Shown: positions 1-64,000 of the stretch, piece by piece
How the letters are laid out: each line of letters begins with the position of its first letter
Numbering within the stretch: position 1 is the first letter of the stretch
NCBI GenBank assembly: GCA_963809655.1
Contig: CAWEKQ010000047.1
Location: 2,523 to 66,522, forward strand
Origin: Terriglobia bacterium
Lineage (GTDB): Bacteria > Acidobacteriota > Terriglobia > Bryobacterales > Bryobacteraceae
Direction of reading: 5' to 3'
DNA length: 64,000 nt
Notes under the pieces: model-generated
Seen by the model: the letters and a program-made list of their open reading frames with translations, nothing else
The model's database searches: none
Told to the model about the DNA's origin: nothing
Translations under genes and position numbers: made by a program

Positions 1-493
1 GCGGCCCATTCCCAGCAGCACTTCCATGCGCGTCAGGTTGCCGTCGTTGCGCGAAAATACGACGTCCGGCAGGGTCCACTGCGTGCCGTAGACAAGAGGT
101 ACGAAGTCGTTATAGCTCGCGGTGTTCTGCTGAACGGCGGACAGCTGCGTAATTGGCCTGGCCCGCGCCTCGCACAACGATAGTCGGCGGCACGAACTCG
201 ATCCCTCCGAAACGCGCCGTCGTGCGCCCGCTTGAGTCTGTGGTGAACATGCCCCGCTGTTCGCAATCCGAACGCGAGTAAGAACAGCTGGTGAACGGCA
301 CGGCGCCGTTCATGTTGCCGACGCCATTGACCTGATCGGGTGAATACCCGCAGCGATAGAACGGCGAATATTTTCCTTGCGCCGCGCCGCCATCGACTGC
401 CAGCAGGCGCTGCGCCGCGGTATTCGGAAACCGCCACGGGACACATTCGTTCCACGCGCACGTTTGGAAGCACGGTAACATACTATGTTTCAA
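1..493 (-). pseudogene. Cys-rich hypothetical protein; starts at 493, runs off the left edge, frame broken near 110
   Basis: ORF 110..493 (MKHSMLPCFQTCAWNEC...) stops at 110. A coding-looking frame (..YNDFVPLVYGTQWTLPDVVFSRNDGNLTRMEVLLGMG) continues to base 1 in another frame. No family recognised. Confidence 0.3.
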
Positions 494-506
494 TAACTTG
501 AAAAGT

Positions 507-534
507 ACTGTACGAAAAACTGTACGAAACTGTT
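507..534. repeat. Tandem 12-bp repeat ACTGTACGAAA(A/C), 2.3 copies, in AT-rich spacer
   Basis: Read directly: actgtacgaaaa (507-518), actgtacgaaac (519-530), tgtt. It sits just left of the IS1595 target duplication, so it was originally about 50 bp upstream of the integrase start now at 1588. Confidence 0.6.
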
Positions 535-543
535 AAAATAAAA

Positions 544-567
544 GGTGGGTATTCACTTGACTCAGGT
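544..567. repeat. Left terminal inverted repeat of the IS1595-family element
   Basis: ggtgggtattcacttgactcaggt is the exact reverse complement of 1554-1577. Confidence 0.95.
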
Positions 568-592
568 AGCCCCTACAGGTTGTGGTTCGACT

Positions 593-1537
593 TCAAAAGG
601 GCTGGGGCTGCGCGGCGGGTATGACGATGTTTTTGTAGGGTACCGGGTCGAGGGCGACGGCTTGCTGCACGAGCCGATAAAAGAGCTTTCCCCGGTTGGT
701 GGACCGGCGGCGGTTGAACCGGAAGGTGAACTCGTCCAGGTAATAGTCGAGGTGCTCGTGACTCACGGCTCCCTGGTGGGTACCCAACAGCCAGCGCTTG
801 AGTAACGACGCCACGCGATGGACTCGCGGCATCAACTCCGAGGCCATTTGCTTCTTCCCCTTCAGGTACGTGACCTCGTGATCATAGCCCGCAGCAGCCA
901 CAGGATCGTACCCAAGCCAGCCGTCGGTGTGGATGGTGCTTCCGGGTTCAACGGTATCCCTGATAAACGGCATCAGGCTTTGCGCCGAGGCGTCCAGGAT
1001 GCGTCGCATTCGGATCCGGCCAATCCCCGGCCCGTCCTCCTGAGCCGCGATGATAATCAGTGCCTTACGTCCTGTGTGGCGTCCACGCGTTCCCTCGTCC
1101 ACGCCGGCAGTGAAACTCTCGTCCACCTCGATCCGTCCTGTCAACCGATCCCGGTCTGGCCGAACCATGGCGCGGCGCGACTTGTGCAACCAGGTCCAGG
1201 CGGTCTTGTAGCTCTTCAGTTCGAGCACCCGCTGCAGACCCAGCGCACTGGCTCCGTTCTTCTGGGTGGTGACCCAGTACGTCGCGCGGAACCAATCGGT
1301 CAACGGCTTGCGCGTGTCCTGGAAGATCGTCCCGGCTGTCACTGAAGTCTGGCGGCCACACTTGCCGCACTCCAGCAGTACAGACCTCACCGGCCACCAG
1401 CGATCACCCGAACAGCGCGGGCATCGGAAGCCTTCCGGCCAGCGAAGCCGGAACAGATAGTCACGGCACGCCTGCTCAGTCGCGAACTGTTCTTCGAACT
1501 CCCGGAGGTTACAGGAAATTCCTCCATGGCCCGCCAT
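593..1537 (-). CDS. IS1595-family (ISXO2-like) transposase
   Basis: ORF 593..1579. The likely start is MAGHGG at 1537, because the upstream codons lie in the IR. N-terminal zinc ribbon CPRCSG..CGKCG, then TAGTIFQDTRKPL, IEVDESF and a DDE-type core typical of IS1595 transposases. Confidence 0.9.
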   Translation of the reverse strand: MAGHGGISCNLREFEEQFATEQACRDYLFRLRWPEGFRCPRCSGDRWWPVRSVLLECGKCGRQTSVTAGTIFQDTRKPLTDWFRATYWVTTQKNGASALGLQRVLELKSYKTAWTWLHKSRRAMVRPDRDRLTGRIEVDESFTAGVDEGTRGRHTGRKALIIIAAQEDGPGIGRIRMRRILDASAQSLMPFIRDTVEPGSTIHTDGWLGYDPVAAAGYDHEVTYLKGKKQMASELMPRVHRVASLLKRWLLGTHQGAVSHEHLDYYLDEFTFRFNRRRSTNRGKLFYRLVQQAVALDPVPYKNIVIPAAQPQPF

Positions 1538-1553
1538 ACTACAGATTGTGGCC

Positions 1554-1577
1554 ACCTGAGTCAAGTGAATACCCACC
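1554..1577. repeat. Right terminal inverted repeat of the IS1595-family element
   Basis: acctgagtcaagtgaatacccacc is the exact reverse complement of 544-567. Confidence 0.95.
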
Positions 1578-1587
1578 AAATAAAATT

Positions 1588-2349
1588 ATGCCTCTGAGTC
1601 TCTATCGCCGACACACAACCGCCTGTTCGGGGAAGTTGAATTTGAAGTCCGACCCGCAGAATTTCACTAAGTGCTCGTGCCCTGTCTACTGCTACCGGTT
1701 TGAGAATGGAGTCGAGACCAGACGCTCGATGAAGACTCGCGACTGGGGTCGCGCGGAGAAGCTTGTTGCTGTGCCCGATCACGTCATCGCGCCTGCGCTC
1801 AAGACGTTCGCAGACGCCCGCGACCTCTTCCTTGCCGACTGCGTCAGCCGCCATCTCGAAACGCGCACCATCGACAACTATCGGCGGGACTCTCAAGCAC
1901 CTCGTCGCCTTCTACGGCAAGGACCAACGGCTCGACCGGCTCTCGCTCGATTCGCTCGGTGAATTCCGCAGCCAACTGCGCGGCAGGAAAGGCAAGCCTC
2001 TGACTTCGCGCGGTGCGACAAAGGTGCTCAAGAATCTGCGACTCTTCTGCGGCTTCTGCCTCGATCACGAGTGGATCAAATCGAATCCCGCGAAGAAACT
2101 CAAGCCGCCGAAGGACGACGGGAGCTACACGCGCCCCTCGAACCGGCCGAGGTCGAAGCGATCCTAAAGGCCGCGACCAATCCGGTCGACTACGCGTTGA
2201 TTTGTGTCCTGTTATTCACCGGCTTCAGAATCGGCGACGGCTCGATGCTGCGGCGTGATCAGGTCGATTTCACTACCGGCACGGTTATGTTCCGCATCCA
2301 GAAGACACGAAAGACGAGCTACATGAAACTCCAGCCGCCACTGGAATGA
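1588..2349 (+). pseudogene. Tyrosine recombinase/phage-type integrase, two frameshifts, lacks the C-terminal catalytic half
   Basis: Fragments 1546..1962, 1763..2167 and 2071..2349 join as MPLSLYRRH...RHLETRTIDNY / TLKHLVAFYGKD...KKLKPPKDD / ELHAPLEPAEVEAILKA...LLFTGFRIGD. Only the first catalytic Arg box is present. No HxxR or Tyr region before the stop at 2349. Confidence 0.75.
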
Positions 2350-3524
2350 AGCCTCCGCCTCATCCTCTCGAAGAAGCGCTCCAGGCGCGTGTGCGGCTGC
2401 TTGCCACCACACTGCGGCCCTCCACCCTGCGGCATTACGAACACACCGCTGCGCTCTTCATGGCCTGGCTGCGCGAATCCTTCCCGGAGGTGCGGCGCGC
2501 CGATCGGCTGCGGCGCGATCCGCATGTGCTCGGCTGGCTGGAACACTTATGGATGCGTCGTGTGGGTCGTTCCGGCAGGCCCCTGTGTAATGACACGCGC
2601 GGCGCACATCTGATCCGCCTGCGTAAACTGTTCGACCTGCTCGCCGATCATGCGCACCCGCCCCGGCCCGGCTTGCTGTTAAGCGAAGATATTCCGCGGC
2701 CCGACCAGGTGCTGCCGCGGCCCCTGACTCCCGAAGACGACGATCGCCTGCAGACGGAACTGCGGCACGGCACGGATCTATTTTCCAGTGCTCTGCTGCT
2801 GACGCGATTGACCGGCATGCGCATCGGCGAAACCGTCGATCTCGCCGCCGATTGTCTCCGCCATCTCGGCGGCGATGACTGGGCTCTGCACGTGCCTGTC
2901 GGCAAACTTCACAACGACCGCTGGACTCCCGTCAATGGCGAAGTGCGCGAACTGATTGCGCGCCTGCGCTTCCTCGCCACTCTGTCGCCTGCCGCGGATA
3001 ATCGCTTTCTGCTGCCTCACCGCGCCAGCCGTGTCGCTCTTTGCCAGGACCTGCGCAGGGCGCTTACACAGGCTGCATCCCGCGCCGGTATCGCCGCCCA
3101 TATCGTTCCCCACCAGCTTCGGCACACTTACGCAACGACCATGCTGCGCGCCGGCGTCAGCCTCCCCGCGCTCATGAAACTGCTCGGGCACCGTAGCGCC
3201 AACATGACGCTGCGCTACGTCGAGGTCACGCAGAAAGACCTGCAGCGCGAGTTTCACCGGGCACAGCAGAATCCACGCCACCTGATCCCCACCCCCGCTC
3301 CTCTGGCAACTACCGATCCCGATCCTGCCGACGCTCCCGCCATCGTCGAACGCTTATCGGGCGCCATCCGCGTCCTCGACCTCTTTCGCCAGCAGCACGG
3401 CTCGGGCATTGACAAGCCAATCCAGCTTCTGCTGCGACGTCTTGTCCGCGTCCGTTCCGCCCTCCAAAAACTCATTCTTGCTACCAACACCCAAAAAATA
3501 GGCTCGGATTGGCCGGATAAGTGA
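2346..3524 (+). CDS. Tyrosine recombinase (XerC/D-like integrase), intact
   Basis: 392-aa ORF with LTGMRIGE (Arg I), HQLRHTYAT (HxxR) and LLGHRSANMTLRYVEV (catalytic Tyr). Its ATG overlaps the stop of the decayed integrase (ATGA at 2346-2349). Confidence 0.9.
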   Translation: MKPPPHPLEEALQARVRLLATTLRPSTLRHYEHTAALFMAWLRESFPEVRRADRLRRDPHVLGWLEHLWMRRVGRSGRPLCNDTRGAHLIRLRKLFDLLADHAHPPRPGLLLSEDIPRPDQVLPRPLTPEDDDRLQTELRHGTDLFSSALLLTRLTGMRIGETVDLAADCLRHLGGDDWALHVPVGKLHNDRWTPVNGEVRELIARLRFLATLSPAADNRFLLPHRASRVALCQDLRRALTQAASRAGIAAHIVPHQLRHTYATTMLRAGVSLPALMKLLGHRSANMTLRYVEVTQKDLQREFHRAQQNPRHLIPTPAPLATTDPDPADAPAIVERLSGAIRVLDLFRQQHGSGIDKPIQLLLRRLVRVRSALQKLILATNTQKIGSDWPDK

Positions 3525-3647
3525 CCACCCACGGTTATGCTGTGCTTTGGCCATAACGACGGATGAAAACGAGCTTCGATAGCGGCCCGTTTGTGAATCT
3601 GGCCGGGCGCTTGTCTGGCCCAACGCAGTTTTGCCTTTCGTCGCAAG

Positions 3648-4685
3648 GTGGGAGAGCGCGAGAAGGAATGTACGGTAGACTATGGCTTGAAATCCTCGAC
3701 ATCCCAAGCCGATCCGATGCAAGCCGAATGGCCCGTCTGGAGTTGTCCGGAGCATATGGAAACTCTGACCACACAGGCAGAGCAGTTGGTGTGCCCGAAG
3801 GGCCATCATTTCGATATCGTCCGCGGCGTTCCGCGTTTTGTAGCCGGCTCGACTTATGCCGATCACTTCGGAGCACAATGGAACAGGTTCCGGAAAACGC
3901 AGCTCGATTCGTATTCGGGCTCGCCCATAACCAGGGACCGGCTTCGCCGCTGCTGCGGAGAGGATCTATGGAACAACCTGGCGGGGAAACAGATTCTCGA
4001 ATGCGGCTGCGGAGCGGGTCGCTTTACAGAAATATTGCTCGACAGGGGAGCAAGCGTAACCTCTGTCGATCTTAGCGGAGCCGTCGAGGCGAACGCCGCG
4101 CAGTTTCCGCCCGGCCCGGCTCACAGAATTGCGCAGGCCGACATCGGCAAATTGCCGTTTGTCCCGGGATCTTTCGACGTGGTTGTTTGCCTGGGGGTGG
4201 TGCAGCATACACCGGACTCTGAACGGACAATCGCAAATTTGTACGCTCAGGTGGCTCCTGGCGGGACGCTGATCGTGGATCACTACGCACTCACCCTGAG
4301 CTGGTATCTCAAGACAGCACCGGTATTTCGGGCCTTCATGTCGCGCATGAAACCGGGCGCAGCTCTGGGGCTCAGCGAATCGCTGGTGAATACATTCCTG
4401 CCGTTACACAAAATGGTCAGGAATGTTCCCGTTGTACGCTCTCTGGTCCATCGTATTTCGCCCGTGATGTCCTACTACACGATCTACCCGGAATTCAGCG
4501 ACCAGATGCAGCACGAATGGGCAACGCTCGATACCCATGACAGTCTGACGGATCGATTTAAGCATTCGCGAAACCAGCGGCAGATCACCGAGGCGTTTCA
4601 GTCGCTCGGCATGACGGATATCTGGTGCGAGAGGGGCGGCAACGGCATTGAGGCGCGGGGGGCGCCGGCCTCGGTAGAATACTGA
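3648..4685 (+). CDS. Class I SAM-dependent methyltransferase with N-terminal Cys/His motif
   Basis: ILECGCGAGRFTEILL (motif I) and DVVVCLGVVQH. The N-terminus has CPEH..CPKGHHFDIVRGVPRF, a Trm112-like zinc-ribbon look. The start could instead be MQAEW near 3717. Confidence 0.8.
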   Translation: MGEREKECTVDYGLKSSTSQADPMQAEWPVWSCPEHMETLTTQAEQLVCPKGHHFDIVRGVPRFVAGSTYADHFGAQWNRFRKTQLDSYSGSPITRDRLRRCCGEDLWNNLAGKQILECGCGAGRFTEILLDRGASVTSVDLSGAVEANAAQFPPGPAHRIAQADIGKLPFVPGSFDVVVCLGVVQHTPDSERTIANLYAQVAPGGTLIVDHYALTLSWYLKTAPVFRAFMSRMKPGAALGLSESLVNTFLPLHKMVRNVPVVRSLVHRISPVMSYYTIYPEFSDQMQHEWATLDTHDSLTDRFKHSRNQRQITEAFQSLGMTDIWCERGGNGIEARGAPASVEY

Positions 4686-5849
4686 TCAGAGATTGGAACG
4701 AAAAAGCGTCTCGTAGCGCTCGACTATCCTTGCGGTGGAATAGTTATCCAGCACCCGCTGACGCGCCGCAACACCCATCCGCCGGCGGAGGTCACCATCG
4801 CGGAACAGCGTCAGAAAGGCCCGCCCGATCGCTTCCTCTTCGTCAAAAGGGACAGATAGACCGTGGACACCTTCGTCAACCAGCTGCAGGTTAGCGGGAA
4901 TGTCGCTCACCACCGAAGGAAGACCAGCCGCCATTGCTTCGACGAGCGCGCACGGAAATCCTTCGTTGGGCGAGGTAAGCGAAAACACATCGCTCGCACG
5001 TAACCAGAACGGTATCTCCGACGCAGGAACCGGACCGACGAATCGAACCTGCCGCGGCGCCACTCCGCGTTCGGCCACCAATTGGCGGAGTTCCTCCAGC
5101 ATGGCGCCACCGCCCACCAGCACGAGTACTGACTCCGGCTCGGCTAATGCCGCGTGCGCGAATCCACCGATCAGTCCGCGAATCCCTTTCTCCTGCGAGA
5201 GCCGCCCCACGTAAATCGCAACCTTCGCATCGACCGGGATTCCATGATTTTCACGCCATTCCTCGGCTTCTCCTGGCAAAGCAGGCCGGAACTCGTCGGG
5301 GTCGACGGGGTTCGGCATCCACACAAGTTGATCGCGTGTGAAGCCGTCGGCCAGCGCCTCCTGCACCATTCCTTCATTCAGGATCATCACAGGCACGCGC
5401 CATTTCTGCATCCAGTCCAGTTCCAGGCGGCCCGCCCTCGACCTTCGCATCAAGGGAATCAAATTGCTCCCGGAAATCTTCACAAGCACCGGTTTCTTCA
5501 GAAAATGAGCCAGTGGCAGGCCTCCCGCAAGGTGCAGACCCTGCATCAGGAAGTAGACGACATCGTAGCTCCCGCGCAGTTTCCAGATCGCGCTCGCAAC
5601 CTCCCACGTAAAGGCCAGATCTTTCCATCGACCCCGCGAACGCCGCGTCAGAATAGAGACTGGCACTCCGGCTGGATCGACCCAGTCTCTGACAGGCGGC
5701 ATCGGCGGCCCTCCGGAGCACAGTACCCGAACCTGATGACCACTCCTGATCATCGCCGCGCTCACTCTTTGGGCTTCGATCTCCGAGCCGCCCAGCACGG
5801 GTGGGTAGGAGGCGCAAATCAGCAAGACGCGAATCGGTTTCGCAACCAT
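4686..5849 (-). CDS. Glycosyltransferase family 4 (GT-B)
   Basis: ORF 4686..6353. The plausible start is MVAKPIRVLLICASYPPVLGGSE at 5849. C-terminal SPNEGFPCALVEAMAAGLPSVVSDIP..VDEGVHGL is the GT4 E-x7-E region. Confidence 0.85.
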   Translation of the reverse strand: MVAKPIRVLLICASYPPVLGGSEIEAQRVSAAMIRSGHQVRVLCSGGPPMPPVRDWVDPAGVPVSILTRRSRGRWKDLAFTWEVASAIWKLRGSYDVVYFLMQGLHLAGGLPLAHFLKKPVLVKISGSNLIPLMRRSRAGRLELDWMQKWRVPVMILNEGMVQEALADGFTRDQLVWMPNPVDPDEFRPALPGEAEEWRENHGIPVDAKVAIYVGRLSQEKGIRGLIGGFAHAALAEPESVLVLVGGGAMLEELRQLVAERGVAPRQVRFVGPVPASEIPFWLRASDVFSLTSPNEGFPCALVEAMAAGLPSVVSDIPANLQLVDEGVHGLSVPFDEEEAIGRAFLTLFRDGDLRRRMGVAARQRVLDNYSTARIVERYETLFRSNL

Positions 5850-5981
5850 CGATCGTTTATCCCCGCCTCTGCGGAGACGAGGCGCCCGCACATCCGGTGC
5901 AGCTCGCCAGAAAAGCGATTGGAAAGCTGTGGCGGCGGCTGGAACGTCGCGCGCCGCGGGGTTCGCAAGATCAACGGAAGC

Positions 5982-6712
5982 GTGTCGTTCAAACCTGAGA
6001 GGTTGAGTTTCCTCGACGACGACGATCTCCGCGCTATGCTGACCGGGTCGTACGATATCATCCTGTGCGACTACCTGAAAAAGCACGTGAAAGCGGGAGA
6101 CATCGTTCTCGATGTGGGAGCGAACGTGGGCTACATCTCGGCCGTAGCGGCTTCCTTCGCCGGTCCGGCGGGCGAAGTACACGGGTTCGAGCCTCTCGCG
6201 GAGTGCTATGCCCGTCTCAGATCGGCTCCGCGAATTAAATCCGGAATACCGTTTCACCTTCAATAACATTGCGCTGGGAGAGACAGACGGGTTCCTGCCG
6301 ATCGCCTTCAATCCGGACGGCGATTCCCGAAATGCAACTCTGGTGCCGGGCAAGCACTATCCGCAAACCCGCCAGGTACGGGTACGAAGGCTTGATGACT
6401 ATATCGCCGAGACCATCACGTCGCCGCACGCATCAGCTGATCAAGATCGACGTCGAAGGTTTCGAGTTCTCCGTATTAAAAGGGCTCAGCCGCTTTCTGG
6501 CCGAGTTCAAGCCTGTGATCGTTAGCGAAATTAAACCCTGGGAATCGCGTAACCTGAGAGCAACTCTCGATGATTTTGCCAAGTCTATCGGGATGGGTTT
6601 TTCGACGCATTATCAGCCGACAAGAAACACCGGTGGAATTCGAGTGCCTTTGCCGATATGGAAGTGGTTGTATTCCGGGTATGATCCGGAGCGTAGAATT
6701 ACGCGGCCGTAG
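5982..6712 (+). pseudogene. FkbM-family methyltransferase, two frameshifts
   Basis: Three frames join: ..DIVLDVGANVGYISAVAASFAGPAGEVHGFEPL.. (tail of ORF 5154..6266), ..FNNIALGETDGFLPIAF..VRVRRLDDYI (6208..6525) and ..LIKIDVEGFEFSVLKGL..FKPVIVSEI (6269..6712). The start lies somewhere in 5982-6036. Confidence 0.75.
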
Positions 6713-7868
6713 ATTCGCGGCTCAGGGCCTTTTCGACCATTCGCACAAATCGGTCGACATAAATTCCCTCATTAAACTCCGAGTGGGCCATTTCGTATCC
6801 ACGCTTCCCCATTCTTTCACTCAGATTCGGGTCCGAAAGAAGCTGCCGAATCCTCGCTTCAAGCGCGTTCACATCGCCCACCGGGAACAGGAATCCGTTC
6901 TCCCCATGGCGAATCAGCGAGGGAATGCCGCCAATGTCGGAGCCTACTACGGGTATGCCGGCCGCCATGGCTTCGAGCAACACCCTGCCCATTCCTTCAC
7001 AGCGGGAAGGAAGCACCAGCATCGAGGCCCGGCTGATAATGCCGAGGCTCTCTTTGTAGTGTTTGGCAGGAAGGATTTCAATCCGTTCGGCGCCCTCGGT
7101 CAACGCTTCCAGTTGGCTTCGATCCGGAAAATGTCCCATGATCTTCAGCCGGACCTCGGGAAAGTCAGGCGCCAGCCGACGGAACGCCTCCACGAGGAGG
7201 TCTGCGCCCTTGAGATACCAGGGGGCGCCCATCAATAAAATGTAGCGGTCGCCGCCGCTCTGGTGGCACGGGACTACGGAAACCGGCACGAACTCATGGA
7301 AGACCGCATGCCGCGTATTGCGCAGAAGCGGATAAGCGTCAAGCGCCCCGGCGTAAAGCAGATGAACACAGTCACAAGCCCACATACTGACGTGCAGGCA
7401 AAGATCGGAGTAGAATCGCCTCAACCGATCGGCCAAGGTGGGATGGGGCCGATCGTTCAAATACGTACGGTCGGGCGAGGTGGCGATCTCCACTACCAGC
7501 TTCGCGCCAGTCAGCAACTTGATGACGACTCCGCACAATGCCGGGGTCAGGTGCGAGTATGTCATGACGCAATCGATGGGCTTCTCCCGATGCGCCTTCA
7601 ACCCCTCCGAGATGTAAAACCAATAAGTGTGGAGAGCGCGGCGAAGCCCCGTCCAGCGCCATGAAAGGAGCCACCTGTATTGAAAACGCCCCCGTCTATA
7701 CAGTGGCCAGGAGCCTGGTCCAAAGGTCTTTTCGGCCTGTTCCACTTTGTCGTACCAGACAGGTTGCAGCACTTCCCCTTCAAGTCTGTCCGAGAGCAGA
7801 AGAAAACGGTCGGTGCCGCTATCCACAGGAGGCGGGACTGGGCTGGTCTGAATATAGAGTAATCGCAT
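6699..7868 (-). CDS. Glycosyltransferase family 4 (GT-B)
   Basis: ORF 6699..7934, likely start MRLLYIQTSP at 7868. PSRCEGMGRVLLEAMAAGIPVVGSDIGGIPSLIRHGENGFL motif. Confidence 0.85.
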   Translation of the reverse strand: MRLLYIQTSPVPPPVDSGTDRFLLLSDRLEGEVLQPVWYDKVEQAEKTFGPGSWPLYRRGRFQYRWLLSWRWTGLRRALHTYWFYISEGLKAHREKPIDCVMTYSHLTPALCGVVIKLLTGAKLVVEIATSPDRTYLNDRPHPTLADRLRRFYSDLCLHVSMWACDCVHLLYAGALDAYPLLRNTRHAVFHEFVPVSVVPCHQSGGDRYILLMGAPWYLKGADLLVEAFRRLAPDFPEVRLKIMGHFPDRSQLEALTEGAERIEILPAKHYKESLGIISRASMLVLPSRCEGMGRVLLEAMAAGIPVVGSDIGGIPSLIRHGENGFLFPVGDVNALEARIRQLLSDPNLSERMGKRGYEMAHSEFNEGIYVDRFVRMVEKALSRESTAA

Positions 7869-7958
7869 TGCGCCGGATGCCAGGGCGGAAGTGTGTTTTG
7901 CTATGATACACGGAACCTCGGCGAACGACCGCAACTGCGCCGCCGCCGGTCTTCCTCA

Positions 7959-8810
7959 ATGATTCGCAATTACCTTCGCCGCATCTACCGCACCGCGCTC
8001 CCGCTGTTGTACGCTCGCAAACATTTCAAATTGTTTCTTAAGGCGTCGCTCGGAGATATTCAAATGCGCATGACCGCTCTGGCGTCTCAAACGGACTACT
8101 TCTCAGATTTTATCCGACCCATTCGTGTTCGCGCGCCATTTGGCAAGTCCGTGCTTGTGGTCGCGCCGCATCAGGACGATGAAGCGATCGGCGTCGGTGG
8201 GTCTCTCGCTCTGCAGGCGCGCAGTGGCGGTCCTGCCGCAATCGTGATCCTGCAGGACGGAGGCGATGAACACGAGAGCTTTGGCATAACACGTGTTGCG
8301 CTGCGGGAGATCCGCAACGCGGAATCGCGGGCTTGCGCAGCCTTGCTCGACCTCGATCCGCCGATCTTTCTGAACCACGTGCAACTGGACGGCGAAATGC
8401 CGGTAGCCGTAGAGGAGGTAAGGAAACTTCTTCGCGAACGCAGGGTAGACGCCGTTTTTGTGCCGTTCGTTCTGGATGGCCATCCCGACCACCGCGCTGC
8501 CAATTACATAGTGGCCACGGCTCTCAAAGAAATTCCGTGGAATGTCCGCGTCCTCGGCTACGAGGTGTGGGGGCTTTGTGTCCCCAACGTGCTGGTGGTA
8601 ATCGACGACGTAATTGAAGACAAGCTCCGCATGATTTCCTGTTTCGAAACAGCGAACAAGGCCGTAGATTATGTATCGAGCACGAAAGGCTTGAACATGT
8701 ATCACTCGCGGATGCTGGGAGCCGGCGAGTGTTCGTATGCGGAGCGGTTCTTCGAGCTTCCCCGCGAAGAATACATTGCTCTGGTAGAGCGCGTGCGCGA
8801 GGCGGAGTAG
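7959..8810 (+). CDS. PIG-L/LmbE-family deacetylase
   Basis: ORF 7893..8810, likely start MIRNYL at 7959. VLVVAPHQDDEAIGVGG and HPDHRAA zinc-binding motifs. Ends with TAG. Confidence 0.85.
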   Translation: MIRNYLRRIYRTALPLLYARKHFKLFLKASLGDIQMRMTALASQTDYFSDFIRPIRVRAPFGKSVLVVAPHQDDEAIGVGGSLALQARSGGPAAIVILQDGGDEHESFGITRVALREIRNAESRACAALLDLDPPIFLNHVQLDGEMPVAVEEVRKLLRERRVDAVFVPFVLDGHPDHRAANYIVATALKEIPWNVRVLGYEVWGLCVPNVLVVIDDVIEDKLRMISCFETANKAVDYVSSTKGLNMYHSRMLGAGECSYAERFFELPREEYIALVERVREAE

Positions 8811-8835
8811 ATTCGGACGCCGATGTTATCTTCTA

Positions 8836-9606
8836 ATGGTGGAGTCATCTTCGCGGCCTGAACCGCGGCAGGAAGCGCCCGATAATCGCGACCTGCACAC
8901 CCGGACCGCGCACTCGCTGCGATATCGCCTGACCCGGGATGTAAAACTAGCCCTCGTAGCTTCCCGGTTCCGCTTTCCGCGAAAGTTGGGCGCGTTGCAC
9001 CAACTCTTCCAGATGCAGGAGTTTGTGCATTCGTCGGGCATGATTTCCAGCCCCTCCTTCGAACACCGGAGCCAGCTTTACGAATTCGTGTGCGGCCAGT
9101 TGATTGGACCAGACCCGATTGATTTTCTGGAGTTCGGCGTCTTCAAAGGCGCGTCCGTCCGTCAATGGTTGAAATTGAACCAGCACTCCGAATCGCGCTT
9201 CTACGGCTTCGATACGTTTGAGGGGTTGCCGGAAACCTGGGAGGGCTCTTACGAAAAAGGCTACTTTTCCACCGGCGGTACTTTCCCCGACATCGACGAC
9301 GCCCGAGTGACTTTTATCAAAGGACTCTTTCAGGACAGCCTGGGCCGCTTCCTGCGGAATTACGAGCCCCGCAACCGGATGGTCCTGCATCTCGACGCGG
9401 ACCTCTACACCTCTACGCTGTACGTGATGGCGACACTCAACGAAATGATGAAGCCCGGCACCATTATTATTTTCGACGAGTTCGGAAATGTGAACGACGA
9501 GTTCCGAGCTTGTATGGATTATATGGCGTCGTTCCGGCGAAAACTCAAGCCGGCGGCCTGGGCGGAAGGATTTTATGGCGTCGCGGCTTTTGTCGTGGAA
9601 AGCTGA
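8836..9606 (+). CDS. TylF/MycF-like class I SAM-dependent methyltransferase
   Basis: FLEFGVFKGASV, FYGFDTFEGLPE and LHLDADLYTSTLYVM..GTIIIFDEF match the macrocin-O-methyltransferase-type layout. The exact start is uncertain. Confidence 0.75.
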   Translation: MVESSSRPEPRQEAPDNRDLHTRTAHSLRYRLTRDVKLALVASRFRFPRKLGALHQLFQMQEFVHSSGMISSPSFEHRSQLYEFVCGQLIGPDPIDFLEFGVFKGASVRQWLKLNQHSESRFYGFDTFEGLPETWEGSYEKGYFSTGGTFPDIDDARVTFIKGLFQDSLGRFLRNYEPRNRMVLHLDADLYTSTLYVMATLNEMMKPGTIIIFDEFGNVNDEFRACMDYMASFRRKLKPAAWAEGFYGVAAFVVES

Positions 9607-9744
9607 TCGATGCGTGTTTTCGGCCGCGCGGTCCGGAGTGAACTTAGTATATATGCCTGCTATGGCACACTGTTGAATGTGGCCGAATGGGAAACGGGTT
9701 CGATCATGCGCGGTGATGTCCCGAACCGTTGAGGACGCCCGCTC

Positions 9745-11478
9745 TTGACGCTGAACCAGGCTTTAGCAATCATCAATTCCAGTAAGCGCACCGGCGCGAA
9801 GAAGGTTCATTACCTCGCTTGCGGGTTTGAGCCGCTTCATCTTGCAACTTTTCTGCAGGCGCATTTGTTCGAATGCCCGGGCCTGGACAATATCGAAGTT
9901 CAAAAGGGAATCTACGGAGATCTGCGGGGAAACATTGAGTCGGCTGCGGCGTCACCGGCAACTGCGGCTGCAGTCGGTGCTGGAGTGGAGTGACATCGAT
10001 CCGCGGCTCGGTCTGCGCAGCAGCGGAGGCTGGTCTCGTGAGGCCAAAGGCCGACATCGTCACCGAGTGCCGCACAGCGCTTCACGCAGCTTGAACCCGC
10101 GCTTGAGAACCTTGCCGCCCGAATGCCGGTGGCAGTCGCCGGGCCCATCTTGCCGTTGCCTCCCATCGGAAACACGATCCGGGCTCAGCGCAGCGTTCTG
10201 GAGTTGGAACTCGAGCAGCAGTTGGCCGCCTTCCTATTGCGGATCTCACGCTTTCCAGGAGTGCGAATCGTTGACGGCCCGCGGACCGAGCCGCTGATTC
10301 CATCTCCGGCGCGATTCGACGCGGGAATGGAGTTGCTCGCGGGCTTTCCCTACACGTTGCCCTTTGCCGCTGAACTGGCGAAATCGCTAGTCGATGTCTT
10401 GCACCAGCGGGCTCCTAAGAAAGGATTGATCACCGATCTCGACGAAACGTTCTGGTCGGGAATCGTGGGCGAGGTGGGAGTCGACGGCGTGTCATGGAGT
10501 CAGGAAAACCACACCCAGACTCACGGCCTCTACCAGCAAATGCTCGGCCATCTGGCCGCGTGCGGCGTTTTGCTGGCTGTGTGCTCGAAAAACGAATTGA
10601 CCACGGTCGAAGCTGCGCTCGCCCGTAAAGATCTGTTGCTGGACTCGGCGTCGCTGTTTCCCGTATGTGCCGGCTGGGGGACGAAGTCGGCTTCCGTAGG
10701 TCAGATTCTGCGAACGTGGAATATCGGCGCGGATGCTGTTGTTTTCGTGGATGATAATCCCATGGAACTTGCCGAGGTGCAACAGGCGTTTCCCGGTATC
10801 ACCGCCCTGCAGTTCCGGGGAAAGAGCCCGGCTCAGGTATGGAATCTTCTCGGTGAATTGCGCGATCTTTTCGGTAAGCCGCATCTGACGGAGGAAGACG
10901 CCTTCCGGCAGTTGAGTATCCGCACGTCCGCGCAAATTGAGGAACTGGGAGAAGAGGCGGCAACTCCCGAGTTTCTGCAAAGCCTCCAGGGAGCGGTGAC
11001 CGTATCCTGGCGCGTGGAATCTTCCGACAAGCGGCCGCTTGAGCTGATCAATAAAACAAACCAATTCAACCTTAACGGCCTCCGAATCGAAGAAGGTGAA
11101 TGGCAGCGCCGGATGGACGACTCGAATACGATCCTCGCTGTTGTCTCCTATCGGGATAAGTTCGGCCCCCTGGGGAAGATCGCAGTGGTCCTTGGTCATA
11201 AGACGGGTGAGAAAGTCGCGATTTCGCATTGGGTCATGAGCTGCCGGGCCTTTTCCCGCCGAATCGAGCACCACACGCTCGATTGGTTCTTTCGCCATTC
11301 AAACGCGGAGGAAGTCGAGTTTGCCTTCCAGGTCACGGAAAAGAACCAACCCCTGCGCAAGTTCTTCGAAGCCATCGGCGTTCGCCCGGGACCCGATGGG
11401 ACCCACCGAATCACACGGGCCCAATTCTTATCGCAATGCGGGCCATTGCCGCATCACATTCCGGAGATCGAACAATGA
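9745..11478 (+). pseudogene. FkbH-like protein (HAD-IIIC phosphatase/acyl-loading family), copy 1, about 3 clustered frameshifts
   Basis: ORFs 9745..9993, 9827..10297 (middle part) and 10123..11478. Frames go 1->2->0->1 between about 9985 and 10090. Motifs LITDLDETFWSG (HAD DxDxT), LAVCSKN, VFVDDNP, LINKTNQFNLNG and WVMSCRAFSRRIEH. Confidence 0.85.
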
Positions 11479-11718
11479 ACGAAATCGAAACAAAGAGTCG
11501 CCCGTTGTTTCACCAACGTGTTTCCCGATCTGTCGCCGGATGAGATGGCCGCGGCGAGCACATCGTCGCTTGCCGCCTGGGACTCCATAGCTCAAGTCAC
11601 TTTGCTTTCCTCCATAGCGGAGGAGTTCGGTCAGCCCTTCGAACTGGAGGATTTCGAAGAGCTGGTTTCCTACCGGCTGATCGTCGATCACCTGGAGAAT
11701 CAACCGCGCAATGCGTGA
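11475..11718 (+). pseudogene. Acyl carrier protein 1, one frameshift near codon 8
   Basis: ATG at 11475 overlaps the FkbH stop (ATGA). MNEIETK then shifts into VARCFTNVFPDLSPDEM..LAAWDSIAQVTLLSSIAEEFG (ORF 11518..11718). AWDS is the phosphopantetheine Ser motif. The N-terminus parallels ACP2 (LLNCFQTVFPGMPD). Confidence 0.8.
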
Positions 11719-12886
11719 GCCGCGCCTGTTCGTCGCGGCGGATCTGCGAACCGGCCTGCAGGCGGAATTCGAGCGAGACATCACGGTCGCTGACGTTGCC
11801 GCGTTCGCGGACCTCTCCCACGACTGGAACCCCTTACACATCGATGAGGATTACGCGCGGGGGACAAACTACGGCAAACGAATCGTACATGGAGCGTTCC
11901 AGGTAGGTCTGGCTTCGGCCATGACAGGGATGTATCTGCCCGGCCGTGAGGTTGTGGTCGGCGGGTTTCAATGCCGCTTTCCGGCCCCGTTGTTCTACCC
12001 TTCTCGTGTTCGGGTGCAGGGCGAAATTACGGTCTGGGATCCTCAATCGGCGCGCGGAACGTTGCGAGTACGCGTGGTCGAGAGTGGCGCCGGAATTCTT
12101 ACCTCTGAAATACACGTCTCCTTTTCTCTGCATGAGACGCGTTCGGCTTCCACGCGTGAACCACAAGACCAGAAACCGCAAGCGGAGGGCAAGTCGATCG
12201 TGTTGCTCACGGGCGCGAGTGGAGGTCTGGGTCAGAGGATTGTTGCGGTGCTTTCGGAGTCCTACCAGGTAATCGGTATGGCAAGGTCGCGCCCGCCGGA
12301 ACCAAATGATGGCGGCATGGAATGGATCGAATCCGATCTTGCCGCGGACGATTGGGAAACGATGGCGGAACGGCAACTGCAGGGCCGGCGAATTTACGGC
12401 CTGGTGCACGCAGCCTGGCCGCCTGGCCCACAGGGCGGGCTTCTTGAAGTGGAGATCGATGCGGTCAAAGCCCAACTTGAATTCGGCGGAGCGGGCACTA
12501 TCCGGGTAGCCCGGTTCCTGCGATCGCATGCCGCCGCGGGCGGCGCGCGGTTAGTTGTACTGGGAACTACTGCGGCCACCATCAAGCCGGTTCTTGGTAT
12601 GGCCGCCTACTCTCTGGGCAAAGCGGCGCTCGAACATACGGTACGTCTGCTGGCCCCGGAACTGGCCCGTGCCAACATCACCATTAATACGATCGCGCCG
12701 TCATTTGTTCATGCCGGCATGAACGCTTCAAAGACGAACCGGGTGATTCTGACTGAGACCGCGAAAGTCCCTTTGGGGAAGCTGTGTTCGCCCGAGGATG
12801 TCGCGCACACGGCAGATTTCCTCCTGTCTCCGGGAGCTGCTTTCATCACGGGGCAAACGTTGTCGCTTACCGGAGGGCAACTGTGA
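11711..12886 (+). CDS. MaoC-like (R)-hydratase / short-chain dehydrogenase-reductase fusion protein
   Basis: The N-terminal hot-dog domain has FADLSHDWNPLHID. The C-terminal SDR has VLLTGASGGLGQ and AYSLGKAALEH (YxxxK). Intact 391-aa ORF. Confidence 0.85.
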   Translation: MREPRLFVAADLRTGLQAEFERDITVADVAAFADLSHDWNPLHIDEDYARGTNYGKRIVHGAFQVGLASAMTGMYLPGREVVVGGFQCRFPAPLFYPSRVRVQGEITVWDPQSARGTLRVRVVESGAGILTSEIHVSFSLHETRSASTREPQDQKPQAEGKSIVLLTGASGGLGQRIVAVLSESYQVIGMARSRPPEPNDGGMEWIESDLAADDWETMAERQLQGRRIYGLVHAAWPPGPQGGLLEVEIDAVKAQLEFGGAGTIRVARFLRSHAAAGGARLVVLGTTAATIKPVLGMAAYSLGKAALEHTVRLLAPELARANITINTIAPSFVHAGMNASKTNRVILTETAKVPLGKLCSPEDVAHTADFLLSPGAAFITGQTLSLTGGQL

Positions 12887-12889
12887 GCC

Positions 12890-13132
12890 TCAGGATGGTA
12901 ACAGCTTCTCTTTCAGATAAAAATCGATCAATTGGAACGAATTGAGCTTCTCGATCCGCTCGTAGTCCATTTGTAAGCTGAACTCGTCCTCGATCACGGC
13001 GACCAGATTGATTGTGGCCAGCGAATCCCACGCCGGGGTGGAATCCTGCGTGGCTTCCTTGATCGTCGCGTCGGGCATTCCGGGAAACACTGTTTGAAAA
13101 CAGTTCAAGAGTCTCGGCGTAATGTTATCCAT
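12890..13132 (-). CDS. Acyl carrier protein 2
   Basis: ORF 12890..13192, likely start MDNITPR at 13132. Its start overlaps the FkbH copy-2 stop by 8 nt (ATGGATAA). TPAWDSLATINLVAVIEDEF carries the Ser attachment motif. Confidence 0.85.
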   Translation of the reverse strand: MDNITPRLLNCFQTVFPGMPDATIKEATQDSTPAWDSLATINLVAVIEDEFSLQMDYERIEKLNSFQLIDFYLKEKLLPS

Positions 13133-14870
13133 CGATGTCTTTTTCCGTATATTGGCGTACCTGGTGAAAAAGCTTCGGGCAAGCAGCTTCAAAGGTGTCT
13201 CTGGTCAGGGTGATCGGCCCGTCAGGTTTGTCCGGACTCCACGTATGAAAGAACTCCCGAAGCGGGCCATTCTTATCAGTGGGTTTGAGGTCGAAAATCA
13301 TTTTGTCGACCTGGAGCCGATCGAATAGAGTCCGGAGACACTGATGCTCGACCCGCCGCGAGAAGGCGCGGCAACTCATGACCCATGAACTTACGTGAAG
13401 CGCGTCGTTTTCGCGACTGCCCAGGATCACACATATTTTTCCCAGCGGCCCGAACTTGTCTTCATAACTCACAACCGCCAGCACGCTGCCGGGATGTGCT
13501 GTCCGGCCAAGCCAGTCCTGCTCAGTCAGGCGCACACCGTTGAGATTGAACTGATTGGTCTTGTTGACAAGCTCCAAAGCGCGAGGGTCGCGCTCTCCTG
13601 TGCGGAAGTCGAAAGTGACGGTGGCCATTGCCGCTTCCAGAAAACTCTCAGGTGTAGAACTCTCCTCGGACTCGCGCTGAAATTCGGCGCCCCGGCGGAT
13701 GCTGTCCAGCCGCAGGCGCATCTTCCGGCGAACTGGCTCTTTTCCGCATAGATCGCGAATCTGTGTCAGCATGCGCATCCCCGCGGCGTAATCGTTTCCC
13801 GGAAACTGAATGCATTGGATGCCCGGGTGCGCGGCCGCTACTTCCGCGAGCTCGAGCGGGCTGTTGTCCACGAAGATAACGCTGTCGGCCGCGATGTTCC
13901 ATTTCTTCAGAATTCGACTGACCGAACCGGATTTCGCCTGCCAGTGCACCTCGAAAGGAAATACCTTCCCCGATTGCAGAATGATGTCCGTACGTTGAAA
14001 GCATTTCTCGACCACCAGCGGATCGTTCTTGCTCGCGACGCCAACGTCAGAACTCCCTGTTCGGAGAAGAGGAAAGCAGGTTCTGGTAAAGGGCATGCAG
14101 GTGATGCTTCGCGCTCAGATCCCAGCTGATTCCGTCCGGTCCGACTTCGCCCGCGAGCCCGTTCCAGAGCGTGTCGTCCAGATCCGTGATAATTCCCTTC
14201 CTCGGCGCGGGCGGGGACATAAGACGTGCGTGCGCCGCGGCGAGCGCATGGGCGTGCGCAATCGTATAGGGGAAGCCGACAGTCAGTTCCGATTTCAGGT
14301 CGAAACGCGCGGCCGGCGGGGATCCTCGGCCAGGCGCCACTGATTGACTGATCGACAAGCCGCGCCGTCCGCAGATACTGGCGCAGAACGAGGCGAGCAC
14401 GTGATTCAGCCGGATCTCGACGCTCTCGGTTTGCCAGCCCGGCGTTTGAAAAACGGGGGGAGTGGAAGTCCGGCAGTGAGAGATAATGCGACATGCCCTC
14501 GGGAATTTCCTCAATCGCGACGCGAATCCGTTCCAGCGTCTTTTCCGCGGCGTGCAGAATGTCCTCGGTTCCGGCGGCGCTCCAGCGGGCGGTTGACCGG
14601 TAGTCCAATCGGGAGTCCAGATCCGGCGATTCGACGGCGACGGCGACTCCTTGCGGAGCAGTCGTGGTCGTTCGCTCCAGGGTGCCGCAAAGATCGCCGT
14701 ATAATCCTTCCGAAACCGTGACGAGGCGGTCGGGAAGAGCCTGTTGCAGATGAGCGTGGAGAAAAGTCTTGAAGTGCAGCGACGCAAAACCAACGGCCAA
14801 AACGATCGGAAACCGTGCTACCCCCGGTATCGGCTCCCTGGATTATTTTAAGCGCCTCAGTAACTCTCAA
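13125..14870 (-). pseudogene. FkbH-like protein, copy 2, at least 3 frameshifts
   Basis: Fragments 14511..14870 (MRVTEALKIIQGADTGG), 13907..14800, 14047..14793 (..GIITDLDDTLWNGLAGEVGPDGISW) and 13125..14096 (..IFVDNSP, LVNKTNQFNLNG, WVMSCRAFSRRVEH). Roughly 40-50% identical to copy 1 by eye. Confidence 0.85.
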
Positions 14871-14935
14871 GACCTTATTTTACAGGGTCGGTCATCGCGC
14901 GTTCGCCGCGAGTCACAGGCCCCTTATACTGAGAC

Positions 14936-16038
14936 GTGGGAGAAGTTCGGGCATTTTCGGAAGAACATGTGCGCGACGCGGCCGATCTCTATCTTGAGAT
15001 CGATGCTAGGGGACAAAAGCGTCCCGCCCCGCAGTCGCTCCAGGACTACTTCCGGGACATCTTCCACCGTAACCCCTGGGTTACCCCGACATCCCGTCCC
15101 TCGTTTACATCGACGACGGAAAGCTTACCGGTTTCCTTGGCGTGATCCCGAGACCGATGCAGTTTCGGGGGCGTTCCATTCGCGCGGCAGTGGTGGCCCA
15201 GTTCATGGTGGAAACCAGGCCGTATCGTGGCCCGGCGGCTATCGAAATCATGCGGCACCTGCTCCGCGGTCCCCAGGAAATAACGTTTACCGACGGGGCC
15301 GGCGAAGACGCCAGTCTCGTTTGGGTTGCCGGAGGCGCTCGCGTCGCTCGTCTGTACTCATTCAACTGGATTCGATTGTTGCGTCCCTTCGAAGCGGGTC
15401 GCGGCATGTTCGATCGAATGGGCGGCGCTTCCGGTGTCTTGAAGAGCGCGTCTGGTCTCCTGGCGAGCCCGCTGGATTTCCTGTTGTCCAAGGTGCCCGT
15501 GGCAATGTTACGGAAGCCCGCATCGAAGTATGTTTCAAGAGTGGTATCCCCCGCGGAGTTATTTGAAAGTATTCAGGAATTCGGCGGGCGAGAGCCTTTG
15601 AAGCCGGCTTACGCATTATCTGATTTCACCTGGTTGATGTCTGAAGCCTCGAAAAGCGTCGATGGGTTCCTCAGAATGATGACAGTACATAGCGCCGACG
15701 GAAGCCGCTACGGCTCTTTTGTGTACCACGCCAGGCCGCACAGCTCCGCCTATGTGCTTCAGATAGGATGGCGGCGCCGGGACCATTTTCCCGAAATATT
15801 GACAGCTTTATTCGAAGATGCGTGGAACCAGGGGGTGTACGCGGTTAAGGGACAGGCGATTCCCAAATTCCTGCCTCAGATGTCCGAACAGTACTGCTTG
15901 TTTAGTCAACTTAACTCGTGCGTAGTGGGTTACGCGAAAGATCAGGACTTGATGAACTCATTTCTGCTGGGGGACACAGCCATGTCACGACTCGATGGCG
16001 AGTGCTGGCTTCGCTTTCCTCTGGATGCCTGGGCCTGA
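14936..16038 (+). pseudogene. Large GNAT-type acyltransferase-like protein, one frameshift
   Basis: ORFs 14936..15145 and 15142..16038 join as ..FHRNPWVTP / DIPSLVYIDDGKLTGFLGVIPRPMQFRGRSIRAAVVAQFMVE. The junction is at a CCCC run (15084-15087). The family call rests on the GNAT-like core pattern only. Confidence 0.55.
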
Positions 16039-16061
16039 TTTGTCAGGCGCCTGGCCTCAGG

Positions 16062-16910
16062 TCAGGCAAGTTTGACCGCAATCCGCGCCGAGTGATCAAT
16101 GCGGCTTAACAAAAGGGACGACCCATGCGCAGCAAGGTATTCGTCCGTGGCTTTCCGGGAGCCTTGCCAGTGGCCATAATCGTCGATGATCAGAACTCCA
16201 CCGATGGACAGCCGCGGATAAAGATGCTCCAATTCGTGACGCGTTGAGGCGTACCAATCGGTATCCAGGCGCAACATCGCGATCTTTTCCGGGGCCTGCG
16301 CCGGGATGGTCTCCTCGACCTTGCCCTTTATGAAACCGATTCGCTGGCTGTCATACCTCGTCTTCGTCATGTTTGCCCGAACATCCGCGAGGTCTGCGAA
16401 ACAACTCAGGGACGTATCGTCCCCTGTTTGCTGGACCGCGAAAGTAGCCATAGCCGGGTTCCCGTTGTAGTCAACATCCACGGACTCAGGCCTGGGCATT
16501 CCCTCGAATGTATCGAACAAGTAGAGGTCCCGATCGGAACAAGTCAACTCGTTCAGGGCGAGTGCAGCCGTCATCATACTCCCCCCACGCCAAACACCGC
16601 ACTCGACAAAAGCTCCTGGAATCCTCTGCCGAACAAGGTAACGCACGGCCTCGATGAGGGCGTAGATGCGCTCCGGAGGAGTCATGGTATAGGGTCGAAC
16701 TGTATCGATAATCGAGATATGGCTGGGGGTGAAATCCGGTGGGTACGACCGGATGGGTTCCGGATGGTACGGGACAACCTCGTAGCCGGCCTTCCGAATG
16801 ATGCGTTTGACACTCCGGGCCAGAACCCGCTTGGTCTGAAGAGCAGCTTTCTTCCATCGCCACGACAAACTTTTATCGGGGGCACTCGAGGACATCGTGC
16901 CCATTCTCAC
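16062..16910 (-). CDS. TylF/MycF-family O-methyltransferase
   Basis: GAFVECGVWRGGSMM, LYLFDTFEGMPRP and LRLDTDWYASTRHELEHLYPRLSIGGVLIIDDY. Intact 282-aa ORF. Confidence 0.85.
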   Translation of the reverse strand: MRMGTMSSSAPDKSLSWRWKKAALQTKRVLARSVKRIIRKAGYEVVPYHPEPIRSYPPDFTPSHISIIDTVRPYTMTPPERIYALIEAVRYLVRQRIPGAFVECGVWRGGSMMTAALALNELTCSDRDLYLFDTFEGMPRPESVDVDYNGNPAMATFAVQQTGDDTSLSCFADLADVRANMTKTRYDSQRIGFIKGKVEETIPAQAPEKIAMLRLDTDWYASTRHELEHLYPRLSIGGVLIIDDYGHWQGSRKATDEYLAAHGSSLLLSRIDHSARIAVKLA

Positions 16911-16944
16911 ACACGTCGCCGAGAGGTTTTGAGTTCGCGTTCGA

Positions 16945-18148
16945 TCAGAAGGTATCGAAAACGGAAAAATCCCACGAGTCGGCGGCGGACAGCGCTCCGG
17001 CGAGGCCGGGAGAAGCCGCCTTGTAATACAGCTGCCAGATGGCTAAACGATAGGTGTAGGGCTTCAAATCGTCGGCGGGAGCGCGCTTTGCAGGCATGCC
17101 GGACATGAATTTGACTGCGTCCACGCCGTCTTCGCGAGCGATTTTTATCGCTCCGAGCAAAAGATTCCCTGGTGACTTCGGGATCTTCGTGCAGCGACTG
17201 AAGATCGGCTATGTCGTACAGCGTCATACCCAACTCTGAACCAGGCCGGCGTACCAGCAAGGCATAACCCACCAGGACTCCCCCGGGCTCGGCCGTGACA
17301 ATCGCAATGCGGCCATCCCTGAGTTCGTTACGGAACCGCCATTCCAAAACGGCCCTTGTTCGCACGGCGCGCAGGCGCGCCGTGCCCGTGCGGAGGCCTT
17401 GCCAGAGCGTGTCGAACCGGTCGTCGAATTCGCGGCTCCGGCGGATGGGAAGGGAGGGGCGTCCTCTGCCACTTTGGCGAACCATGTCTCTGAGGAGCAG
17501 AAGCAGCCCGGCCGGCCATGCCCATACCGCGGCGCCCGGGGTGCCTCTTCTCAACAGAATCGCTTTCGCGAAGGCCCGCGGGCGGGCGGCCCAGAAGCAG
17601 GGAATCCCGTAGTCAGGCACAGGGATGCGCGCGATTCTCATGGCTGTCAGAACCTGAGCCGTAGTCGGATTGGCACTGACGTTGAGCAGGAGATCGATTC
17701 CTTTTTGCCGGAAGAATGCAATCATGAGTTGCAGTGCCTTGCCGCGATACCCCATGTCTACCGCCCACCCGGAGGCGATAGCTGCTCTAATCGGCATCCC
17801 TTCGAATTCGTAAAGCATGTGCACGTTATCAAGACACCCGACAATCGAGCCATCGTCTGTTTCGAGGACCCATCCGATCGGAACATCCTGAAACTCTTTC
17901 TCAAGCGGATAGGATTCCCACGTGTCTCGCCAGACGGATTCACTTCCGCTGCCACCGTTTCGCTCTTGAACGTGGCAAACGGCTGCAGCATCCTCGAAGG
18001 TCGCCGGTCTCAATCGGAGCGCGGCTTGTGATCTCGCTTGATTCAACTTGTCCCAGGTCGGAAATCCGAAGTCCACGGGAAATCGCCTCGGCAATCCGGA
18101 TTGCTCGCGCACATAAACGGAGTCTATAAAACTTCCAGCGCAATACAT
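16945..18148 (-). pseudogene. Large GNAT-type acyltransferase-like protein, one frameshift near the C-terminus
   Basis: ORF 16907..18148 (RLRPATFEDAAAV..IRAAIASGWAVDMGYRGKALQLM) turns Arg-rich after about 17180. Frame 16945..17160 (LGAIKIAREDGVDAVKFMSG..) gives a sensible C-terminus. Confidence 0.55.
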
Positions 18149-18592
18149 AATAACAGTGAAAGGTTTCTATCTTTGATTGGCCTTGGCGGGTTGGCCAGTA
18201 TACTCACGGTAAATTGATTCATTCGATTACGCTTTAAATCCCACCCGCAACTGCAAAGTCACGGTGTTTCTGAGCGGGCATGCAATAGCCGAAGCGGATG
18301 CGGGCGTCCAGCGATGCGGTCTGTGCCTATGACTGGCGCATGAGGGCTGGCGAGATCTTGATTCCGAAAAAGCGGACTTTCGCCGTGCAATTCGTGTCCT
18401 TGAAAACGTGCGTCTCGCACCCCTTCCAGAAGCGCAGCCGTTGCTTCAGCCAGCCTCGATATCCGGCCGGGGTATGGCCTGATGATTCCTTGAAACCTGT
18501 GCCGGTCGACATCCTGGCAACGGAAATGGCTTCGCAAACGACGATGCTATGATCGCAAGTGAGGTCACGCCCCCCTGTTCGTCCACTTTCAG

Positions 18593-20088
18593 TTGTCACG
18601 CCGGTATGGTGGATTTGCGATCGCCGCCTTTACCATACTTCTCGCGATCAGTTACTTGACACTTGACACACTGGCTACGGGAGGGAGGCGGTTGGCGAAG
18701 ATTACTGGCATAGATACCGTCGGCTATTTTGGCGTTACTCATTCGCTCCTTTTCGACCATGATTTCAATCTGAATAATGAGTATCAGCGAGTACCGCCGG
18801 CGGATCGCGAACTTACCAAAGTTCAAGCGAACACCGGGCTTCCTGCCAACCACTGGCCCATAGGCTACTCGTCTGGAAATCCCGTTTTCTGGCCTCCGGT
18901 ACGCTTCTCGATTGGGTTGCGGGAAACCCGCCCGACGGATATCGCGGTTTGCTCTTTATGGCTACGGACTGGGCAATACTTTTCTGACTGGCCTCGGGCT
19001 GTTCTTTTTATTCTTACTGCTGTGCGAAGTGGGACGGATGTGGGGTATTGGGGGCGGAAGCGCGGCCGGTTATGCCCTCTTTATTTCCTTCGCGACTTTT
19101 TTCGGAACCGACGTCGGTTATTACTCTTTTGCCCAACTGTCACATGCTTCCACTGCGCTATTTTCCAGTATATTTCTCTATTTATGGTGGAGAATACGCG
19201 CTACAAATCGCGCCATGCGATTGGTTTATTCTGGGATTTGCCGGAGGTTGTCTTTCTATTTGCCGCTGGCAGGACGGGGTATTTCTCGCCGGTCCGCTGC
19301 TTTTCGATGTTATGGGAAGAGAGCTCTGGACGAATCCATGGTCGTGGCTACGATCCAGATTGTTTTATGCCTTCGCGGTGGGCTTGTGCTGGGTACCGCA
19401 GCTCGTTGAGTGGAAGATCATCTATGGCAATTACCTGACGAATCCTTTCCAGGCCAACTATTCCACGTTTCCACCTCCTTTTGTGTGGCAGGTGCTGATG
19501 TCCCAGCCGGAATGGCTGGTTAGCATGGACGCCCTTGATCGTGCCAGGTCTCCTCGGGCTTGCTTACGGCGCTTTTCGGTACTTTCGCGTATACGCGCCG
19601 TGGGTCGCCGTTGTGGCTGCGGAAATCATTCTCGTCGGTTCCCTGAGCTTCTGGCATGGTACGGATTCGTTCAGCTCCCCGTTATTTGACGGCGACGGTC
19701 CCAGTTGTCTCATTGGGGTTGTTCACCTCGTTGTGCGCAGTAGCCATGACGGCGAGGAGAATGTTGATGGCGGCAATTGTTCTTTGCTGCGTGTTCAGCG
19801 TGCTATTTGCAATCCAACTCCGTTTGAACCTGATCCCGTCGTCTGAAACGCTGACTGCGAAGGAAGTGTTTCTCGAGCAAACTGTACCTGATGCGGGTGC
19901 GCAGACAGAAGGCCGCCGCTGGTACGCGCGACGACTTCGACAAGGGCGATGCCAAGTCTGCTATTCGGACACTTGAAGACGCCACGCCCGCGGGAGAGGA
20001 CCGCAACGTGTTGGGTTTGCTGGTCAATGCGTACCGAGTGAATGGCAACCCCGAAGGGAGCGGGCCACAAACGTTGAACAGCGGTTAG
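18593..20088 (+). pseudogene. Polytopic membrane protein, GT-C-like (possible glycan polymerase/transferase), about 5 frameshifts
   Basis: Overlapping fragments 18593..19438, 18912..19409, 19048..19689, 19535..19846, 19656..19976 and 19891..20088 each hold hydrophobic helices (FLTGLGLFFLFLLLCE, WFILGFAGG, MIVPGLLGLAYGAF). The tail is TPR-like. Lower GC than neighbours. Function is tentative. Confidence 0.4.
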
Positions 20089-20116
20089 AGCGCTATCTCG
20101 ATACGAGGCTGAACTA

Positions 20117-21345
20117 ATGAGCCAGGAGCGGCATATGCAGAACGATACGACCACAGGAAACGCCGTGGTGGTTGCGCCGTCTACGGGGGAGGTGGAGCTC
20201 TCGATCATCATGCCGTGCCTGAACGAAGCCGAGACCGTTCGAGACATGCACTTCGGAAGGCACGCGGTTTCCTGGCGAGCCGATGTCGACGGCGAGGTCG
20301 TAATCGGCGATAACGGTTCGACCGACGGCTCGCAGGCGCACGCGCACGGCGAGGGCCCGCGTCGTCGACGTGCCCGTCAGGGGCTACGGCACCGCCCTTA
20401 CCACGCGACCCTCGCGGCGCGCGGCCGATACGTCATCATCGGCGATTCCGACGACAGCTACGACTTCACGTCCTTGGCCCCCTTCCTCGAAAGCTCCGAG
20501 GGGGCCACGACCTGGTCATGGGCAATCGCTTCCTCGGCGGAATCCGGCCCGGCGCGATGCCGTGGAAGAATCGTTACATCGGCAACCCGATTCTCACCGG
20601 TATCGGGCCGATTGTTCTTCCGCTGCCCTGCGCGGGATTTCCATTGCGGCCTACGTGGCTATTCCGGCGCCGCTTTCCGGAGGATGGATCTGCAGACAAC
20701 GGGCATGGAATACGCCTCGGAAATGGTAATCAAGTCTAGCTTCTGGGTCTGCGCATCGTTGAAGTTCCCACCACGCTCGATCCCGACGGACGGAAACGCG
20801 GTCCGCACCTCCGTCCATGGCGCGACGGTTGGCGCCATCTGCGGTTCATGCTTCTTTACAGCCCCCGATGGCTTTTCCTTGTCCCCGGACTGCTCGCTAT
20901 GATTTTCGGCGTCGTCGGCATGGGGGTCCTTATGAGCGGGAACATCTCCATCGGGCACATTCACTTCGGCGTCCATACAATGCTTTATGCCGCGATGGCC
21001 GTTCTCGTCGGCTATCAGGCTGTTATGTTCAGCGTATTTACCAAAGTATTTGCAATCAGCGAGGGGCTTTTGCCCGAGGACGCCGCGCTGAACCGGATTT
21101 TCCGTTTCGTAACACTGGAGTCCGGCCTGATTTTTGGATGCGTGCTTATGGCGCTGAGCACCGCCGTAACTATTCTTGCATTTGCGGATTGGAGCGCTAA
21201 TTCGTTCGGGCAGCTTGAGCCGGAGAAGACGCTTCGGCTGGTCATTCCAGCAGCTTCCACATTTGTGTTTGGTATTCAAACTATCTTGTCTAGTTTTTTT
21301 CTGAGCGTCCTTGGATTGCGTATTCGACGTCATAGGGACTCATGA
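20117..21345 (+). pseudogene. Glycosyltransferase family 2 with C-terminal transmembrane domain, several locally compensated frameshifts
   Basis: The main frame has ELSIIMPCLNEAETV, VVIGDNGSTDGS, YVIIGDSDDSYDF, DFHCGLRGY and GMEYASEMVIK. Excursions occur into 20370..20729 (VPVRGYGTAL) and 20518..20739 (MGNRFLGGIRPGAMPWKNRYIGNPIL). The TM tail is ORF 20848..21345. Confidence 0.8.
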
Positions 21346-21900
21346 ATGAAACACTTTGACAGAGTGTTGCAGCGATGGCGGATACAGCGTGCAGCGGAAT
21401 TCATTAGTAGCGGCGATCGTCTTCTGGATATTGGCTGTGCGGACGGGGCCTTATTCCAACTTGTTCAGGATCTGGGTCCTTCGGCCGGCGTTGAGCCTGG
21501 CCTCGACCAAGCGGCCCTGCCCTCGATTCCGAACGTTACGTTCTTTGCCGGCTATTTCCCGGACGCGATCCCCGGCGGTTCGGGGCTATTCGATGTGATT
21601 ACTATGTTGGCTGTGCTCGAGCATGTTCCCGCAGCACAGCAGGTGCCCCTCGCGCAAGCCTGCGCGGCATACCTGAGACCCGGGGGGAAACTAGTCATAA
21701 CAGTGCCATCACCAGCCGTGGACTACGTACTTGCTGTTCTCCAGGCTCTGAGGGTGGTTGACGGCATGTCGCTGGAACAACACTATGGATTCGACTCGTC
21801 GCAAACGCCCGGAATATTTTCTCCTCATGGCTTCGAACTGACCGCAAGACGCCGCTTTCAATTAGGCTTGAATAATCTCTTTGTGTTCCGTCGCAAGTGA
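21346..21900 (+). CDS. Class I SAM-dependent methyltransferase
   Basis: RLLDIGCADGALF (motif I) and FDVITMLAVLEHV. It starts directly after the GT2 stop. Confidence 0.8.
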   Translation: MKHFDRVLQRWRIQRAAEFISSGDRLLDIGCADGALFQLVQDLGPSAGVEPGLDQAALPSIPNVTFFAGYFPDAIPGGSGLFDVITMLAVLEHVPAAQQVPLAQACAAYLRPGGKLVITVPSPAVDYVLAVLQALRVVDGMSLEQHYGFDSSQTPGIFSPHGFELTARRRFQLGLNNLFVFRRK

Positions 21901-22104
21901 CCGCACGGCTCGGTTGCACATACGCTGTTTGATCTCTTTTATTCAGGGTACCACTTCAGTTGCCCGATTGATAATCGCGCTTGTTATTTCGCCGCGCTAT
22001 GCTGATTGCCCTTCTGTATGGAATCGAGCCAGGCTGCGTAGTCGCTGCGTGAACTACCACCAGCATGGCCCGAACCGCAGCTAACGAGGTATCATATTAT
22101 TAAT

Positions 22105-23573
22105 ATGGGTCGAATGCTTTCCTCGGGGCCGGTACGCGGGCTGCCCAGGAATACCGCAGGAAATGTTGAATTGCGGATTGACGACGATTTCAGGCGTTCG
22201 GATTCTCCGCGCACGGCCCCTTCGTTGAATACCCCGCAGCAGGAACAAGTCAGTTCCGTGCGCAGAATAGCGTTCTATGCCGCCGTGGCGATGATATTTG
22301 CGCGTATGTCGGTTACGCCGGAGATACTTGCTTATCTAACCGGAACAAATACCTATGTTTTGTATCTGGTTGGGCCACTGGCCTTAATTGGCGTTTTGGT
22401 GAGTGGCGGAATCGGACGGGCTTTTCGATCAAAGGTTAGTTGGTACTGGACGGGGCTGGTTATTTGTATGCTTATTGCAACGCCGGTCAGTTCCTGGCCT
22501 GGAGGCTCAGCGCAACTCGTTTCAACCTACTTACGGACTGATTACATCTGCCTACTGGTATTAGCAGGAACCGTTTCAACCTGGAAAGATATTAAAACGG
22601 TCTTCAATATGTTGGTCGCCTCGGGGTTTATTGTTTTGTGCGTTGTGAGGTTTCTGGCCACACCGGACAATGAGGGCCGTCTGGCACTCGATGTCACTGA
22701 CAGCACGATCGGCAACCCCAACGATTTGGCGGCCCATGTCTTGCTGTTGTTGCCGTTTATGTGTATTTCGGATTTAAGGCCGGGCAGAATAAGATATTTC
22801 GGCTTGCTCGCGCTCGGCGGTGGCTTCTACAGCGTCTGGATCATCCTCGGCACCTCTTCCCGTGGTGCGTTCATCGCGCTGGCGAGCAATGGCGGTCTAC
22901 CTTTTCTTCAAAGCCACCGGCAGCGCAGCGGATTGCCATAGTCCTGGTGGGCGTTCCTGTGTTGGCCACGGTGCTGGTGGCGATACTGCCCGCGCAGAAC
23001 CTGGCGCGTCTGCGGACGATCTTCAATCCCGAAAATCCTGCCGCCGCGGGCATCGCGGCCGAAGCGGGTGAATCTTTCGATTCCCGCACTTATCTTCTCA
23101 AGAAAAGTATTGAGTATACTTTTCAGCATCCTGTCTTCGGCGTGGGCCCAGGCCAATTTTCGAATTACGAAGGATCGAGTAGCCGCAAGGTGGGCGAGCA
23201 CGGCAACTGGCACGAGACTCATAACTCCTACACTCAGATTTCCAGCGAATGCGGCCTGCCCGCCGTGATCCTGATGATGGCCGCTTCCTTTGGAGCGATG
23301 GGTCTGGTTTCAAAGACTCTGAAGAAAGCGCGAGCGTGCGGAAACAAGGAGGTGGCCGGCGCGTGCGTTTGTTATCTGGTTTCCTGGGCCGGCTATCTCG
23401 TCACAATAACCTTCCTGGCTTGCGGGTATCGATTCACCTTACCGGCCATGATCGGTCTGGCTGCGGCGATTCACATCGCCGGCGAACGGGAACTTGCCGC
23501 ATCCGTACAGGTCCCGTCTGTTCGCCCGAACGCGTATCCGATCGGACCCGCCGCCCTGCGCCCCATCGGCTGA
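22105..23573 (+). pseudogene. O-antigen ligase/polymerase-like (Wzy_C) membrane protein, two frameshifts near 22890-22930
   Basis: ORFs 22105..22941, 22820..23071 (short stretch) and 22761..23573. Motifs GTSSRGAFIALA, then MAVYLFFKATGS, then QRIAIVLVGVP...GNWHETHNSYTQISSECGLPAVILM. Many TM helices. Confidence 0.75.
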
Positions 23574-23596
23574 CACCGCGTGCCTGTTCCCCGATA

Positions 23597-24343
23597 ATGA
23601 GCGATCTCAAAAGCTATCGTGCAAGCGAACAGGAGGCAGCTCGCACCGCCGATTTGCTCCGTATTCTGCCGCGGGGCAGGCATTCCGTGCTCGACATCGG
23701 AGCCCGCGACGGACATTTCTCACTGCTTCTGACCAAATATTTTCCCGAAGTGACGGCTCTTGACCTTCACCGGCCCGCGTTCGACTTCCCCAACGTCACC
23801 ACAGTGGGCGGGGATGTGACGAAGCTCCAGTTCGACGATGCATCGTTCGACTGCGTCTTTTGCGCCGAAGTGCTCGAACACATTCCGAATGTGTCGGCCG
23901 CCTGCAAGGAGATCCTTCGGGTGGCGAGACACGAGGTCGTGATCGGGGTTCCCTTTCGACAGGACATCAGGGTCGGCCGCTGTACTTGCTCCTCGTGCGG
24001 AAAGACCAATCCTCCGTGGGGACACGTGAACTCATTCGACGAGGATCGGCTCGTTCGGTTATTTGCCGGAGCCGGCTTGGTGTCAAAGTCTTTTGTCGGC
24101 ACAAACTCGTCGGCAACAAACCCGTTTTCGGCCTTCCTGATGGACCTCGGCGGTAATCCCTGGGGATCGTACGATCAGGATGAACCGTGCACGTACTGTG
24201 GCGCGCGAATGTTCCCGCCGACTTCCCGGTCGATATGGCGCCGTGCCTGCTCTTCGATTGCGGTTCGCCTCGACAAGTTGCAGGAGAGCATGACACCCGC
24301 GCATGGCAACTGGATCCACCTCGTTTTTTCGGTACAGAAATGA
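23597..24343 (+). CDS. Class I SAM-dependent methyltransferase with internal Cys clusters
   Basis: In ORF 23249..24343 the sensible start is MSDLKSY at 23597. VLDIGARDGHFS, FDCVFCAEVLEHI, and CTCSSCGKTNPPWGH ... CTYCG. Confidence 0.8.
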   Translation: MSDLKSYRASEQEAARTADLLRILPRGRHSVLDIGARDGHFSLLLTKYFPEVTALDLHRPAFDFPNVTTVGGDVTKLQFDDASFDCVFCAEVLEHIPNVSAACKEILRVARHEVVIGVPFRQDIRVGRCTCSSCGKTNPPWGHVNSFDEDRLVRLFAGAGLVSKSFVGTNSSATNPFSAFLMDLGGNPWGSYDQDEPCTYCGARMFPPTSRSIWRRACSSIAVRLDKLQESMTPAHGNWIHLVFSVQK

Positions 24344-24510
24344 TTCGGGGAGATGACGGTGGCTGCCAACTCCGGCGTCTCGATTGTGAACGGGCGCAGT
24401 TTGTCAATTCTTCACAGCAGTTCGGGATTCGCGGCGAGGGCGCGGCGCCCTTCCGGCCATGGGCCTCCGGTGGTCCGGTATCAGCCATCGAGGATTGCTT
24501 CCCGAAGATT

Positions 24511-27500
24511 TCAATTGAGTGCCAGAAGATCCGGCTGCGCCTGCAGAAGTCCGTTGCCACCTGCATCCAGATATAAGATCTGATACCAGAACGCGCCTTG
24601 CCGGGCATCGGCCTGCACCGTGCATGGTGAAACCGAGCAGGGAAAGAAGGAGACTGCGCCTGAAGGCTCCGTCACTTTTATCAGGACCGAGACGCGGGCC
24701 GCCACCAAAGTTTATCGAAGTGCTACGGGAACAAAACAAGGCTGACGTCAGCCTCAACCCGGCGCCATTGATGCGACATCCCGATTCCAAACAGGAAGCC
24801 GATCCACTTATAGGCAAAGCGTCGTATCCAAGGTATTCAAGTAAACGCCATCTGAATACGGTGGGTTCCCGAAGCCAGGCTTTCCCCATTGCGCGCCATA
24901 AAACTCATCGCCAAACTTCAAGTTCGTTGGCGTCGGATTGGCCTCGTATGCCACGCTCATGGCATTCTGCGCCTCGCCCGAGAGCGTCCGCGAGGCTATC
25001 TCGGCGTTTGGATCCGGGCCGTACGTGCAACTCAATCTGTATATCGTCGGCGGTTCGCAATTGTAAAGCCGCGGCCATAATAGAGGCCGCCTTGGTAATC
25101 GGGTCGAAGCCGGTCGTCACGATCCAGTTGGCGGTATCGTTCGCCAAGTCTGAAGCAGTGCCTGCGGCCCGCTTGCACCCAGAGCCGCGAGCCTCATCGC
25201 CAGGGTCTTGATACCAACCAGAAAAACGTCTTCACCATAGCCGAGATTGGTGGAACGATCGCCGAGTAATTCCCGTGGCATCCGGCCCAGGGCCGATCCA
25301 GCGTGATCGTGGTGGGATTCACCCATTGGCACATAAAACGTGTTCAAATTGGCGTGATCAGCGACTGTCGATAGCGAAAGCCAGCGGGTTTTGATCGTGC
25401 TCGATCTGGTAAGTGTAAGTCCCGGAATCCCCCTGCCACGGCGTGGGAGCCCCAGTAGAGCGTAATGCTGGTTGGAGAGATGTAGACAAACCGATAGTAA
25501 AGGTAAGGTGTCCCTCCCTCGTGAGTCGCGCATCAGCACGATCTTCGATGTGCGTCGGGGGTGAAACCTGTTCCCGTAGCATGCGGCTCCCATGGGTGAC
25601 GGTTATCGTGCCGGTCGATGTGACATTGCACAAGCTCGGCGGAATAGCTGTGACGTCCTGTAGCACTCCCGCCGTTGGTCAGTTGAAAGGTCCGAGTTGG
25701 GGTTAAAATACGCCTGCGGGAACGATATTCGGCCCTTTGCAGCCTTTCACGGGTATAGGCTTTGGCTAACTGCGCCTTCCAGTAGGATCTCTGCCCCGGG
25801 GTTGTTGAACTGCCGGTGTCTACCGGATCGAACATTGCCGCCAGCGCGAGCCACGACAGTCCGTATGCGTCTTCCCGCACGTCGGTATCGCACGAGCTGA
25901 GGATTGCCCCTCCGCTGAAAGATGCGCCTATGGCGGCGCTGGCCTTGTTCCGTATCAGAGTCCAGTTGTTCACCCGGCCGTCGAGAACAGCGCCAGCGAC
26001 CATTCCGGTTATTCCCGCATGGCGGGGAGTGACCGATACATATCCCTGATCCAGCTCCGGAATTGCCGCCCAATAATCTCCTATTCCACGGGCATTGGAC
26101 AGAAACACGTTGGCTCCGGACCGGAAATAGCCGGCATAGTGGGCCAGCACTTCGTCATAGTAGTTCGGGCCAAACTCGACTGAGCCAACTGGTTGCCGAC
26201 CAGGAATAGTTTTGTCCTGTCTGGGCCGCGGTGCTGGTGTTGGCAATGCCATCCGGGCCGTAGTGATATATCTGCGTATCGCTTTCACACGATGAAATGC
26301 CCGAGAGTTGCTGACCGGTCGTGCCGTCCGGGCGAAGCCACCCCCGCGCCATGTAGCGTTGCGGCTGGATGATGGCGTATGCCAAACCGCCCTCGGTGTC
26401 TGCGGGTGCCGGGTAAGGCCGGCTGAGGGTGATCGACGTCGCCGAATTGGCGGCTGCGACGGTCGCGAAGAAAACGAAGGGTATGCCTGAATGGTGGCCC
26501 GATATGCGAATTCGCTGCCCCTGAAGAGAAGGGATCGTCCAGTTGGTGCCGGCTCCCGCGATGGTCGCGGAGCCACCGGCGACGCTCACGGTCCCGACCG
26601 CGGTTGTGATCTGCCCTTCTTCGCCCGGTCCCGCGGGGCAAAAGTCAGTGAGGAAGGCCGTGCCCGTTCCGGTAGTCTTCAACTGCGTAACAGCCAGTTC
26701 CGGCACTCCAGGCCTGCGGCGTGGATACCTCACCGAACAACCCTTGCCTCCAGCCTCGGCCGTCAAAACATACCGTCAGGGTATTTCCAGAGGCGCCGCA
26801 GATCCTTACTTCTTCCTGAGAGGTCGCCTGCGGACCTATCAGGATAACGGTCGGCAGCACGGAGAAATCCAATACGGAGGGGTCGGAGAGAACGATACGT
26901 CATATCGGCGGGGGCAATGGCGTTGCTCAGCGGCGTTGATGTCGGACTCGTGTAGTAAAAAGGAGCAAACGCGATGGTCCCGGCAAGACTGTGGATCCAC
27001 GATGGCGGACTAATGCTGTTGATATACGAGCTGCGAACGGTCGCGGAATGAATAGCGATATAGTCCTGAAACTGCCAGGGATTCTTCCCGAAGGCGATCA
27101 TGGGCCCAAAAAGCAGATCGGCGGCCGGGTTCGCCTGAATCACAACGCCGTTATCATCGGTGGCGACGGCACCCACGTCCAGCGTTGACGTGGCCGTTTT
27201 CCCTGCCGAATCGGTAACCTGAAGCAGAAATCGATAATCTCCAAAGATCAGGCCCTCTACGACGGGCTGTGCGGCGGTACGATCCGACCACTTGAGTGTG
27301 GAGGGACCGGCCAGTTCCTGCCATTGATAAGTCACCGAACTGCTGGCATCAGCCAGGGAAAAGCTGCCGGTGCCATCGAGGGCAGCCGGGTACCCGGCCC
27401 TGAGTGATACCCAGTTCGACCAGGCGGGAGCCCCAAGCCGTCTTTGATTACCGAGATCGGAACCTGATTGGGTGTTTGCGGCGAATTGCGCCCCGGGAAA

Positions 27501-28118
27501 CGCTGCGTTGTGGCCTTTGCCGCTTTGGTCCAGGGTGTTGCCGTCGAAATTCAGATTGGTCAGGTCGCCCGTTGCGGCTGTAACCGGTGGCCTGCTCCCG
27601 GGCGGCACAGCGTGCTGAATTCGCGGAAAAAGCCAAGGCTGGCGGAAGTATACTGATCGCCAAACTTTCCGCCGCTATACGGCCACGGGTTTATGCTCGT
27701 GATGCCGGTCGTGCTGGACGCATATCCGGAGCCGTCATAGCTCCACAGTTCGCAGATCAATTGCATTGCCACAGGATCCCGTTGCAAGCCGGACCAGGAC
27801 GTTGCTATAGCCCGTCAGTGGAAGATCACAGACCGAGGGGGATGTGTTGTCCCTCTTGTCAATAAAGCGCAGAGTATTGGACGGGTCAATTCGGCCGTTG
27901 CACCCACACCGTTCATGTCCCATATGTTGGCGCTTCCCACGCTGGACACCGCCCAGCCGCTTAATTGGAACTCCACTCTCCATGCCTGCGAGGCGGGCAG
28001 GTTCGGGTCGATAACTACACCGCTGGTACCTCCCGGGGTCAGCACGAGAGACAGTCCCGCAAATGCGGGGAAGGTCAGCAACAGGCCAAGTGTAGCTCTC
28101 AAAGACACTTTCGAGCAT
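24511..28118 (-). pseudogene. Large (about 1200 aa) secreted protein with PKD-like domain, at least 10 frameshifts
   Basis: AAGGAG lies 9 nt before the ATG at 28118. The signal peptide is LRATLGLLLTFPAFAG (27815..28108). Coding continues through 27560..27787, 26763..27608 (YQWQELAGPSTLKWSD..FLLQVTDSAGKTATSTLDVG), 26645..26872, 26155..26766, 25533..26576, 25358..25666, 25117..25593, 24905..25147, 24808..25035 and 24511..24708. Confidence 0.55.
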
Positions 28119-28772
28119 TACGTTTGACTCCTTAAAGTATAAAAGACAGCCATGCCGGCTCGCGCCGGGCGCGCCGCCCTGAACAGACGTGACTCGCAGG
28201 TGAGCCAAACAGGAATATGCGCTATCGACGGCTCCGCCGAGTGTCAACCGCAGGATCGTGGTTCCAAAAGCCCTCTGAACTGACATATTGGAGCCGGGCC
28301 AGACTGAGACCGGTCCCAGGGATCCCCTGCGCATCCGCGAAGCGATTGGAGTCCGTAACCGCATCAATGGAAAGGACATTGGCGCTGGCGTTGCTGATCT
28401 CGAACGTGATTCGATTGCGAAAAGCCGAACGCATCGCCCAGCGGCCACCCCGATACGGTAGGTTCCGGCGGACGGCAAATCGACCCGGAAGACCGAAATG
28501 GCCCCGTCGTTCGCCTGGCAGCTAACCCCGGCCAGCCTTGGATCGCCCGACACGCTGCGATCGCGTACGACGAAGCTTGCGCTTTGCGTTTCCCAGCCAA
28601 AAGTAACCGATTGTCCGTTAACGCCGAGCGTCGTGGGGTAATTGACGTTGGATGCAAAGATGGCGTAGGACGGATCCGTGACGTAGCTTTGGGTGGCGCG
28701 AAAGTCAAACCCCACATCCCAACCAAAGGATGGCAGGCACCCCAGGAGCAAACAAGCCAATATTCTTTGCAT
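28119..28772 (-). pseudogene. Small secreted protein, frameshifted; 3' end approximate
   Basis: MQRILACLLLGCLPSFG signal peptide, starting at 28772 inside ORF 27735..28895. The middle part is in 28222..28434 (ITFEISNASANVLSIDAV..). The ATG overlaps the upstream stop (TAATG at 28770-28774). Confidence 0.45.
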
Positions 28773-30089
28773 TACAGCAGCCTCCGCAGTACAACGATCA
28801 CTTCGGCGATGCTGACGCTCGCAGCTGTACCGCTTGTATCCGTCCGGATCAGGCGAAAGTGGGCTCTTGATCCCGCGGCGCATCCGGCGGGCCAACTCAA
28901 TCCCTGCGCGGAAGCGGTTGCGAGCGTATTCGCGGACGCCGGCGCGATCGTCATCCCCGGCGCGAAGAAGTTATTGCCGATGAAGACGGGATCGTCTGTC
29001 ATGGCCGCGTTTGCCGGTGTGCAGGCTACATCGAGAGCCGGGGTGAATGTTCCGCCGGGACTAGGAGTCATGTACGTTATGTAGACGTCGGCGTTGCCGG
29101 TCAGAGTCAGGGGGAGCGAGAAACTCGTCTGAAGCGAAGGAGTTCCGGAACTGGCGAATGCCGCGTAAGCGTTGTTGACATTCGTCCCGGCGCATCCACC
29201 TGCCGCCGCCGGCGTGGCTGCTGCTGGTGGAGTATTCCAGATCAGCATCGCAGTGGAAGGCGCCGAGCAATACGCCAGTGGCGAATGCCATTCGCTGGCA
29301 GCGGCTATGGTGATCGCCCCCCCCGGCGTTTGTTGAAGTAATGCTCTGCGGTAAACCGCCTCCACCCCCTCCACCGGCTGCGCTGGAGGTTAGCAGGCGA
29401 AACGACGCTCCGTCGTACCAGATGGGGTAGAGTTCTCCGGCTACGATGTCAGTCGCGCCCGGGTTCGTGCCGTCCGGCTTTACCAACGCAACCGCTCCCA
29501 AAAGGTCGACGTTCACTGTGGTATTGCCGCCGACGCCGTTTACATCCGGCCTCCAGAACAACACCATCCCGGCCGTATACGCCGTCAGCGTGGGAGCCAG
29601 GGCGCAATTGTAAATCGAACCGGAACCAGCCGACGACTGGCAAAACAGCGTTTGCCCGGCCTGCAGATCCGCCTGTGCGAGGACGACCGATGTGTCGATG
29701 CTCTGCTGAATGTTGATCTTTGTCCCCAGGTCGGTGATCGCGTTGAGGATTCCGGGACCGGACACAAAGTTCTCCGTTCCCCTGGCACCCACCGGGGCAC
29801 CGCTATTCAGGATGGTGACTTGCTGTGAGCTTGCGCCAGCCTGGGGAGTCCAGACATCAGGAGTAAGGCAGGCGTAGATGTTGTTACCCGCGGGCGCGGT
29901 AGTCAACAACAACAGTTCATTCGCTGTGCAGGTCGCCGGAAGCGCGGCACTGGTCTTGAGGGGCCTTGTGTAGAGCGCCGCTTGAAAATCGACACCCTTC
30001 GATTGCGTGTGCAGATCCACTTGTGTTTGAGCGGCGAGAGTCAGGCCAATCAGGCCCGCGAGTAACCCTGGACAACTTAAACGAGACAT
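28772..30089 (-). pseudogene. Secreted protein with Gly-rich linker (tail-fibre-like look), one frameshift at a G8 tract
   Basis: ORF 29061..30089 (MSRLSCPGLLAGLIGLTLAAQ signal peptide ... AAGGGGGGGLPQSITSTNAGGG) switches to ORF 28772..29374 (..AITIAAASEWHSPLAY..) at the C8/G8 run 29317-29324. Confidence 0.55.
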
Positions 30090-30253
30090 TGTTTCTCCTC
30101 GCCCCGGATTCTAGGCCGGACGGCGGAGAAACCGTGTCAAGACTCCGTGACCAGTATATGGTAATTACCTGCTAACATTCATGAATAACAATGAGTTGCA
30201 ATAAAAAATAAATCGGTGCATTTGTGACGGCATTTTGAGGCGGAGCGGATTCG

Positions 30254-31764
30254 TTAGCGGTTTCGCCGCGGCCGCCACTGCTCCGGCGAGCCGCGGAGCT
30301 CCAGGAAAAAACGGAAATACTGCATGATCCTGGCCCGGTGAAATGCAGCCAGGATACCCACATACGCGACTCCGCCGACGGCAACTTCCGCTGCCAGCCG
30401 GGCAAATAAGGTGCCAATGCGACGGCGACCACCATAGCCGGACAGCGATCACTGCCAGCAGCATCGCCGCGGAACCTATCAATGCCGGAGCGAGGCTTTT
30501 CAGATATTCCGCCACACTACAGTCGATCGCCCGAAGCACTTTGATAGCCATGGGGACGACTGTGACCGGCGACATCGCCAGCCATGCCGCGGCCACCGCT
30601 CCGACACCTCCTCGCGAGGCTATGTAAAAGGCCACCGGCATCAGACCGAAATTCAACCACGCGCATCCACATGCCGAATCGCGTGAAGCGCAGCGTCGTC
30701 CCTAACTGGCTGTTCAAATAGCTCATCGTCCTTACCGCCATGAATATCGCCAGCCAGCGCAGGGGCGCGGCCGCACTCGCCCACTGCGATCCCAGCAGCA
30801 ATTGGACGGCATCCGGCGCCACGATGGCAAGCCCGAAAAGGAGGGGGAAACAGGACAAAGACAGCAGTTCCGTGAAAATCAGGAAATATCGCCGCACGAG
30901 GGCGCCGTCGGTTTGAACCCGCGCAAAAAGAGGGCCGGTCACGCGCATTACCAACGCGCCGATTTTGTCCGAAGGCGTACTTGCGAGGTTGCTCGCAAGC
31001 CGATATATTCCCAGCGGAGACTGTCCCAGCGTCCGGCCTATGACCATACTGTCGGACAAGCCTGTGACACTGCCGACGATTCGTTGCAGGGCGATCTCCA
31101 TTCCAAACCGCAAAGGCGCGAGGACTTGTTTCCAACGCGGCAGGGCAAAGCGGGCGGGGCGCCAATAGATAATCAAGGCGATATTGCTGGCCCTGCCGAC
31201 CAGGTTTCCCGCCACGAGCGACCAGTAGGCCAGGCCAGCCCAGGCGCAACCCACCGACACCAACGCGGTAACTACCGCTTGGACGGACTCAGCCACGGAG
31301 AGCCGTCGATAATTCATGTCCCTCTGCAGGAGACCGAGCGGAATCGCCTCGAACGAAGTCATAATGAACGAAAAGCTCGACACAATTACGAGGAGATTGA
31401 GTTGGGGAGACCGGAAGAAATCCGCTATTAAAGGCGCGGCAGCCACCGAAATGCCAAATGCCAATATTCCGGACAACAACGCGATCGTGTTGAGTTGGGC
31501 TACAATGGCGGTATCCAATTCCTGCATCTGCAGTACTGCCATGCCGACGCCAAACTCGGCCACTATGTTGGTCACGACGAAATAAAACCCGGCCATCTCC
31601 ACGATTCCAAAGTCGGACGTAGACAGGAGCCGTGCACAAATGAGAACGGAAGGCCACGATACCAGTTGCGATATCCACTTGGCGCCAGCAGTCCACGCCA
31701 TGCCGCCCACAAAGGCGCGGTCCAGCTTGTGACGCTCGTGATGGACCTGCTCTGCGTTACTCAA
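30254..31764 (-). pseudogene. Wzx-type polysaccharide/oligosaccharide flippase (PST family), at least 2 frameshifts
   Basis: ORF 30517..31764 (12-TM-like, LLSTSDFGIVEMAGFYFV..). ORF 30165..30656 supplies FGLMPVAFYIASRGGVGAVAAAWLA... A third frame gives ..IGTLFARLAAEVAVGGVAYVGILAAFHRARIMQYF..RNR, with the stop at 30254. Confidence 0.75.
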
Positions 31765-31874
31765 GTGAATTTCCGGAGGTTCCCGCTTCTCAGGAGTGCG
31801 GAAGACGTGGCGTTCGAATGTGGGCGTGCGGAGCTGACAAGACTACCAGAATGATAACAAACCGCCCGGACTTT

Positions 31875-33552
31875 CTAGGAGTGTGTCGGGAATAGATTAG
31901 CCGAGAGTGGGTCGGAGCCGAAAGATTTCTTGATCACGGACGGGAGTTTTTTTATCCTGGGTGAGTGAGCAAGAACTTCCGGACGTGCGATTTGGATCAA
32001 CCGTTTCTGCTGCGGCCATCCTTGCAGGACTGGTTGCCGGAGAATCATCTGGCCCGCTTCATCGCGGAGTTGGTGCCAGGGCTGGACCTGTCAAAGATCT
32101 ACGGCCATTACGGGCGGCGCGATGGGCGGGGGAAAGCGGCGTATCACCCGATCATGATGGTGCGGCTGCTGCTTTACGGCTACTGCGTGGGCGTCGTGAG
32201 TTCGCGGCGCATGGAACATGCCAGCTACGGCGACATAGCCTTTCGCTACCTTTGCGCGGACCAGCACCCGGATCACGACACGATCTCCGAGTTCCGTCGG
32301 CTGCACCTGCCGGTATTGGCGCAGTTGTTCACGCAGGTACTTCAGTTATGCGATAAAGCCGGGCTGGTGAAGTTGGGGCACGTGGCGATCGACGGCAGCA
32401 AGTTTCAAGCCAACGCCAGTAAGCATAAAGCCATGAGCTATAACCGCATGGAGGAGAAAGAGAAACAACTCAGGGCGGAAGTGGAAAAGCTGCTGGCGCA
32501 GGCGGAAGCAACCGATGCCGCCGAGGACGCTCTGTATGGCAAAGGAAATCGGGGAGACGATCTGACCGGCGAAATGGCGCGGAGAGAGAGTCGTCTGAAG
32601 AAGATCGCCGCGGCCAAAGCCGGGCTGGAACAGGAGGCGCGGGAGCGTGCCGAGGCGGCAAAGAAAGCGGCAGAAGAAAAGCTTGCGGAGCGTCGCCAAA
32701 GGGAAGAGGCGCGAGGCAAGAAGTTCGGAGGCCATGCACCTCAGGTGCCCGATCCCGAACAAGCCCGGCCAGGGCCAACGGCGCAACGCAACTTCACCGA
32801 TCCGGAAAGCCGGATCATGCCGGATGGCGGGCGCAAAGGAAGCTTTGTGCAGGCGTACAATGCGCAGATCGCAGTGGACAGTGCACAACAAATCATCGTG
32901 GCCGCGGAGATCACTCAGGAGAGTAACGACAAGCAGCAACTGGCTCCCATGCTGGAGCGGGTGGCACAAAATATGGGCGCTAAACCGCAGGCCGCTACCG
33001 CCGACACGGGCTCCTTCAGCGAGAGCCAGGTTACCGATGAACGGGTCAACGGTATCGAGTTATATGTGGCCATCGGAAAACAGAAGCACGGCGAGGATCA
33101 ACCATCCGGCGTGATTGAACCCGGCGATCTTTCCGTGCCTTCGGGGGACGCTGATTCGGCCAAAGAAAGAATGAAGCAGAGACTGAAAACCGAAGCCGGT
33201 CAGGCTCTGTATAAAATGCGCAAAGCGATCGTGGAACCGGTCTTCGGGCAGATTAAAGCCGCGCGGCGTATCCGGAATTTTCTGCTACGCGGGCTGGCGA
33301 AAGCCGGCGCGGAATGGAAGCTGATCTGCGCCACGCACAATCTGCTCAAGCTGTTTCGTTCCGGCTATCGTCCGCAGACGGCCTGATTGCTTAAAAACAG
33401 TCATCACTTTGCAAGCAAACCGGAACGCGTAGTCGTTCCGCAAGCCGCTTGCGTTGCCTCACCCGCCGAACAGCCCACCCTCATGCTGTCCCGAGCGGGA
33501 TTTCCAGTTCTCAACAGATCCCGTCGGCTTTTTCATCCCGACACACTCCTAG
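31875..33552 (+). mobile_element. IS1182-family (IS5-like) insertion sequence, complete copy
   Basis: 17-bp perfect inverted ends: ctaggagtgtgtcggga (31875-31891) and tcccgacacactcctag (33536-33552). The outer CTAG could equally be a 4-bp palindromic target duplication. One intact transposase lies inside. Confidence 0.85.
31965..33386 (+). CDS. IS1182-family DDE transposase
   Basis: 473-aa intact ORF. N-terminus LPENHLARFI..YHPIMMVRLLLYGYCVGVVSSRRME, then GHVAIDGSKFQANAS, a charged coiled linker, YNAQIAVD and a C-terminal RGLAKAGAEWKLICATHNLLKLF. Confidence 0.88.
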   Translation: MSKNFRTCDLDQPFLLRPSLQDWLPENHLARFIAELVPGLDLSKIYGHYGRRDGRGKAAYHPIMMVRLLLYGYCVGVVSSRRMEHASYGDIAFRYLCADQHPDHDTISEFRRLHLPVLAQLFTQVLQLCDKAGLVKLGHVAIDGSKFQANASKHKAMSYNRMEEKEKQLRAEVEKLLAQAEATDAAEDALYGKGNRGDDLTGEMARRESRLKKIAAAKAGLEQEARERAEAAKKAAEEKLAERRQREEARGKKFGGHAPQVPDPEQARPGPTAQRNFTDPESRIMPDGGRKGSFVQAYNAQIAVDSAQQIIVAAEITQESNDKQQLAPMLERVAQNMGAKPQAATADTGSFSESQVTDERVNGIELYVAIGKQKHGEDQPSGVIEPGDLSVPSGDADSAKERMKQRLKTEAGQALYKMRKAIVEPVFGQIKAARRIRNFLLRGLAKAGAEWKLICATHNLLKLFRSGYRPQTA

Positions 33553-34767
33553 ACCTGTACTGACGAAATCAGCTGATCGAGAGCCGCCGTCTGCCGCGAT
33601 GCTTCGAACGTCTCCTCGAACCACGGGCTGGGCGCCACGGGTTCGTGGCCCAGTTTTCCGCAGAATTCCAGAAATCGGCGATCGATTTCCGCCGGAGATT
33701 GCTCGGGATAAATACAGTTGTAAGGCACACCCGCGCGTTCGAGAATGCGTTCCACCGGCGAGCCGGGCACTACGTAAGCGAATATCGGCCGGCCCATGCG
33801 AAGATATTCAAACAGTTTTCCCGGTACCTGCACGGCCGTATGCGGCTGTATCAGCAAGAGGCCATCGGACTCGATTGCGATCGCGCGCGCGGCGGCAGCC
33901 GGCACAGGTTCGCGCATCTCGAACCATCCGCCGAATTGCGCCCGTTTCCGGAAGGATTCGTCGGGCAGATCGGCAGGGTCGGCAGCGCCCACCTGCAGCA
34001 CCCTGATGGCGCCCACTGGTATCTCTCCGTTTTCCATCAGTCTCTCCAGCGAATGGATGATCGGCCGGATGTCCCGGCCACCGTAGAGTTCACCGACATG
34101 GCTCAATACTTTGCATTCGCGTTCGGGCAGCGGCTGCGGCCGGATCTCATCCTCCGGATCGAAGCCATTCCATAGAACATGAATTCTGTCCGCAACCTCG
34201 GGATACTGGGTCGGCCCAGACATCCCGCATCGAGTCCGTGTTGGCGAGTACGAGACGGGACGACTTCAGGATGCTGTGCTGGAGCGGCGGCCCCACAAAC
34301 TTCTGAAACACGGCCATCTCAGCAGACGGGCTGTGGATCGGATCGCGAAAATCGGCGATCCAGGGCCGGCCGGAATACCGGCTCAACCGCCACGCTGCCA
34401 GGTGCGTGCCCACAGGAGGGCCGATCGAAAGAATCGTTACTTTGTCAGCCTTGGTGTTGTTCAGGAAGGATCGGCCTGCGCGCCAGGCGGCCTCGGACCA
34501 TCCCAGATCCAGTTCGGCTCGAAGCAGGAACTTCCAGCCCACACGTTCCGCCTGCCAGGCAAGACCCTGCCGGGGATGCGTTTTCAGAGGGTCGGGCACG
34601 TATTCGACATCGGGCGCGGCGCCAGGTTCCTGCCGCGCCGCTGTGATGACATGGCATTCATACCCCAGGCGCTTCAGGTATTTGTAGAACCGGAACGGCC
34701 TCGCGCCTCCGATGGCGTTGTCCGGAGGAAAGTGGTACGCGATCAACAGGACGGTGCGTCGGGTCAT
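33549..34767 (-). pseudogene. Glycosyltransferase (GT4-like), one frameshift near 34150-34220
   Basis: ORFs 34147..34767 (MTRRTVLLIAYHFPPDNAIGGARPF) and 33549..34223 (..HVGELYGGRD..GKLFEYLRMGRPIFAYV). The stop TAG is part of the CTAG at the IS1182 right end. Confidence 0.75.
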
Positions 34768-35854
34768 TCGCGATCGAGGAAATACTTCCGCAGCACCACG
34801 CGCGCACGTTCACCCGCACGCCCGTCCCACAGGGGAGGGATTTGCCCCTTCTTCGGTTCGATCGCCGATTCCTTCCACGCTTTCAGGATCGATTGCCTGC
34901 TCGTGCCGGCGAGACGATTGGTGCCGCATTCGATGGTCACGGGGCGTTCGGTGTTTTCCCGGATCGTCAGACAGGGAACGCCGAGCACGGTGGTTTCTTC
35001 CTGAATTCCGCCGGAATCCGTCAGAACCACCGCGGCCTGGGCCTGCAGGCAGAGAAAGTCCAGGTAGCCGAGAGGATCGATCAGGTGAACGTTTTCCCGA
35101 TTGATCGCCGCGGCGTTAAGCGTGTTGCGCGTGCGCGGATGAACCGGCCAGTACAAGGGAACTTCTCTCGAAATTTCGTTGAGCGCGCCCATGATCTCTG
35201 CCAGTTGATCCGCGTTGTCGACGTTCGCCGGGCGGTGAAGCGTTACCAGACCGTACCGATCCTCGGCGATCAGGCGTTGCCGCGCATCTGACTTCAGAGC
35301 CGCGGCCAGATGGCTGCGGAGCGAATCGATCATCAGATTCCCGACCATGTGAATACGAGCCCGGCGCCACGCCTTCAGTGCAGGAGATTCGCCCGGCCGC
35401 TTTCTTCGGTGACGAGAAAGAGATCGGCGATGGCATCGGTGGCGACGCGATTGATCTCTTCCGGCATGGTGCGATCGAAACTCCGCAACCCGGCTTCCAC
35501 GTGCACGACGGCGATTCCGAGTTTGCTGGCAGCCAGCGCCCCCGCGATGGTCGAATTCACGTCGCCCACCACGATCACGCCGGCAGGCGATTCCTTCAGC
35601 AATACCGGCTCGATCCGTTTCAGAATTTCAGCCGTCTGCTGTGCGTGCGATCCGGACCCGGCCTCGAGATGGTACGCCGGCGCCGGCAGACCGAGATCCT
35701 GAAAGAACTGACCCGACATCGCATAATCGTAGTGTTGACCCGTGTGAACCAGTATCAGGGCGATGTCCTGATCTCCGCCAAACGCGGCGAACAGCGGCGC
35801 CACCTTCATGAAGTTCGGGCGGGCTCCGGCTACAACGATCAGTTTCACCGGCAT
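34764..35854 (-). pseudogene. wecB: UDP-N-acetylglucosamine 2-epimerase (non-hydrolysing), two close frameshifts near 35345-35375
   Basis: ORF 35375..36001 with start MPVKLIVVAGARPNFMKVAP at 35854 (..HTGQHYD..VVGDVNST..HVEAGLRSFDRTMPEEINR). ORF 34764..35348 (MVGNLMIDSL...TDSGGIQEETTVLGVPCLTIRENTERP). Confidence 0.88.
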
Positions 35855-35866
35855 GGCTCGTAACAG

Positions 35867-36814
35867 ATGAGAAATACGCTGAAGAAAGCAGTCCTGAGCT
35901 CGTTTCGCGCAACCGGTGTTTTTTCCGCGTCGACCAGCCTGCGCCGTGCCAATACACTCGTCATCCTCTGCTATCATGGCATCTCGCTTCGGGACGAGCA
36001 CGAGTGGGAGGGCGGCCTCTACATTACGCCTGCATTCTTTCGACGCCGGCTTGAGTTTCTGCGCAACTGGAACGCAAACGTCCTGCCGCTCGCCGAAGGC
36101 CTTGAGCGTTTGCGCGAGGGGTCACTGCCTCCGCGCAGCGTGGTCCTCACTTTCGATGACGGCTTTTACGATTTCTATCTCCACGCCTTTCCTGCGCTCC
36201 GCGATTTCGGTTACCCCTGCACGGTTTACCTTACGACCTGGTATACCCGCTACCGTCTGCCGATCTTCAACCTGCTCATGAATTACCTGCTGTGGAAACG
36301 CGGGGACGGCAGCGAGGAAAGGACGAAGGCCGTAGACGAATATATGGCCCGGGTCGCAGCCGAAGGCCTGGACGCTGAGTCGACGGATCTCATCGCCCGC
36401 GGTCTCGCCGAGGAACTGGGTATCGACTACGACGGCATTCTCCGCGATCGGCTGTTTCAGATCATGTCGAGCGAGGAAGTCGCGGCGGTCGCGGCTGCGG
36501 GTATCGATATCCAGTTGCACACGCACCGCCACCGCACGCCGTCCGATCGCGATCTGTTCCTTCGCGAGATTCGCGACAATGCCCGGGTTATCGAAGAGAT
36601 GACAGGCCGCGCGCCGCGCCATTTCTGTTATCCGAGCGGTGTGACGTCCGCGGCATTCCTGCCCTGGCTGAAAGAGTCCGGCGTCGAAAGCGCGACAACC
36701 TGTGTGCACGGACTGGCCACCCCGCAGTCCGATCCGCTGCTCCTGCCTCGCTACCTCGATGGTTGCGGAGTAACGGAGCTGGATTTTGAGAGCTGGTTGT
36801 CGGGTATGCGCTGA
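35867..36814 (+). CDS. Polysaccharide deacetylase (NodB-homology) family protein
   Basis: VVLTFDDGFYDFYLHAFPALRDFGYPCTVYL and IQLHTHRH motifs. Intact 315-aa ORF. Confidence 0.85.
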   Translation: MRNTLKKAVLSSFRATGVFSASTSLRRANTLVILCYHGISLRDEHEWEGGLYITPAFFRRRLEFLRNWNANVLPLAEGLERLREGSLPPRSVVLTFDDGFYDFYLHAFPALRDFGYPCTVYLTTWYTRYRLPIFNLLMNYLLWKRGDGSEERTKAVDEYMARVAAEGLDAESTDLIARGLAEELGIDYDGILRDRLFQIMSSEEVAAVAAAGIDIQLHTHRHRTPSDRDLFLREIRDNARVIEEMTGRAPRHFCYPSGVTSAAFLPWLKESGVESATTCVHGLATPQSDPLLLPRYLDGCGVTELDFESWLSGMR

Positions 36815-36828
36815 TCGCAAGGCTTAGC

Positions 36829-37686
36829 TTACACAACGCGAAGTTTGTTGCCCAGCCGGATCCATTTCCTCTGCAACAGGCGCTGCCAGTTCTCGATCAT
36901 CTCCGCCGCATTTTCGCGGGTGAACGAGAACTCACCCTTGCGGGCGGCAAAGGGCAGGGAACAGTTCTCGTTACGCACGATACCGAACGGAGCGTAGTCT
37001 TCCCCGAAAATCCGCACACTCTTAAATCCGGCTGCGATGAAGAGATTGCGCAGGCCGGCTTCGGAAAACTCTCGCATTTCGAGCGTCGCGCCCTGCCCGC
37101 CATGAAAGATCAGGTTCTCGAAGACCTGTACCTGGCCCTCGCGCGTGCGGTTCACCAGCACCATTTGTTCGCCGAGTTGTGCCACGGTGTGTTCGTGCAG
37201 GTCGGGAAAGTGCTCCACGGTAGTGGCTTCGAGCGAGTAGGGTGCGGTGAAGATCATTACGCCATTCGGCTTGAGTAGCCGCCAGGCGTTTCGAAATGCT
37301 GCTTCAACCGGAGGAACCACGTGCTCGAAAACTTCACTCGAGATCAGAAAATCATAGCTCCCGGATTCGCCCACACCCGGATCGCCGATGTCGAACTTCG
37401 GCGCGCGATGAAACTGGGTATTTGTGTAGTCGAACTTTTCCCGCAAGATCGCAGCGTAGGACTCGGAATCGCTGGTACCGAGGCCCCGCAGGCTTTTCAG
37501 GCGGGGAAAGGAATAAAGCGGCACACTCGCACCGAAGAGTTCCTCCGAAAGCGCCCGCAGCAAGCCTCGGGTGCGCACGTTCGACCCGCACCGGGAACAC
37601 GTCGGCTTCTCCTGGGCAGGCGGCCCGTTCAGCCGGTTCTTGCCGCCGCAGAGATTGCAGGTGAAGGTCGCTTTGTTTTCCTCTAC
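36829..37686 (-). CDS. Class I SAM-dependent methyltransferase with N-terminal CxxC..CxxC zinc ribbon; no canonical start codon for the ribbon
   Basis: ORF 36829..37578 (YDFLISSEVFEHV, LKPNGVMIFTAPY). The same frame stays open upstream to about 37701 and encodes EENKATFTCNLCGGKNRLNGPPAQEKPTCSRCGSNV, but holds no ATG/GTG/TTG there. Confidence 0.7.
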   Translation of the reverse strand, partial: VEENKATFTCNLCGGKNRLNGPPAQEKPTCSRCGSNVRTRGLLRALSEELFGASVPLYSFPRLKSLRGLGTSDSESYAAILREKFDYTNTQFHRAPKFDIGDPGVGESGSYDFLISSEVFEHVVPPVEAAFRNAWRLLKPNGVMIFTAPYSLEATTVEHFPDLHEHTVAQLGEQMVLVNRTREGQVQVFENLIFHGGQGATLEMREFSEAGLRNLFIAAGFKSVRIFGEDYAPFGIVRNENCSLPFAARKGEFSFTRENAAEMIENWQRLLQRKWIRLGNKLRVV

Positions 37687-37690
37687 GGAT

Positions 37691-38502
37691 CTATTGCACT
37701 GCTTCGATCAGAGACTTGACCTCGGCGCTCGAGCAGTTGAGCTCCATGATCTGATCGAATGGCGCGAGCACGAGAGTCTGTTTGGGAACGACCCAGGGCT
37801 TGGTCAGGACCTTCGGATCTTCGAGCGTCGCTTCGATTTCGAGCGTATTGGCATCCACCCGCCGATAACGTTCCACGATGTGCAGTTCGTCCGAATGGAA
37901 CGAGACCCGGCCTTCCGCCGAGATCCAGGTATTATCCGTGAAGTTCGTCTTGTCGACCACCAGGGTATCGCCGTCCCAATGCCCGACAGCATCGCCGCGC
38001 CACGAAGGAATGATGTTTTCGCGATGCGGCCTGCCATCGGTCGGGACGATCTGAAATCCGTGATACGTCTCCGTAAGCATGATGACGAACTTAGGCGTCT
38101 GTACGATCTGGCCGACTGCGCCAACGTCAAACATGCCCACGTTCAAAGTGCCGAACGCTGTCGGAACACATCCCAGGGACGGGTCATCCTTGTCCTTCAT
38201 TGTCTTCGCTTTTGCCTGCGCGGCCGGTGTATACAAACCGGCAAAAGTGGGCGGCGGAGTTGCCGCCGGACCTCTTCCCGCGCCTCGGCCGCCACCGCGC
38301 CCGCCGCCGTAACCCCGTCCGCCGACATCGCCACCGGTCCACCACACTCCCGAGAGATCCGGATGGCCATCCGCCGTCCGCGGGGCCGGGGCTGACGAGT
38401 CGCCTTTGGGGCGCTCGTCGCCTGCGCCGCGAGAGGAGTCGGAGCTGCCACTGACCACACCAGCATTCCGGCGATTGCCGTCGTAAGAATTGGGTATTTC
38501 AT
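37691..38502 (-). pseudogene. Secreted protein of unknown function with Gly/Arg-rich linker, one frameshift after the signal peptide
   Basis: Signal peptide MKYPILTTAIAGMLVWSVAAPTPLAAQ lies in 38197..38502. The body is in 37691..38554 (..GGRGYGGGRGGGRG..VQTPKFVIMLTETYHGFQIVPTDGRPH..WDGDTLVVDKTNF). Confidence 0.55.
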
Positions 38503-38510
38503 GCTGGCGC

Positions 38511-38899
38511 CTACTTGGTTTCCTGTGGCCCGAACATCCCGAACGTCTGCCCATCGGCGGTGGTGAGTTGGCTCAGCATCCCGCGTTTCTTCGACACATC
38601 ACGGGCGCGGAAGCCCTTGATGGTCACCTCGACCCCTGCTTTGATTACTTTCGGTTTATAGCCGTTTCTGAGCATTCCGCTCGGCGTCCCGGCCTCGAAA
38701 GCCCACTCCTCAGTCTTTCCGCTCGAGTCCTTCACGTCCAGATAAAACCATGAATGCGGATTCTCCAGCAGAACTTTGGTGATGGTGCCGTGAACCGTGA
38801 TCGGCTGGTTCATGTCATACGCCGCGACGAACGCATGGTGTGCCCAGCAGAGGAACCGCAGACATCACCACGCAAAAAGCGAAGAGCTCTTCGTTTCAT
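38511..38899 (-). pseudogene. DUF6152-like small secreted protein, N-terminal frameshifts
   Basis: ORF 38511..38813 (MNQPITVHGTITKVLLENPHSWFYLDVKD..). Upstream MKRRALRF.. (ATG at 38899) has hydrophobic and HAFVAAYD segments only in shifted frames. The family name is from memory. Confidence 0.5.
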
Positions 38900-38918
38900 A
38901 CCACCCCCGCTGGAGATT

Positions 38919-39734
38919 CTATCGCGCCTGGCCGTCATAGGGCCAGCCTGTGCCTTTCGTGCCTGGCCCGTCCACGGCCTGAATCAGTTCAATCTTTCCG
39001 TCTTTATTGAATTTGAAGATGTGTACGTCCAGCCAGTCGTCGCGGAAGTTCGTGATGGCGGCGGTAACGCCGAGTTCGACGTCGGTCACCGGAAAGCGCC
39101 GTCGCGGATGGGTCATCACCGAGTCTTTCCACGAGCAATCACCCTTCGGTGTCGTAAACGTGCCGTTCTCCCAGCGGCTGCAGGGCGTTGCGAAACCAGG
39201 GTCGACGGCGTGGTTTTCAAACATCACGTAGTATTTGTCGGCCTGTCCGTTAAGAAACTCGCGGGTGCGCCGCTGTGCAGCAGGCATCAGGGTGGTCCAA
39301 TCCTGATCCTTCGTGTCGAGGACACCTTGCGGCTTGAATGCGAAATCTCCGGTGCGTGCAATAACCGTCTCGATCTCGCTGACTTTTCCGGAATCCGTCT
39401 TCAGCCGTACCGCCATGAGCACCGGACCGCTCTTACCGGCCGCGGTTTCGTCCACCACGGCCTGGGTAAGAGTGCTGCAGCGCCCCGTATCCACGATCGT
39501 GCGCTGCAACTGCGCCTTGCCGCCGGTCTTGAAGAAACCTTCACCGGGCTTTATCTCAACGGCGTTTTCGGTGATGCGCACGTTCGCCGTCGTTGGCAGC
39601 GCTGACATGGTGTGTGTCTCGACTGCCCTGAAGTAATTCGCGGCCATTGCCTTCATAGCATCGCGCGTGCAATCCTGGGCTTGCGCGGAGGTCGCCAAAG
39701 CTACCGTCGCGACGGCCACAATCAATGTCTTCAT
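38919..39734 (-). CDS. Secreted hypothetical protein (NTF2/SnoaL-like look)
   Basis: In ORF 38919..39827 the start MKTLIVAVATVALATSAQA at 39734 gives a clean signal peptide. Intact. No family confidently recognised. Confidence 0.6.
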   Translation of the reverse strand: MKTLIVAVATVALATSAQAQDCTRDAMKAMAANYFRAVETHTMSALPTTANVRITENAVEIKPGEGFFKTGGKAQLQRTIVDTGRCSTLTQAVVDETAAGKSGPVLMAVRLKTDSGKVSEIETVIARTGDFAFKPQGVLDTKDQDWTTLMPAAQRRTREFLNGQADKYYVMFENHAVDPGFATPCSRWENGTFTTPKGDCSWKDSVMTHPRRRFPVTDVELGVTAAITNFRDDWLDVHIFKFNKDGKIELIQAVDGPGTKGTGWPYDGQAR

Positions 39735-39801
39735 GGTGTCTCTGATCCTGTCGGGGTATTTTACACCAGAAGGCGCCTGGCAAATGCCGCGTTCGCGCGG
39801 C

Positions 39802-39835
39802 TTGACAACTGTGGTGATATATATCACTATATCAC
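39802..39835 (+). promoter_or_regulatory. Candidate promoter plus YtrA-type operator: TTGACA and perfect 14-bp palindrome GTGATATATATCAC with an extra half-site
   Basis: TTGACA at 39802-39807. Palindrome at 39814-39827. Repeated ATATCAC at 39829-39835. The GntR ATG is at 39842 with no Shine-Dalgarno between. Confidence 0.55.
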
Positions 39836-39841
39836 TGGCAA

Positions 39842-40258
39842 ATGCACATCCTCGTCAGTTCCGCCGACGAGCTTCCCATCTACCGCCAGATCATGCGGCA
39901 GATCCAGGAGGCGATTGCGGGGGGAAGATTGAAGCCCGGCGATAAGCTGGCGTCACATCGCGAGCTGGCCGAACAGGCCGTAATCGCCCCGCTCACGGCC
40001 AAGAAGGCCTACGACGAACTCGAAGCCCTCGGCTTCATCGAGACGCAACGGGGGCGCGGGACATTCGTATGCACAAGGTTGCCACGGGTGGTTCCCGCGG
40101 ATCAGCGCGCCCGGGTGCGGGACGGCGCGCGCAAGTTGCTCGCCCAGGCCTATCTCGGCGGCATGGCCTTCGAAACCGTAGTGAAGATTTTGAAGGAAGC
40201 GGATGGCGATCTCGTGCGCGGTCGCGATAAGAGAGACAACAAACAGGAGGCCGTGTGA
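39842..40258 (+). CDS. GntR-family (YtrA-subfamily size) transcriptional regulator
   Basis: LPIYRQIMRQIQEAIAGGRLKPGDKLASHRELAEQAVIAPLTAKKAYDELEALGFIETQRGRGTFV winged-helix region. Short 138-aa protein followed by ABC genes. Confidence 0.88.
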   Translation: MHILVSSADELPIYRQIMRQIQEAIAGGRLKPGDKLASHRELAEQAVIAPLTAKKAYDELEALGFIETQRGRGTFVCTRLPRVVPADQRARVRDGARKLLAQAYLGGMAFETVVKILKEADGDLVRGRDKRDNKQEAV

Positions 40259-41145
40259 GCCCGATTCTGGAATTCGAAAATATTTCGAGATCGTTCAAGT
40301 CGGGCGCCCCCGTGCTCGATGGTGTCAGTTTCGTCATGAGCAAGGAAGAGGTAGTGGGCCTCGTGGGCCGCAACGGCGCGGGCAAGACAACCCTCCTGAG
40401 AATTGCCATGGGTATGCTGGCCCCTCACGCAGGACGTGCACGGGTATTCGGTCTCTCGCCTCTCGAAGATCCGGTCGAAGTGAAGAAGCGCATTGGCTAC
40501 GTAGCCGAGGACCAGGTGCTTCCCGCCAGTTCTTCCATCGCGGAATTGATTTCGTTCCACGCCTGGCTTTTTCCCCGGTGGGACCGCGGCCTTGAGCGCT
40601 ATTTGTTGGAACGTTTCGGACTCTCGACAAAATCGAAAATCAGGACCCTGAGCAAAGGACAGGCCCGTCAGATTGCCTTGCTGCTCGCGGCTTGCCATCG
40701 CCCCGAATTGCTGATTCTGGACGAACCTGCAGGCGGCCTCGACCCCGTCGCGCGCCGCGAGTTTCTGGAAGCCTCCATTCAACTCTTGAACCGGGAAGGC
40801 TCGGCGATTCTGTTCTCCTCGCACAATATGCAGGACATCGAGCGGATCGGCGCGCGCGTGGTCCTGCTGGACGAGGGCAAGGTCAGGTTGGACATGCAAA
40901 TCGACCGAATGCGCGAAGACGTTTGCGTGGTCGTGATCCCGAAAGCCTCGGTGGCCGGCGCTTCCGTACTGGAGCGGGTGCCGGGTTGCCTCAGCGTCCG
41001 CTCCGTGTTCGACGATTGGCATGCGGTCTTCGATGGGCCGCCCGACGTCGTCACTTCGCGGTTGAACGGAACGGTGGAGAATGGCCAGCTTCAGTGCGTT
41101 CGGGCGCCACTGGAGGAACTATTTGTGGAACTGGTGCGCAAATGA
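40255..41145 (+). CDS. ABC transporter ATP-binding protein
   Basis: Walker A GRNGAGKTT, signature LSKGQARQ, Walker B LLILDEPAGGLD. The start overlaps the GntR stop. Confidence 0.9.
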   Translation: MSPILEFENISRSFKSGAPVLDGVSFVMSKEEVVGLVGRNGAGKTTLLRIAMGMLAPHAGRARVFGLSPLEDPVEVKKRIGYVAEDQVLPASSSIAELISFHAWLFPRWDRGLERYLLERFGLSTKSKIRTLSKGQARQIALLLAACHRPELLILDEPAGGLDPVARREFLEASIQLLNREGSAILFSSHNMQDIERIGARVVLLDEGKVRLDMQIDRMREDVCVVVIPKASVAGASVLERVPGCLSVRSVFDDWHAVFDGPPDVVTSRLNGTVENGQLQCVRAPLEELFVELVRK

Positions 41146-42425
41146 TCTGGCAATTGATGCGCCGTAACCGTTTGGGGCAGGGCGTCACTGTTCTGCTCGC
41201 AATCGTATTTGCGTTCCTCGCTGCCATGTCCGGCTCCCTGCCGATTCCCGCCATCCAGCCCTCCCGTGAAGCCTTCCGCACCGCGCTATCAACGGGCCTG
41301 GGTGTTGGGATGGGTTTTCCTATTCTGGTCGGTTTCATCGTCCAATCTGGCAGGATCCAATATGAGGCTGCCTTGCCGATCTCATGGCGCGACGTGTGGC
41401 TGTCCAATACCTTGTCGCTCCTTGCCGCGACGTGGTTTCCGGTGATGACCGCTGCGGCGTTTGGGCTCCCCCCTCGGCCTTTGCTCGAGGCGGCGGCTGT
41501 CTTCACCGTTCTGATTCTGGGAGGCACGCACCTTCGAAGCCGCCCCCTCGGGTCGCCACAGCGGCTCCTCAGGGTCGGGTTCCAGATCGTGTTTCTTGGC
41601 CTGACGATCGGGCCGTTAGTTGTGAAACAACTCAAACGGGCAGGCTGGTTCGTCTGGCCTTCCCCCGGTATCGTGCTGACGGCTTGCGGTGTCGCCGGTG
41701 CGATTATTTTCTGGCGGGGTTGGACCAGCGTTCCGATCTCCCTCCAGTTCGCTCCGCCGGAATCGGGCAGGAGCGCGAGCGAAGCAAACGCGAAAGCAGG
41801 ATTCACGTGGTTCGCGCCGTTCCGGTCCATTTTCGGCATACCGATGGTTTTAATGATCCTTTTCCTGACGGGCAACATATTTACCGGAAACCTCTGGGTC
41901 GCGAGTGGGGTTGTAGGGTTAGCGCAGGTTCAAATCCGGGCACAGTGCCGATGGCTTCTTGCGCTGCCGGTTTCTCGGCGCAGACTATTCGCGTGGATCG
42001 CAATTCCGCCGGCTGTGGCGATCACTGCGGCCTGCCTGGGAAGCATCCTCCTCGATACCAGACATCTGCTTTCCCCGATGGGACGGTTGCTGGAAGTGGG
42101 GGGCCAACTCGACGTACTTTTCGGGTTGATCTTTCTCAGCGAACTCTCGGCATGGCGTCGGCTTGGCAGGCTCCGCACGCTTCGTTTCGGAGCGTGGATT
42201 CTGTGGATGCCTTTTGTCATCGCCTCCATCGCGCCGATGTTCATACTGCCGGACACCAGAGCCCTCCAACGGCTCGCCGACGCTCTCCCCGGTGGCTTAT
42301 GGCAACCAGCCGGACTATTGGCTATACTCGCCATGGCAACGTACTGGCTTGCGGAGAAGGCGTTCCGCGAGCAGGAATACCGGCCAGTCTTACTCGAATC
42401 GATTCCGCACAGAACCTCCATATGA
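41142..42425 (+). CDS. Multi-pass membrane protein, putative permease partner of the ABC ATPase
   Basis: In ORF 40692..42425 the sensible start is MIWQLMRRNR at 41142 (ATGA overlap with the ATPase stop). About 10 hydrophobic segments. Confidence 0.7.
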   Translation: MIWQLMRRNRLGQGVTVLLAIVFAFLAAMSGSLPIPAIQPSREAFRTALSTGLGVGMGFPILVGFIVQSGRIQYEAALPISWRDVWLSNTLSLLAATWFPVMTAAAFGLPPRPLLEAAAVFTVLILGGTHLRSRPLGSPQRLLRVGFQIVFLGLTIGPLVVKQLKRAGWFVWPSPGIVLTACGVAGAIIFWRGWTSVPISLQFAPPESGRSASEANAKAGFTWFAPFRSIFGIPMVLMILFLTGNIFTGNLWVASGVVGLAQVQIRAQCRWLLALPVSRRRLFAWIAIPPAVAITAACLGSILLDTRHLLSPMGRLLEVGGQLDVLFGLIFLSELSAWRRLGRLRTLRFGAWILWMPFVIASIAPMFILPDTRALQRLADALPGGLWQPAGLLAILAMATYWLAEKAFREQEYRPVLLESIPHRTSI

Positions 42426-43352
42426 CTCGACTCCGCCGCCTGGTTACCGTATCGGTGCTCTTCGCGGCATATTCCGCCGCGCAGCAACCGCTGCAGCAAG
42501 CGCCTGCTAACCCGTCCGATCAGAAACCGATCCACGTGGAAGGCCGGGTGTTGGATCTCACTGGAGCAGCAGTCCGCAAGGCTGCGGTTCATCTGCAGGG
42601 TGCAGCCCGGTCCGCTGCCGCCACGCCTGCGCCCGCTGGTCAGGCTCTCCCGGGATATTCGCAGACATCCGATGACTCGGGCGGGTTCGCATTTGACAAC
42701 GTCACGCCGGGCCGCTACACGCTCAGCGCGGATAAGACCGGATTCCTGCCGCTCGTTATGGCGCACGTTCGGAAGACAGCCCCGCTGTTCAACTGACGTT
42801 CGCGGCGACGAGAAGACAGGCCTGAATCTGAAACTGATTCCCGAAGGCGTGATCGTCGGCCGTGTCCTCGACCAGGACGGCGATCCAATCGCAAACGCAC
42901 GGGTGACCGTAGCCCGATATGGATATAGCAACGGCCATAGAACTCTGATGCCCGTCTCGGCGATTACGGCAGGTGCGCGCGGGCACCCCCACTCCGGCTC
43001 AAGCAGCTGCGGCAGTCCAGACAGTCATCGGCGGCGGTGCACAGACGACGGACGATCAGGGTGCTTTTCGCATCAGTAATCTTGCGCCAGGCCGTTACCA
43101 CGTCAGCGCGGATGCCCGCGCAAACCGCGGCATTATGGGCTTGATCCCAACCGCGCAAGGCGCCCTGCCGAAACAACGGCGGAGCCCGTCAGCATCGTCA
43201 CGTACTATCCGAACGCCGCCGGCGCCAGTAGCGCAGCGCCCGTGAATATGGCCGCCGGAAGCGAGGTTCGGGGCATCGATATTCGCGTCCTCAAGGCACG
43301 AGTCTATTCGATTCGGCGGCTTTTTCACCCACTCATGCTGACGCCTGGCTGA
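42422..43352 (+). pseudogene. Carboxypeptidase-regulatory-like domain protein with signal peptide, about 3 frameshifts, probably truncated
   Basis: MTRLRRLVTVSVLFAAYSAAQQ (ATGA overlap at 42422). HVEGRVLDLTGAAV..GGFAFDNVTPGRYTLSADKTGF (tail of 41384..42796). GVIVGRVLDQDGDPIANARV (42600..43079). DDQGAFRISNLAPGRYHVSA (42973..43245). Confidence 0.65.
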
Positions 43353-43360
43353 AGCCGCTG

Positions 43361-44017
43361 CTACTCGGACGCCTTCTGAGCGCCCAGCGCGCCGATCCGG
43401 CATGACCTGCAAACGCCGTAGCCGCCACCGTTTCCCAGAATGAAGGCGCACCGTCCGCCGATGCTGGCCCGTTCACTTGCAGCCAGCGTGACCGGAGTGA
43501 AGGCTGTCTCTACAGTCGCGAAGATGCCTGCGATGGGTGTCGCATGGAGCGTCGTACCCCATGCGGCCACACCCCTGGAGGGCGTGGCAGTTACCAGTGC
43601 AGCACTATTGAAGCAATTGGTACCACTGCCGTCCCCGCCCGCCAGGCTGGCAAGCACCTTCACCGTCACTGAATTCGAAAACGCGGGTGTGAGAGTGTTT
43701 GACGTAAGGTCCCTGTTGACGCCAAGGTTAACAGTCTGGCCGGGCGTGACCAGACAGGAGCAGCATGAGACCAGTTCCTCAGAGGGGTCAAATGCATACA
43801 CGTTCACACAGATGTTGCCCGGGTTCGTGGTGATGAAGCCAGGGCCATACAACGAAGCTCCATTGGCGCCGGTGTTGGTGATGTCGATGTACGATTCGCC
43901 AGCGTTGAGGTTGGCTGCGTATCTCACCTGAAAAGGGGAGTCGCGCGCGGGCACGTTTTGCGCGAAAGCGGCGATCGCAGAAACGATAGCCGTTACGATA
44001 AAATTGCCCGGATGCAT
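43361..44017 (-). CDS. Secreted Cys-containing hypothetical protein
   Basis: Intact 218-aa ORF. Signal peptide MHPGNFIVTAIVSAIAAFAQ. CCSC and CRSC motifs. No family recognised. Confidence 0.6.
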   Translation of the reverse strand: MHPGNFIVTAIVSAIAAFAQNVPARDSPFQVRYAANLNAGESYIDITNTGANGASLYGPGFITTNPGNICVNVYAFDPSEELVSCCSCLVTPGQTVNLGVNRDLTSNTLTPAFSNSVTVKVLASLAGGDGSGTNCFNSAALVTATPSRGVAAWGTTLHATPIAGIFATVETAFTPVTLAASERASIGGRCAFILGNGGGYGVCRSCRIGALGAQKASE

Positions 44018-44543
44018 TTCGGATTACTCTCTCCGCGTGAACAATAACATTTGGCACGATGGCGACACAAGTTGTCTAAAAGACACAGCCGAAAGGCGTA
44101 GTCGCGATTTTCACAGCTCCACCGAGCCCGCCTGAGCGCATGTGAACGACGTTGTTAGTTCCCATGCATTCGGTAATGTCCCACACGGAGTAAGGGCGTT
44201 ATGTAGCGCATTTTGAAGGGCATGGAGGGCTACAAGTGCGGGATGTATTCCGGCCATATCGAGCGGCCGAAAGCCAGGCGACGGCGGCTAACCCTGTTCG
44301 TGAATCCGATGGCAGTACTGATCGGCGTACCGGTACTCGATTCAGCCGACGCCACGAAAAAACCGGCACATTGCACAGCCGCGTTGATTCCGAACGTTAC
44401 TGAGTCACGCGCGTCAGCAAGCGGTAACGAAAAGCCTTTTTTAAGAGCTATGCCGTGGTCTTTAAGTCCGGCGAGGGCAAAGCCCGGACACGCGCCAATA
44501 CACTGAGAGGTTCTTCGCAGAAGGATTGCCATCCGGCCCGAAC

Positions 44544-44879
44544 ATGCGTAGCAGGCTGCTGACGGGTGTGGCGCGCCGCTCTCGGCGCGATGGCCGAGTA
44601 TTGCTTTCGAGCGCGCTGACGTCGGATTTTTACGGCGCGATGACGCAGCATTTCAGTCTTGTGGAACCGGAATAGCAGGCAGCCTCGGCTGGACCCGCTG
44701 GAGCGACCGCGTTCTATCTCACCGACGAAGGCGTCGAAAAATCGCTCGCCGAACCGCGGGGCGATCGCTTCCCTTCGGCGGTGAACCAGTTCGTCGGATT
44801 GACGGGGAGGGCCAGGGACCGACAGGTGCTGTACGCACTCCGGCCCGCGTTGATGGAGAAACAGGAATTCGCTTTGTAA
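44544..44879 (+). other. Candidate small gene interrupted by in-frame TAG (44673-44675); coding strand uncertain
   Basis: The plus frame reads MRSRLL..LTSDFYGAMTQHFSLVEPE-TAG-QAASAGPAGATAFYLTDEGVEKSLAEPRGDRFPSAVNQFVGLTGRARDRQVLYALRPALMEKQEFAL. The opposite-strand ORF 44448..44882 is Arg-rich and looks like a shadow. Confidence 0.25.
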
Positions 44880-44916
44880 CATTCCTGCGGGCGCTTGATA
44901 ACATGAAGCTTCCGGT

Positions 44917-45330
44917 ATGGCTCACCTGCAATCGGAGCACGCGCCCATGTCCGACGCCGTTACCAACGGGGTTCGCGTCGAGGTTTTATCGCGGCACTCC
45001 AGCGAGAATTCGCGGCCGATGCAGGGCGAATGGGTTTTCGAGTATACCGTTCGCATCACCAATCAGGGATCGGAGCCGGTCCAGTTGATCAGCCGCCACT
45101 GGATCATCACCGACGGCCTCGATCACACCGAAGAGGTCAAGGGCCCGGGCGTTGTCGGCAAGCAGCCCGTGCTGGCGCCAGGCGAGTCGTTCAAATACTC
45201 ATCGTGGTGCCCGCTCAAGACGCCGACGGGAATGATGCACGGCGCCTATCAGATGATCAGCGCCGGCGGCAAGCAGTTCGACATCGCAATCGCCCCGTTT
45301 GCGCTCAAAGCCCGCTACACCGTTCACTGA
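44917..45330 (+). CDS. apaG: ApaG (DUF525) protein
   Basis: VRVEVLSRHSSENSRPMQGEWVFEYTVRITNQGSEPVQLISRHWIITDG..GPGVVGKQPVLAPGESFKYSS is the canonical ApaG pattern. The start may be MSDAV at 44947. Confidence 0.9.
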   Translation: MAHLQSEHAPMSDAVTNGVRVEVLSRHSSENSRPMQGEWVFEYTVRITNQGSEPVQLISRHWIITDGLDHTEEVKGPGVVGKQPVLAPGESFKYSSWCPLKTPTGMMHGAYQMISAGGKQFDIAIAPFALKARYTVH

Positions 45331-45340
45331 TCCGGCCGCG

Positions 45341-45490
45341 TCAGCGCCAATCCTGGGCCAGGGCGGGAAACGTCGCCAGCTGTTCAATACGGTCGATGAG
45401 CGACTGTGCGAGTTTCGGGCGCTAGTGGGATTGTCTTGCTGAATACGTGGCCTCAAGCTGCTCAGAGGCTCAAGGTGTCCACCGAATGAC
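45341..45490 (-). pseudogene. ParE/RelE-type toxin remnant (about 50 codons, frameshifted, C-terminally truncated)
   Basis: Directly downstream of the antitoxin, shifted frames read ..IQQDNPTSA and ..RKLAQSLIDRIEQLATFPALAQDWR-stop. This resembles the N-terminal half of ParE-type toxins. The rest is missing before apaG. Confidence 0.4.
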
Positions 45491-45715
45491 TCACGAACGA
45501 AAGAGCCGCTCGATGCGATCAAGCACTTCCTTGTGCTCGACAAATTCGCCCCGGGCGGCTTGCGCGATGCCCTTTTGGACTCCAGCGATGAAGCGGGCCT
45601 GATCGTCGAGCATGCGGCCGACAGTGTCTTTCACCAGTTGTTCGGCGTTCTTGCCGGTGGCAGAGGCCACTTGCTGGAGCCGCGCTTCGACGTCTGGGGA
45701 GAAATGTACTTCCAT
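45491..45715 (-). CDS. Ribbon-helix-helix antitoxin-like protein (ParD/CopG type)
   Basis: ORF 45491..45733, likely start MEVHFSPDVEARLQQVASATGKNAEQLVKDTV at 45715. The C-terminal part is GEFVEHKEVLDRIERLF. Confidence 0.6.
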   Translation of the reverse strand: MEVHFSPDVEARLQQVASATGKNAEQLVKDTVGRMLDDQARFIAGVQKGIAQAARGEFVEHKEVLDRIERLFRS

Positions 45716-45762
45716 GCCCTGAAGGTATCGCACAGCTCAAAACCCGCTACACGGTTCATTGA

Positions 45763-46146
45763 TTACCAGACGGCGGCAGTATAGTGTTTCCGGATCAACC
45801 GGTCGCGCGTAATCAACACCGAAGCATTATTCGCCCGCGCGTGAGCCACAATCAGGCGATCGAACGGATCCGTGGTCCACTGGATATCCAGTGCCTCGTT
45901 GGCGACGCCCGCAAACGGAAACTCGCATAGTTCCACGCCGAACGATGCATTGAGCGTAGCGAAAAGGACTCTCGCTCCGACGCCGATCTTCCTGCGTTGA
46001 AAGAGGTAGTCGAACTCCAGAAGCACCATCGGCGAGATCAGAAGATCGTTCGCCTCCAGTTGGCGCCTGGCTTCCATGCTGAACTCTTCGATCAGTCCGT
46101 CGTGTAGGAACACCGCGGCGTGGGTGTCCAGATAGGCGAAGCTCAC
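45763..46146 (-). CDS. PIN-domain toxin (VapC-like)
   Basis: Intact 127-aa ORF (GTG start). Acidic positions fall in FAYLDTHA, ISPMVLLEF and TTDPFDRLIVAHA..VLITRD, as in PIN nucleases. Confidence 0.75.
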   Translation of the reverse strand: MSFAYLDTHAAVFLHDGLIEEFSMEARRQLEANDLLISPMVLLEFDYLFQRRKIGVGARVLFATLNASFGVELCEFPFAGVANEALDIQWTTDPFDRLIVAHARANNASVLITRDRLIRKHYTAAVW

Positions 46147-46155
46147 AGCGCCCGA

Positions 46156-46460
46156 TCATCCCGCTTCCACCGTTTTTCGAAGGTCCTTCATAAGAGCGGT
46201 GTCCGATTCGACAATCGATTGCGGGTCGACCCGGAGCGCGTGACGGCGCACAGCGCCAGCCAGTTTGGAGCCTGCGGGAGGGGAAGACAAACGAAGTTTC
46301 GAACCCTATGGTCGCGTCTCGCTGGCGGCGCGCTTCATCCTATTGGTCCCGGAACCAGACTGCGGAGCGCCAATATCAGCTCCTGGCGGCTGTCTGCGGG
46401 CACGCCGCGACGAGCCTGTGGGGGTGCCCTGGCGAAAGAGGCATGATTGAAATCGAGATC
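46156..46460 (-). pseudogene. VapB-like antitoxin remnant: 5' end lost at the IS boundary, one frameshift
   Basis: One frame reads GDLDFNHASFARAPPQARRGVPADSRQELILALRSLV (stop 46335). The second reads ..AGSKLAGAVRRHALRVDPQSIVESDTALMKDLRKTVEAG and stops at 46156, 10 nt before the PIN start. No start codon before the transposase stop at 46466. Confidence 0.4.
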
Positions 46461-46463
46461 GCC

Positions 46464-47706
46464 CGCTAACCGGGAGCGCTCAGGCGCAGCCACTGATCCA
46501 CTGTCAAGGCCAGCACTCCGAACATCAGGTGCGCCATTACTTTCGCCGCTCCCCGCACCCGGAGATGACTGGCGCCGAATTCGTCTTTCAGCCGCGCATT
46601 CACGCGTTCGCTCATCGTCCGCGTCTTATAGCGATCCTGCTCTGCCCAGGTCAGTTGCGGCGTGGGCTTGTCGGGAAACACTTTCAGCATCTGAGAGGAC
46701 TTCTTCGTTCCACGCCGCGGGTGCGGCGCAATGATCGGAACGTGATTCAATTGCCTGCTGTGCTCATGAATCGCATCGGCGTCGTAGGCTGAGTCCATCA
46801 GTTCGTATAAGTGAGTGACGCGTTGCGATGTCAGCGTCATCAGCGGAATGGCAACCTGCGAATCATGCACGCTGGCGCTGGTCAGCACCGCGCTCACAGG
46901 AAGTTGTCCGTCGGCGACGTCCAGATGAAGCTTGTAGCCGCGCCAGTATTGCTCCTGACCCTGGCTGTTCTTCTTTGCGCCGATATCGCATTCCCGCGGC
47001 AGTTCTTTCAGCATGCGATCCAGTTTCTGATGGCGCTGGCGCTCGATGCGGGTGCCGCGCTCACTGGCTTTGGCCCGGGCGAAACCACCACGCGAGCCTT
47101 TCTTCCGGCCGCGCTTTGCACCTCGCGTCTTCGCCTTTTGCGCTCTCTTCTTTGCCGCCTTCTGTTTCGCCGTTTCGGGAAAACGCTCCCGCGCCGGGAT
47201 GGCGGTTGAATCCCGTGCGATGTGCCCGATGATGCGCTGTTGTTGCGTGGCCGCGATGACCTCGGCATGCAGTTGCTGCGGCAACTCGGTTGCGGCGAAT
47301 TCGGCAAACGCACGGGAAAACTTCGCTTCATGCGGCAGCGCAGCGGCGCTGGACCAGCCGCACAACTGGCGCAACGTCTCGTCCACGCGCAGGCGGTCGA
47401 TCAGGTCGCGCGTGGTCGGAAGATTCAGCACGGCTTTGGCTGCAAAGGCAACGCTCAGCGCGGCCCGGTCCTTCGCCGGTCTTCCGGTGGAGAGCGTCGC
47501 GCCGATAACATCCGCTCCAGAGGAAGCAGCGCGACCACTGCCGCAAGCAGTTCCATTTGTGGACTCAGCGGCCCGGTTACGGCCTTCAGCCGAGGGAATA
47601 ATTCCGTCTGCAGAATGTGGGCGAATTGCGTGACGAGTTGGCGCGGGTTAAGCTGCATGTGGGGTTGGCTTCGCTGATGAGGCCGTTTGGCGACACCAGG
47701 TTAGCG
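46464..47706 (-). mobile_element. IS4/IS5-superfamily insertion sequence; boundaries tentative
   Basis: Only an 11-bp imperfect inverted repeat was found: cgctaaccggg (46464-46474) versus ccaggttagcg (47696-47706), 10/11 matching. No clear target duplication. Contains a frameshifted DDE transposase. Confidence 0.45.
46466..47658 (-). pseudogene. DDE transposase (DDE_Tnp_1 type, IS4/IS5 superfamily), one frameshift near 47440
   Basis: ORFs 47455..47658 (MQLNPRQLVTQFAHILQTELFPRL..) and 46466..47431 (..IARDSTAI..GYKLHLDVADG..LMDSAYDADAI..ERVNARLKDEFG). Confidence 0.8.
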
Positions 47707-47872
47707 CAGTTCAACCCCGCTTCAAAATCCTTTTTGCATCCCCTTGTTTTAAGGCGCCTTCTGCCATGCACACGTTTTGTTGTAAACGATCTCGATCGAT
47801 TCGCCGTGCAAAGCCCGGTCGAGAACTTTAAACAGGTCTTTGCGCAGATTCGTTGCTGTGAGCTCCACGCTC

Positions 47873-48515
47873 CTAGTGTACATCAATAGATGTACGCATG
47901 CCCGAAGTAGCGTACATCATTGGTTCTCCAAGACTCCGCCACAAATACCAGCACGCAACCGAAGAATGCGGCCTCCACGCAGCCGCGATCTTCTCAATTT
48001 CCGGCGCCTTGGGCAGATCCTCCAGCCCATACGCTTTCTTTATCGCCGTCCGAATTCCCAGATCCGCCACTGGCAACACATCCGGCCGCCGCAGGGCGAA
48101 CATCAGAAACATCTGCGCCGTCCAGACACCGATGCCTTTCACGCGCGTCAGGTGCTCGATCACGCCCGCGTCGTCAAATCCCGGCAGATCTTCGAAAATG
48201 ACGCTGCCGCGCCGCGTGTGTTTCGCCAGTTCCCGGATATAAAGGGTCTTCTGCCCGGAAAGCCCCACCTTCCGCATACGCTCCGGCCGCAACTTCATGA
48301 CGCCCGCGGGAGTCAGACGTTCCTCTCCGGCCGCCGCGAGCAGACGGCCGTAGATTACAGACGCCACCCGGCCGCTCAACTGCTGGTACACAATGGAACG
48401 AGCCAGTGTTTCGAAGGACGGCTCGCTGTATTCGAAGTGTAAATTTTCCAACCCGCTGGATGATGGCGGCCATCACGGGGTCCGATTTTTTGAGATGCTG
48501 GAGAGGGGAACGCAT
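47873..48515 (-). pseudogene. DNA-3-methyladenine glycosylase II-like (HhH-GPD) protein, one frameshift near 48445
   Basis: ORFs 48174..48515 (MRSPLQHLKKSDPVMAAIIQRVG) and 47873..48451 (..FETLARSIVYQQLSGRVASVIYGRL..VKGIGVWTAQMFLMFALRRPDVLPVADLGI). Confidence 0.75.
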
Positions 48516-48544
48516 GATTTCCTGTATGCGTCCAGTTTAATTCT

Positions 48545-49535
48545 ATGAAGATCATTGGCCTCACCCTCGCAAGTTTGCTGATACTCCCGCTGCTGCTGGT
48601 CCGTCTGGAGGCCCAGAAACCGGCGGAAGAAGCGGACGACTCCCTTCCGATCAAGGTCGACGTCGATGTCGTCAATCTTTACTGCGCGGTGCGGACCAAA
48701 CAGAACGCCCTGATCGGCAATCTCGAAAAAACCGATTTCACCCTCGCTGAAGACGGTACGCGCCAGGAGATCAAATACTTCACGCGCGAAACCGATCTGC
48801 CGCTGACCATCGGCCTGCTGGTCGACGTCTCGAACAGTCAGCGCAACCTGATCGAAATCGAGCGCCGCGCCGCCGCCTCGTTTTTCTCGAGCGTGCTCAA
48901 GAAAAAGGACGTGGCATTCCTGATCAGTTTCGGGGCGGATTCGGAGCTGCTGGAAGACATCACCGGGTCGCCGCGCGCTCTGCAGGAAGGTCTCAACCGG
49001 ATGAAGCTGAATGGCGGATTCGCGGGCATCAATTCGGGCCCGGTCCCCACCATGAACAAGCCGCAAGGGCACAGTGCTCTACGATGCCGTGTATCTCGCC
49101 GCCAACGACATGCTGTCGAAGGAAGTAGGGCGCAAGGCCATCGTGCTGATTACGGACGGCGAGGATGAGGGAAGCCAGTTGTCGATGAAATCCGCCATCG
49201 AGGCTGCGCAGAAATCCGACGCGATCATCTACGGCGTCCTCTACGTCGATCGGCAGTTCTACGGCGGCTACAACATGGGCTACAGCGGCGAAGGCGTACT
49301 CAAGCAAATGGCGGAAGAGACCGGCGGCCGGTTGTTCCAGGTGGATCGGAAGAACACGCTCGACTCGATCTTCGACCAGATCCAGCAGGAGATGCGGACT
49401 CAGTATGCAATCGGCTACACGCCGACGAACGGCAAGAAGGATGGTTCGTTCCGCAAGATCGATCTGCGGACTTCCAACAAGGATCTCAAGGTGCAGGTGC
49501 GCAAAGGCTACTACGCTCTGCCCCCCGCCCAATAG
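48545..49535 (+). pseudogene. VWA-domain protein (acidobacterial VWFA-related family), one frameshift near 49070
   Basis: ORFs 48545..49168 (signal peptide, LPLTIGLLVDVSNSQ) and 49074..49535 (LYDAVYLAAN..KAIVLITDGEDEGS..IIYGVLY..GYYALPPAQ). The TIGR03436-type call is from memory. Confidence 0.8.
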
Positions 49536-49540
49536 GTTCC

Positions 49541-49565
49541 GAGCCGCGACCGCGAGGGAGCGGTT
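49541..49565 (+). repeat. Dispersed 25-nt intergenic repeat GAGCCGCGAC-N-GGAGCGGTT, copy A
   Basis: gagccgcgaccgcgagggagcggtt lies between the convergent VWA and rfbD ends. Near-identical copies are at 53094 and 60561. ACCGC/GCGGT can pair. Confidence 0.7.
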
Positions 49566-49572
49566 GTCACGG

Positions 49573-50446
49573 CTACAAAAGCCGCTTCCGCGCTTCGAGA
49601 TATTTCCCTACGGCCTCGGCGAGCGGCGGCATCTGCTGCGATGCCGTTTGCCCGAAGACGCGCGTTTTCGAGAGCGGAATACTTCGGGCGCCTCGCCGCC
49701 GTACGATACTCACGTTCGTTGGTCGCGGTGAGATCGGCCGTTACCCCGGCCTTCTCAAAAATCAGCCGCGCGAACTCGAACCACGAAATAGGCTCGCCGC
49801 CGCCGATATGGAAGATGCCGTCGAGGTCGTGCTCCAGCAGCTCGATCGCACGGCTCGCCAGCCATGGCGCATAGGTGGGTGATGCGACGTGGTCCTCCAC
49901 AACCCGGATCGGCTTTCGCTCGCGCGCCAGGCGCAGCATGAGCTCGGGGAAATTGCCGCGCGCAGTACGCAGGCCGCCCGGGCCGAACACGCCGGAAGTA
50001 CGCACGATGATCGGCCGCTCGAGATAAGCCTGCACATACAGTTCGCCAGCCAGCTTGGAGACGGCGTAGGCGCCCAGCGGATGTGTCGAATCGGTCTCGA
50101 CGTAAGGTCGGCCGAGCGTGCCGTCGAAAACGTAATCCGTCGAGAAATGGACCAGCCTGGCATCGTTCTGCCGGCAGGCGATCGCCATATTCCGGACGCC
50201 GAGCGCGTTTGATTCAAAAGCAGCCAGCGGTTCGCGCTCGGCCACATCCACCTGGTTGTATGCGGCGGCGTTAAAGACGGCCGCGGGGTCGAACTCCGCC
50301 AGTGCGCGCTCAACTTTGTCGCCGTCGCAGATGTCGAGCGCCGCGCGCTCCAGCCCGCGGACTTCATATCCGCGCCGCGCGAGTTCCGCGCACAATTCGA
50401 TTCCCAGCTGCCCGGAGGACCCGAATACGATGATTCGTTTTGCCAA
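49573..50446 (-). pseudogene. rfbD: dTDP-4-dehydrorhamnose reductase, one frameshift about 25 codons before the end
   Basis: ORF 49511..50446: IIVFGSSGQLG, YAVSKLAGE, SPTYAPWLA. After ..LRANGIA the sensible frame is QMPPLAEAVGKYLEARKRLL-stop (TAG at 49573). Confidence 0.85.
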
Positions 50447-50470
50447 TCGCCGATTCTATCAGCGCTCTTA

Positions 50471-50904
50471 TTAACGGAGGTAAAACAATGCCGCTACCGC
50501 CGCCGCAGCCATTAGAACCAAAGCCAGTCCAGCCCACGCGATCCATTGAAAGCGGGGATGCCGGGGATGCAGACGTGCTTCCGGAACCTCTGCCAACTGC
50601 GCGTCCGACTCCTTCGGAGGGCTCGACTCGCGCCGCGACATCGCCTGCGTCAGTTGTTCTTTTCCGGCGCGGTCGGCAATCACAATGGTCCCGGCGTTCC
50701 GGCTGCCCGTGGTTTCGAGCAACTGCGTCCGCAAAGGCTCGGGAACGTCATGCACGGAATTATAGAAGCCCCGTTCACCCCGCGCGGCGATCATCACCAC
50801 CGAGGTCTTCATGACTCCGGAAACGTTGCGCAGCAGCCTGATGCCGCACTCCGGACACACGCGCCTTCGGTCTCGAGCTCGGTATGGCACTTCGGACATG
50901 TCAT
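50471..50904 (-). pseudogene. Zinc-ribbon protein with C-terminal TM helix, one frameshift inside the ribbon
   Basis: ATG at 50904 overlaps the LysR stop (ATGA). It gives MTCPKCHTELETEG, then ORF 50471..50899 continues VCPECGIRLL... and ends in WAGLALVLMAAAAVAALFYL. Confidence 0.5.
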
Positions 50905-51800
50905 GCCGTCAATCGCTGCGCTCCGAACTGGCCCATGATGACCTGAATGAATCCCAGCGCGGCTTTAGGCAGCGCTTTGTCCTTGCGATAAATCAGACCC
51001 AGTTTGCGCGTCATCGGCTCGGGCGCCAGCGGAATGGTGGTGAGCGCGCCCGCATCCACTTCTTCCTGGCAATTGGAAGCGGCAAGGAACGTGATGCCCA
51101 GGCCCGCCATCACGAATCGCTTCATCGTCTCCGATGAATCGAGCTCCATCGAAATCTGCAGCTCGTCTTCCACGTTTTCGAACCACAGGTTCAGCCGGCT
51201 CCGCGTCATCCCGGTCTGCGGCAGAAGCAGCGGCCACGCGATCACGTCTTCGCAGCGAACCTTCTCCATCGCGGCCAGAGGATGATTGGCCGGTACCACC
51301 GCACGCACTTCGTCCCGATGAATCTCGACCACGGTGACGCGCTTTTCGAGCACAGGCAGCTGCGTCAGGCCAAAGTCCGCGACATTCTCCATCACAGCCT
51401 CAACCACGCGCGAACCGTACGAGCGGTTGACCTGCAGCTGAACGCCCGGAAACTGCCCTTTATATTCGGCAAAGACCTTCGGCAGGACGTAAATGCAGGT
51501 GGCCTCGTTGGCCGCGATGACCAGTTCTCCGCGCGGCGAAGTTTCCAGTTCATTGAGCGAGTTCTGCGCCTGGCGCCGGATGTCGAGCATGCGCTCGGCG
51601 TATTCGGCGAAGATCTTTCCCGCCGTGGTGAGTGAAATCCGGCTCCCGAAGCGCTCGAAAAGCTCGGCTTTCAATTCATGTTCGAGCTGCCGGATCTGGG
51701 CGCTGATCGCGGGTTGAGTGCGGTAACAGGTCTGCGCGGCTTTGGAAAAGCTTTTCAGGCGGACGATTTCGAGAAAAGTGTGGAGTTGATCAAAGTCCAT
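50901..51800 (-). CDS. LysR-family transcriptional regulator
   Basis: Intact 299 aa. The N-terminal HTH is FLEIVRLKSFSKAAQTCYRTQPAISAQIRQLEHEL. The C-terminal part looks like a substrate-binding domain. Confidence 0.9.
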   Translation of the reverse strand: MDFDQLHTFLEIVRLKSFSKAAQTCYRTQPAISAQIRQLEHELKAELFERFGSRISLTTAGKIFAEYAERMLDIRRQAQNSLNELETSPRGELVIAANEATCIYVLPKVFAEYKGQFPGVQLQVNRSYGSRVVEAVMENVADFGLTQLPVLEKRVTVVEIHRDEVRAVVPANHPLAAMEKVRCEDVIAWPLLLPQTGMTRSRLNLWFENVEDELQISMELDSSETMKRFVMAGLGITFLAASNCQEEVDAGALTTIPLAPEPMTRKLGLIYRKDKALPKAALGFIQVIMGQFGAQRLTA

Positions 51801-51812
51801 GGTCTACCGTCA

Positions 51813-51832
51813 TTAATCGCCGCCGCTATTAA
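51813..51832. promoter_or_regulatory. Candidate LysR box: TTAAT-N10-ATTAA interrupted palindrome
   Basis: Read directly in the 97-bp divergent spacer between LysR (start 51800) and the TIGR03790-like gene (start 51898). Confidence 0.35.
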
Positions 51833-51897
51833 ATCGATGGGAGAAACAGGTCGATTCACCACTCGTACGGGTTGATCTACTTAGTCTACCAGAGCGA

Positions 51898-53059
51898 GTG
51901 GCCATGTCCGGGCTTCTCTCCAGGGCCGAGACAGTACGCCGGCCTGTTGCGAAGGCGTTACAGTGGAGTTTGACTATCCGCCTTCTGGTGCTGGCGCTGA
52001 CCGCCGGCGCGCTCTACGCGCAGACCGCCGATCAGGTTCTGATCGTCGTAAACAAACAGTCGAAAGACTCCCGCGAGATCGGTGAATATTATCTGAAGAA
52101 GCGCGGCGTTCCGCTTGCGAATCTCTGTACTGTCGATACGCCGCCGAGCGAAAAGATCACCCGCGAGGTCTACGAACGCGACATCCGAACTCCCGTCGGT
52201 GAGTTCCTCGCGAAGCATAATCTCGTCGAGAAGATCCTCTACATCGTGACCACCTTCGGCGTCCCGCTGGAAGTCATGGGCAATGACGACGGTGCTCCGC
52301 AACCCCGGCGCTTCAGTGGATTCGGAGCTGACAGTTCTCTACCAGCAGCTCCACGGAGTCGTAATTCCGCTCCCCGGATGGGTGCGCAATCCGTTCTTCA
52401 TGCAGCGGGACGCCCCGTTCCGCCACCCGCAATTCCCCATGTACCTGGTGACCCGCCTTGCCGCGTACGACATGGGCGAAATGAAAGGTCTGGTCGATCG
52501 CGCGCTCGTCGCTCGCAACACCGGGAAATTTGTCATCGATGCGCGCGCCGATAACGACACCCCCGGAAACGGCTGGCTGCGTACCGCGGCGCTTCTGCTG
52601 CCGAAAGATCGCGTGATTCTGGATGATTCCGCAACCGTACTCAAGAATCAGAAGGATGTCATCGGCTACGCGTCCTGGGGATCGAACGACCACGACCGCA
52701 AGGAGCGCTTTCTGCATTTCGAGTGGCTGCCCGGAGCCATCATGACGGAATTTGTCTCCACCAATGGCCGCACGTTCAAGCGGCCGCCGGATACCTGGCA
52801 TATCGGGCCGTGGTCCGATAAATCCGCGTACTTCAGCGGGTCGCCGCAGACGCTGACCGCGGATTACATCCACGAGGGAGCCAGCGGCGCGTCAGGCCAT
52901 GTGGACGAACCGTATCTCACCGGTTGCCCGCGCCCCGAATTCGTTCTGCCCGCTTACTATGAGGGCCGGACCATGGCTGAGAGCTACTATCTGGGCATTC
53001 CCGGCCTGAGCTGGATGAACATCGTGATCGGCGATCCGCTAATGCGGTTGAAACCCTGA
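51898..53059 (+). pseudogene. TIGR03790-like conserved hypothetical protein with signal/anchor, one frameshift near 52290
   Basis: ORFs 51898..52554 (..QVLIVVNKQSKDSREIGEYYLKKRGVP..YIVTTFGVPL) and 52283..53059 (..SVDSELT..YASWGSND..GASGHVDEPYL..NIVIGDPLM). The family name is from memory. Confidence 0.65.
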
Positions 53060-53093
53060 AACACGCCCGCCTCTGCAAAATCAATGGGTTACT

Positions 53094-53118
53094 GAGCCGC
53101 GACTGTGAAGGAGCGGTT
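53094..53118 (+). repeat. Dispersed 25-nt intergenic repeat, copy B
   Basis: gagccgcgactgtgaaggagcggtt in the spacer before the MoxR-like gene. The upstream context gggttact resembles copy A (aggttcc). Confidence 0.7.
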
Positions 53119-53157
53119 TTTGAAACAGGCTGCTGGACCGCTACAATTGAATTACCA

Positions 53158-53996
53158 ATGACAGTCGAGATCGAAGGCGTCACTCTCCACCTGGCCCATC
53201 CGGATGATTTGCCTGTCCGCTGGGTCGGCCAGGAAGAGTTGATGCGGCAGTTGCTCGCCGCCTGGATGGTGGTGACCGAACAGGATCTGCCGATGAATCC
53301 GCGGCTGCTCGGCAAGCCCGGCGTCGGCAAGACCACTCTCGCCTACGCGGCGGCGAAGCGCATGGGCCGCGACGTCTACATCATGCAGGCCACCATCGAC
53401 ACGCGTCCGGAAGACCTGCTGGTCACGCCGGTCATCGAAGGCGCGGGACGCTGCGCTACGTCGCGTCCCCGCTGGTGACCGCCATGATCCGCGGCGGAAT
53501 CGTCATTCTCGACGAAGGCAATCGCATGAGCGAGAAGAGCTGGGCCAGCCTCGCGCCGCTGCTCGATAACCGCCGCTACGTGGAATCCATCGTCGCCGGC
53601 ATCAAGATCAAAGCGCATCCGCATTTCCGCCTCGTCACCACGATGAACGACGATGCGTCGACCTTCGAACTGCCCGAATACATCCACTCGCGCCTGCAGC
53701 CGCAGATCCTGATCGATTTTCCCGAACGGGACGAAGAGTACCAGATTCTCAAGGAAAATCTTCCCTTCGCCGAGGATCGCATTCTGCAATACGTCACCGA
53801 TTTCCTGCAGCAGGCGCATGCCGCCGACGAGCGCTACAGCGTGCGCGACGGCATCAACATCGCGCGCTACGCGATCAAGCTGAAGAGCCTGGCGACCGGC
53901 AGCGAGCATGAAAGGGACGCGCTCGAAACTTCGTTGATCGAGACTCTGGGCGAGGAAGCCTTGCGCTATGCCCGGCGAACACGGGTTGCCCTTTGA
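53158..53996 (+). pseudogene. MoxR-like AAA+ ATPase (AAA_5 type), one frameshift near 53455
   Basis: ORFs 53158..53478 (Walker [10 protein letters not shown]) and 53475..53996 (Walker [17 protein letters not shown], sensor region). Confidence 0.8.
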
Positions 53997-55838
53997 GCCG
54001 CTTCCTGAAACGCCGCTTCCGATTGGTCAAGCCTCACGCGCGGCCGCTCACCTATCTCCCCGTCGTCCCCGGCCGGCTGGAGTTCGCCATCGAAGTGCGC
54101 CGGCGCATCCTTGCCGAACGCCCCGCGGTGGTCGCGGTCGAACTGCCGGAAACGCTGGAGGAGCCCTGGCTCGACGCCGTCCAGCGGCTCCCGCAGATCT
54201 CGGTCATCTTTTACAACGATGCCGACAGCAGCCGTCGATCTGACGACGAGCCCGAATCGGCGATCTACGTCCCGGTCGAGCCGGCCGATCCGTTCGTCGA
54301 AGCCATCCGCAGCGCGCAGGAGATCGGCGCGCAGATCGTGTTCGCCGATCCCGATTCGGGCGAGCGTCCGCATCTGCCCGACACCTATCCCGATACCTAC
54401 GCGCTCAATTCGATTCCGCTGAGCCAGTATGTCGAGGCATACCGCGTCTACCCGCAGGCGCGCACCGAAGAGCTGGAGCGCTATGCCGCCGGCATCGCGT
54501 GGAAACTGCAGGGCGCCGATCCGCTGGCGCAGGTTCTCGTCGTCCTTTCGCTCAACCTGCTCGATCCGGTGCTCGATGCGATGGAGAAACCGCAGCCCGA
54601 GCCCGCAGCGCCGCCGGCGCGAGAATCTGCAGCTCGTGAACCCGCATCCGGAGTGCCTGGCCGAGATCACCGCCGAGTATCCGTTCCTGCAGGAGCGCTA
54701 CGAGATGTTCCGCGTCGAGATGCTCGACCGCAACATGATCGATCGCCGCGCTCGCAGATCGCCCTGTTTCGGGAAGCCGAGCACGCGTACGATCTGAACA
54801 CCGGCGAGAAGATGCACCACTGGCAGCGCCGCATGCTGGCGCGCTACAGCCGCAATCTGGCGCTCACCCATCACGACCTCACCGCGTCGCTCTTCGATCT
54901 CACGATCGCGGCCCGCTCGATCGTCGACGACAACTACGCCTGGGACGTCTGGGAAACCGCCTCCCGCTATTCGCATCAGCACAGCGTCACCGACATCGAA
55001 ACGGTGCGGATCTCGGGCGATGAGGTCTGGCTGAACACCCGCCGCATCCGGCTGCGCCGCCGCTTGCCCAGCACCAAACGGCGCCTGGCGAATCCCCGCC
55101 TGAAGCCGCGCCGGAAAGAGAAGTTTCCCGGCGAATGGGCCAGCGAGTTGAACGGCGCCAGCATCTGCTCCTATCCGCCGGAAGACCTGGTCATCGAGGA
55201 CTACGGGCGCTTCCTGAAGAAGAAGGGCAAGAGCATCCTGTCGGAAGAGCGCGCGACCGTCGAGCCGTTCACCACTTCGCTTCTCGACGGCATCGACCTG
55301 CGCGAGACCATTCGCAACTGGCACGAAGGCAAGATTTTCGTGCGGAACGTCCAGAAGATCCACGGCGAGGTCGGCTCCGTCGTCGTGATTTTCGACGAGG
55401 ATCGGGACGACCGCTACAACTACATGACCACCTGGCTCGGCGAGCACCAGAACGAATCGGACATGGCGTTTTACTCGACGCGTCCCTTCGAACATCTGAT
55501 CGGCCCGGGCATCGGACGCGCCGAATACGGCGGATTTCTGATGAGCCTGCCGGCGCGCCGCATGTACGATGTCTGGCCCGATCCGGATTACGACTTCGCC
55601 GAAACCAAAGCCGAGCGCCTGCTTCTGGCCGGCCTGGATTATTCGATGCAGAGGTTCGTCGTCTACGTGGCGGCGAAACCGCCGCGCTCCATCTTCCGCA
55701 ACATCGCCGCGCGCTTCGGCCGCACGATCGTCTACATTCCGATCGGCCAGCTATCGCCGGTCACGCTGAAGAAGATTCGCGTGGTGCACGTGCTCGATGG
55801 CTACGACAAGCGTGATCGCCAAAGAATACATCTGGTAG
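53993..55838 (+). pseudogene. Large (about 615 aa) partner protein of the AAA+ ATPase, unknown function; compensated frameshift pair plus a C-terminal frameshift
   Basis: TTG start overlaps the ATPase stop (TTGA). ORF 53993..55963 leaves its frame at about 54620-54760, where ORF 54429..54797 reads ..NLQLVNPHPECLAEITAEYPFLQERYEMFRVEML. The likely true end is ..LDGYDKRVIAKEYIW, with TAG at 55836. Confidence 0.55.
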
Positions 55839-55878
55839 GCGGTGGTCGCCTCCCTCCGGAAGCGGCGGACACCCTGAA

Positions 55879-56700
55879 TTACTTCCTGATCGGCGAACCA
55901 CCAAATGGGCCTGCCGGGGGTTGCGCCCGAATCGGTGTTACTGCGGCGATGTCGGCGAGATAGTATTTTAAGCCTGGATCGAAGAACAGGTGATAGGAAA
56001 GATTCGGCGTTGGCCCGGGAATCGATAATCGTTCAAACAGTCGAACCAATACGGCATTAGCAGGTTCACTGTTCGCTCTGAGCGTGACATTTCTTTTCAC
56101 AAACGACAACATAGGGAGGTTGGCCAGCCCTATTTTGACGCCGGTATAATGCGCCAGGGTGTTTAGAATAAGTGTCAGGGTTTCAGTCGCATCCCTGGTC
56201 TGCAGAGGAAAACTGATTGTCCTTTCCATTACCGGAGAGGTCCCGCTCCACATGCAGTCGCTTTTTCGCACGGCATTTGGCTCGACTGTGATGACAGACC
56301 TCACTGCTTTCACCGAAAATCGCCCGGGATATCCGCTCGCCTCATGCTGCTGGCGAAGTTGAGTCACTGCCGCCAGAGCGTCTGATGCCTGGGGAATGGA
56401 GGGCAGCAGCGAGTCAAGGGCCAACGAGCCTCCCTTTGGCACGATGATTCGCACATTAGGGTGTGCGGCTTTTTGCGCCGCGTTCTGGACCTGTTCTGTC
56501 ACGTCCTCAATGTCGTCAGCACATTCGAAGTGCGGATCTTCGTAATTGATTGGGATGCCAATTTGGCTCTCTAATTGGTTGAGCGCGGCCTCCAGTGGCC
56601 GGCGCTGGCTTTGCGCTATATGAACCGTCGTCTGGGCCAACGCCGCAACTTGCGTAATGCCAGAGAGCAGAAACCCTGTAAACAGCAGGCGAATATTCAT
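55879..56700 (-). CDS. Secreted hypothetical protein, lower-GC gene
   Basis: ORF 55879..56724, start MNIRLLFTGFLLSGITQVAALAQ at 56700. Intact. No family recognised. Visibly more AT-rich than the flanks. Confidence 0.55.
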   Translation of the reverse strand: MNIRLLFTGFLLSGITQVAALAQTTVHIAQSQRRPLEAALNQLESQIGIPINYEDPHFECADDIEDVTEQVQNAAQKAAHPNVRIIVPKGGSLALDSLLPSIPQASDALAAVTQLRQQHEASGYPGRFSVKAVRSVITVEPNAVRKSDCMWSGTSPVMERTISFPLQTRDATETLTLILNTLAHYTGVKIGLANLPMLSFVKRNVTLRANSEPANAVLVRLFERLSIPGPTPNLSYHLFFDPGLKYYLADIAAVTPIRAQPPAGPFGGSPIRK

Positions 56701-56857
56701 ATTGATAGTCCTTCGAAGGACCATTTATGGCCAGATACGGGATTGAAGACTCCCTGTACGGCCAGCCATGACGCTGCCTGCGTCAACACTGTTGGTTATG
56801 TAGTCTGACGTGTATAGCCGTGTATAGGTGCAACCCTGTCCATTGGTGCGAAGGAAT

Positions 56858-58654
56858 TCATCTGGTGACTGCGCCCCTTCCCGCGACGCCGCGCCCTGCA
56901 GCCGGGGCCGCAGGAGGAAGCGCCGGCATCGTCTCTGTCCCATCCAGCGTGAACGTGAACAATCGATTGTTCGGACTGCTCCGAGCCAAAATCGTCAGGT
57001 ACTGCTTCCCGTCCAGCATCTACGAGATCCAGCTCACCGGACGATCACCCAGCAACGGCTGCTCCCACAACTTTTCGCCGGTCGATGCGTCGAATGCCGA
57101 ATTCCCCATGAACACCAAACCACCGGCTGTCGACATCGTCCCTCCGCCCCGACCGCCCGCGCCGAAAACATTGCGCCAACGTTCCTGCTGTTTCACCGGA
57201 TCCCACGCGACCAGAAAACGCCCCGTGACCTCGGGCTGCGTAACCGGGTAATCCGTCTCGGGAACCTCGCCCCCGCCGCGGCCGATGCCTGTGCTGGTCC
57301 GGCCCGGCGTGAACTTGAATTCAGCGGCAGGTATTGGAACGTAAGTCGCCGAACTCTCGTTGCCCGGAAGATAAGCCAGCCCCGTGACCGGGTTGTACGA
57401 CATCGGCTGCCAGTTGTGTGCCCCGGCGGCTCCCGGCCAGATCTTGATGGAGTTGGTCTTATAGCGGGCGCCCGGCGCTTCAATCGGCCAGCCATTCTTG
57501 TCGAGCCCCATTGACCATGTCATGCGCTTCACAAACGGCTTGCCCGAGATAAACGCGCCGGTGATCCGATCGAGCACATAGAAGTAGCCATTCTTCGGAG
57601 CCTGCATGATGACTTTGCGATCCTCCCCGTCGATATTCAGATCGGCCAGGATAAAAGGCTGAGTCGCCGTGAAGTCCCATGTTTCGCCAGGGTTTTCCTG
57701 AAAATACCAGGCCATCCGTCCGGTGTCCGGTTTGACTGCAATGATCGAAGCCAGATAAAGATTGTCGCCGCCCTGAGGACTGCGAATATTCTGGTTCCAA
57801 GGCCCGCCGTTTCCGGTCCCGACGTAAAGAAGATCGGCCTCAGGATCGTAGGCCATCGCATCCCACACCGTACCGCCGCCGCCCCACTTCCACCACTCGC
57901 CCGTCCACGTTTTGGCGGCTGCTTCGAGCTCCGGATGTTCGAACGGCTTTGAAGGATCGCCCGGCACCGTGTAAAAGCGCCAGGCGCGCTTCCCGGTCTC
58001 AGAATCATAAGCAGTAAAGTAGCCGCGCACGGCCTGCTCGGCACCGCTCGATCCCACGATCACCTTGCCTTTCACGACGCGAACCGCGGAGGTCAGAATC
58101 GTATCGCCTCCAGGAACAGTGTCCTGCGTCGACCAGATAACTTTGCCGGTCTCCTGATCCAGTGCCACGACGCGGCCGTCAAGAAGGCCCGCATAGACAC
58201 GGCCGTTATAGATCGCCATCCCGCGGTTGACCGGTCCGCAGCACAAACCCGCAATGTGATCCCGCGGGAAATCGGGATCCCACCGCCATTTCGTCTGGCC
58301 CGTGCGCGCGTCGACGGCGAACATCACGTCCCACGGGAGAATGCCGTAGAGCACTCCGTTGTGCATGAGTGGAGTCGCCTCTACCGTGCCCTGAGGCGCG
58401 TCCGTGACCGCGGACCACGCCAGCTTGAGTCGCTTCACGTTCTTTGCGGTGATCTGAGTGAGCGGACTGAAGTGCGTCTCGGAGTAGTCGTGGCCGTAGG
58501 TCACCCATTCTTCTCCGTTGCCCGCGGCGTTAAGCAATGCAGTGGATGTTACCGCTGGCGCGGTCTTCTGTTGAGCCAACCCCAGCCAGGCGATTACCCC
58601 CACGGACGCCACCAGGACCAACGATTGTGTAAGTTTCACTCGCACCGCGAACAC
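56858..58654 (-). pseudogene. PQQ-dependent dehydrogenase (methanol/ethanol family) with an in-frame TAG at 57020-57022
   Basis: ORF 57020..58654: WVTYGHDYSETHFSPL, adjacent Cys pair GLCCGPVNRG, propeller repeats. After ..LGDRPVSWIS-TAG the same frame continues MLDGKQYLTILARSSPNNRLFTFTLDG.. to TGA at 56858. Confidence 0.85.
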
Positions 58655-59255
58655 TCCTTGTAAGTGGCTATATCAGCGGAAGCATTACGATGAATATTCC
58701 GATTGCGCCGGTTTCGTTCAATGTTTTCCCCGGGCCGACCTGAAACGCGCGCGGCTCAGTAATCCCTTCGGAATCCGTGCTCGACTTTCTGAGCCGCGAC
58801 TTTCATGGTAGGTAAATGTCAAGCGAAGACGCAAAATTCCCGGGGCTTCCGTGAGGAAGACCAGAACAGGTTAGTGGTCGCAGCACCGAACAGCGTTCTT
58901 GATCTTTGCCGAAGGGATCCGGAACAGGCCGGTCACCAGACATTCATTTGCCGGATCGTGTCCCGGGGAACAACGTCACGGAAGATTGAGTCGTAGCTAA
59001 ACCCTCCAGCCCCAAAACAGTGAAAACCGCGGCATAACAGCGAGACTGTTTGCCGAGTCGCGGCTCCGCGGGGTCTGGAGGGAACCTGTTCACAACGGCT
59101 GCGCCATTGTGCGAGTCAGACGCCGAAGCGCCTCACCCGGATGAGTCTGGCCCGCTATTCCTCAGCGAGTTGGTCGCCACCAGTGCTCGCCTCCGCTTCA
59201 CCGGCAAGAGAACTGATTCACTCGGATAGATCTGCATGCCTGAAAAAACGCACGC

Positions 59256-60296
59256 TCAGGCCGCCTCTATATGTTCGCCGGCGGCTTCACGCTGGCCGGC
59301 GAAGAAAGCCCGGTCGGCCGCCATCAGATAAGCCACCAGTTTGCGCGCCACCGCCAGCGTCGCCCGATTGCGATGTCCGCCTTTTGCAATCGCTTTACGA
59401 TGCACTTCTTTCAGCTTCTCGTTGTACATCGGCGCCAGTTTCGCAGTTTCGATCAGCGCGCTCTGCAGATACGCGTTGCGTTGTTTGGAAAGCGGCCCGC
59501 GCTTCTGCTGGCCGGCCGATTCGCGCAGCGCGCTGGTCAGCCGCAATAACTCATGGGCATGTTTGATCGAAGGAAAACGCTCCGGCGTGGCTGCTTCCAG
59601 TGCCCAGCCCAACGCCGTCACTGTCCCCACTCCGTCAATCCGGCATAACGCTTTCACTCGCTCCTCCAAGGCAGGATGACGCGCCAGCATACCCTTCAGC
59701 CGCCGGTCCATGGCCTGCAGGGTCGTCATCTGGGCGCGATTGAACTCCAGCAGTGGCCGCAGTTCCTGGCCGATCCACTCGTTGTCCTTCACCAGGCTCT
59801 CGAAATAGCGTTTGCCGTGCAGACGGCGTCGTTCGTATTCCACCCCGGCCCCCATCAGCAATCCAGCCGTCTTGTTCTTGAACATCACGGTTTCTTCCAC
59901 CAGCAGGCGCCGGAATCGCAACGCTGCCGTAACGCGCCGAATTCCGGCGAAATTACGAAACAGGACGGAAACAGGTTGCACCGCAGCAGGTCCGCAATGG
60001 AGCAGGCATCGATCTTGTCGCTCTTTTTCTTCCCCGCGCAGATTGCTTTCATGCGCGCCGCGTGCCCCATCTCGAGTTTTGCGGCATGCGGCTTCAGATG
60101 CTCGTAAATCCAGTGGCTGAATATGGTCGCTTCCATCGCGCCATGCCATGGCCCCGGCAGCGTCTTTACCCATTCGCTCAGCGCCGTTCGCGTGGCCGGA
60201 ATGCTGCCCTCTCTTCACGATTGCACCCTCTGCTGTCTTAACGCAGAAGGCGATCACTTGCTTATGTACGTCCAGTCCGACAAAATAAACTCGCAT
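59256..60296 (-). pseudogene. IS110-family (DEDD) transposase, at least 3 frameshifts
   Basis: MRVYFVGLDVHKQVIAF (start 60296). The middle part is in 59885..60136 (MEATIFSHWIYEHLKP..KKKSDKIDACSIADLL). The C-terminal part is in 59256..60311 (..CRIDGVGTVTALGWALE..KGGHRNRATLAVARKLV). The element ends could not be determined. Confidence 0.85.
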
Positions 60297-60303
60297 AGGT
60301 AGT

Positions 60304-60357
60304 TTCTCCACAATCGGGTTTGAGGAACCTTCGGGCTCCTCCCTCGATTGTGGAGAA
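60304..60357 (-). promoter_or_regulatory. Extended hairpin upstream of the IS110 transposase that occludes its GGAG ribosome-binding site
   Basis: 13-bp outer stem (60304-60316 with 60345-60357). 8-bp inner stem (60322-60329 with 60334-60341) closed by a 4-nt loop. The single inner mismatch is a G-U pair only on the minus-strand transcript. The 3' arm holds GGAGA 10 nt before the ATG. Confidence 0.5.
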
Positions 60358-60560
60358 TCCCGAACTCCCCTCTACCTACGCATTCAAACAGTCAAGGAGC
60401 GGTAAGAAGCCTTTCTCAGCGGCCTGAACGGCTCTCGCATCTGGTAAGCATTCGTGACGAGTGACCGCTCCCCATCAGTTGGTGAATGTGCTTATAGCAT
60501 CCGCCTTTCCACGTTCGCTTGCTGAACGGACGTTCCGCGGCTGAAGAACCAACATCTACA

Positions 60561-60586
60561 GAGCCGCGACCGCACGGGAGTCGGTT
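60561..60586 (+). repeat. Dispersed intergenic repeat, copy C (26 nt)
   Basis: gagccgcgaccgcacgggagtcggtt, 25 nt upstream of the ttcA-like start. Same orientation as copies A and B. Confidence 0.7.
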
Positions 60587-60611
60587 TTACCGCAGCGCTA
60601 ATCTAGTCTTA

Positions 60612-61399
60612 GTGGACCTCGAAAAAACTCTGCTCCGGAAAGTCGGCGAAGCAATTCACCGCTTCAAGATGATCCGCGATGGCGATCGCATCGCCGTCGC
60701 CGTCTCCGGCGGCAAAGACTCCGTTACGATGCTCGAAGCGCTCCTTCTCATGCAGAAGCGCGCCCCCATCGATTTCTCCGTCTGCGCCTTCACCGTTGAG
60801 CAGGGAAAGTTCCTCCGCCCCGTCGAACCCGTCGGCGAATACATCCGCAGCCTCGGCAGTCGACTGGACCTATCACACCGACAACCCCTCCGTCCGCCTC
60901 CTCACCGAAAAGCCCGACCACGGCTGCGACCTCTGCAGCCGCTTCCGCCGCCGCGCCGTCTACGAAATCGCCCGCGCGCCTCGGCGCCAACGTAATCGCC
61001 TTCGGCCACACCGCCGACGATTTCTGCGAGTCCCTCTTCCGCAACATCATGTATACCGGCCGCCTGAGCTCTCTGCCGCCGGTCACATACTCGCGCGAAC
61101 GCGATTTCCGCCTGATTCGCCCCCTGGTCTACGTCTCCGAAGAAATCACCCACGCCTATGTCGAGAGCAAAGGCGTGCCCGTCGTCCCCTGCGGCTGCTC
61201 CCTCCGCACCGGCACCGTCCGCCGCAGCATTCGCGAAACCATCGCCGATTGGGAAACCGAGCACCCGCACATCCGCGAAAACATCCTCTCCGCGATGGGC
61301 AATATCCAGCACGGAAGATTGCTCGACACGCGTTATCTCAATGAGTCCGGCCAGACCGACTCCGAGCCCGAACTCCTCCACGTCCTCAACAACAATTGA
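60612..61399 (+). pseudogene. ttcA: PP-loop ATPase, tRNA 2-thiocytidine synthetase TtcA-like, two frameshifts
   Basis: ORFs 60519..60995 (GTG at 60612; IAVAVSGGKDS), 60679..61344 (..TEKPDHGCDLCSRFRRRAVYEIA) and 61049..61399 (..RLIRPLVYVSEEIT..VVPCGCSL..). Confidence 0.8.
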
Positions 61400-63182
61400 A
61401 TGTCCGTTCTCTTAACCTGCGATGCCATCGGCAAATCCTTTGGCTCGCGCACCGTATTCTCTGATATCTCCCTCAGCCTCCACGACGGCGAGCGCCTCGG
61501 CGTCATCGGACCCAACGGGGCAGGGAAGTCCACCTTCCTCCGCATCCTCGGCGGCAACATGTCGGCCGACGACGGCACCGTCTCCACCCGCAAAGGCGTG
61601 CGCCTCGCCATGGTCGAGCAGGATCCCCGCTTCGACCCCGACCGAACCGTGCGCGAAGTAATCACCGCCTCCGCGCACGAGAGCGACGAAACCGAAATCG
61701 AGGTCTCGAAAATCATTTCGCGCGTGGGCTTCGACGATCCCGCCGCCAAAGCCGGCACCTTGTCGGGCGGATGGCGGAAGCGCCTGGCCATCGCCGTCGC
61801 CCTCGCCGAAAAACCCGACGTGCTGCTTCTCGACGAACCCACCAACCACCTCGACGTCGAAGGCATTCTCTGGCTCGAGAAACTCGTCGCGACGGCTTCC
61901 TTCGCCTCCGTCTTCGTAACCCACGACCGCTACTTCCTCGAAAACTGCTCCACGCGCGTCGCCGAAATCAATCGCGCCTATCCCCTCGGACTCTTTTCCG
62001 CCCCCGGCAACTACAGCAAGTTCCTCGAAAAGCGGTCGCGAATTCCTGCGCGCGCAGGCCAAGGAACAGCAGGCGCTGGAAAATCTCGTCCAACGCGAAA
62101 TCGAGTGGCTGCGCCGCGGCGCCAAAGCCCGCACCTCAAAATCGAAAGCCCGCATCGACGACGCCTTCGCCCTTCAGGACCAGCTCGCCGACGTCAGTTC
62201 GCGCAATCGCAAAGGCACTACGTCAATCGATTTCACCGCCACCGGACGCATGACGAAACGCCTCCTCGCCTGCGAAGGCATTTCGAAAAGCATGGGCGGC
62301 CGCCTGCTCTTCGAGGGGCTCACCTTCGCCCTCGGCCCCGCCGTAAAGCTCGGCGTGCTCGGCGCCAACGGCAGCGGCAAATCGACGCTCCTGCGCATCC
62401 TCGCCGGCGAAATCGAATCGGATACCGGCGAAGTGCGCCGCGCCGAAGGACTGCGCGTCGCTTGGTTCGACCAGAATCGCGACAAGCTCGACCTCGACCA
62501 GCCCTTGCGCCGCGCGCTCGCCCCCGAAGGCGGCGACACCGTGATCTTCCGCGACCGCCCGCAGCACGTCGCCGGCTGGGCCGCGCGCTTTCTCTTCCGT
62601 CAGGACCAGCTCGATCTGCCCCTGAACCGTCTCTCCGGAGGCGAACGTGCGCGTGTCCATATCGCGCGCCTGATGTTGCAGCCGGCCGACGTGCTGCTTC
62701 TCGACGAGCCGACCAATGATCTGGATATCCCGACGCTCGAAGTCCTCGAAAGCAATCTCCTCGACTTCCCCGGCGCGATTGTGCTGGTGACTCACGACCG
62801 CTTCCTGCTGGACCGGCTCTCGAAGGCGGTCTTAGCCATGGATGGAGACGGCGGAGTGGAATTCTTCGCCGAACTAGCGCAATGGGAGCAGGCGAACGCC
62901 GCAAAGAAAGCCCCACCGAAGACCGCCGCGCGCGACAAACGCGACCCCGCCCCGCCGAAGAAGAAACTGACTTATCTCGAAACCCGCGAATGGGAGCAGA
63001 TTGAGGACAAGGTGGCGCAAGCCGAAGAGGTACTCGAAGCGAAGCGCCAACAACTCGAACTGCCCGAGGTTGTCTCCGACCCCGCCCGCCTTACGCAAGC
63101 TGCTGCCGAGATCGATCAAGCCCAGGAAGAAGTGGACACGCTCTACGCCCGCTGGGCCGAACTCGAAGCCAAACGAGCTTAA
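61400..63182 (+). pseudogene. ABC-F family ATPase (two ABC domains, coiled C-terminus), one frameshift near 62035
   Basis: ORF 61400..62719 is sensible to ..NYSKFLEKRS (GPNGAGKST, LSGGWRKR, LLLDEPTNHLD). The frame of 62250..63182 then carries EFLRAQAKEQQALENL.., GANGSGKST, LSGGERAR and LLLDEPTNDLD. Confidence 0.88.
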
Positions 63183-63285
63183 GGCACCCGAAGTCCGCCG
63201 AGTATCCGCTCGATGGACAAAGTCAGCATGGTGCAGTCCACATGCGAGCCGTTGACGAAACAAACAGCCAGCTCCGAACGATAGG

Positions 63286-64000
63286 CTATGCTTGGCCCTT
63301 GCGTGTCATGCCCAATGCGTACCGATAGATCTCGGGAACGCGATATCGCTCGACCCTATCCTCCGTCCCCTCGTAGATCCCAATGAGCCCGACCTCACGT
63401 GCAAGTATGAGGGCTTCCCCCAAGTTTTTCAATTCTTCAGAAGCTACCGGCGTCCGGCCAATTTCCTGCAGCTTGCGCAACAACAAATCCAGCTCCGGAA
63501 ATTCTTCCCTTAAGGCGTCTAGCGCCTGGCCTGAGACCGCTGGTAGGGACTGAATAAACGACCGAGGCCTAAGCATACTCCGGTCGTAGAGAACCTTCTT
63601 TTGTTCCACTCTTTCTACGCTGACAACCTCCTTGAATAATTGCAGCAGATACCGGGGTGTATGGTCTTCGTTGGCGTCGGCAAGTCTGTTCCAAACCCAA
63701 TTTCGGGTGAAAGCAGTTTTCTCACCTTTCATACGTTCTCCAACAAGCGTGTGCCAAGCGAGTATCACTTCGCGATCGGACCATTCATCTAGTCGGCTCA
63801 TATCAGCGGATCTTACACTCGTCTCAAGGGCCTGTTTGAATGTCGGCGACCTGAGGCCTGCTTTAGCACGATCTTGTAGTACGCGGCCTGATCACTCCAA
63901 TCCATCTTGAAGTCCCACCCGACCGAAAAGGTGGCTCTTGTTTTCGAAGCGCAGTTTTCGCCAGATATCTTCTCGTAATACCACCTTGAATTTGATATGA
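63286..64000 (-). pseudogene. 3' part of a larger gene running off the right edge (possible NTPase-associated C-terminal region), frameshifted, lower GC
   Basis: ORF 63286..63801 (MSRLDEWSDREVILAWHTLVGERMKGEKTAF..). Upstream shifted frames read ..KFKVVLREDIWRKLRFENKSHLFGRVGLQDGL and EWSDQAAYYKIVLKQA. The family is not recognised with confidence. Confidence 0.35.

Follow-up and report, generated by a model that had tools for sequence, protein, structure and literature searches.

Free-standing carrier proteins (ACPs) and acyl-modifying enzymes are found together in the tetronate-perosamine locus of Vibrio cholerae O1 (rfbK-O) and in Pseudomonas flagellin glycosylation islands, where the acyl group ends on a sugar amine. 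To our knowledge, the acyl group in these systems is built by ligases or FabH/FabG-type enzymes and not by FkbH, and the transferases are not N-myristoyltransferase (NMT)-like tandem GNATs. PKS loading modules with the order DH-KR-FkbH-ACP (bryostatin BryA, FR901464) convert glyceryl-ACP to a lactate starter unit by a dehydratase and a reductase. FkbH enzymes are established to form glyceryl-ACP from 1,3-bisphosphoglycerate (1,3-BPG; PMC3625739), and in the pathways to polyketides, tetronates and methoxymalonyl-ACP (FkbH, OzmB, Tmn16/ChlD1-type) the unit is taken over by a KS, by a FabH-like enzyme or by FkbI/K/G. In Campylobacter jejuni, flagellin carries 5-N-(2,3-di-O-methylglyceroyl)-pseudaminic acid, an amino sugar N-acylated with O-methylated glyceric acid, and cj1302, a gene with an fkbH domain, belongs to its PKS-free glycosylation locus (PMC3068675, PMC7099621). 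De-N-acetylation before re-acylation, by the aminopeptidase-like Cj1295, was proposed in this system (PMC7099621, PMC3068675). In the open literature that we searched, no biochemical study connecting cj1302 with the glyceroyl group was found.

In this work we looked at a 64 kb stretch of DNA (the window) from an uncultured, Bryobacteraceae-like soil acidobacterium. We suggest, with a probability of roughly 0.6, that its 7.9-18.1 kb part comprises two independent acyl-tailoring cassettes, located within a Wzx/Wzy-type polysaccharide locus, that produce glycerate-derived N-acyl decorations. By analogy, the C. jejuni flagellin locus may serve as the closest, partial precedent: it likewise has an FkbH-domain gene within a PKS-free glycan locus (cj1302 being likened by description and not by sequence), its product resembles the group proposed here, and its deacylation step parallels the one that we propose for a PIG-L deacetylase. 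Yet C. jejuni decorates the nonulosonic acid of a glycoprotein whilst the window encodes a Wzx/Wzy polymer, the proposed deacylases are of different types, and a MaoC-SDR branch, paired cassettes and a tandem-GNAT partner, all present in the window, are not reported in C. jejuni. With the polyketide, tetronate and methoxymalonyl-ACP pathways the window shares the TIGR01686 family, its motifs and the dedicated ACP, and presumably the loading reaction; however, the downstream enzymes of those pathways are absent from the window (no KS, FabH-like or acyl-CoA-dehydrogenase-like genes were found in it) and its neighbouring genes are glycan genes. The logic of BryA and FR901464 resembles our proposal for branch 1, and a related cis module (DH-FkbM methyltransferase-FkbH-ACP) exists in one related locus, L071; the window dehydratase is a MaoC hot-dog in a free-standing SDR fusion with no downstream KS, whereas BryA and FR901464 use a PS-DH. 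The free-standing ACPs and acyl-modifying enzymes inside a glycan locus are also reminiscent of V. cholerae O1 and Pseudomonas.

Gene content of the locus

A Pfam scan of the window ORFs shows glycan genes: two GT4, GT2, Wzy_C, Wzx and WecB. KS, AT and C domains were not found in the 64 kb by tblastn with genuine KS/AT/C domains of L071 or by Pfam scans of the main ORFs, and an A domain is likewise absent from the window. IS and integrase genes are located at 0.6-3.5 kb, and the locus is interrupted by an IS at 31965-33383. The genes of the 7.9-18.1 kb unit, with scores for FkbH1 and FkbH2 given after frame repair (see Discussion), are:

7959-8810, plus strand: PIG-L/LmbE-type de-N-acetylase (PF02585, 68.5 bits; weak BshB1/2 similarity; PHQDDE and HPDH motifs in the translation)
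8836-9606, plus strand: TylF-a, TylF-family SAM-dependent O-methyltransferase (PF05711, 59.7 bits; PF13578)
9745-11478, plus strand: FkbH1, FkbH-domain/HAD-IIIC protein of ~575 aa, predicted glyceryl-ACP loader (TIGR01686, 228 bits)
11475-11718, plus strand: ACP1, 80 aa (PF00550, 21.5 bits; AWDS serine motif)
11711-12886, plus strand: MaoC-SDR fusion, 391 aa, MaoC hot-dog dehydratase and SDR reductase (PF01575, 66 bits; PF13561, 90 bits; PF00106, 47.5 bits)
12890-13132, minus strand: ACP2, 80 aa (weak NCBIfam ACP matches, E ~1e-4; match to a purpose-built ACP HMM; AWDS)
13125-14870, minus strand: FkbH2, second FkbH-domain protein (TIGR01686, 185 bits)
14936-16038, plus strand: GNAT1, ~365-aa tandem-GNAT (NMT/Eis-like) acyltransferase by homologue model, divergent from FkbH2
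16062-16910, minus strand: TylF-b, TylF-family O-methyltransferase downstream of GNAT2 (PF05711, 155 bits; same position in L006)
about 16945-18046, minus strand: GNAT2, ~360-aa tandem-GNAT acyltransferase by homologue model, without a Pfam family

Every element that the first-pass annotation had listed was found at or near its coordinates, including the two FkbH-type and two TylF-type genes and the glycan-type neighbours (GTs, Wzx, Wzy-like), and its claim that the 64 kb is free of KS, AT and condensation domains holds. It had missed PIG-L, which lies directly upstream of the TylF-a/FkbH1 group in the same unit.

Both FkbH proteins exceed the TIGR01686 cut-off (146.65) and retain both the Asp motif of the HAD family and the Cys box with SCR (FkbH1: ITDLDETFW, SKN, FVDDNP, VMSCRAFSRR; FkbH2: ITDLDDTLW, SKN, FVDNSP, VMSCRAFSRR); SKN and FVD(D/N) join the motifs recognized before. 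As had been claimed, each gene overlaps that of its own ~80-aa carrier protein, which indicates translational coupling: the ATG of ACP1 and the stop codon of FkbH1 overlap within ATGA, and the start of ACP2 and the stop of FkbH2 within ATGGATAA. The two FkbH proteins are 39.5% identical, at the lower edge of the 40-50% estimated by eye, and the two ACPs, which both carry AWDS, are 34% identical. FkbH1 shares 79% identity with an intact FkbH ORF in L007 (an earlier comparison gave 80% for P0002 against the 451-aa C-terminal ORF), and ACP1 shares 64% with an 80-aa ACP of L001. FkbH2 is 85% identical to an intact 558-aa ORF of L006, which also carries an intact, syntenic 80-aa ACP corresponding to ACP2.

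The MaoC-SDR protein keeps the hydratase motif SHDWNPLH together with TGASGGLG and YSLGK, and its start overlaps the ACP1 stop as ATGCGTGA. This coupling to ACP1 makes it a member of the FkbH1 operon and therefore of branch 1 only. The two modules had been described as converging on this fusion; the fusion itself is there, but it is not a shared convergence point.

GNAT1 and GNAT2 gave no above-threshold Pfam matches, NMT and Eis families included, and their fold is assigned from AF2 models of close homologues and not of the window proteins themselves. The GNAT1 homologue P0241 (90% identity) has a PF13527 domain, and its model (pLDDT 90.4) matches NMT/Eis2 at E ~1e-12 in Foldseek. GNAT2 is 79% identical to P0122, and the model of its close homologue (pLDDT 88.8) gives NMT/Eis-like GNAT matches at E ~1e-13. 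TM values against NMT and Eis-type tandem GNATs are 0.5-0.58, with only 10-15% identity. Eis N-acylates aminoglycoside amino sugars, and the donors of these best structural matches are acyl-CoAs, whereas for the window GNATs the gene context and domain fusions point to carrier-protein thioesters: in other organisms, synthetases carry a GNAT2-like domain behind PCP-TE or behind ACP, and a further fusion has such a domain behind a CE4 deacetylase. These models and fusions support the tandem GNATs as candidate transferases of the ACP-bound acyl groups, an idea already raised in the first-pass annotation, which had made the proteins slightly longer (370-400 aa) and ended GNAT2 at 18148.

Related loci

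We compared 84 related FkbH loci, with flanks of up to 10 kb per side where the contig allowed. PKS/NRPS domains (KS/AT/C) are found in a single one, L071; within these flanks the other related loci are not PKS/NRPS-adjacent. In ~70 of the 84 the gene that immediately follows FkbH encodes an ACP, and the order FkbH, ACP, MaoC-SDR recurs in ~10 other loci of Acidobacteriota, Planctomycetota and Proteobacteria. The commonest clustered neighbours are glycan-assembly genes; the counts are 29 for GT4, 29 for LbH acyltransferase, 12 for UDP-sugar dehydrogenase, 10 for Wzy and 8 for polysaccharide deacetylase, and GT2, Wzx, deacetylases and varied acyltransferases also occur.

The two branches are independent cassettes, each also found singly elsewhere. 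FkbH1-type genes are partnered by PIG-L and GNAT2: PIG-L is directly upstream of them in the window, L003 (65% identity between the two PIG-L proteins) and L007, and the FkbH1-type genes of L003, L007, L008 and L009 have a GNAT2 relative next to them, in L003 and L007 together with PIG-L. FkbH2-type genes are divergent to GNAT1, a layout that recurs in L006 and L056. In L007 the ACP gene overlaps at its end with a small TylF gene.

Discussion

We infer the substrates, the order of steps, the type of linkage (N or O) and the methylation target from gene content, motifs, folds, synteny and domain fusions. Each FkbH would take a glycolytic C3 unit (1,3-BPG in characterised FkbH enzymes), dephosphorylate it and leave a glyceryl thioester on its own ACP. 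In branch 1, which would include PIG-L, TylF-a, FkbH1, ACP1 and MaoC-SDR with GNAT2 and TylF-b, the MaoC domain may dehydrate glyceryl-ACP to the enol of pyruvoyl-ACP, which the SDR domain may reduce to a lactyl-type (2-hydroxypropanoyl) ACP. Another option is that the SDR could oxidise the glyceryl 3-OH, like FkbK, instead of reducing a 2-oxo/enol intermediate. In branch 2 (FkbH2, ACP2 and the divergent GNAT1) the glyceryl unit would be used unmodified. PIG-L may strip the N-acetyl group from a GlcNAc- or ManNAc-type residue, and the tandem GNATs (~365 aa) would use the acyl-ACP thioester as donor and acylate the amine thus freed. Neither an aminotransferase nor a dehydratase that would serve a dedicated amino sugar was found in the locus, and PIG-L, a plausible source of the acceptor amine, is therefore the only candidate for it. 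The TylF enzymes may O-methylate acyl or sugar hydroxyls. The classical targets of TylF enzymes are sugar hydroxyls, and methylation of the acyl unit is therefore a guess.

One question that is raised by the related loci is whether the decorations that these cassettes install are linked as esters (O-glyceroyl or O-lactyl), with PIG-L catalysing an unrelated step. In L007 an Acyl_transf_3-SGNH (AT3-SGNH) O-acyltransferase comes after a second FkbH-ACP pair, and on the Paludibaculum fermentans plasmid pPfer1 an FkbH gene shares an operon with an MBOAT; an ester linkage is therefore possible, and AT3 genes flank FkbH in 6 of the 84 loci. However, AT3 or MBOAT genes were not found among the scanned ORFs of the window locus, whose partners are GNAT-fold enzymes, a fold in which characterised members mostly N-acylate, and PIG-L or CE4 deacetylases recurrently adjoin the cassette, up to the CE4-GNAT2 fusion. 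We regard ester linkage here as unlikely.

Another hypothesis is that the acyl-ACPs serve a pathway outside glycan assembly, for instance one to an N-acyl amino acid, to a lipid head group or to a small metabolite that is secreted; the GNATs would then acylate the amine of an amino acid or peptide, as N-acyl amino acid synthases or NMT do. Peptide N-myristoyltransferases are indeed the top structural matches, NRPS and PKS modules with a GNAT2-like domain at the end exist, and some of the related loci contain AMP-ligases and AsnB-like genes. Yet the window cassette lies between GTs, Wzy and Wzx, the neighbours most common in the survey are glycan-assembly genes, its recurrent neighbours are sugar de-N-acetylases, and the window is free of KS, C and A domains, which makes such a product quite improbable.

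The third question regards the intactness of the window copy. It contains ten small indels within 9.3 kb: three of 1 nt each in FkbH1 (~9977, ~10047, ~10072), one in ACP1 (~11491), four events in FkbH2 (~14066, ~14433, ~14468, ~14800), one in GNAT1 (~15091) and one in GNAT2 (~17166), and up to seven of the ten genes may be frameshifted. Together with the IS and integrase genes, this could suggest a decaying, non-functional locus, pseudogenised by real mutations, in an island that the IS elements and an integrase flank. But the repaired frames have no in-frame stops, the repaired proteins align over their full length with conserved motifs, Wzy and WecB elsewhere in the window are split likewise, several indels are at or adjoin runs of two to four identical bases, and long-read-style contig names are found in many related assemblies of the genome collection. 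Since L006, a close relative, carries these genes in the same arrangement and with none of them broken, the indels are probably long-read assembly errors, and real decay is very improbable; function in this exact genome presupposes that assumption. Finally, that the FkbH-like proteins are only HAD phosphatases acting on sugar phosphates, as the NCBI family name 'HAD-IIIC family phosphatase' could imply, with the ACPs carrying another acyl group, is scarcely credible given the full TIGR01686 domain with its C-terminal Cys-containing half, the ACP coupled to FkbH in most related loci and the lack of any other acyl-activating enzyme in the 7.9-18.1 kb unit.

The reading that we prefer is thus N-acylation by two cassettes within the polysaccharide locus. 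The cassette is widespread in soil bacteria, and in this acidobacterium the end product of the two branches would be a repeat unit that bears two different glycerate-derived N-acyl decorations.

The FkbH–ACP pairs and their reading frames

Two genes of FkbH-domain proteins (FkbH1 and FkbH2) each overlap the gene of an 80-aa carrier protein (ACP1 and ACP2, respectively):

9745-11478, + strand, FkbH1; TIGR01686, 228.2 bits after frame repair
11475-11718, + strand, ACP1; its ATG overlaps the FkbH1 stop (ATGA)
12890-13132, - strand, ACP2; overlaps the FkbH2 stop, ATGGATAA
13125-14870, - strand, FkbH2; TIGR01686, 185.2 bits after frame repair

Both FkbH proteins pass the curated TIGR01686 cut-off of 146.65 bits and, judged by their sequences, are members of the FkbH domain family (TIGR01686/HAD-IIIC). 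The FkbH orthologue of L006, a closely related 8.2-kb JGI contig, scores 205.6 bits on the same model. The HAD motif DxDxT reads ITDLDETFW and ITDLDDTLW in the two copies, which both carry VMSCRAFSRR in their C-terminal half, and the motif I Asp and SCRAFSRR Cys columns are invariant in our FkbH alignment (A2). The two copies share 39.5% identity, while the ACPs, which both keep AWDS, share 34%. The nearest named relatives of an FkbH1 fragment are Bryobacteraceae (Acidobacteriota). The first-pass annotation of this DNA, which described two FkbH genes, each with its own overlapping ACP and with AWDS in both ACPs, is borne out in these respects, and the catalytic Asp and Cys are in place in both FkbH copies after frame repair.

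The window has a G+C content of ~59%. For frame repair, intact homologues were aligned to the window DNA in a frameshift-aware manner. This revealed ten indels of 1-2 nt between 9.7 and 18.0 kb. FkbH1 contains three of them and FkbH2 four, and ACP1 and the candidate acyltransferases GNAT1 and GNAT2 have one each. One possible option is that these genes are decaying into pseudogenes. However, split frames also occur in unrelated genes outside the cassettes, among them Wzy_C (22042-23570) and UDP-GlcNAc 2-epimerase (34767-36121), and many window genes are affected. The repaired proteins align end to end without internal stops, and several of the indels are found at or beside runs of 2-4 identical bases. 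In L006 all the genes are intact and stand in the same order (MaoC-SDR, ACP, FkbH2, GNAT1, TylF, GNAT2, then Wzy), and its proteins are 79-90% identical to those of the window where measured. On this basis we regard the frameshifts as errors of assembly, leaving real decay a small residual chance. These data suggest a rate of about one small indel per kb across the contig, consistent with a long-read-only assembly.

Tailoring genes beside the FkbH–ACP pairs

Four further genes with predicted tailoring functions accompany the pairs:

7959-8810, same strand as and immediately upstream of the TylF-a/FkbH1 unit, PIG-L/LmbE-type de-N-acetylase
8836-9606, + strand, TylF-a methyltransferase; PF05711, 59.7 bits
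11711-12886, + strand, MaoC-SDR fusion; PF01575 and PF13561/PF00106
16062-16910, - strand, TylF-b methyltransferase; PF05711, 155 bits

The Pfam matches agree with the earlier description of a MaoC-SDR fusion and two TylF genes, and the hydratase, TGxxxGxG and YxxxK motifs of the fusion are intact. The proposal that both modules converge on this fusion has to be corrected, since the ACP1 stop is overlapped by the MaoC-SDR start; the fusion is translationally coupled to ACP1 alone and is part of the FkbH1–ACP1 operon. The PIG-L gene had been overlooked; such a gene also precedes the FkbH1-type genes of related loci in other genomes (L003/L004 and L007). In some PKS loading modules, DH and KR domains acting on FkbH-loaded glyceryl-ACP produce lactyl starter units. 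The MaoC-SDR together with FkbH–ACP resembles this DH-KR-FkbH-ACP logic, although in trans and with a MaoC rather than a PS-DH fold, so that the likeness is one of analogy and not of family membership.

The tandem GNAT candidates

14936-16038, + strand, GNAT1
16945-18046, - strand, GNAT2

These two ~360-aa proteins are the least secure elements by sequence. Their Pfam GNAT matches are sub-threshold, as are the PF13527 and PF00583 matches of the L001 and L003 homologues. Several GNAT1-type homologues carry precomputed PF13527, PF00583 or PF13508 domains, whereas none of the listed GNAT2-type proteins has a precomputed Pfam domain. A sequence search of both proteins against the PDB gave nothing useful, so a fold search of AF2 models was needed. 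The models of P0122 (79% identical to GNAT2; pLDDT 88.8) and P0241 (90% identical to GNAT1; pLDDT 90.4) match NMT, Eis2, 2ozg, 4my3 and 2hv2 with a Foldseek probability of 1.0. Against N-myristoyltransferases and Eis-type tandem GNATs the E values are ~1e-12 to 1e-13 and the TM scores 0.5-0.58. Based on these homologue models, GNAT1 and GNAT2 are predicted to have a tandem-GNAT (NMT/Eis-like) architecture, with two GNAT folds in one ~360-aa chain, which upholds their earlier label as GNAT-type. An identity of 25% over 118 residues (E 1.6e-5) marks the two, at the sequence level, as distant paralogues.

Searching with a profile of the GNAT2 family, we obtained 2729 representatives at E <= 1e-3 and, at the stricter E <= 1e-30, 430. 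Among the top matches, a GNAT2-like domain is found at the C-terminal of NRPS proteins (P0427 and P0449; C-A-PCP-TE-GNAT2-like) and of a PKS protein (P0496; KS-ACP-GNAT2-like), and it is fused behind a CE4 deacetylase in P0498 and, weakly, in P0384. Such fusions tie the GNAT2 family to carrier-protein thioester chemistry and to de-N-acetylation. For the GNAT2 type we found neither a Pfam model nor a characterised member, and the data suggest that it is a carrier-protein-dependent off-loading or acyl-transfer family which, as far as we found, is undescribed.

A glycan locus free of PKS genes

Window genes were identified by picking ORFs and scanning them, concatenated, against Pfam; picking genes by GC3 did not discriminate. 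A Wzx/Wzy-type glycan locus spans ~3.6 to 37.7 kb and contains two GT4, one GT2, several methyltransferases, Wzy_C, Wzx and a CE4 deacetylase. The right half of the window is unrelated to it. The main glycan and mobile-element features are:

596-1585, - strand, IS1595-type transposase (left edge)
2259-3521, + strand, phage-type integrase (left edge)
22042-23570, Wzy_C (Pfam)
30517-31764, - strand, Wzx flippase; Polysacc_synt_3 (Pfam) at 30520-31842
31965-33383, + strand, DDE_Tnp_1 transposase, 473 aa, inserted in the glycan locus immediately beside the Wzx 5' end
34767-36121, WecB/UDP-GlcNAc 2-epimerase
46469-47647, - strand, DDE_Tnp_1 transposase

Since genes of a flippase, a polymerase/ligase-like protein and several GTs are clustered here, the locus is of the Wzx/Wzy-dependent kind. 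Mobile-element genes flank and interrupt it, and an identical copy of the 473-aa transposase is encoded on an unrelated 425-kb contig (L005). Right after GNAT2 comes a frameshifted multi-pass membrane protein without a Pfam match (18563-19843, + strand), and large proteins that look secreted, one of them with a PKD-like domain, are encoded at 26766-28970 (- strand).

FkbH enzymes are generally known to convert 1,3-bisphosphoglycerate into glyceryl-S-ACP (PMC3625739). Could the cassettes then serve a polyketide pathway? Regex motifs for KS, AT, C and A domains proved unreliable, having missed the real KS of L071, a related locus of an Acidobacteriaceae MAG, so the genuine KS, AT, C, A and TE domains of L071 were used as tblastn queries instead. 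KS, AT, C and TE had no match in the 64-kb window, as the first-pass annotation had stated for KS, AT and condensation domains, and the only matches of the A-domain query were to stand-alone ligases of other loci. By Pfam, no ketoacyl-synthase or FabH-like family was found among the scanned window ORFs, the type-I KS tblastn also being blank, and none of the ten genes of 7.9-18.1 kb, all of which are accounted for, is acyl-CoA-dehydrogenase-like. We therefore reject a methoxymalonyl-ACP pathway (FkbG/H/I/J/K), as FkbI/FkbK-like genes, KS and AT are absent; a tetronate pathway, as no FabH-like gene was found by Pfam on the scanned window ORFs; and a PKS-starter role, as KS genes are absent.

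Related loci in other genomes

A scan covering one genome for each species yielded at least 594 relatives of the ~575-aa FkbH type. The best 80 of these come mostly from Acidobacteriota, with some from Planctomycetota, Nitrospira, Proteobacteria and Actinomycetota. Together with four others they gave 84 loci, which were analyzed by custom HMMs, all-against-all clustering and Pfam on cluster representatives.

Table. Genes found beside FkbH (number of the 84 loci)
ACP directly downstream of FkbH: ~70
GT4: 29
Hexapeptide (LbH) acyltransferase: 29 (20 within 3.5 kb)
GT2: ~24
MaoC-SDR adjoining FkbH: ~18
VOC/glyoxalase-fold gene after ACP: 17
AsnB-like: 16
AMP-ligase: 14
UDP-sugar dehydrogenase: 12
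Wzy: 10
CE4 deacetylase: 8
FemAB-like: 6
AT3: 6
Wzx: at least 5

PKS/NRPS genes adjoin FkbH in L071 only, one locus of the 84. There, a DH-FkbM methyltransferase-FkbH-ACP loading module adjoins an A-PCP-KS-AT-ACP-C-TE hybrid (L071:3-7649 and L071:16856-20947). A tandem GNAT of ~350 aa (GNAT1, GNAT2, c16 or u351 groups) occurs in ~27 of the 84 loci, and the GNAT1 HMM links all four groups, u351 weakly. FkbH1-type genes are paired with GNAT2 in L003, L007, L008 and L009, preceded by PIG-L in L003 and L007, and FkbH2-type genes are divergent to GNAT1 in L006 and L056. The two cassettes of the window belong to separate lineages, each also found singly. L007 holds two FkbH–ACP pairs, and an AT3-SGNH protein comes after the second. 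The cultured Bryobacteraceae member Paludibaculum fermentans P105 (L088) carries, on its 55-kb plasmid pPfer1 (NZ_CP063850.1, 29011-38205), a GNAT divergent to an FkbH-GT2-polysaccharide deacetylase-GT-GT-MBOAT operon, with no ACP listed in its incomplete gene table; this strain offers a tractable organism for the hypothesis.

Some other genes recur in these loci. The VOC/glyoxalase gene (PF13669; e.g., L075:11953-12417, L001:16066-16509) is often followed by an LbH acyltransferase, and by analogy to methylmalonyl-CoA epimerase its product might epimerise C2 of glyceryl-ACP. A 611-aa protein without a Pfam family (cluster u611; e.g., L062:12524-14356) occurs in 14 loci, where it often comes after the LbH gene. 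Another such protein, of 351 aa (u351; e.g., L012:11966-13018), is found in 8 loci and is weakly related to the tandem GNATs. Phosphoglycerate kinase makes 1,3-bisphosphoglycerate, the FkbH substrate, and its gene lies ~7 kb downstream of the FkbH cassette in L003 (18644-19813) and L004 (18358-19527), perhaps by coincidence.

A proposed function in glycan decoration

From gene content, motifs, folds, coupling, synteny and fusions we infer a route of loading, dehydration/reduction, methylation, deacetylation and transfer. Each FkbH would load its own ACP, and the MaoC-SDR would turn glyceryl-ACP1 into a lactyl-type unit. The TylF enzymes may O-methylate acyl or sugar hydroxyls, PIG-L would expose a sugar amine, and the acyl groups would be moved to this amine by GNAT2 in the FkbH1 branch and by GNAT1 in the FkbH2 branch. 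Among the variants of this route, ester linkage of the acyl groups, a non-glycan acceptor and an oxidative role of the SDR are each possible. The earlier interpretation, in which ACP-tethered C3 acids are tailored and placed on sugars, is supported as the best available reading. In its fullest form, which we rate as somewhat less likely than not (probability about 0.4), the FkbH–ACP pairs would form the centre of a glycan-tailoring system, uncharacterised but widespread among soil bacteria, by which 1,3-bisphosphoglycerate is channelled into decorations of the glyceroyl, lactyl, pyruvoyl or O-methyl-glyceroyl type. The NMT-like tandem GNATs would then be undescribed carrier-protein-dependent sugar N-acyltransferases working in a deacetylate-then-reacylate cycle, and the two branches in one locus would yield a doubly decorated polymer.

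A precedent is found in the flagellin glycosylation locus of C. jejuni, which holds the fkbH-domain gene cj1302 (PMC7099621). The C. jejuni glycan includes 5-N-(2,3-di-O-methylglyceroyl)-pseudaminic acid, and Cj1295 has been proposed to carry out a de-N-acetylation beforehand (PMC3068675). The di-O-methylglyceroyl modification was lately re-detected at the CMP-sugar level (bioRxiv 10.64898/2026.04.20.719630). In the literature searched, the FkbH–glycan connection is confined to this mention of C. jejuni, and no paper links FkbH/ACP biochemically to a glycan. Cj1302 is likened to our proteins by its published description as fkbH-domain-containing. The window departs from the C. jejuni case on five points, namely its Wzx/Wzy polymer locus, the PIG-L, the MaoC-SDR branch, the NMT-like tandem GNATs and the two side-by-side cassettes.

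The logic of the cassette will not surprise specialists, yet the cassette occurs widely, is uncharacterised and lends itself to direct testing. It connects FkbH, a classic loading enzyme of natural-product pathways, with the primary biosynthesis of cell-surface glycans, and genome-mining tools in which FkbH counts as a PKS marker would misassign such loci. It also makes the ~360-aa tandem GNATs candidates for carrier-protein-dependent N-acylation of sugars. If true, the proposal would account for the biosynthesis of the di-O-methylglyceroyl-pseudaminic acid of C. jejuni, a compound known for a long time. In soil, Acidobacteriota rank among the most abundant bacteria. Their extracellular polysaccharides, the chemistry of which is to our knowledge almost unknown, are thought to be important for soil aggregation and desiccation survival. 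For these polymers the cassette predicts specific, testable non-carbohydrate substituents, namely glyceroyl, lactyl and O-methyl-glyceroyl amides.
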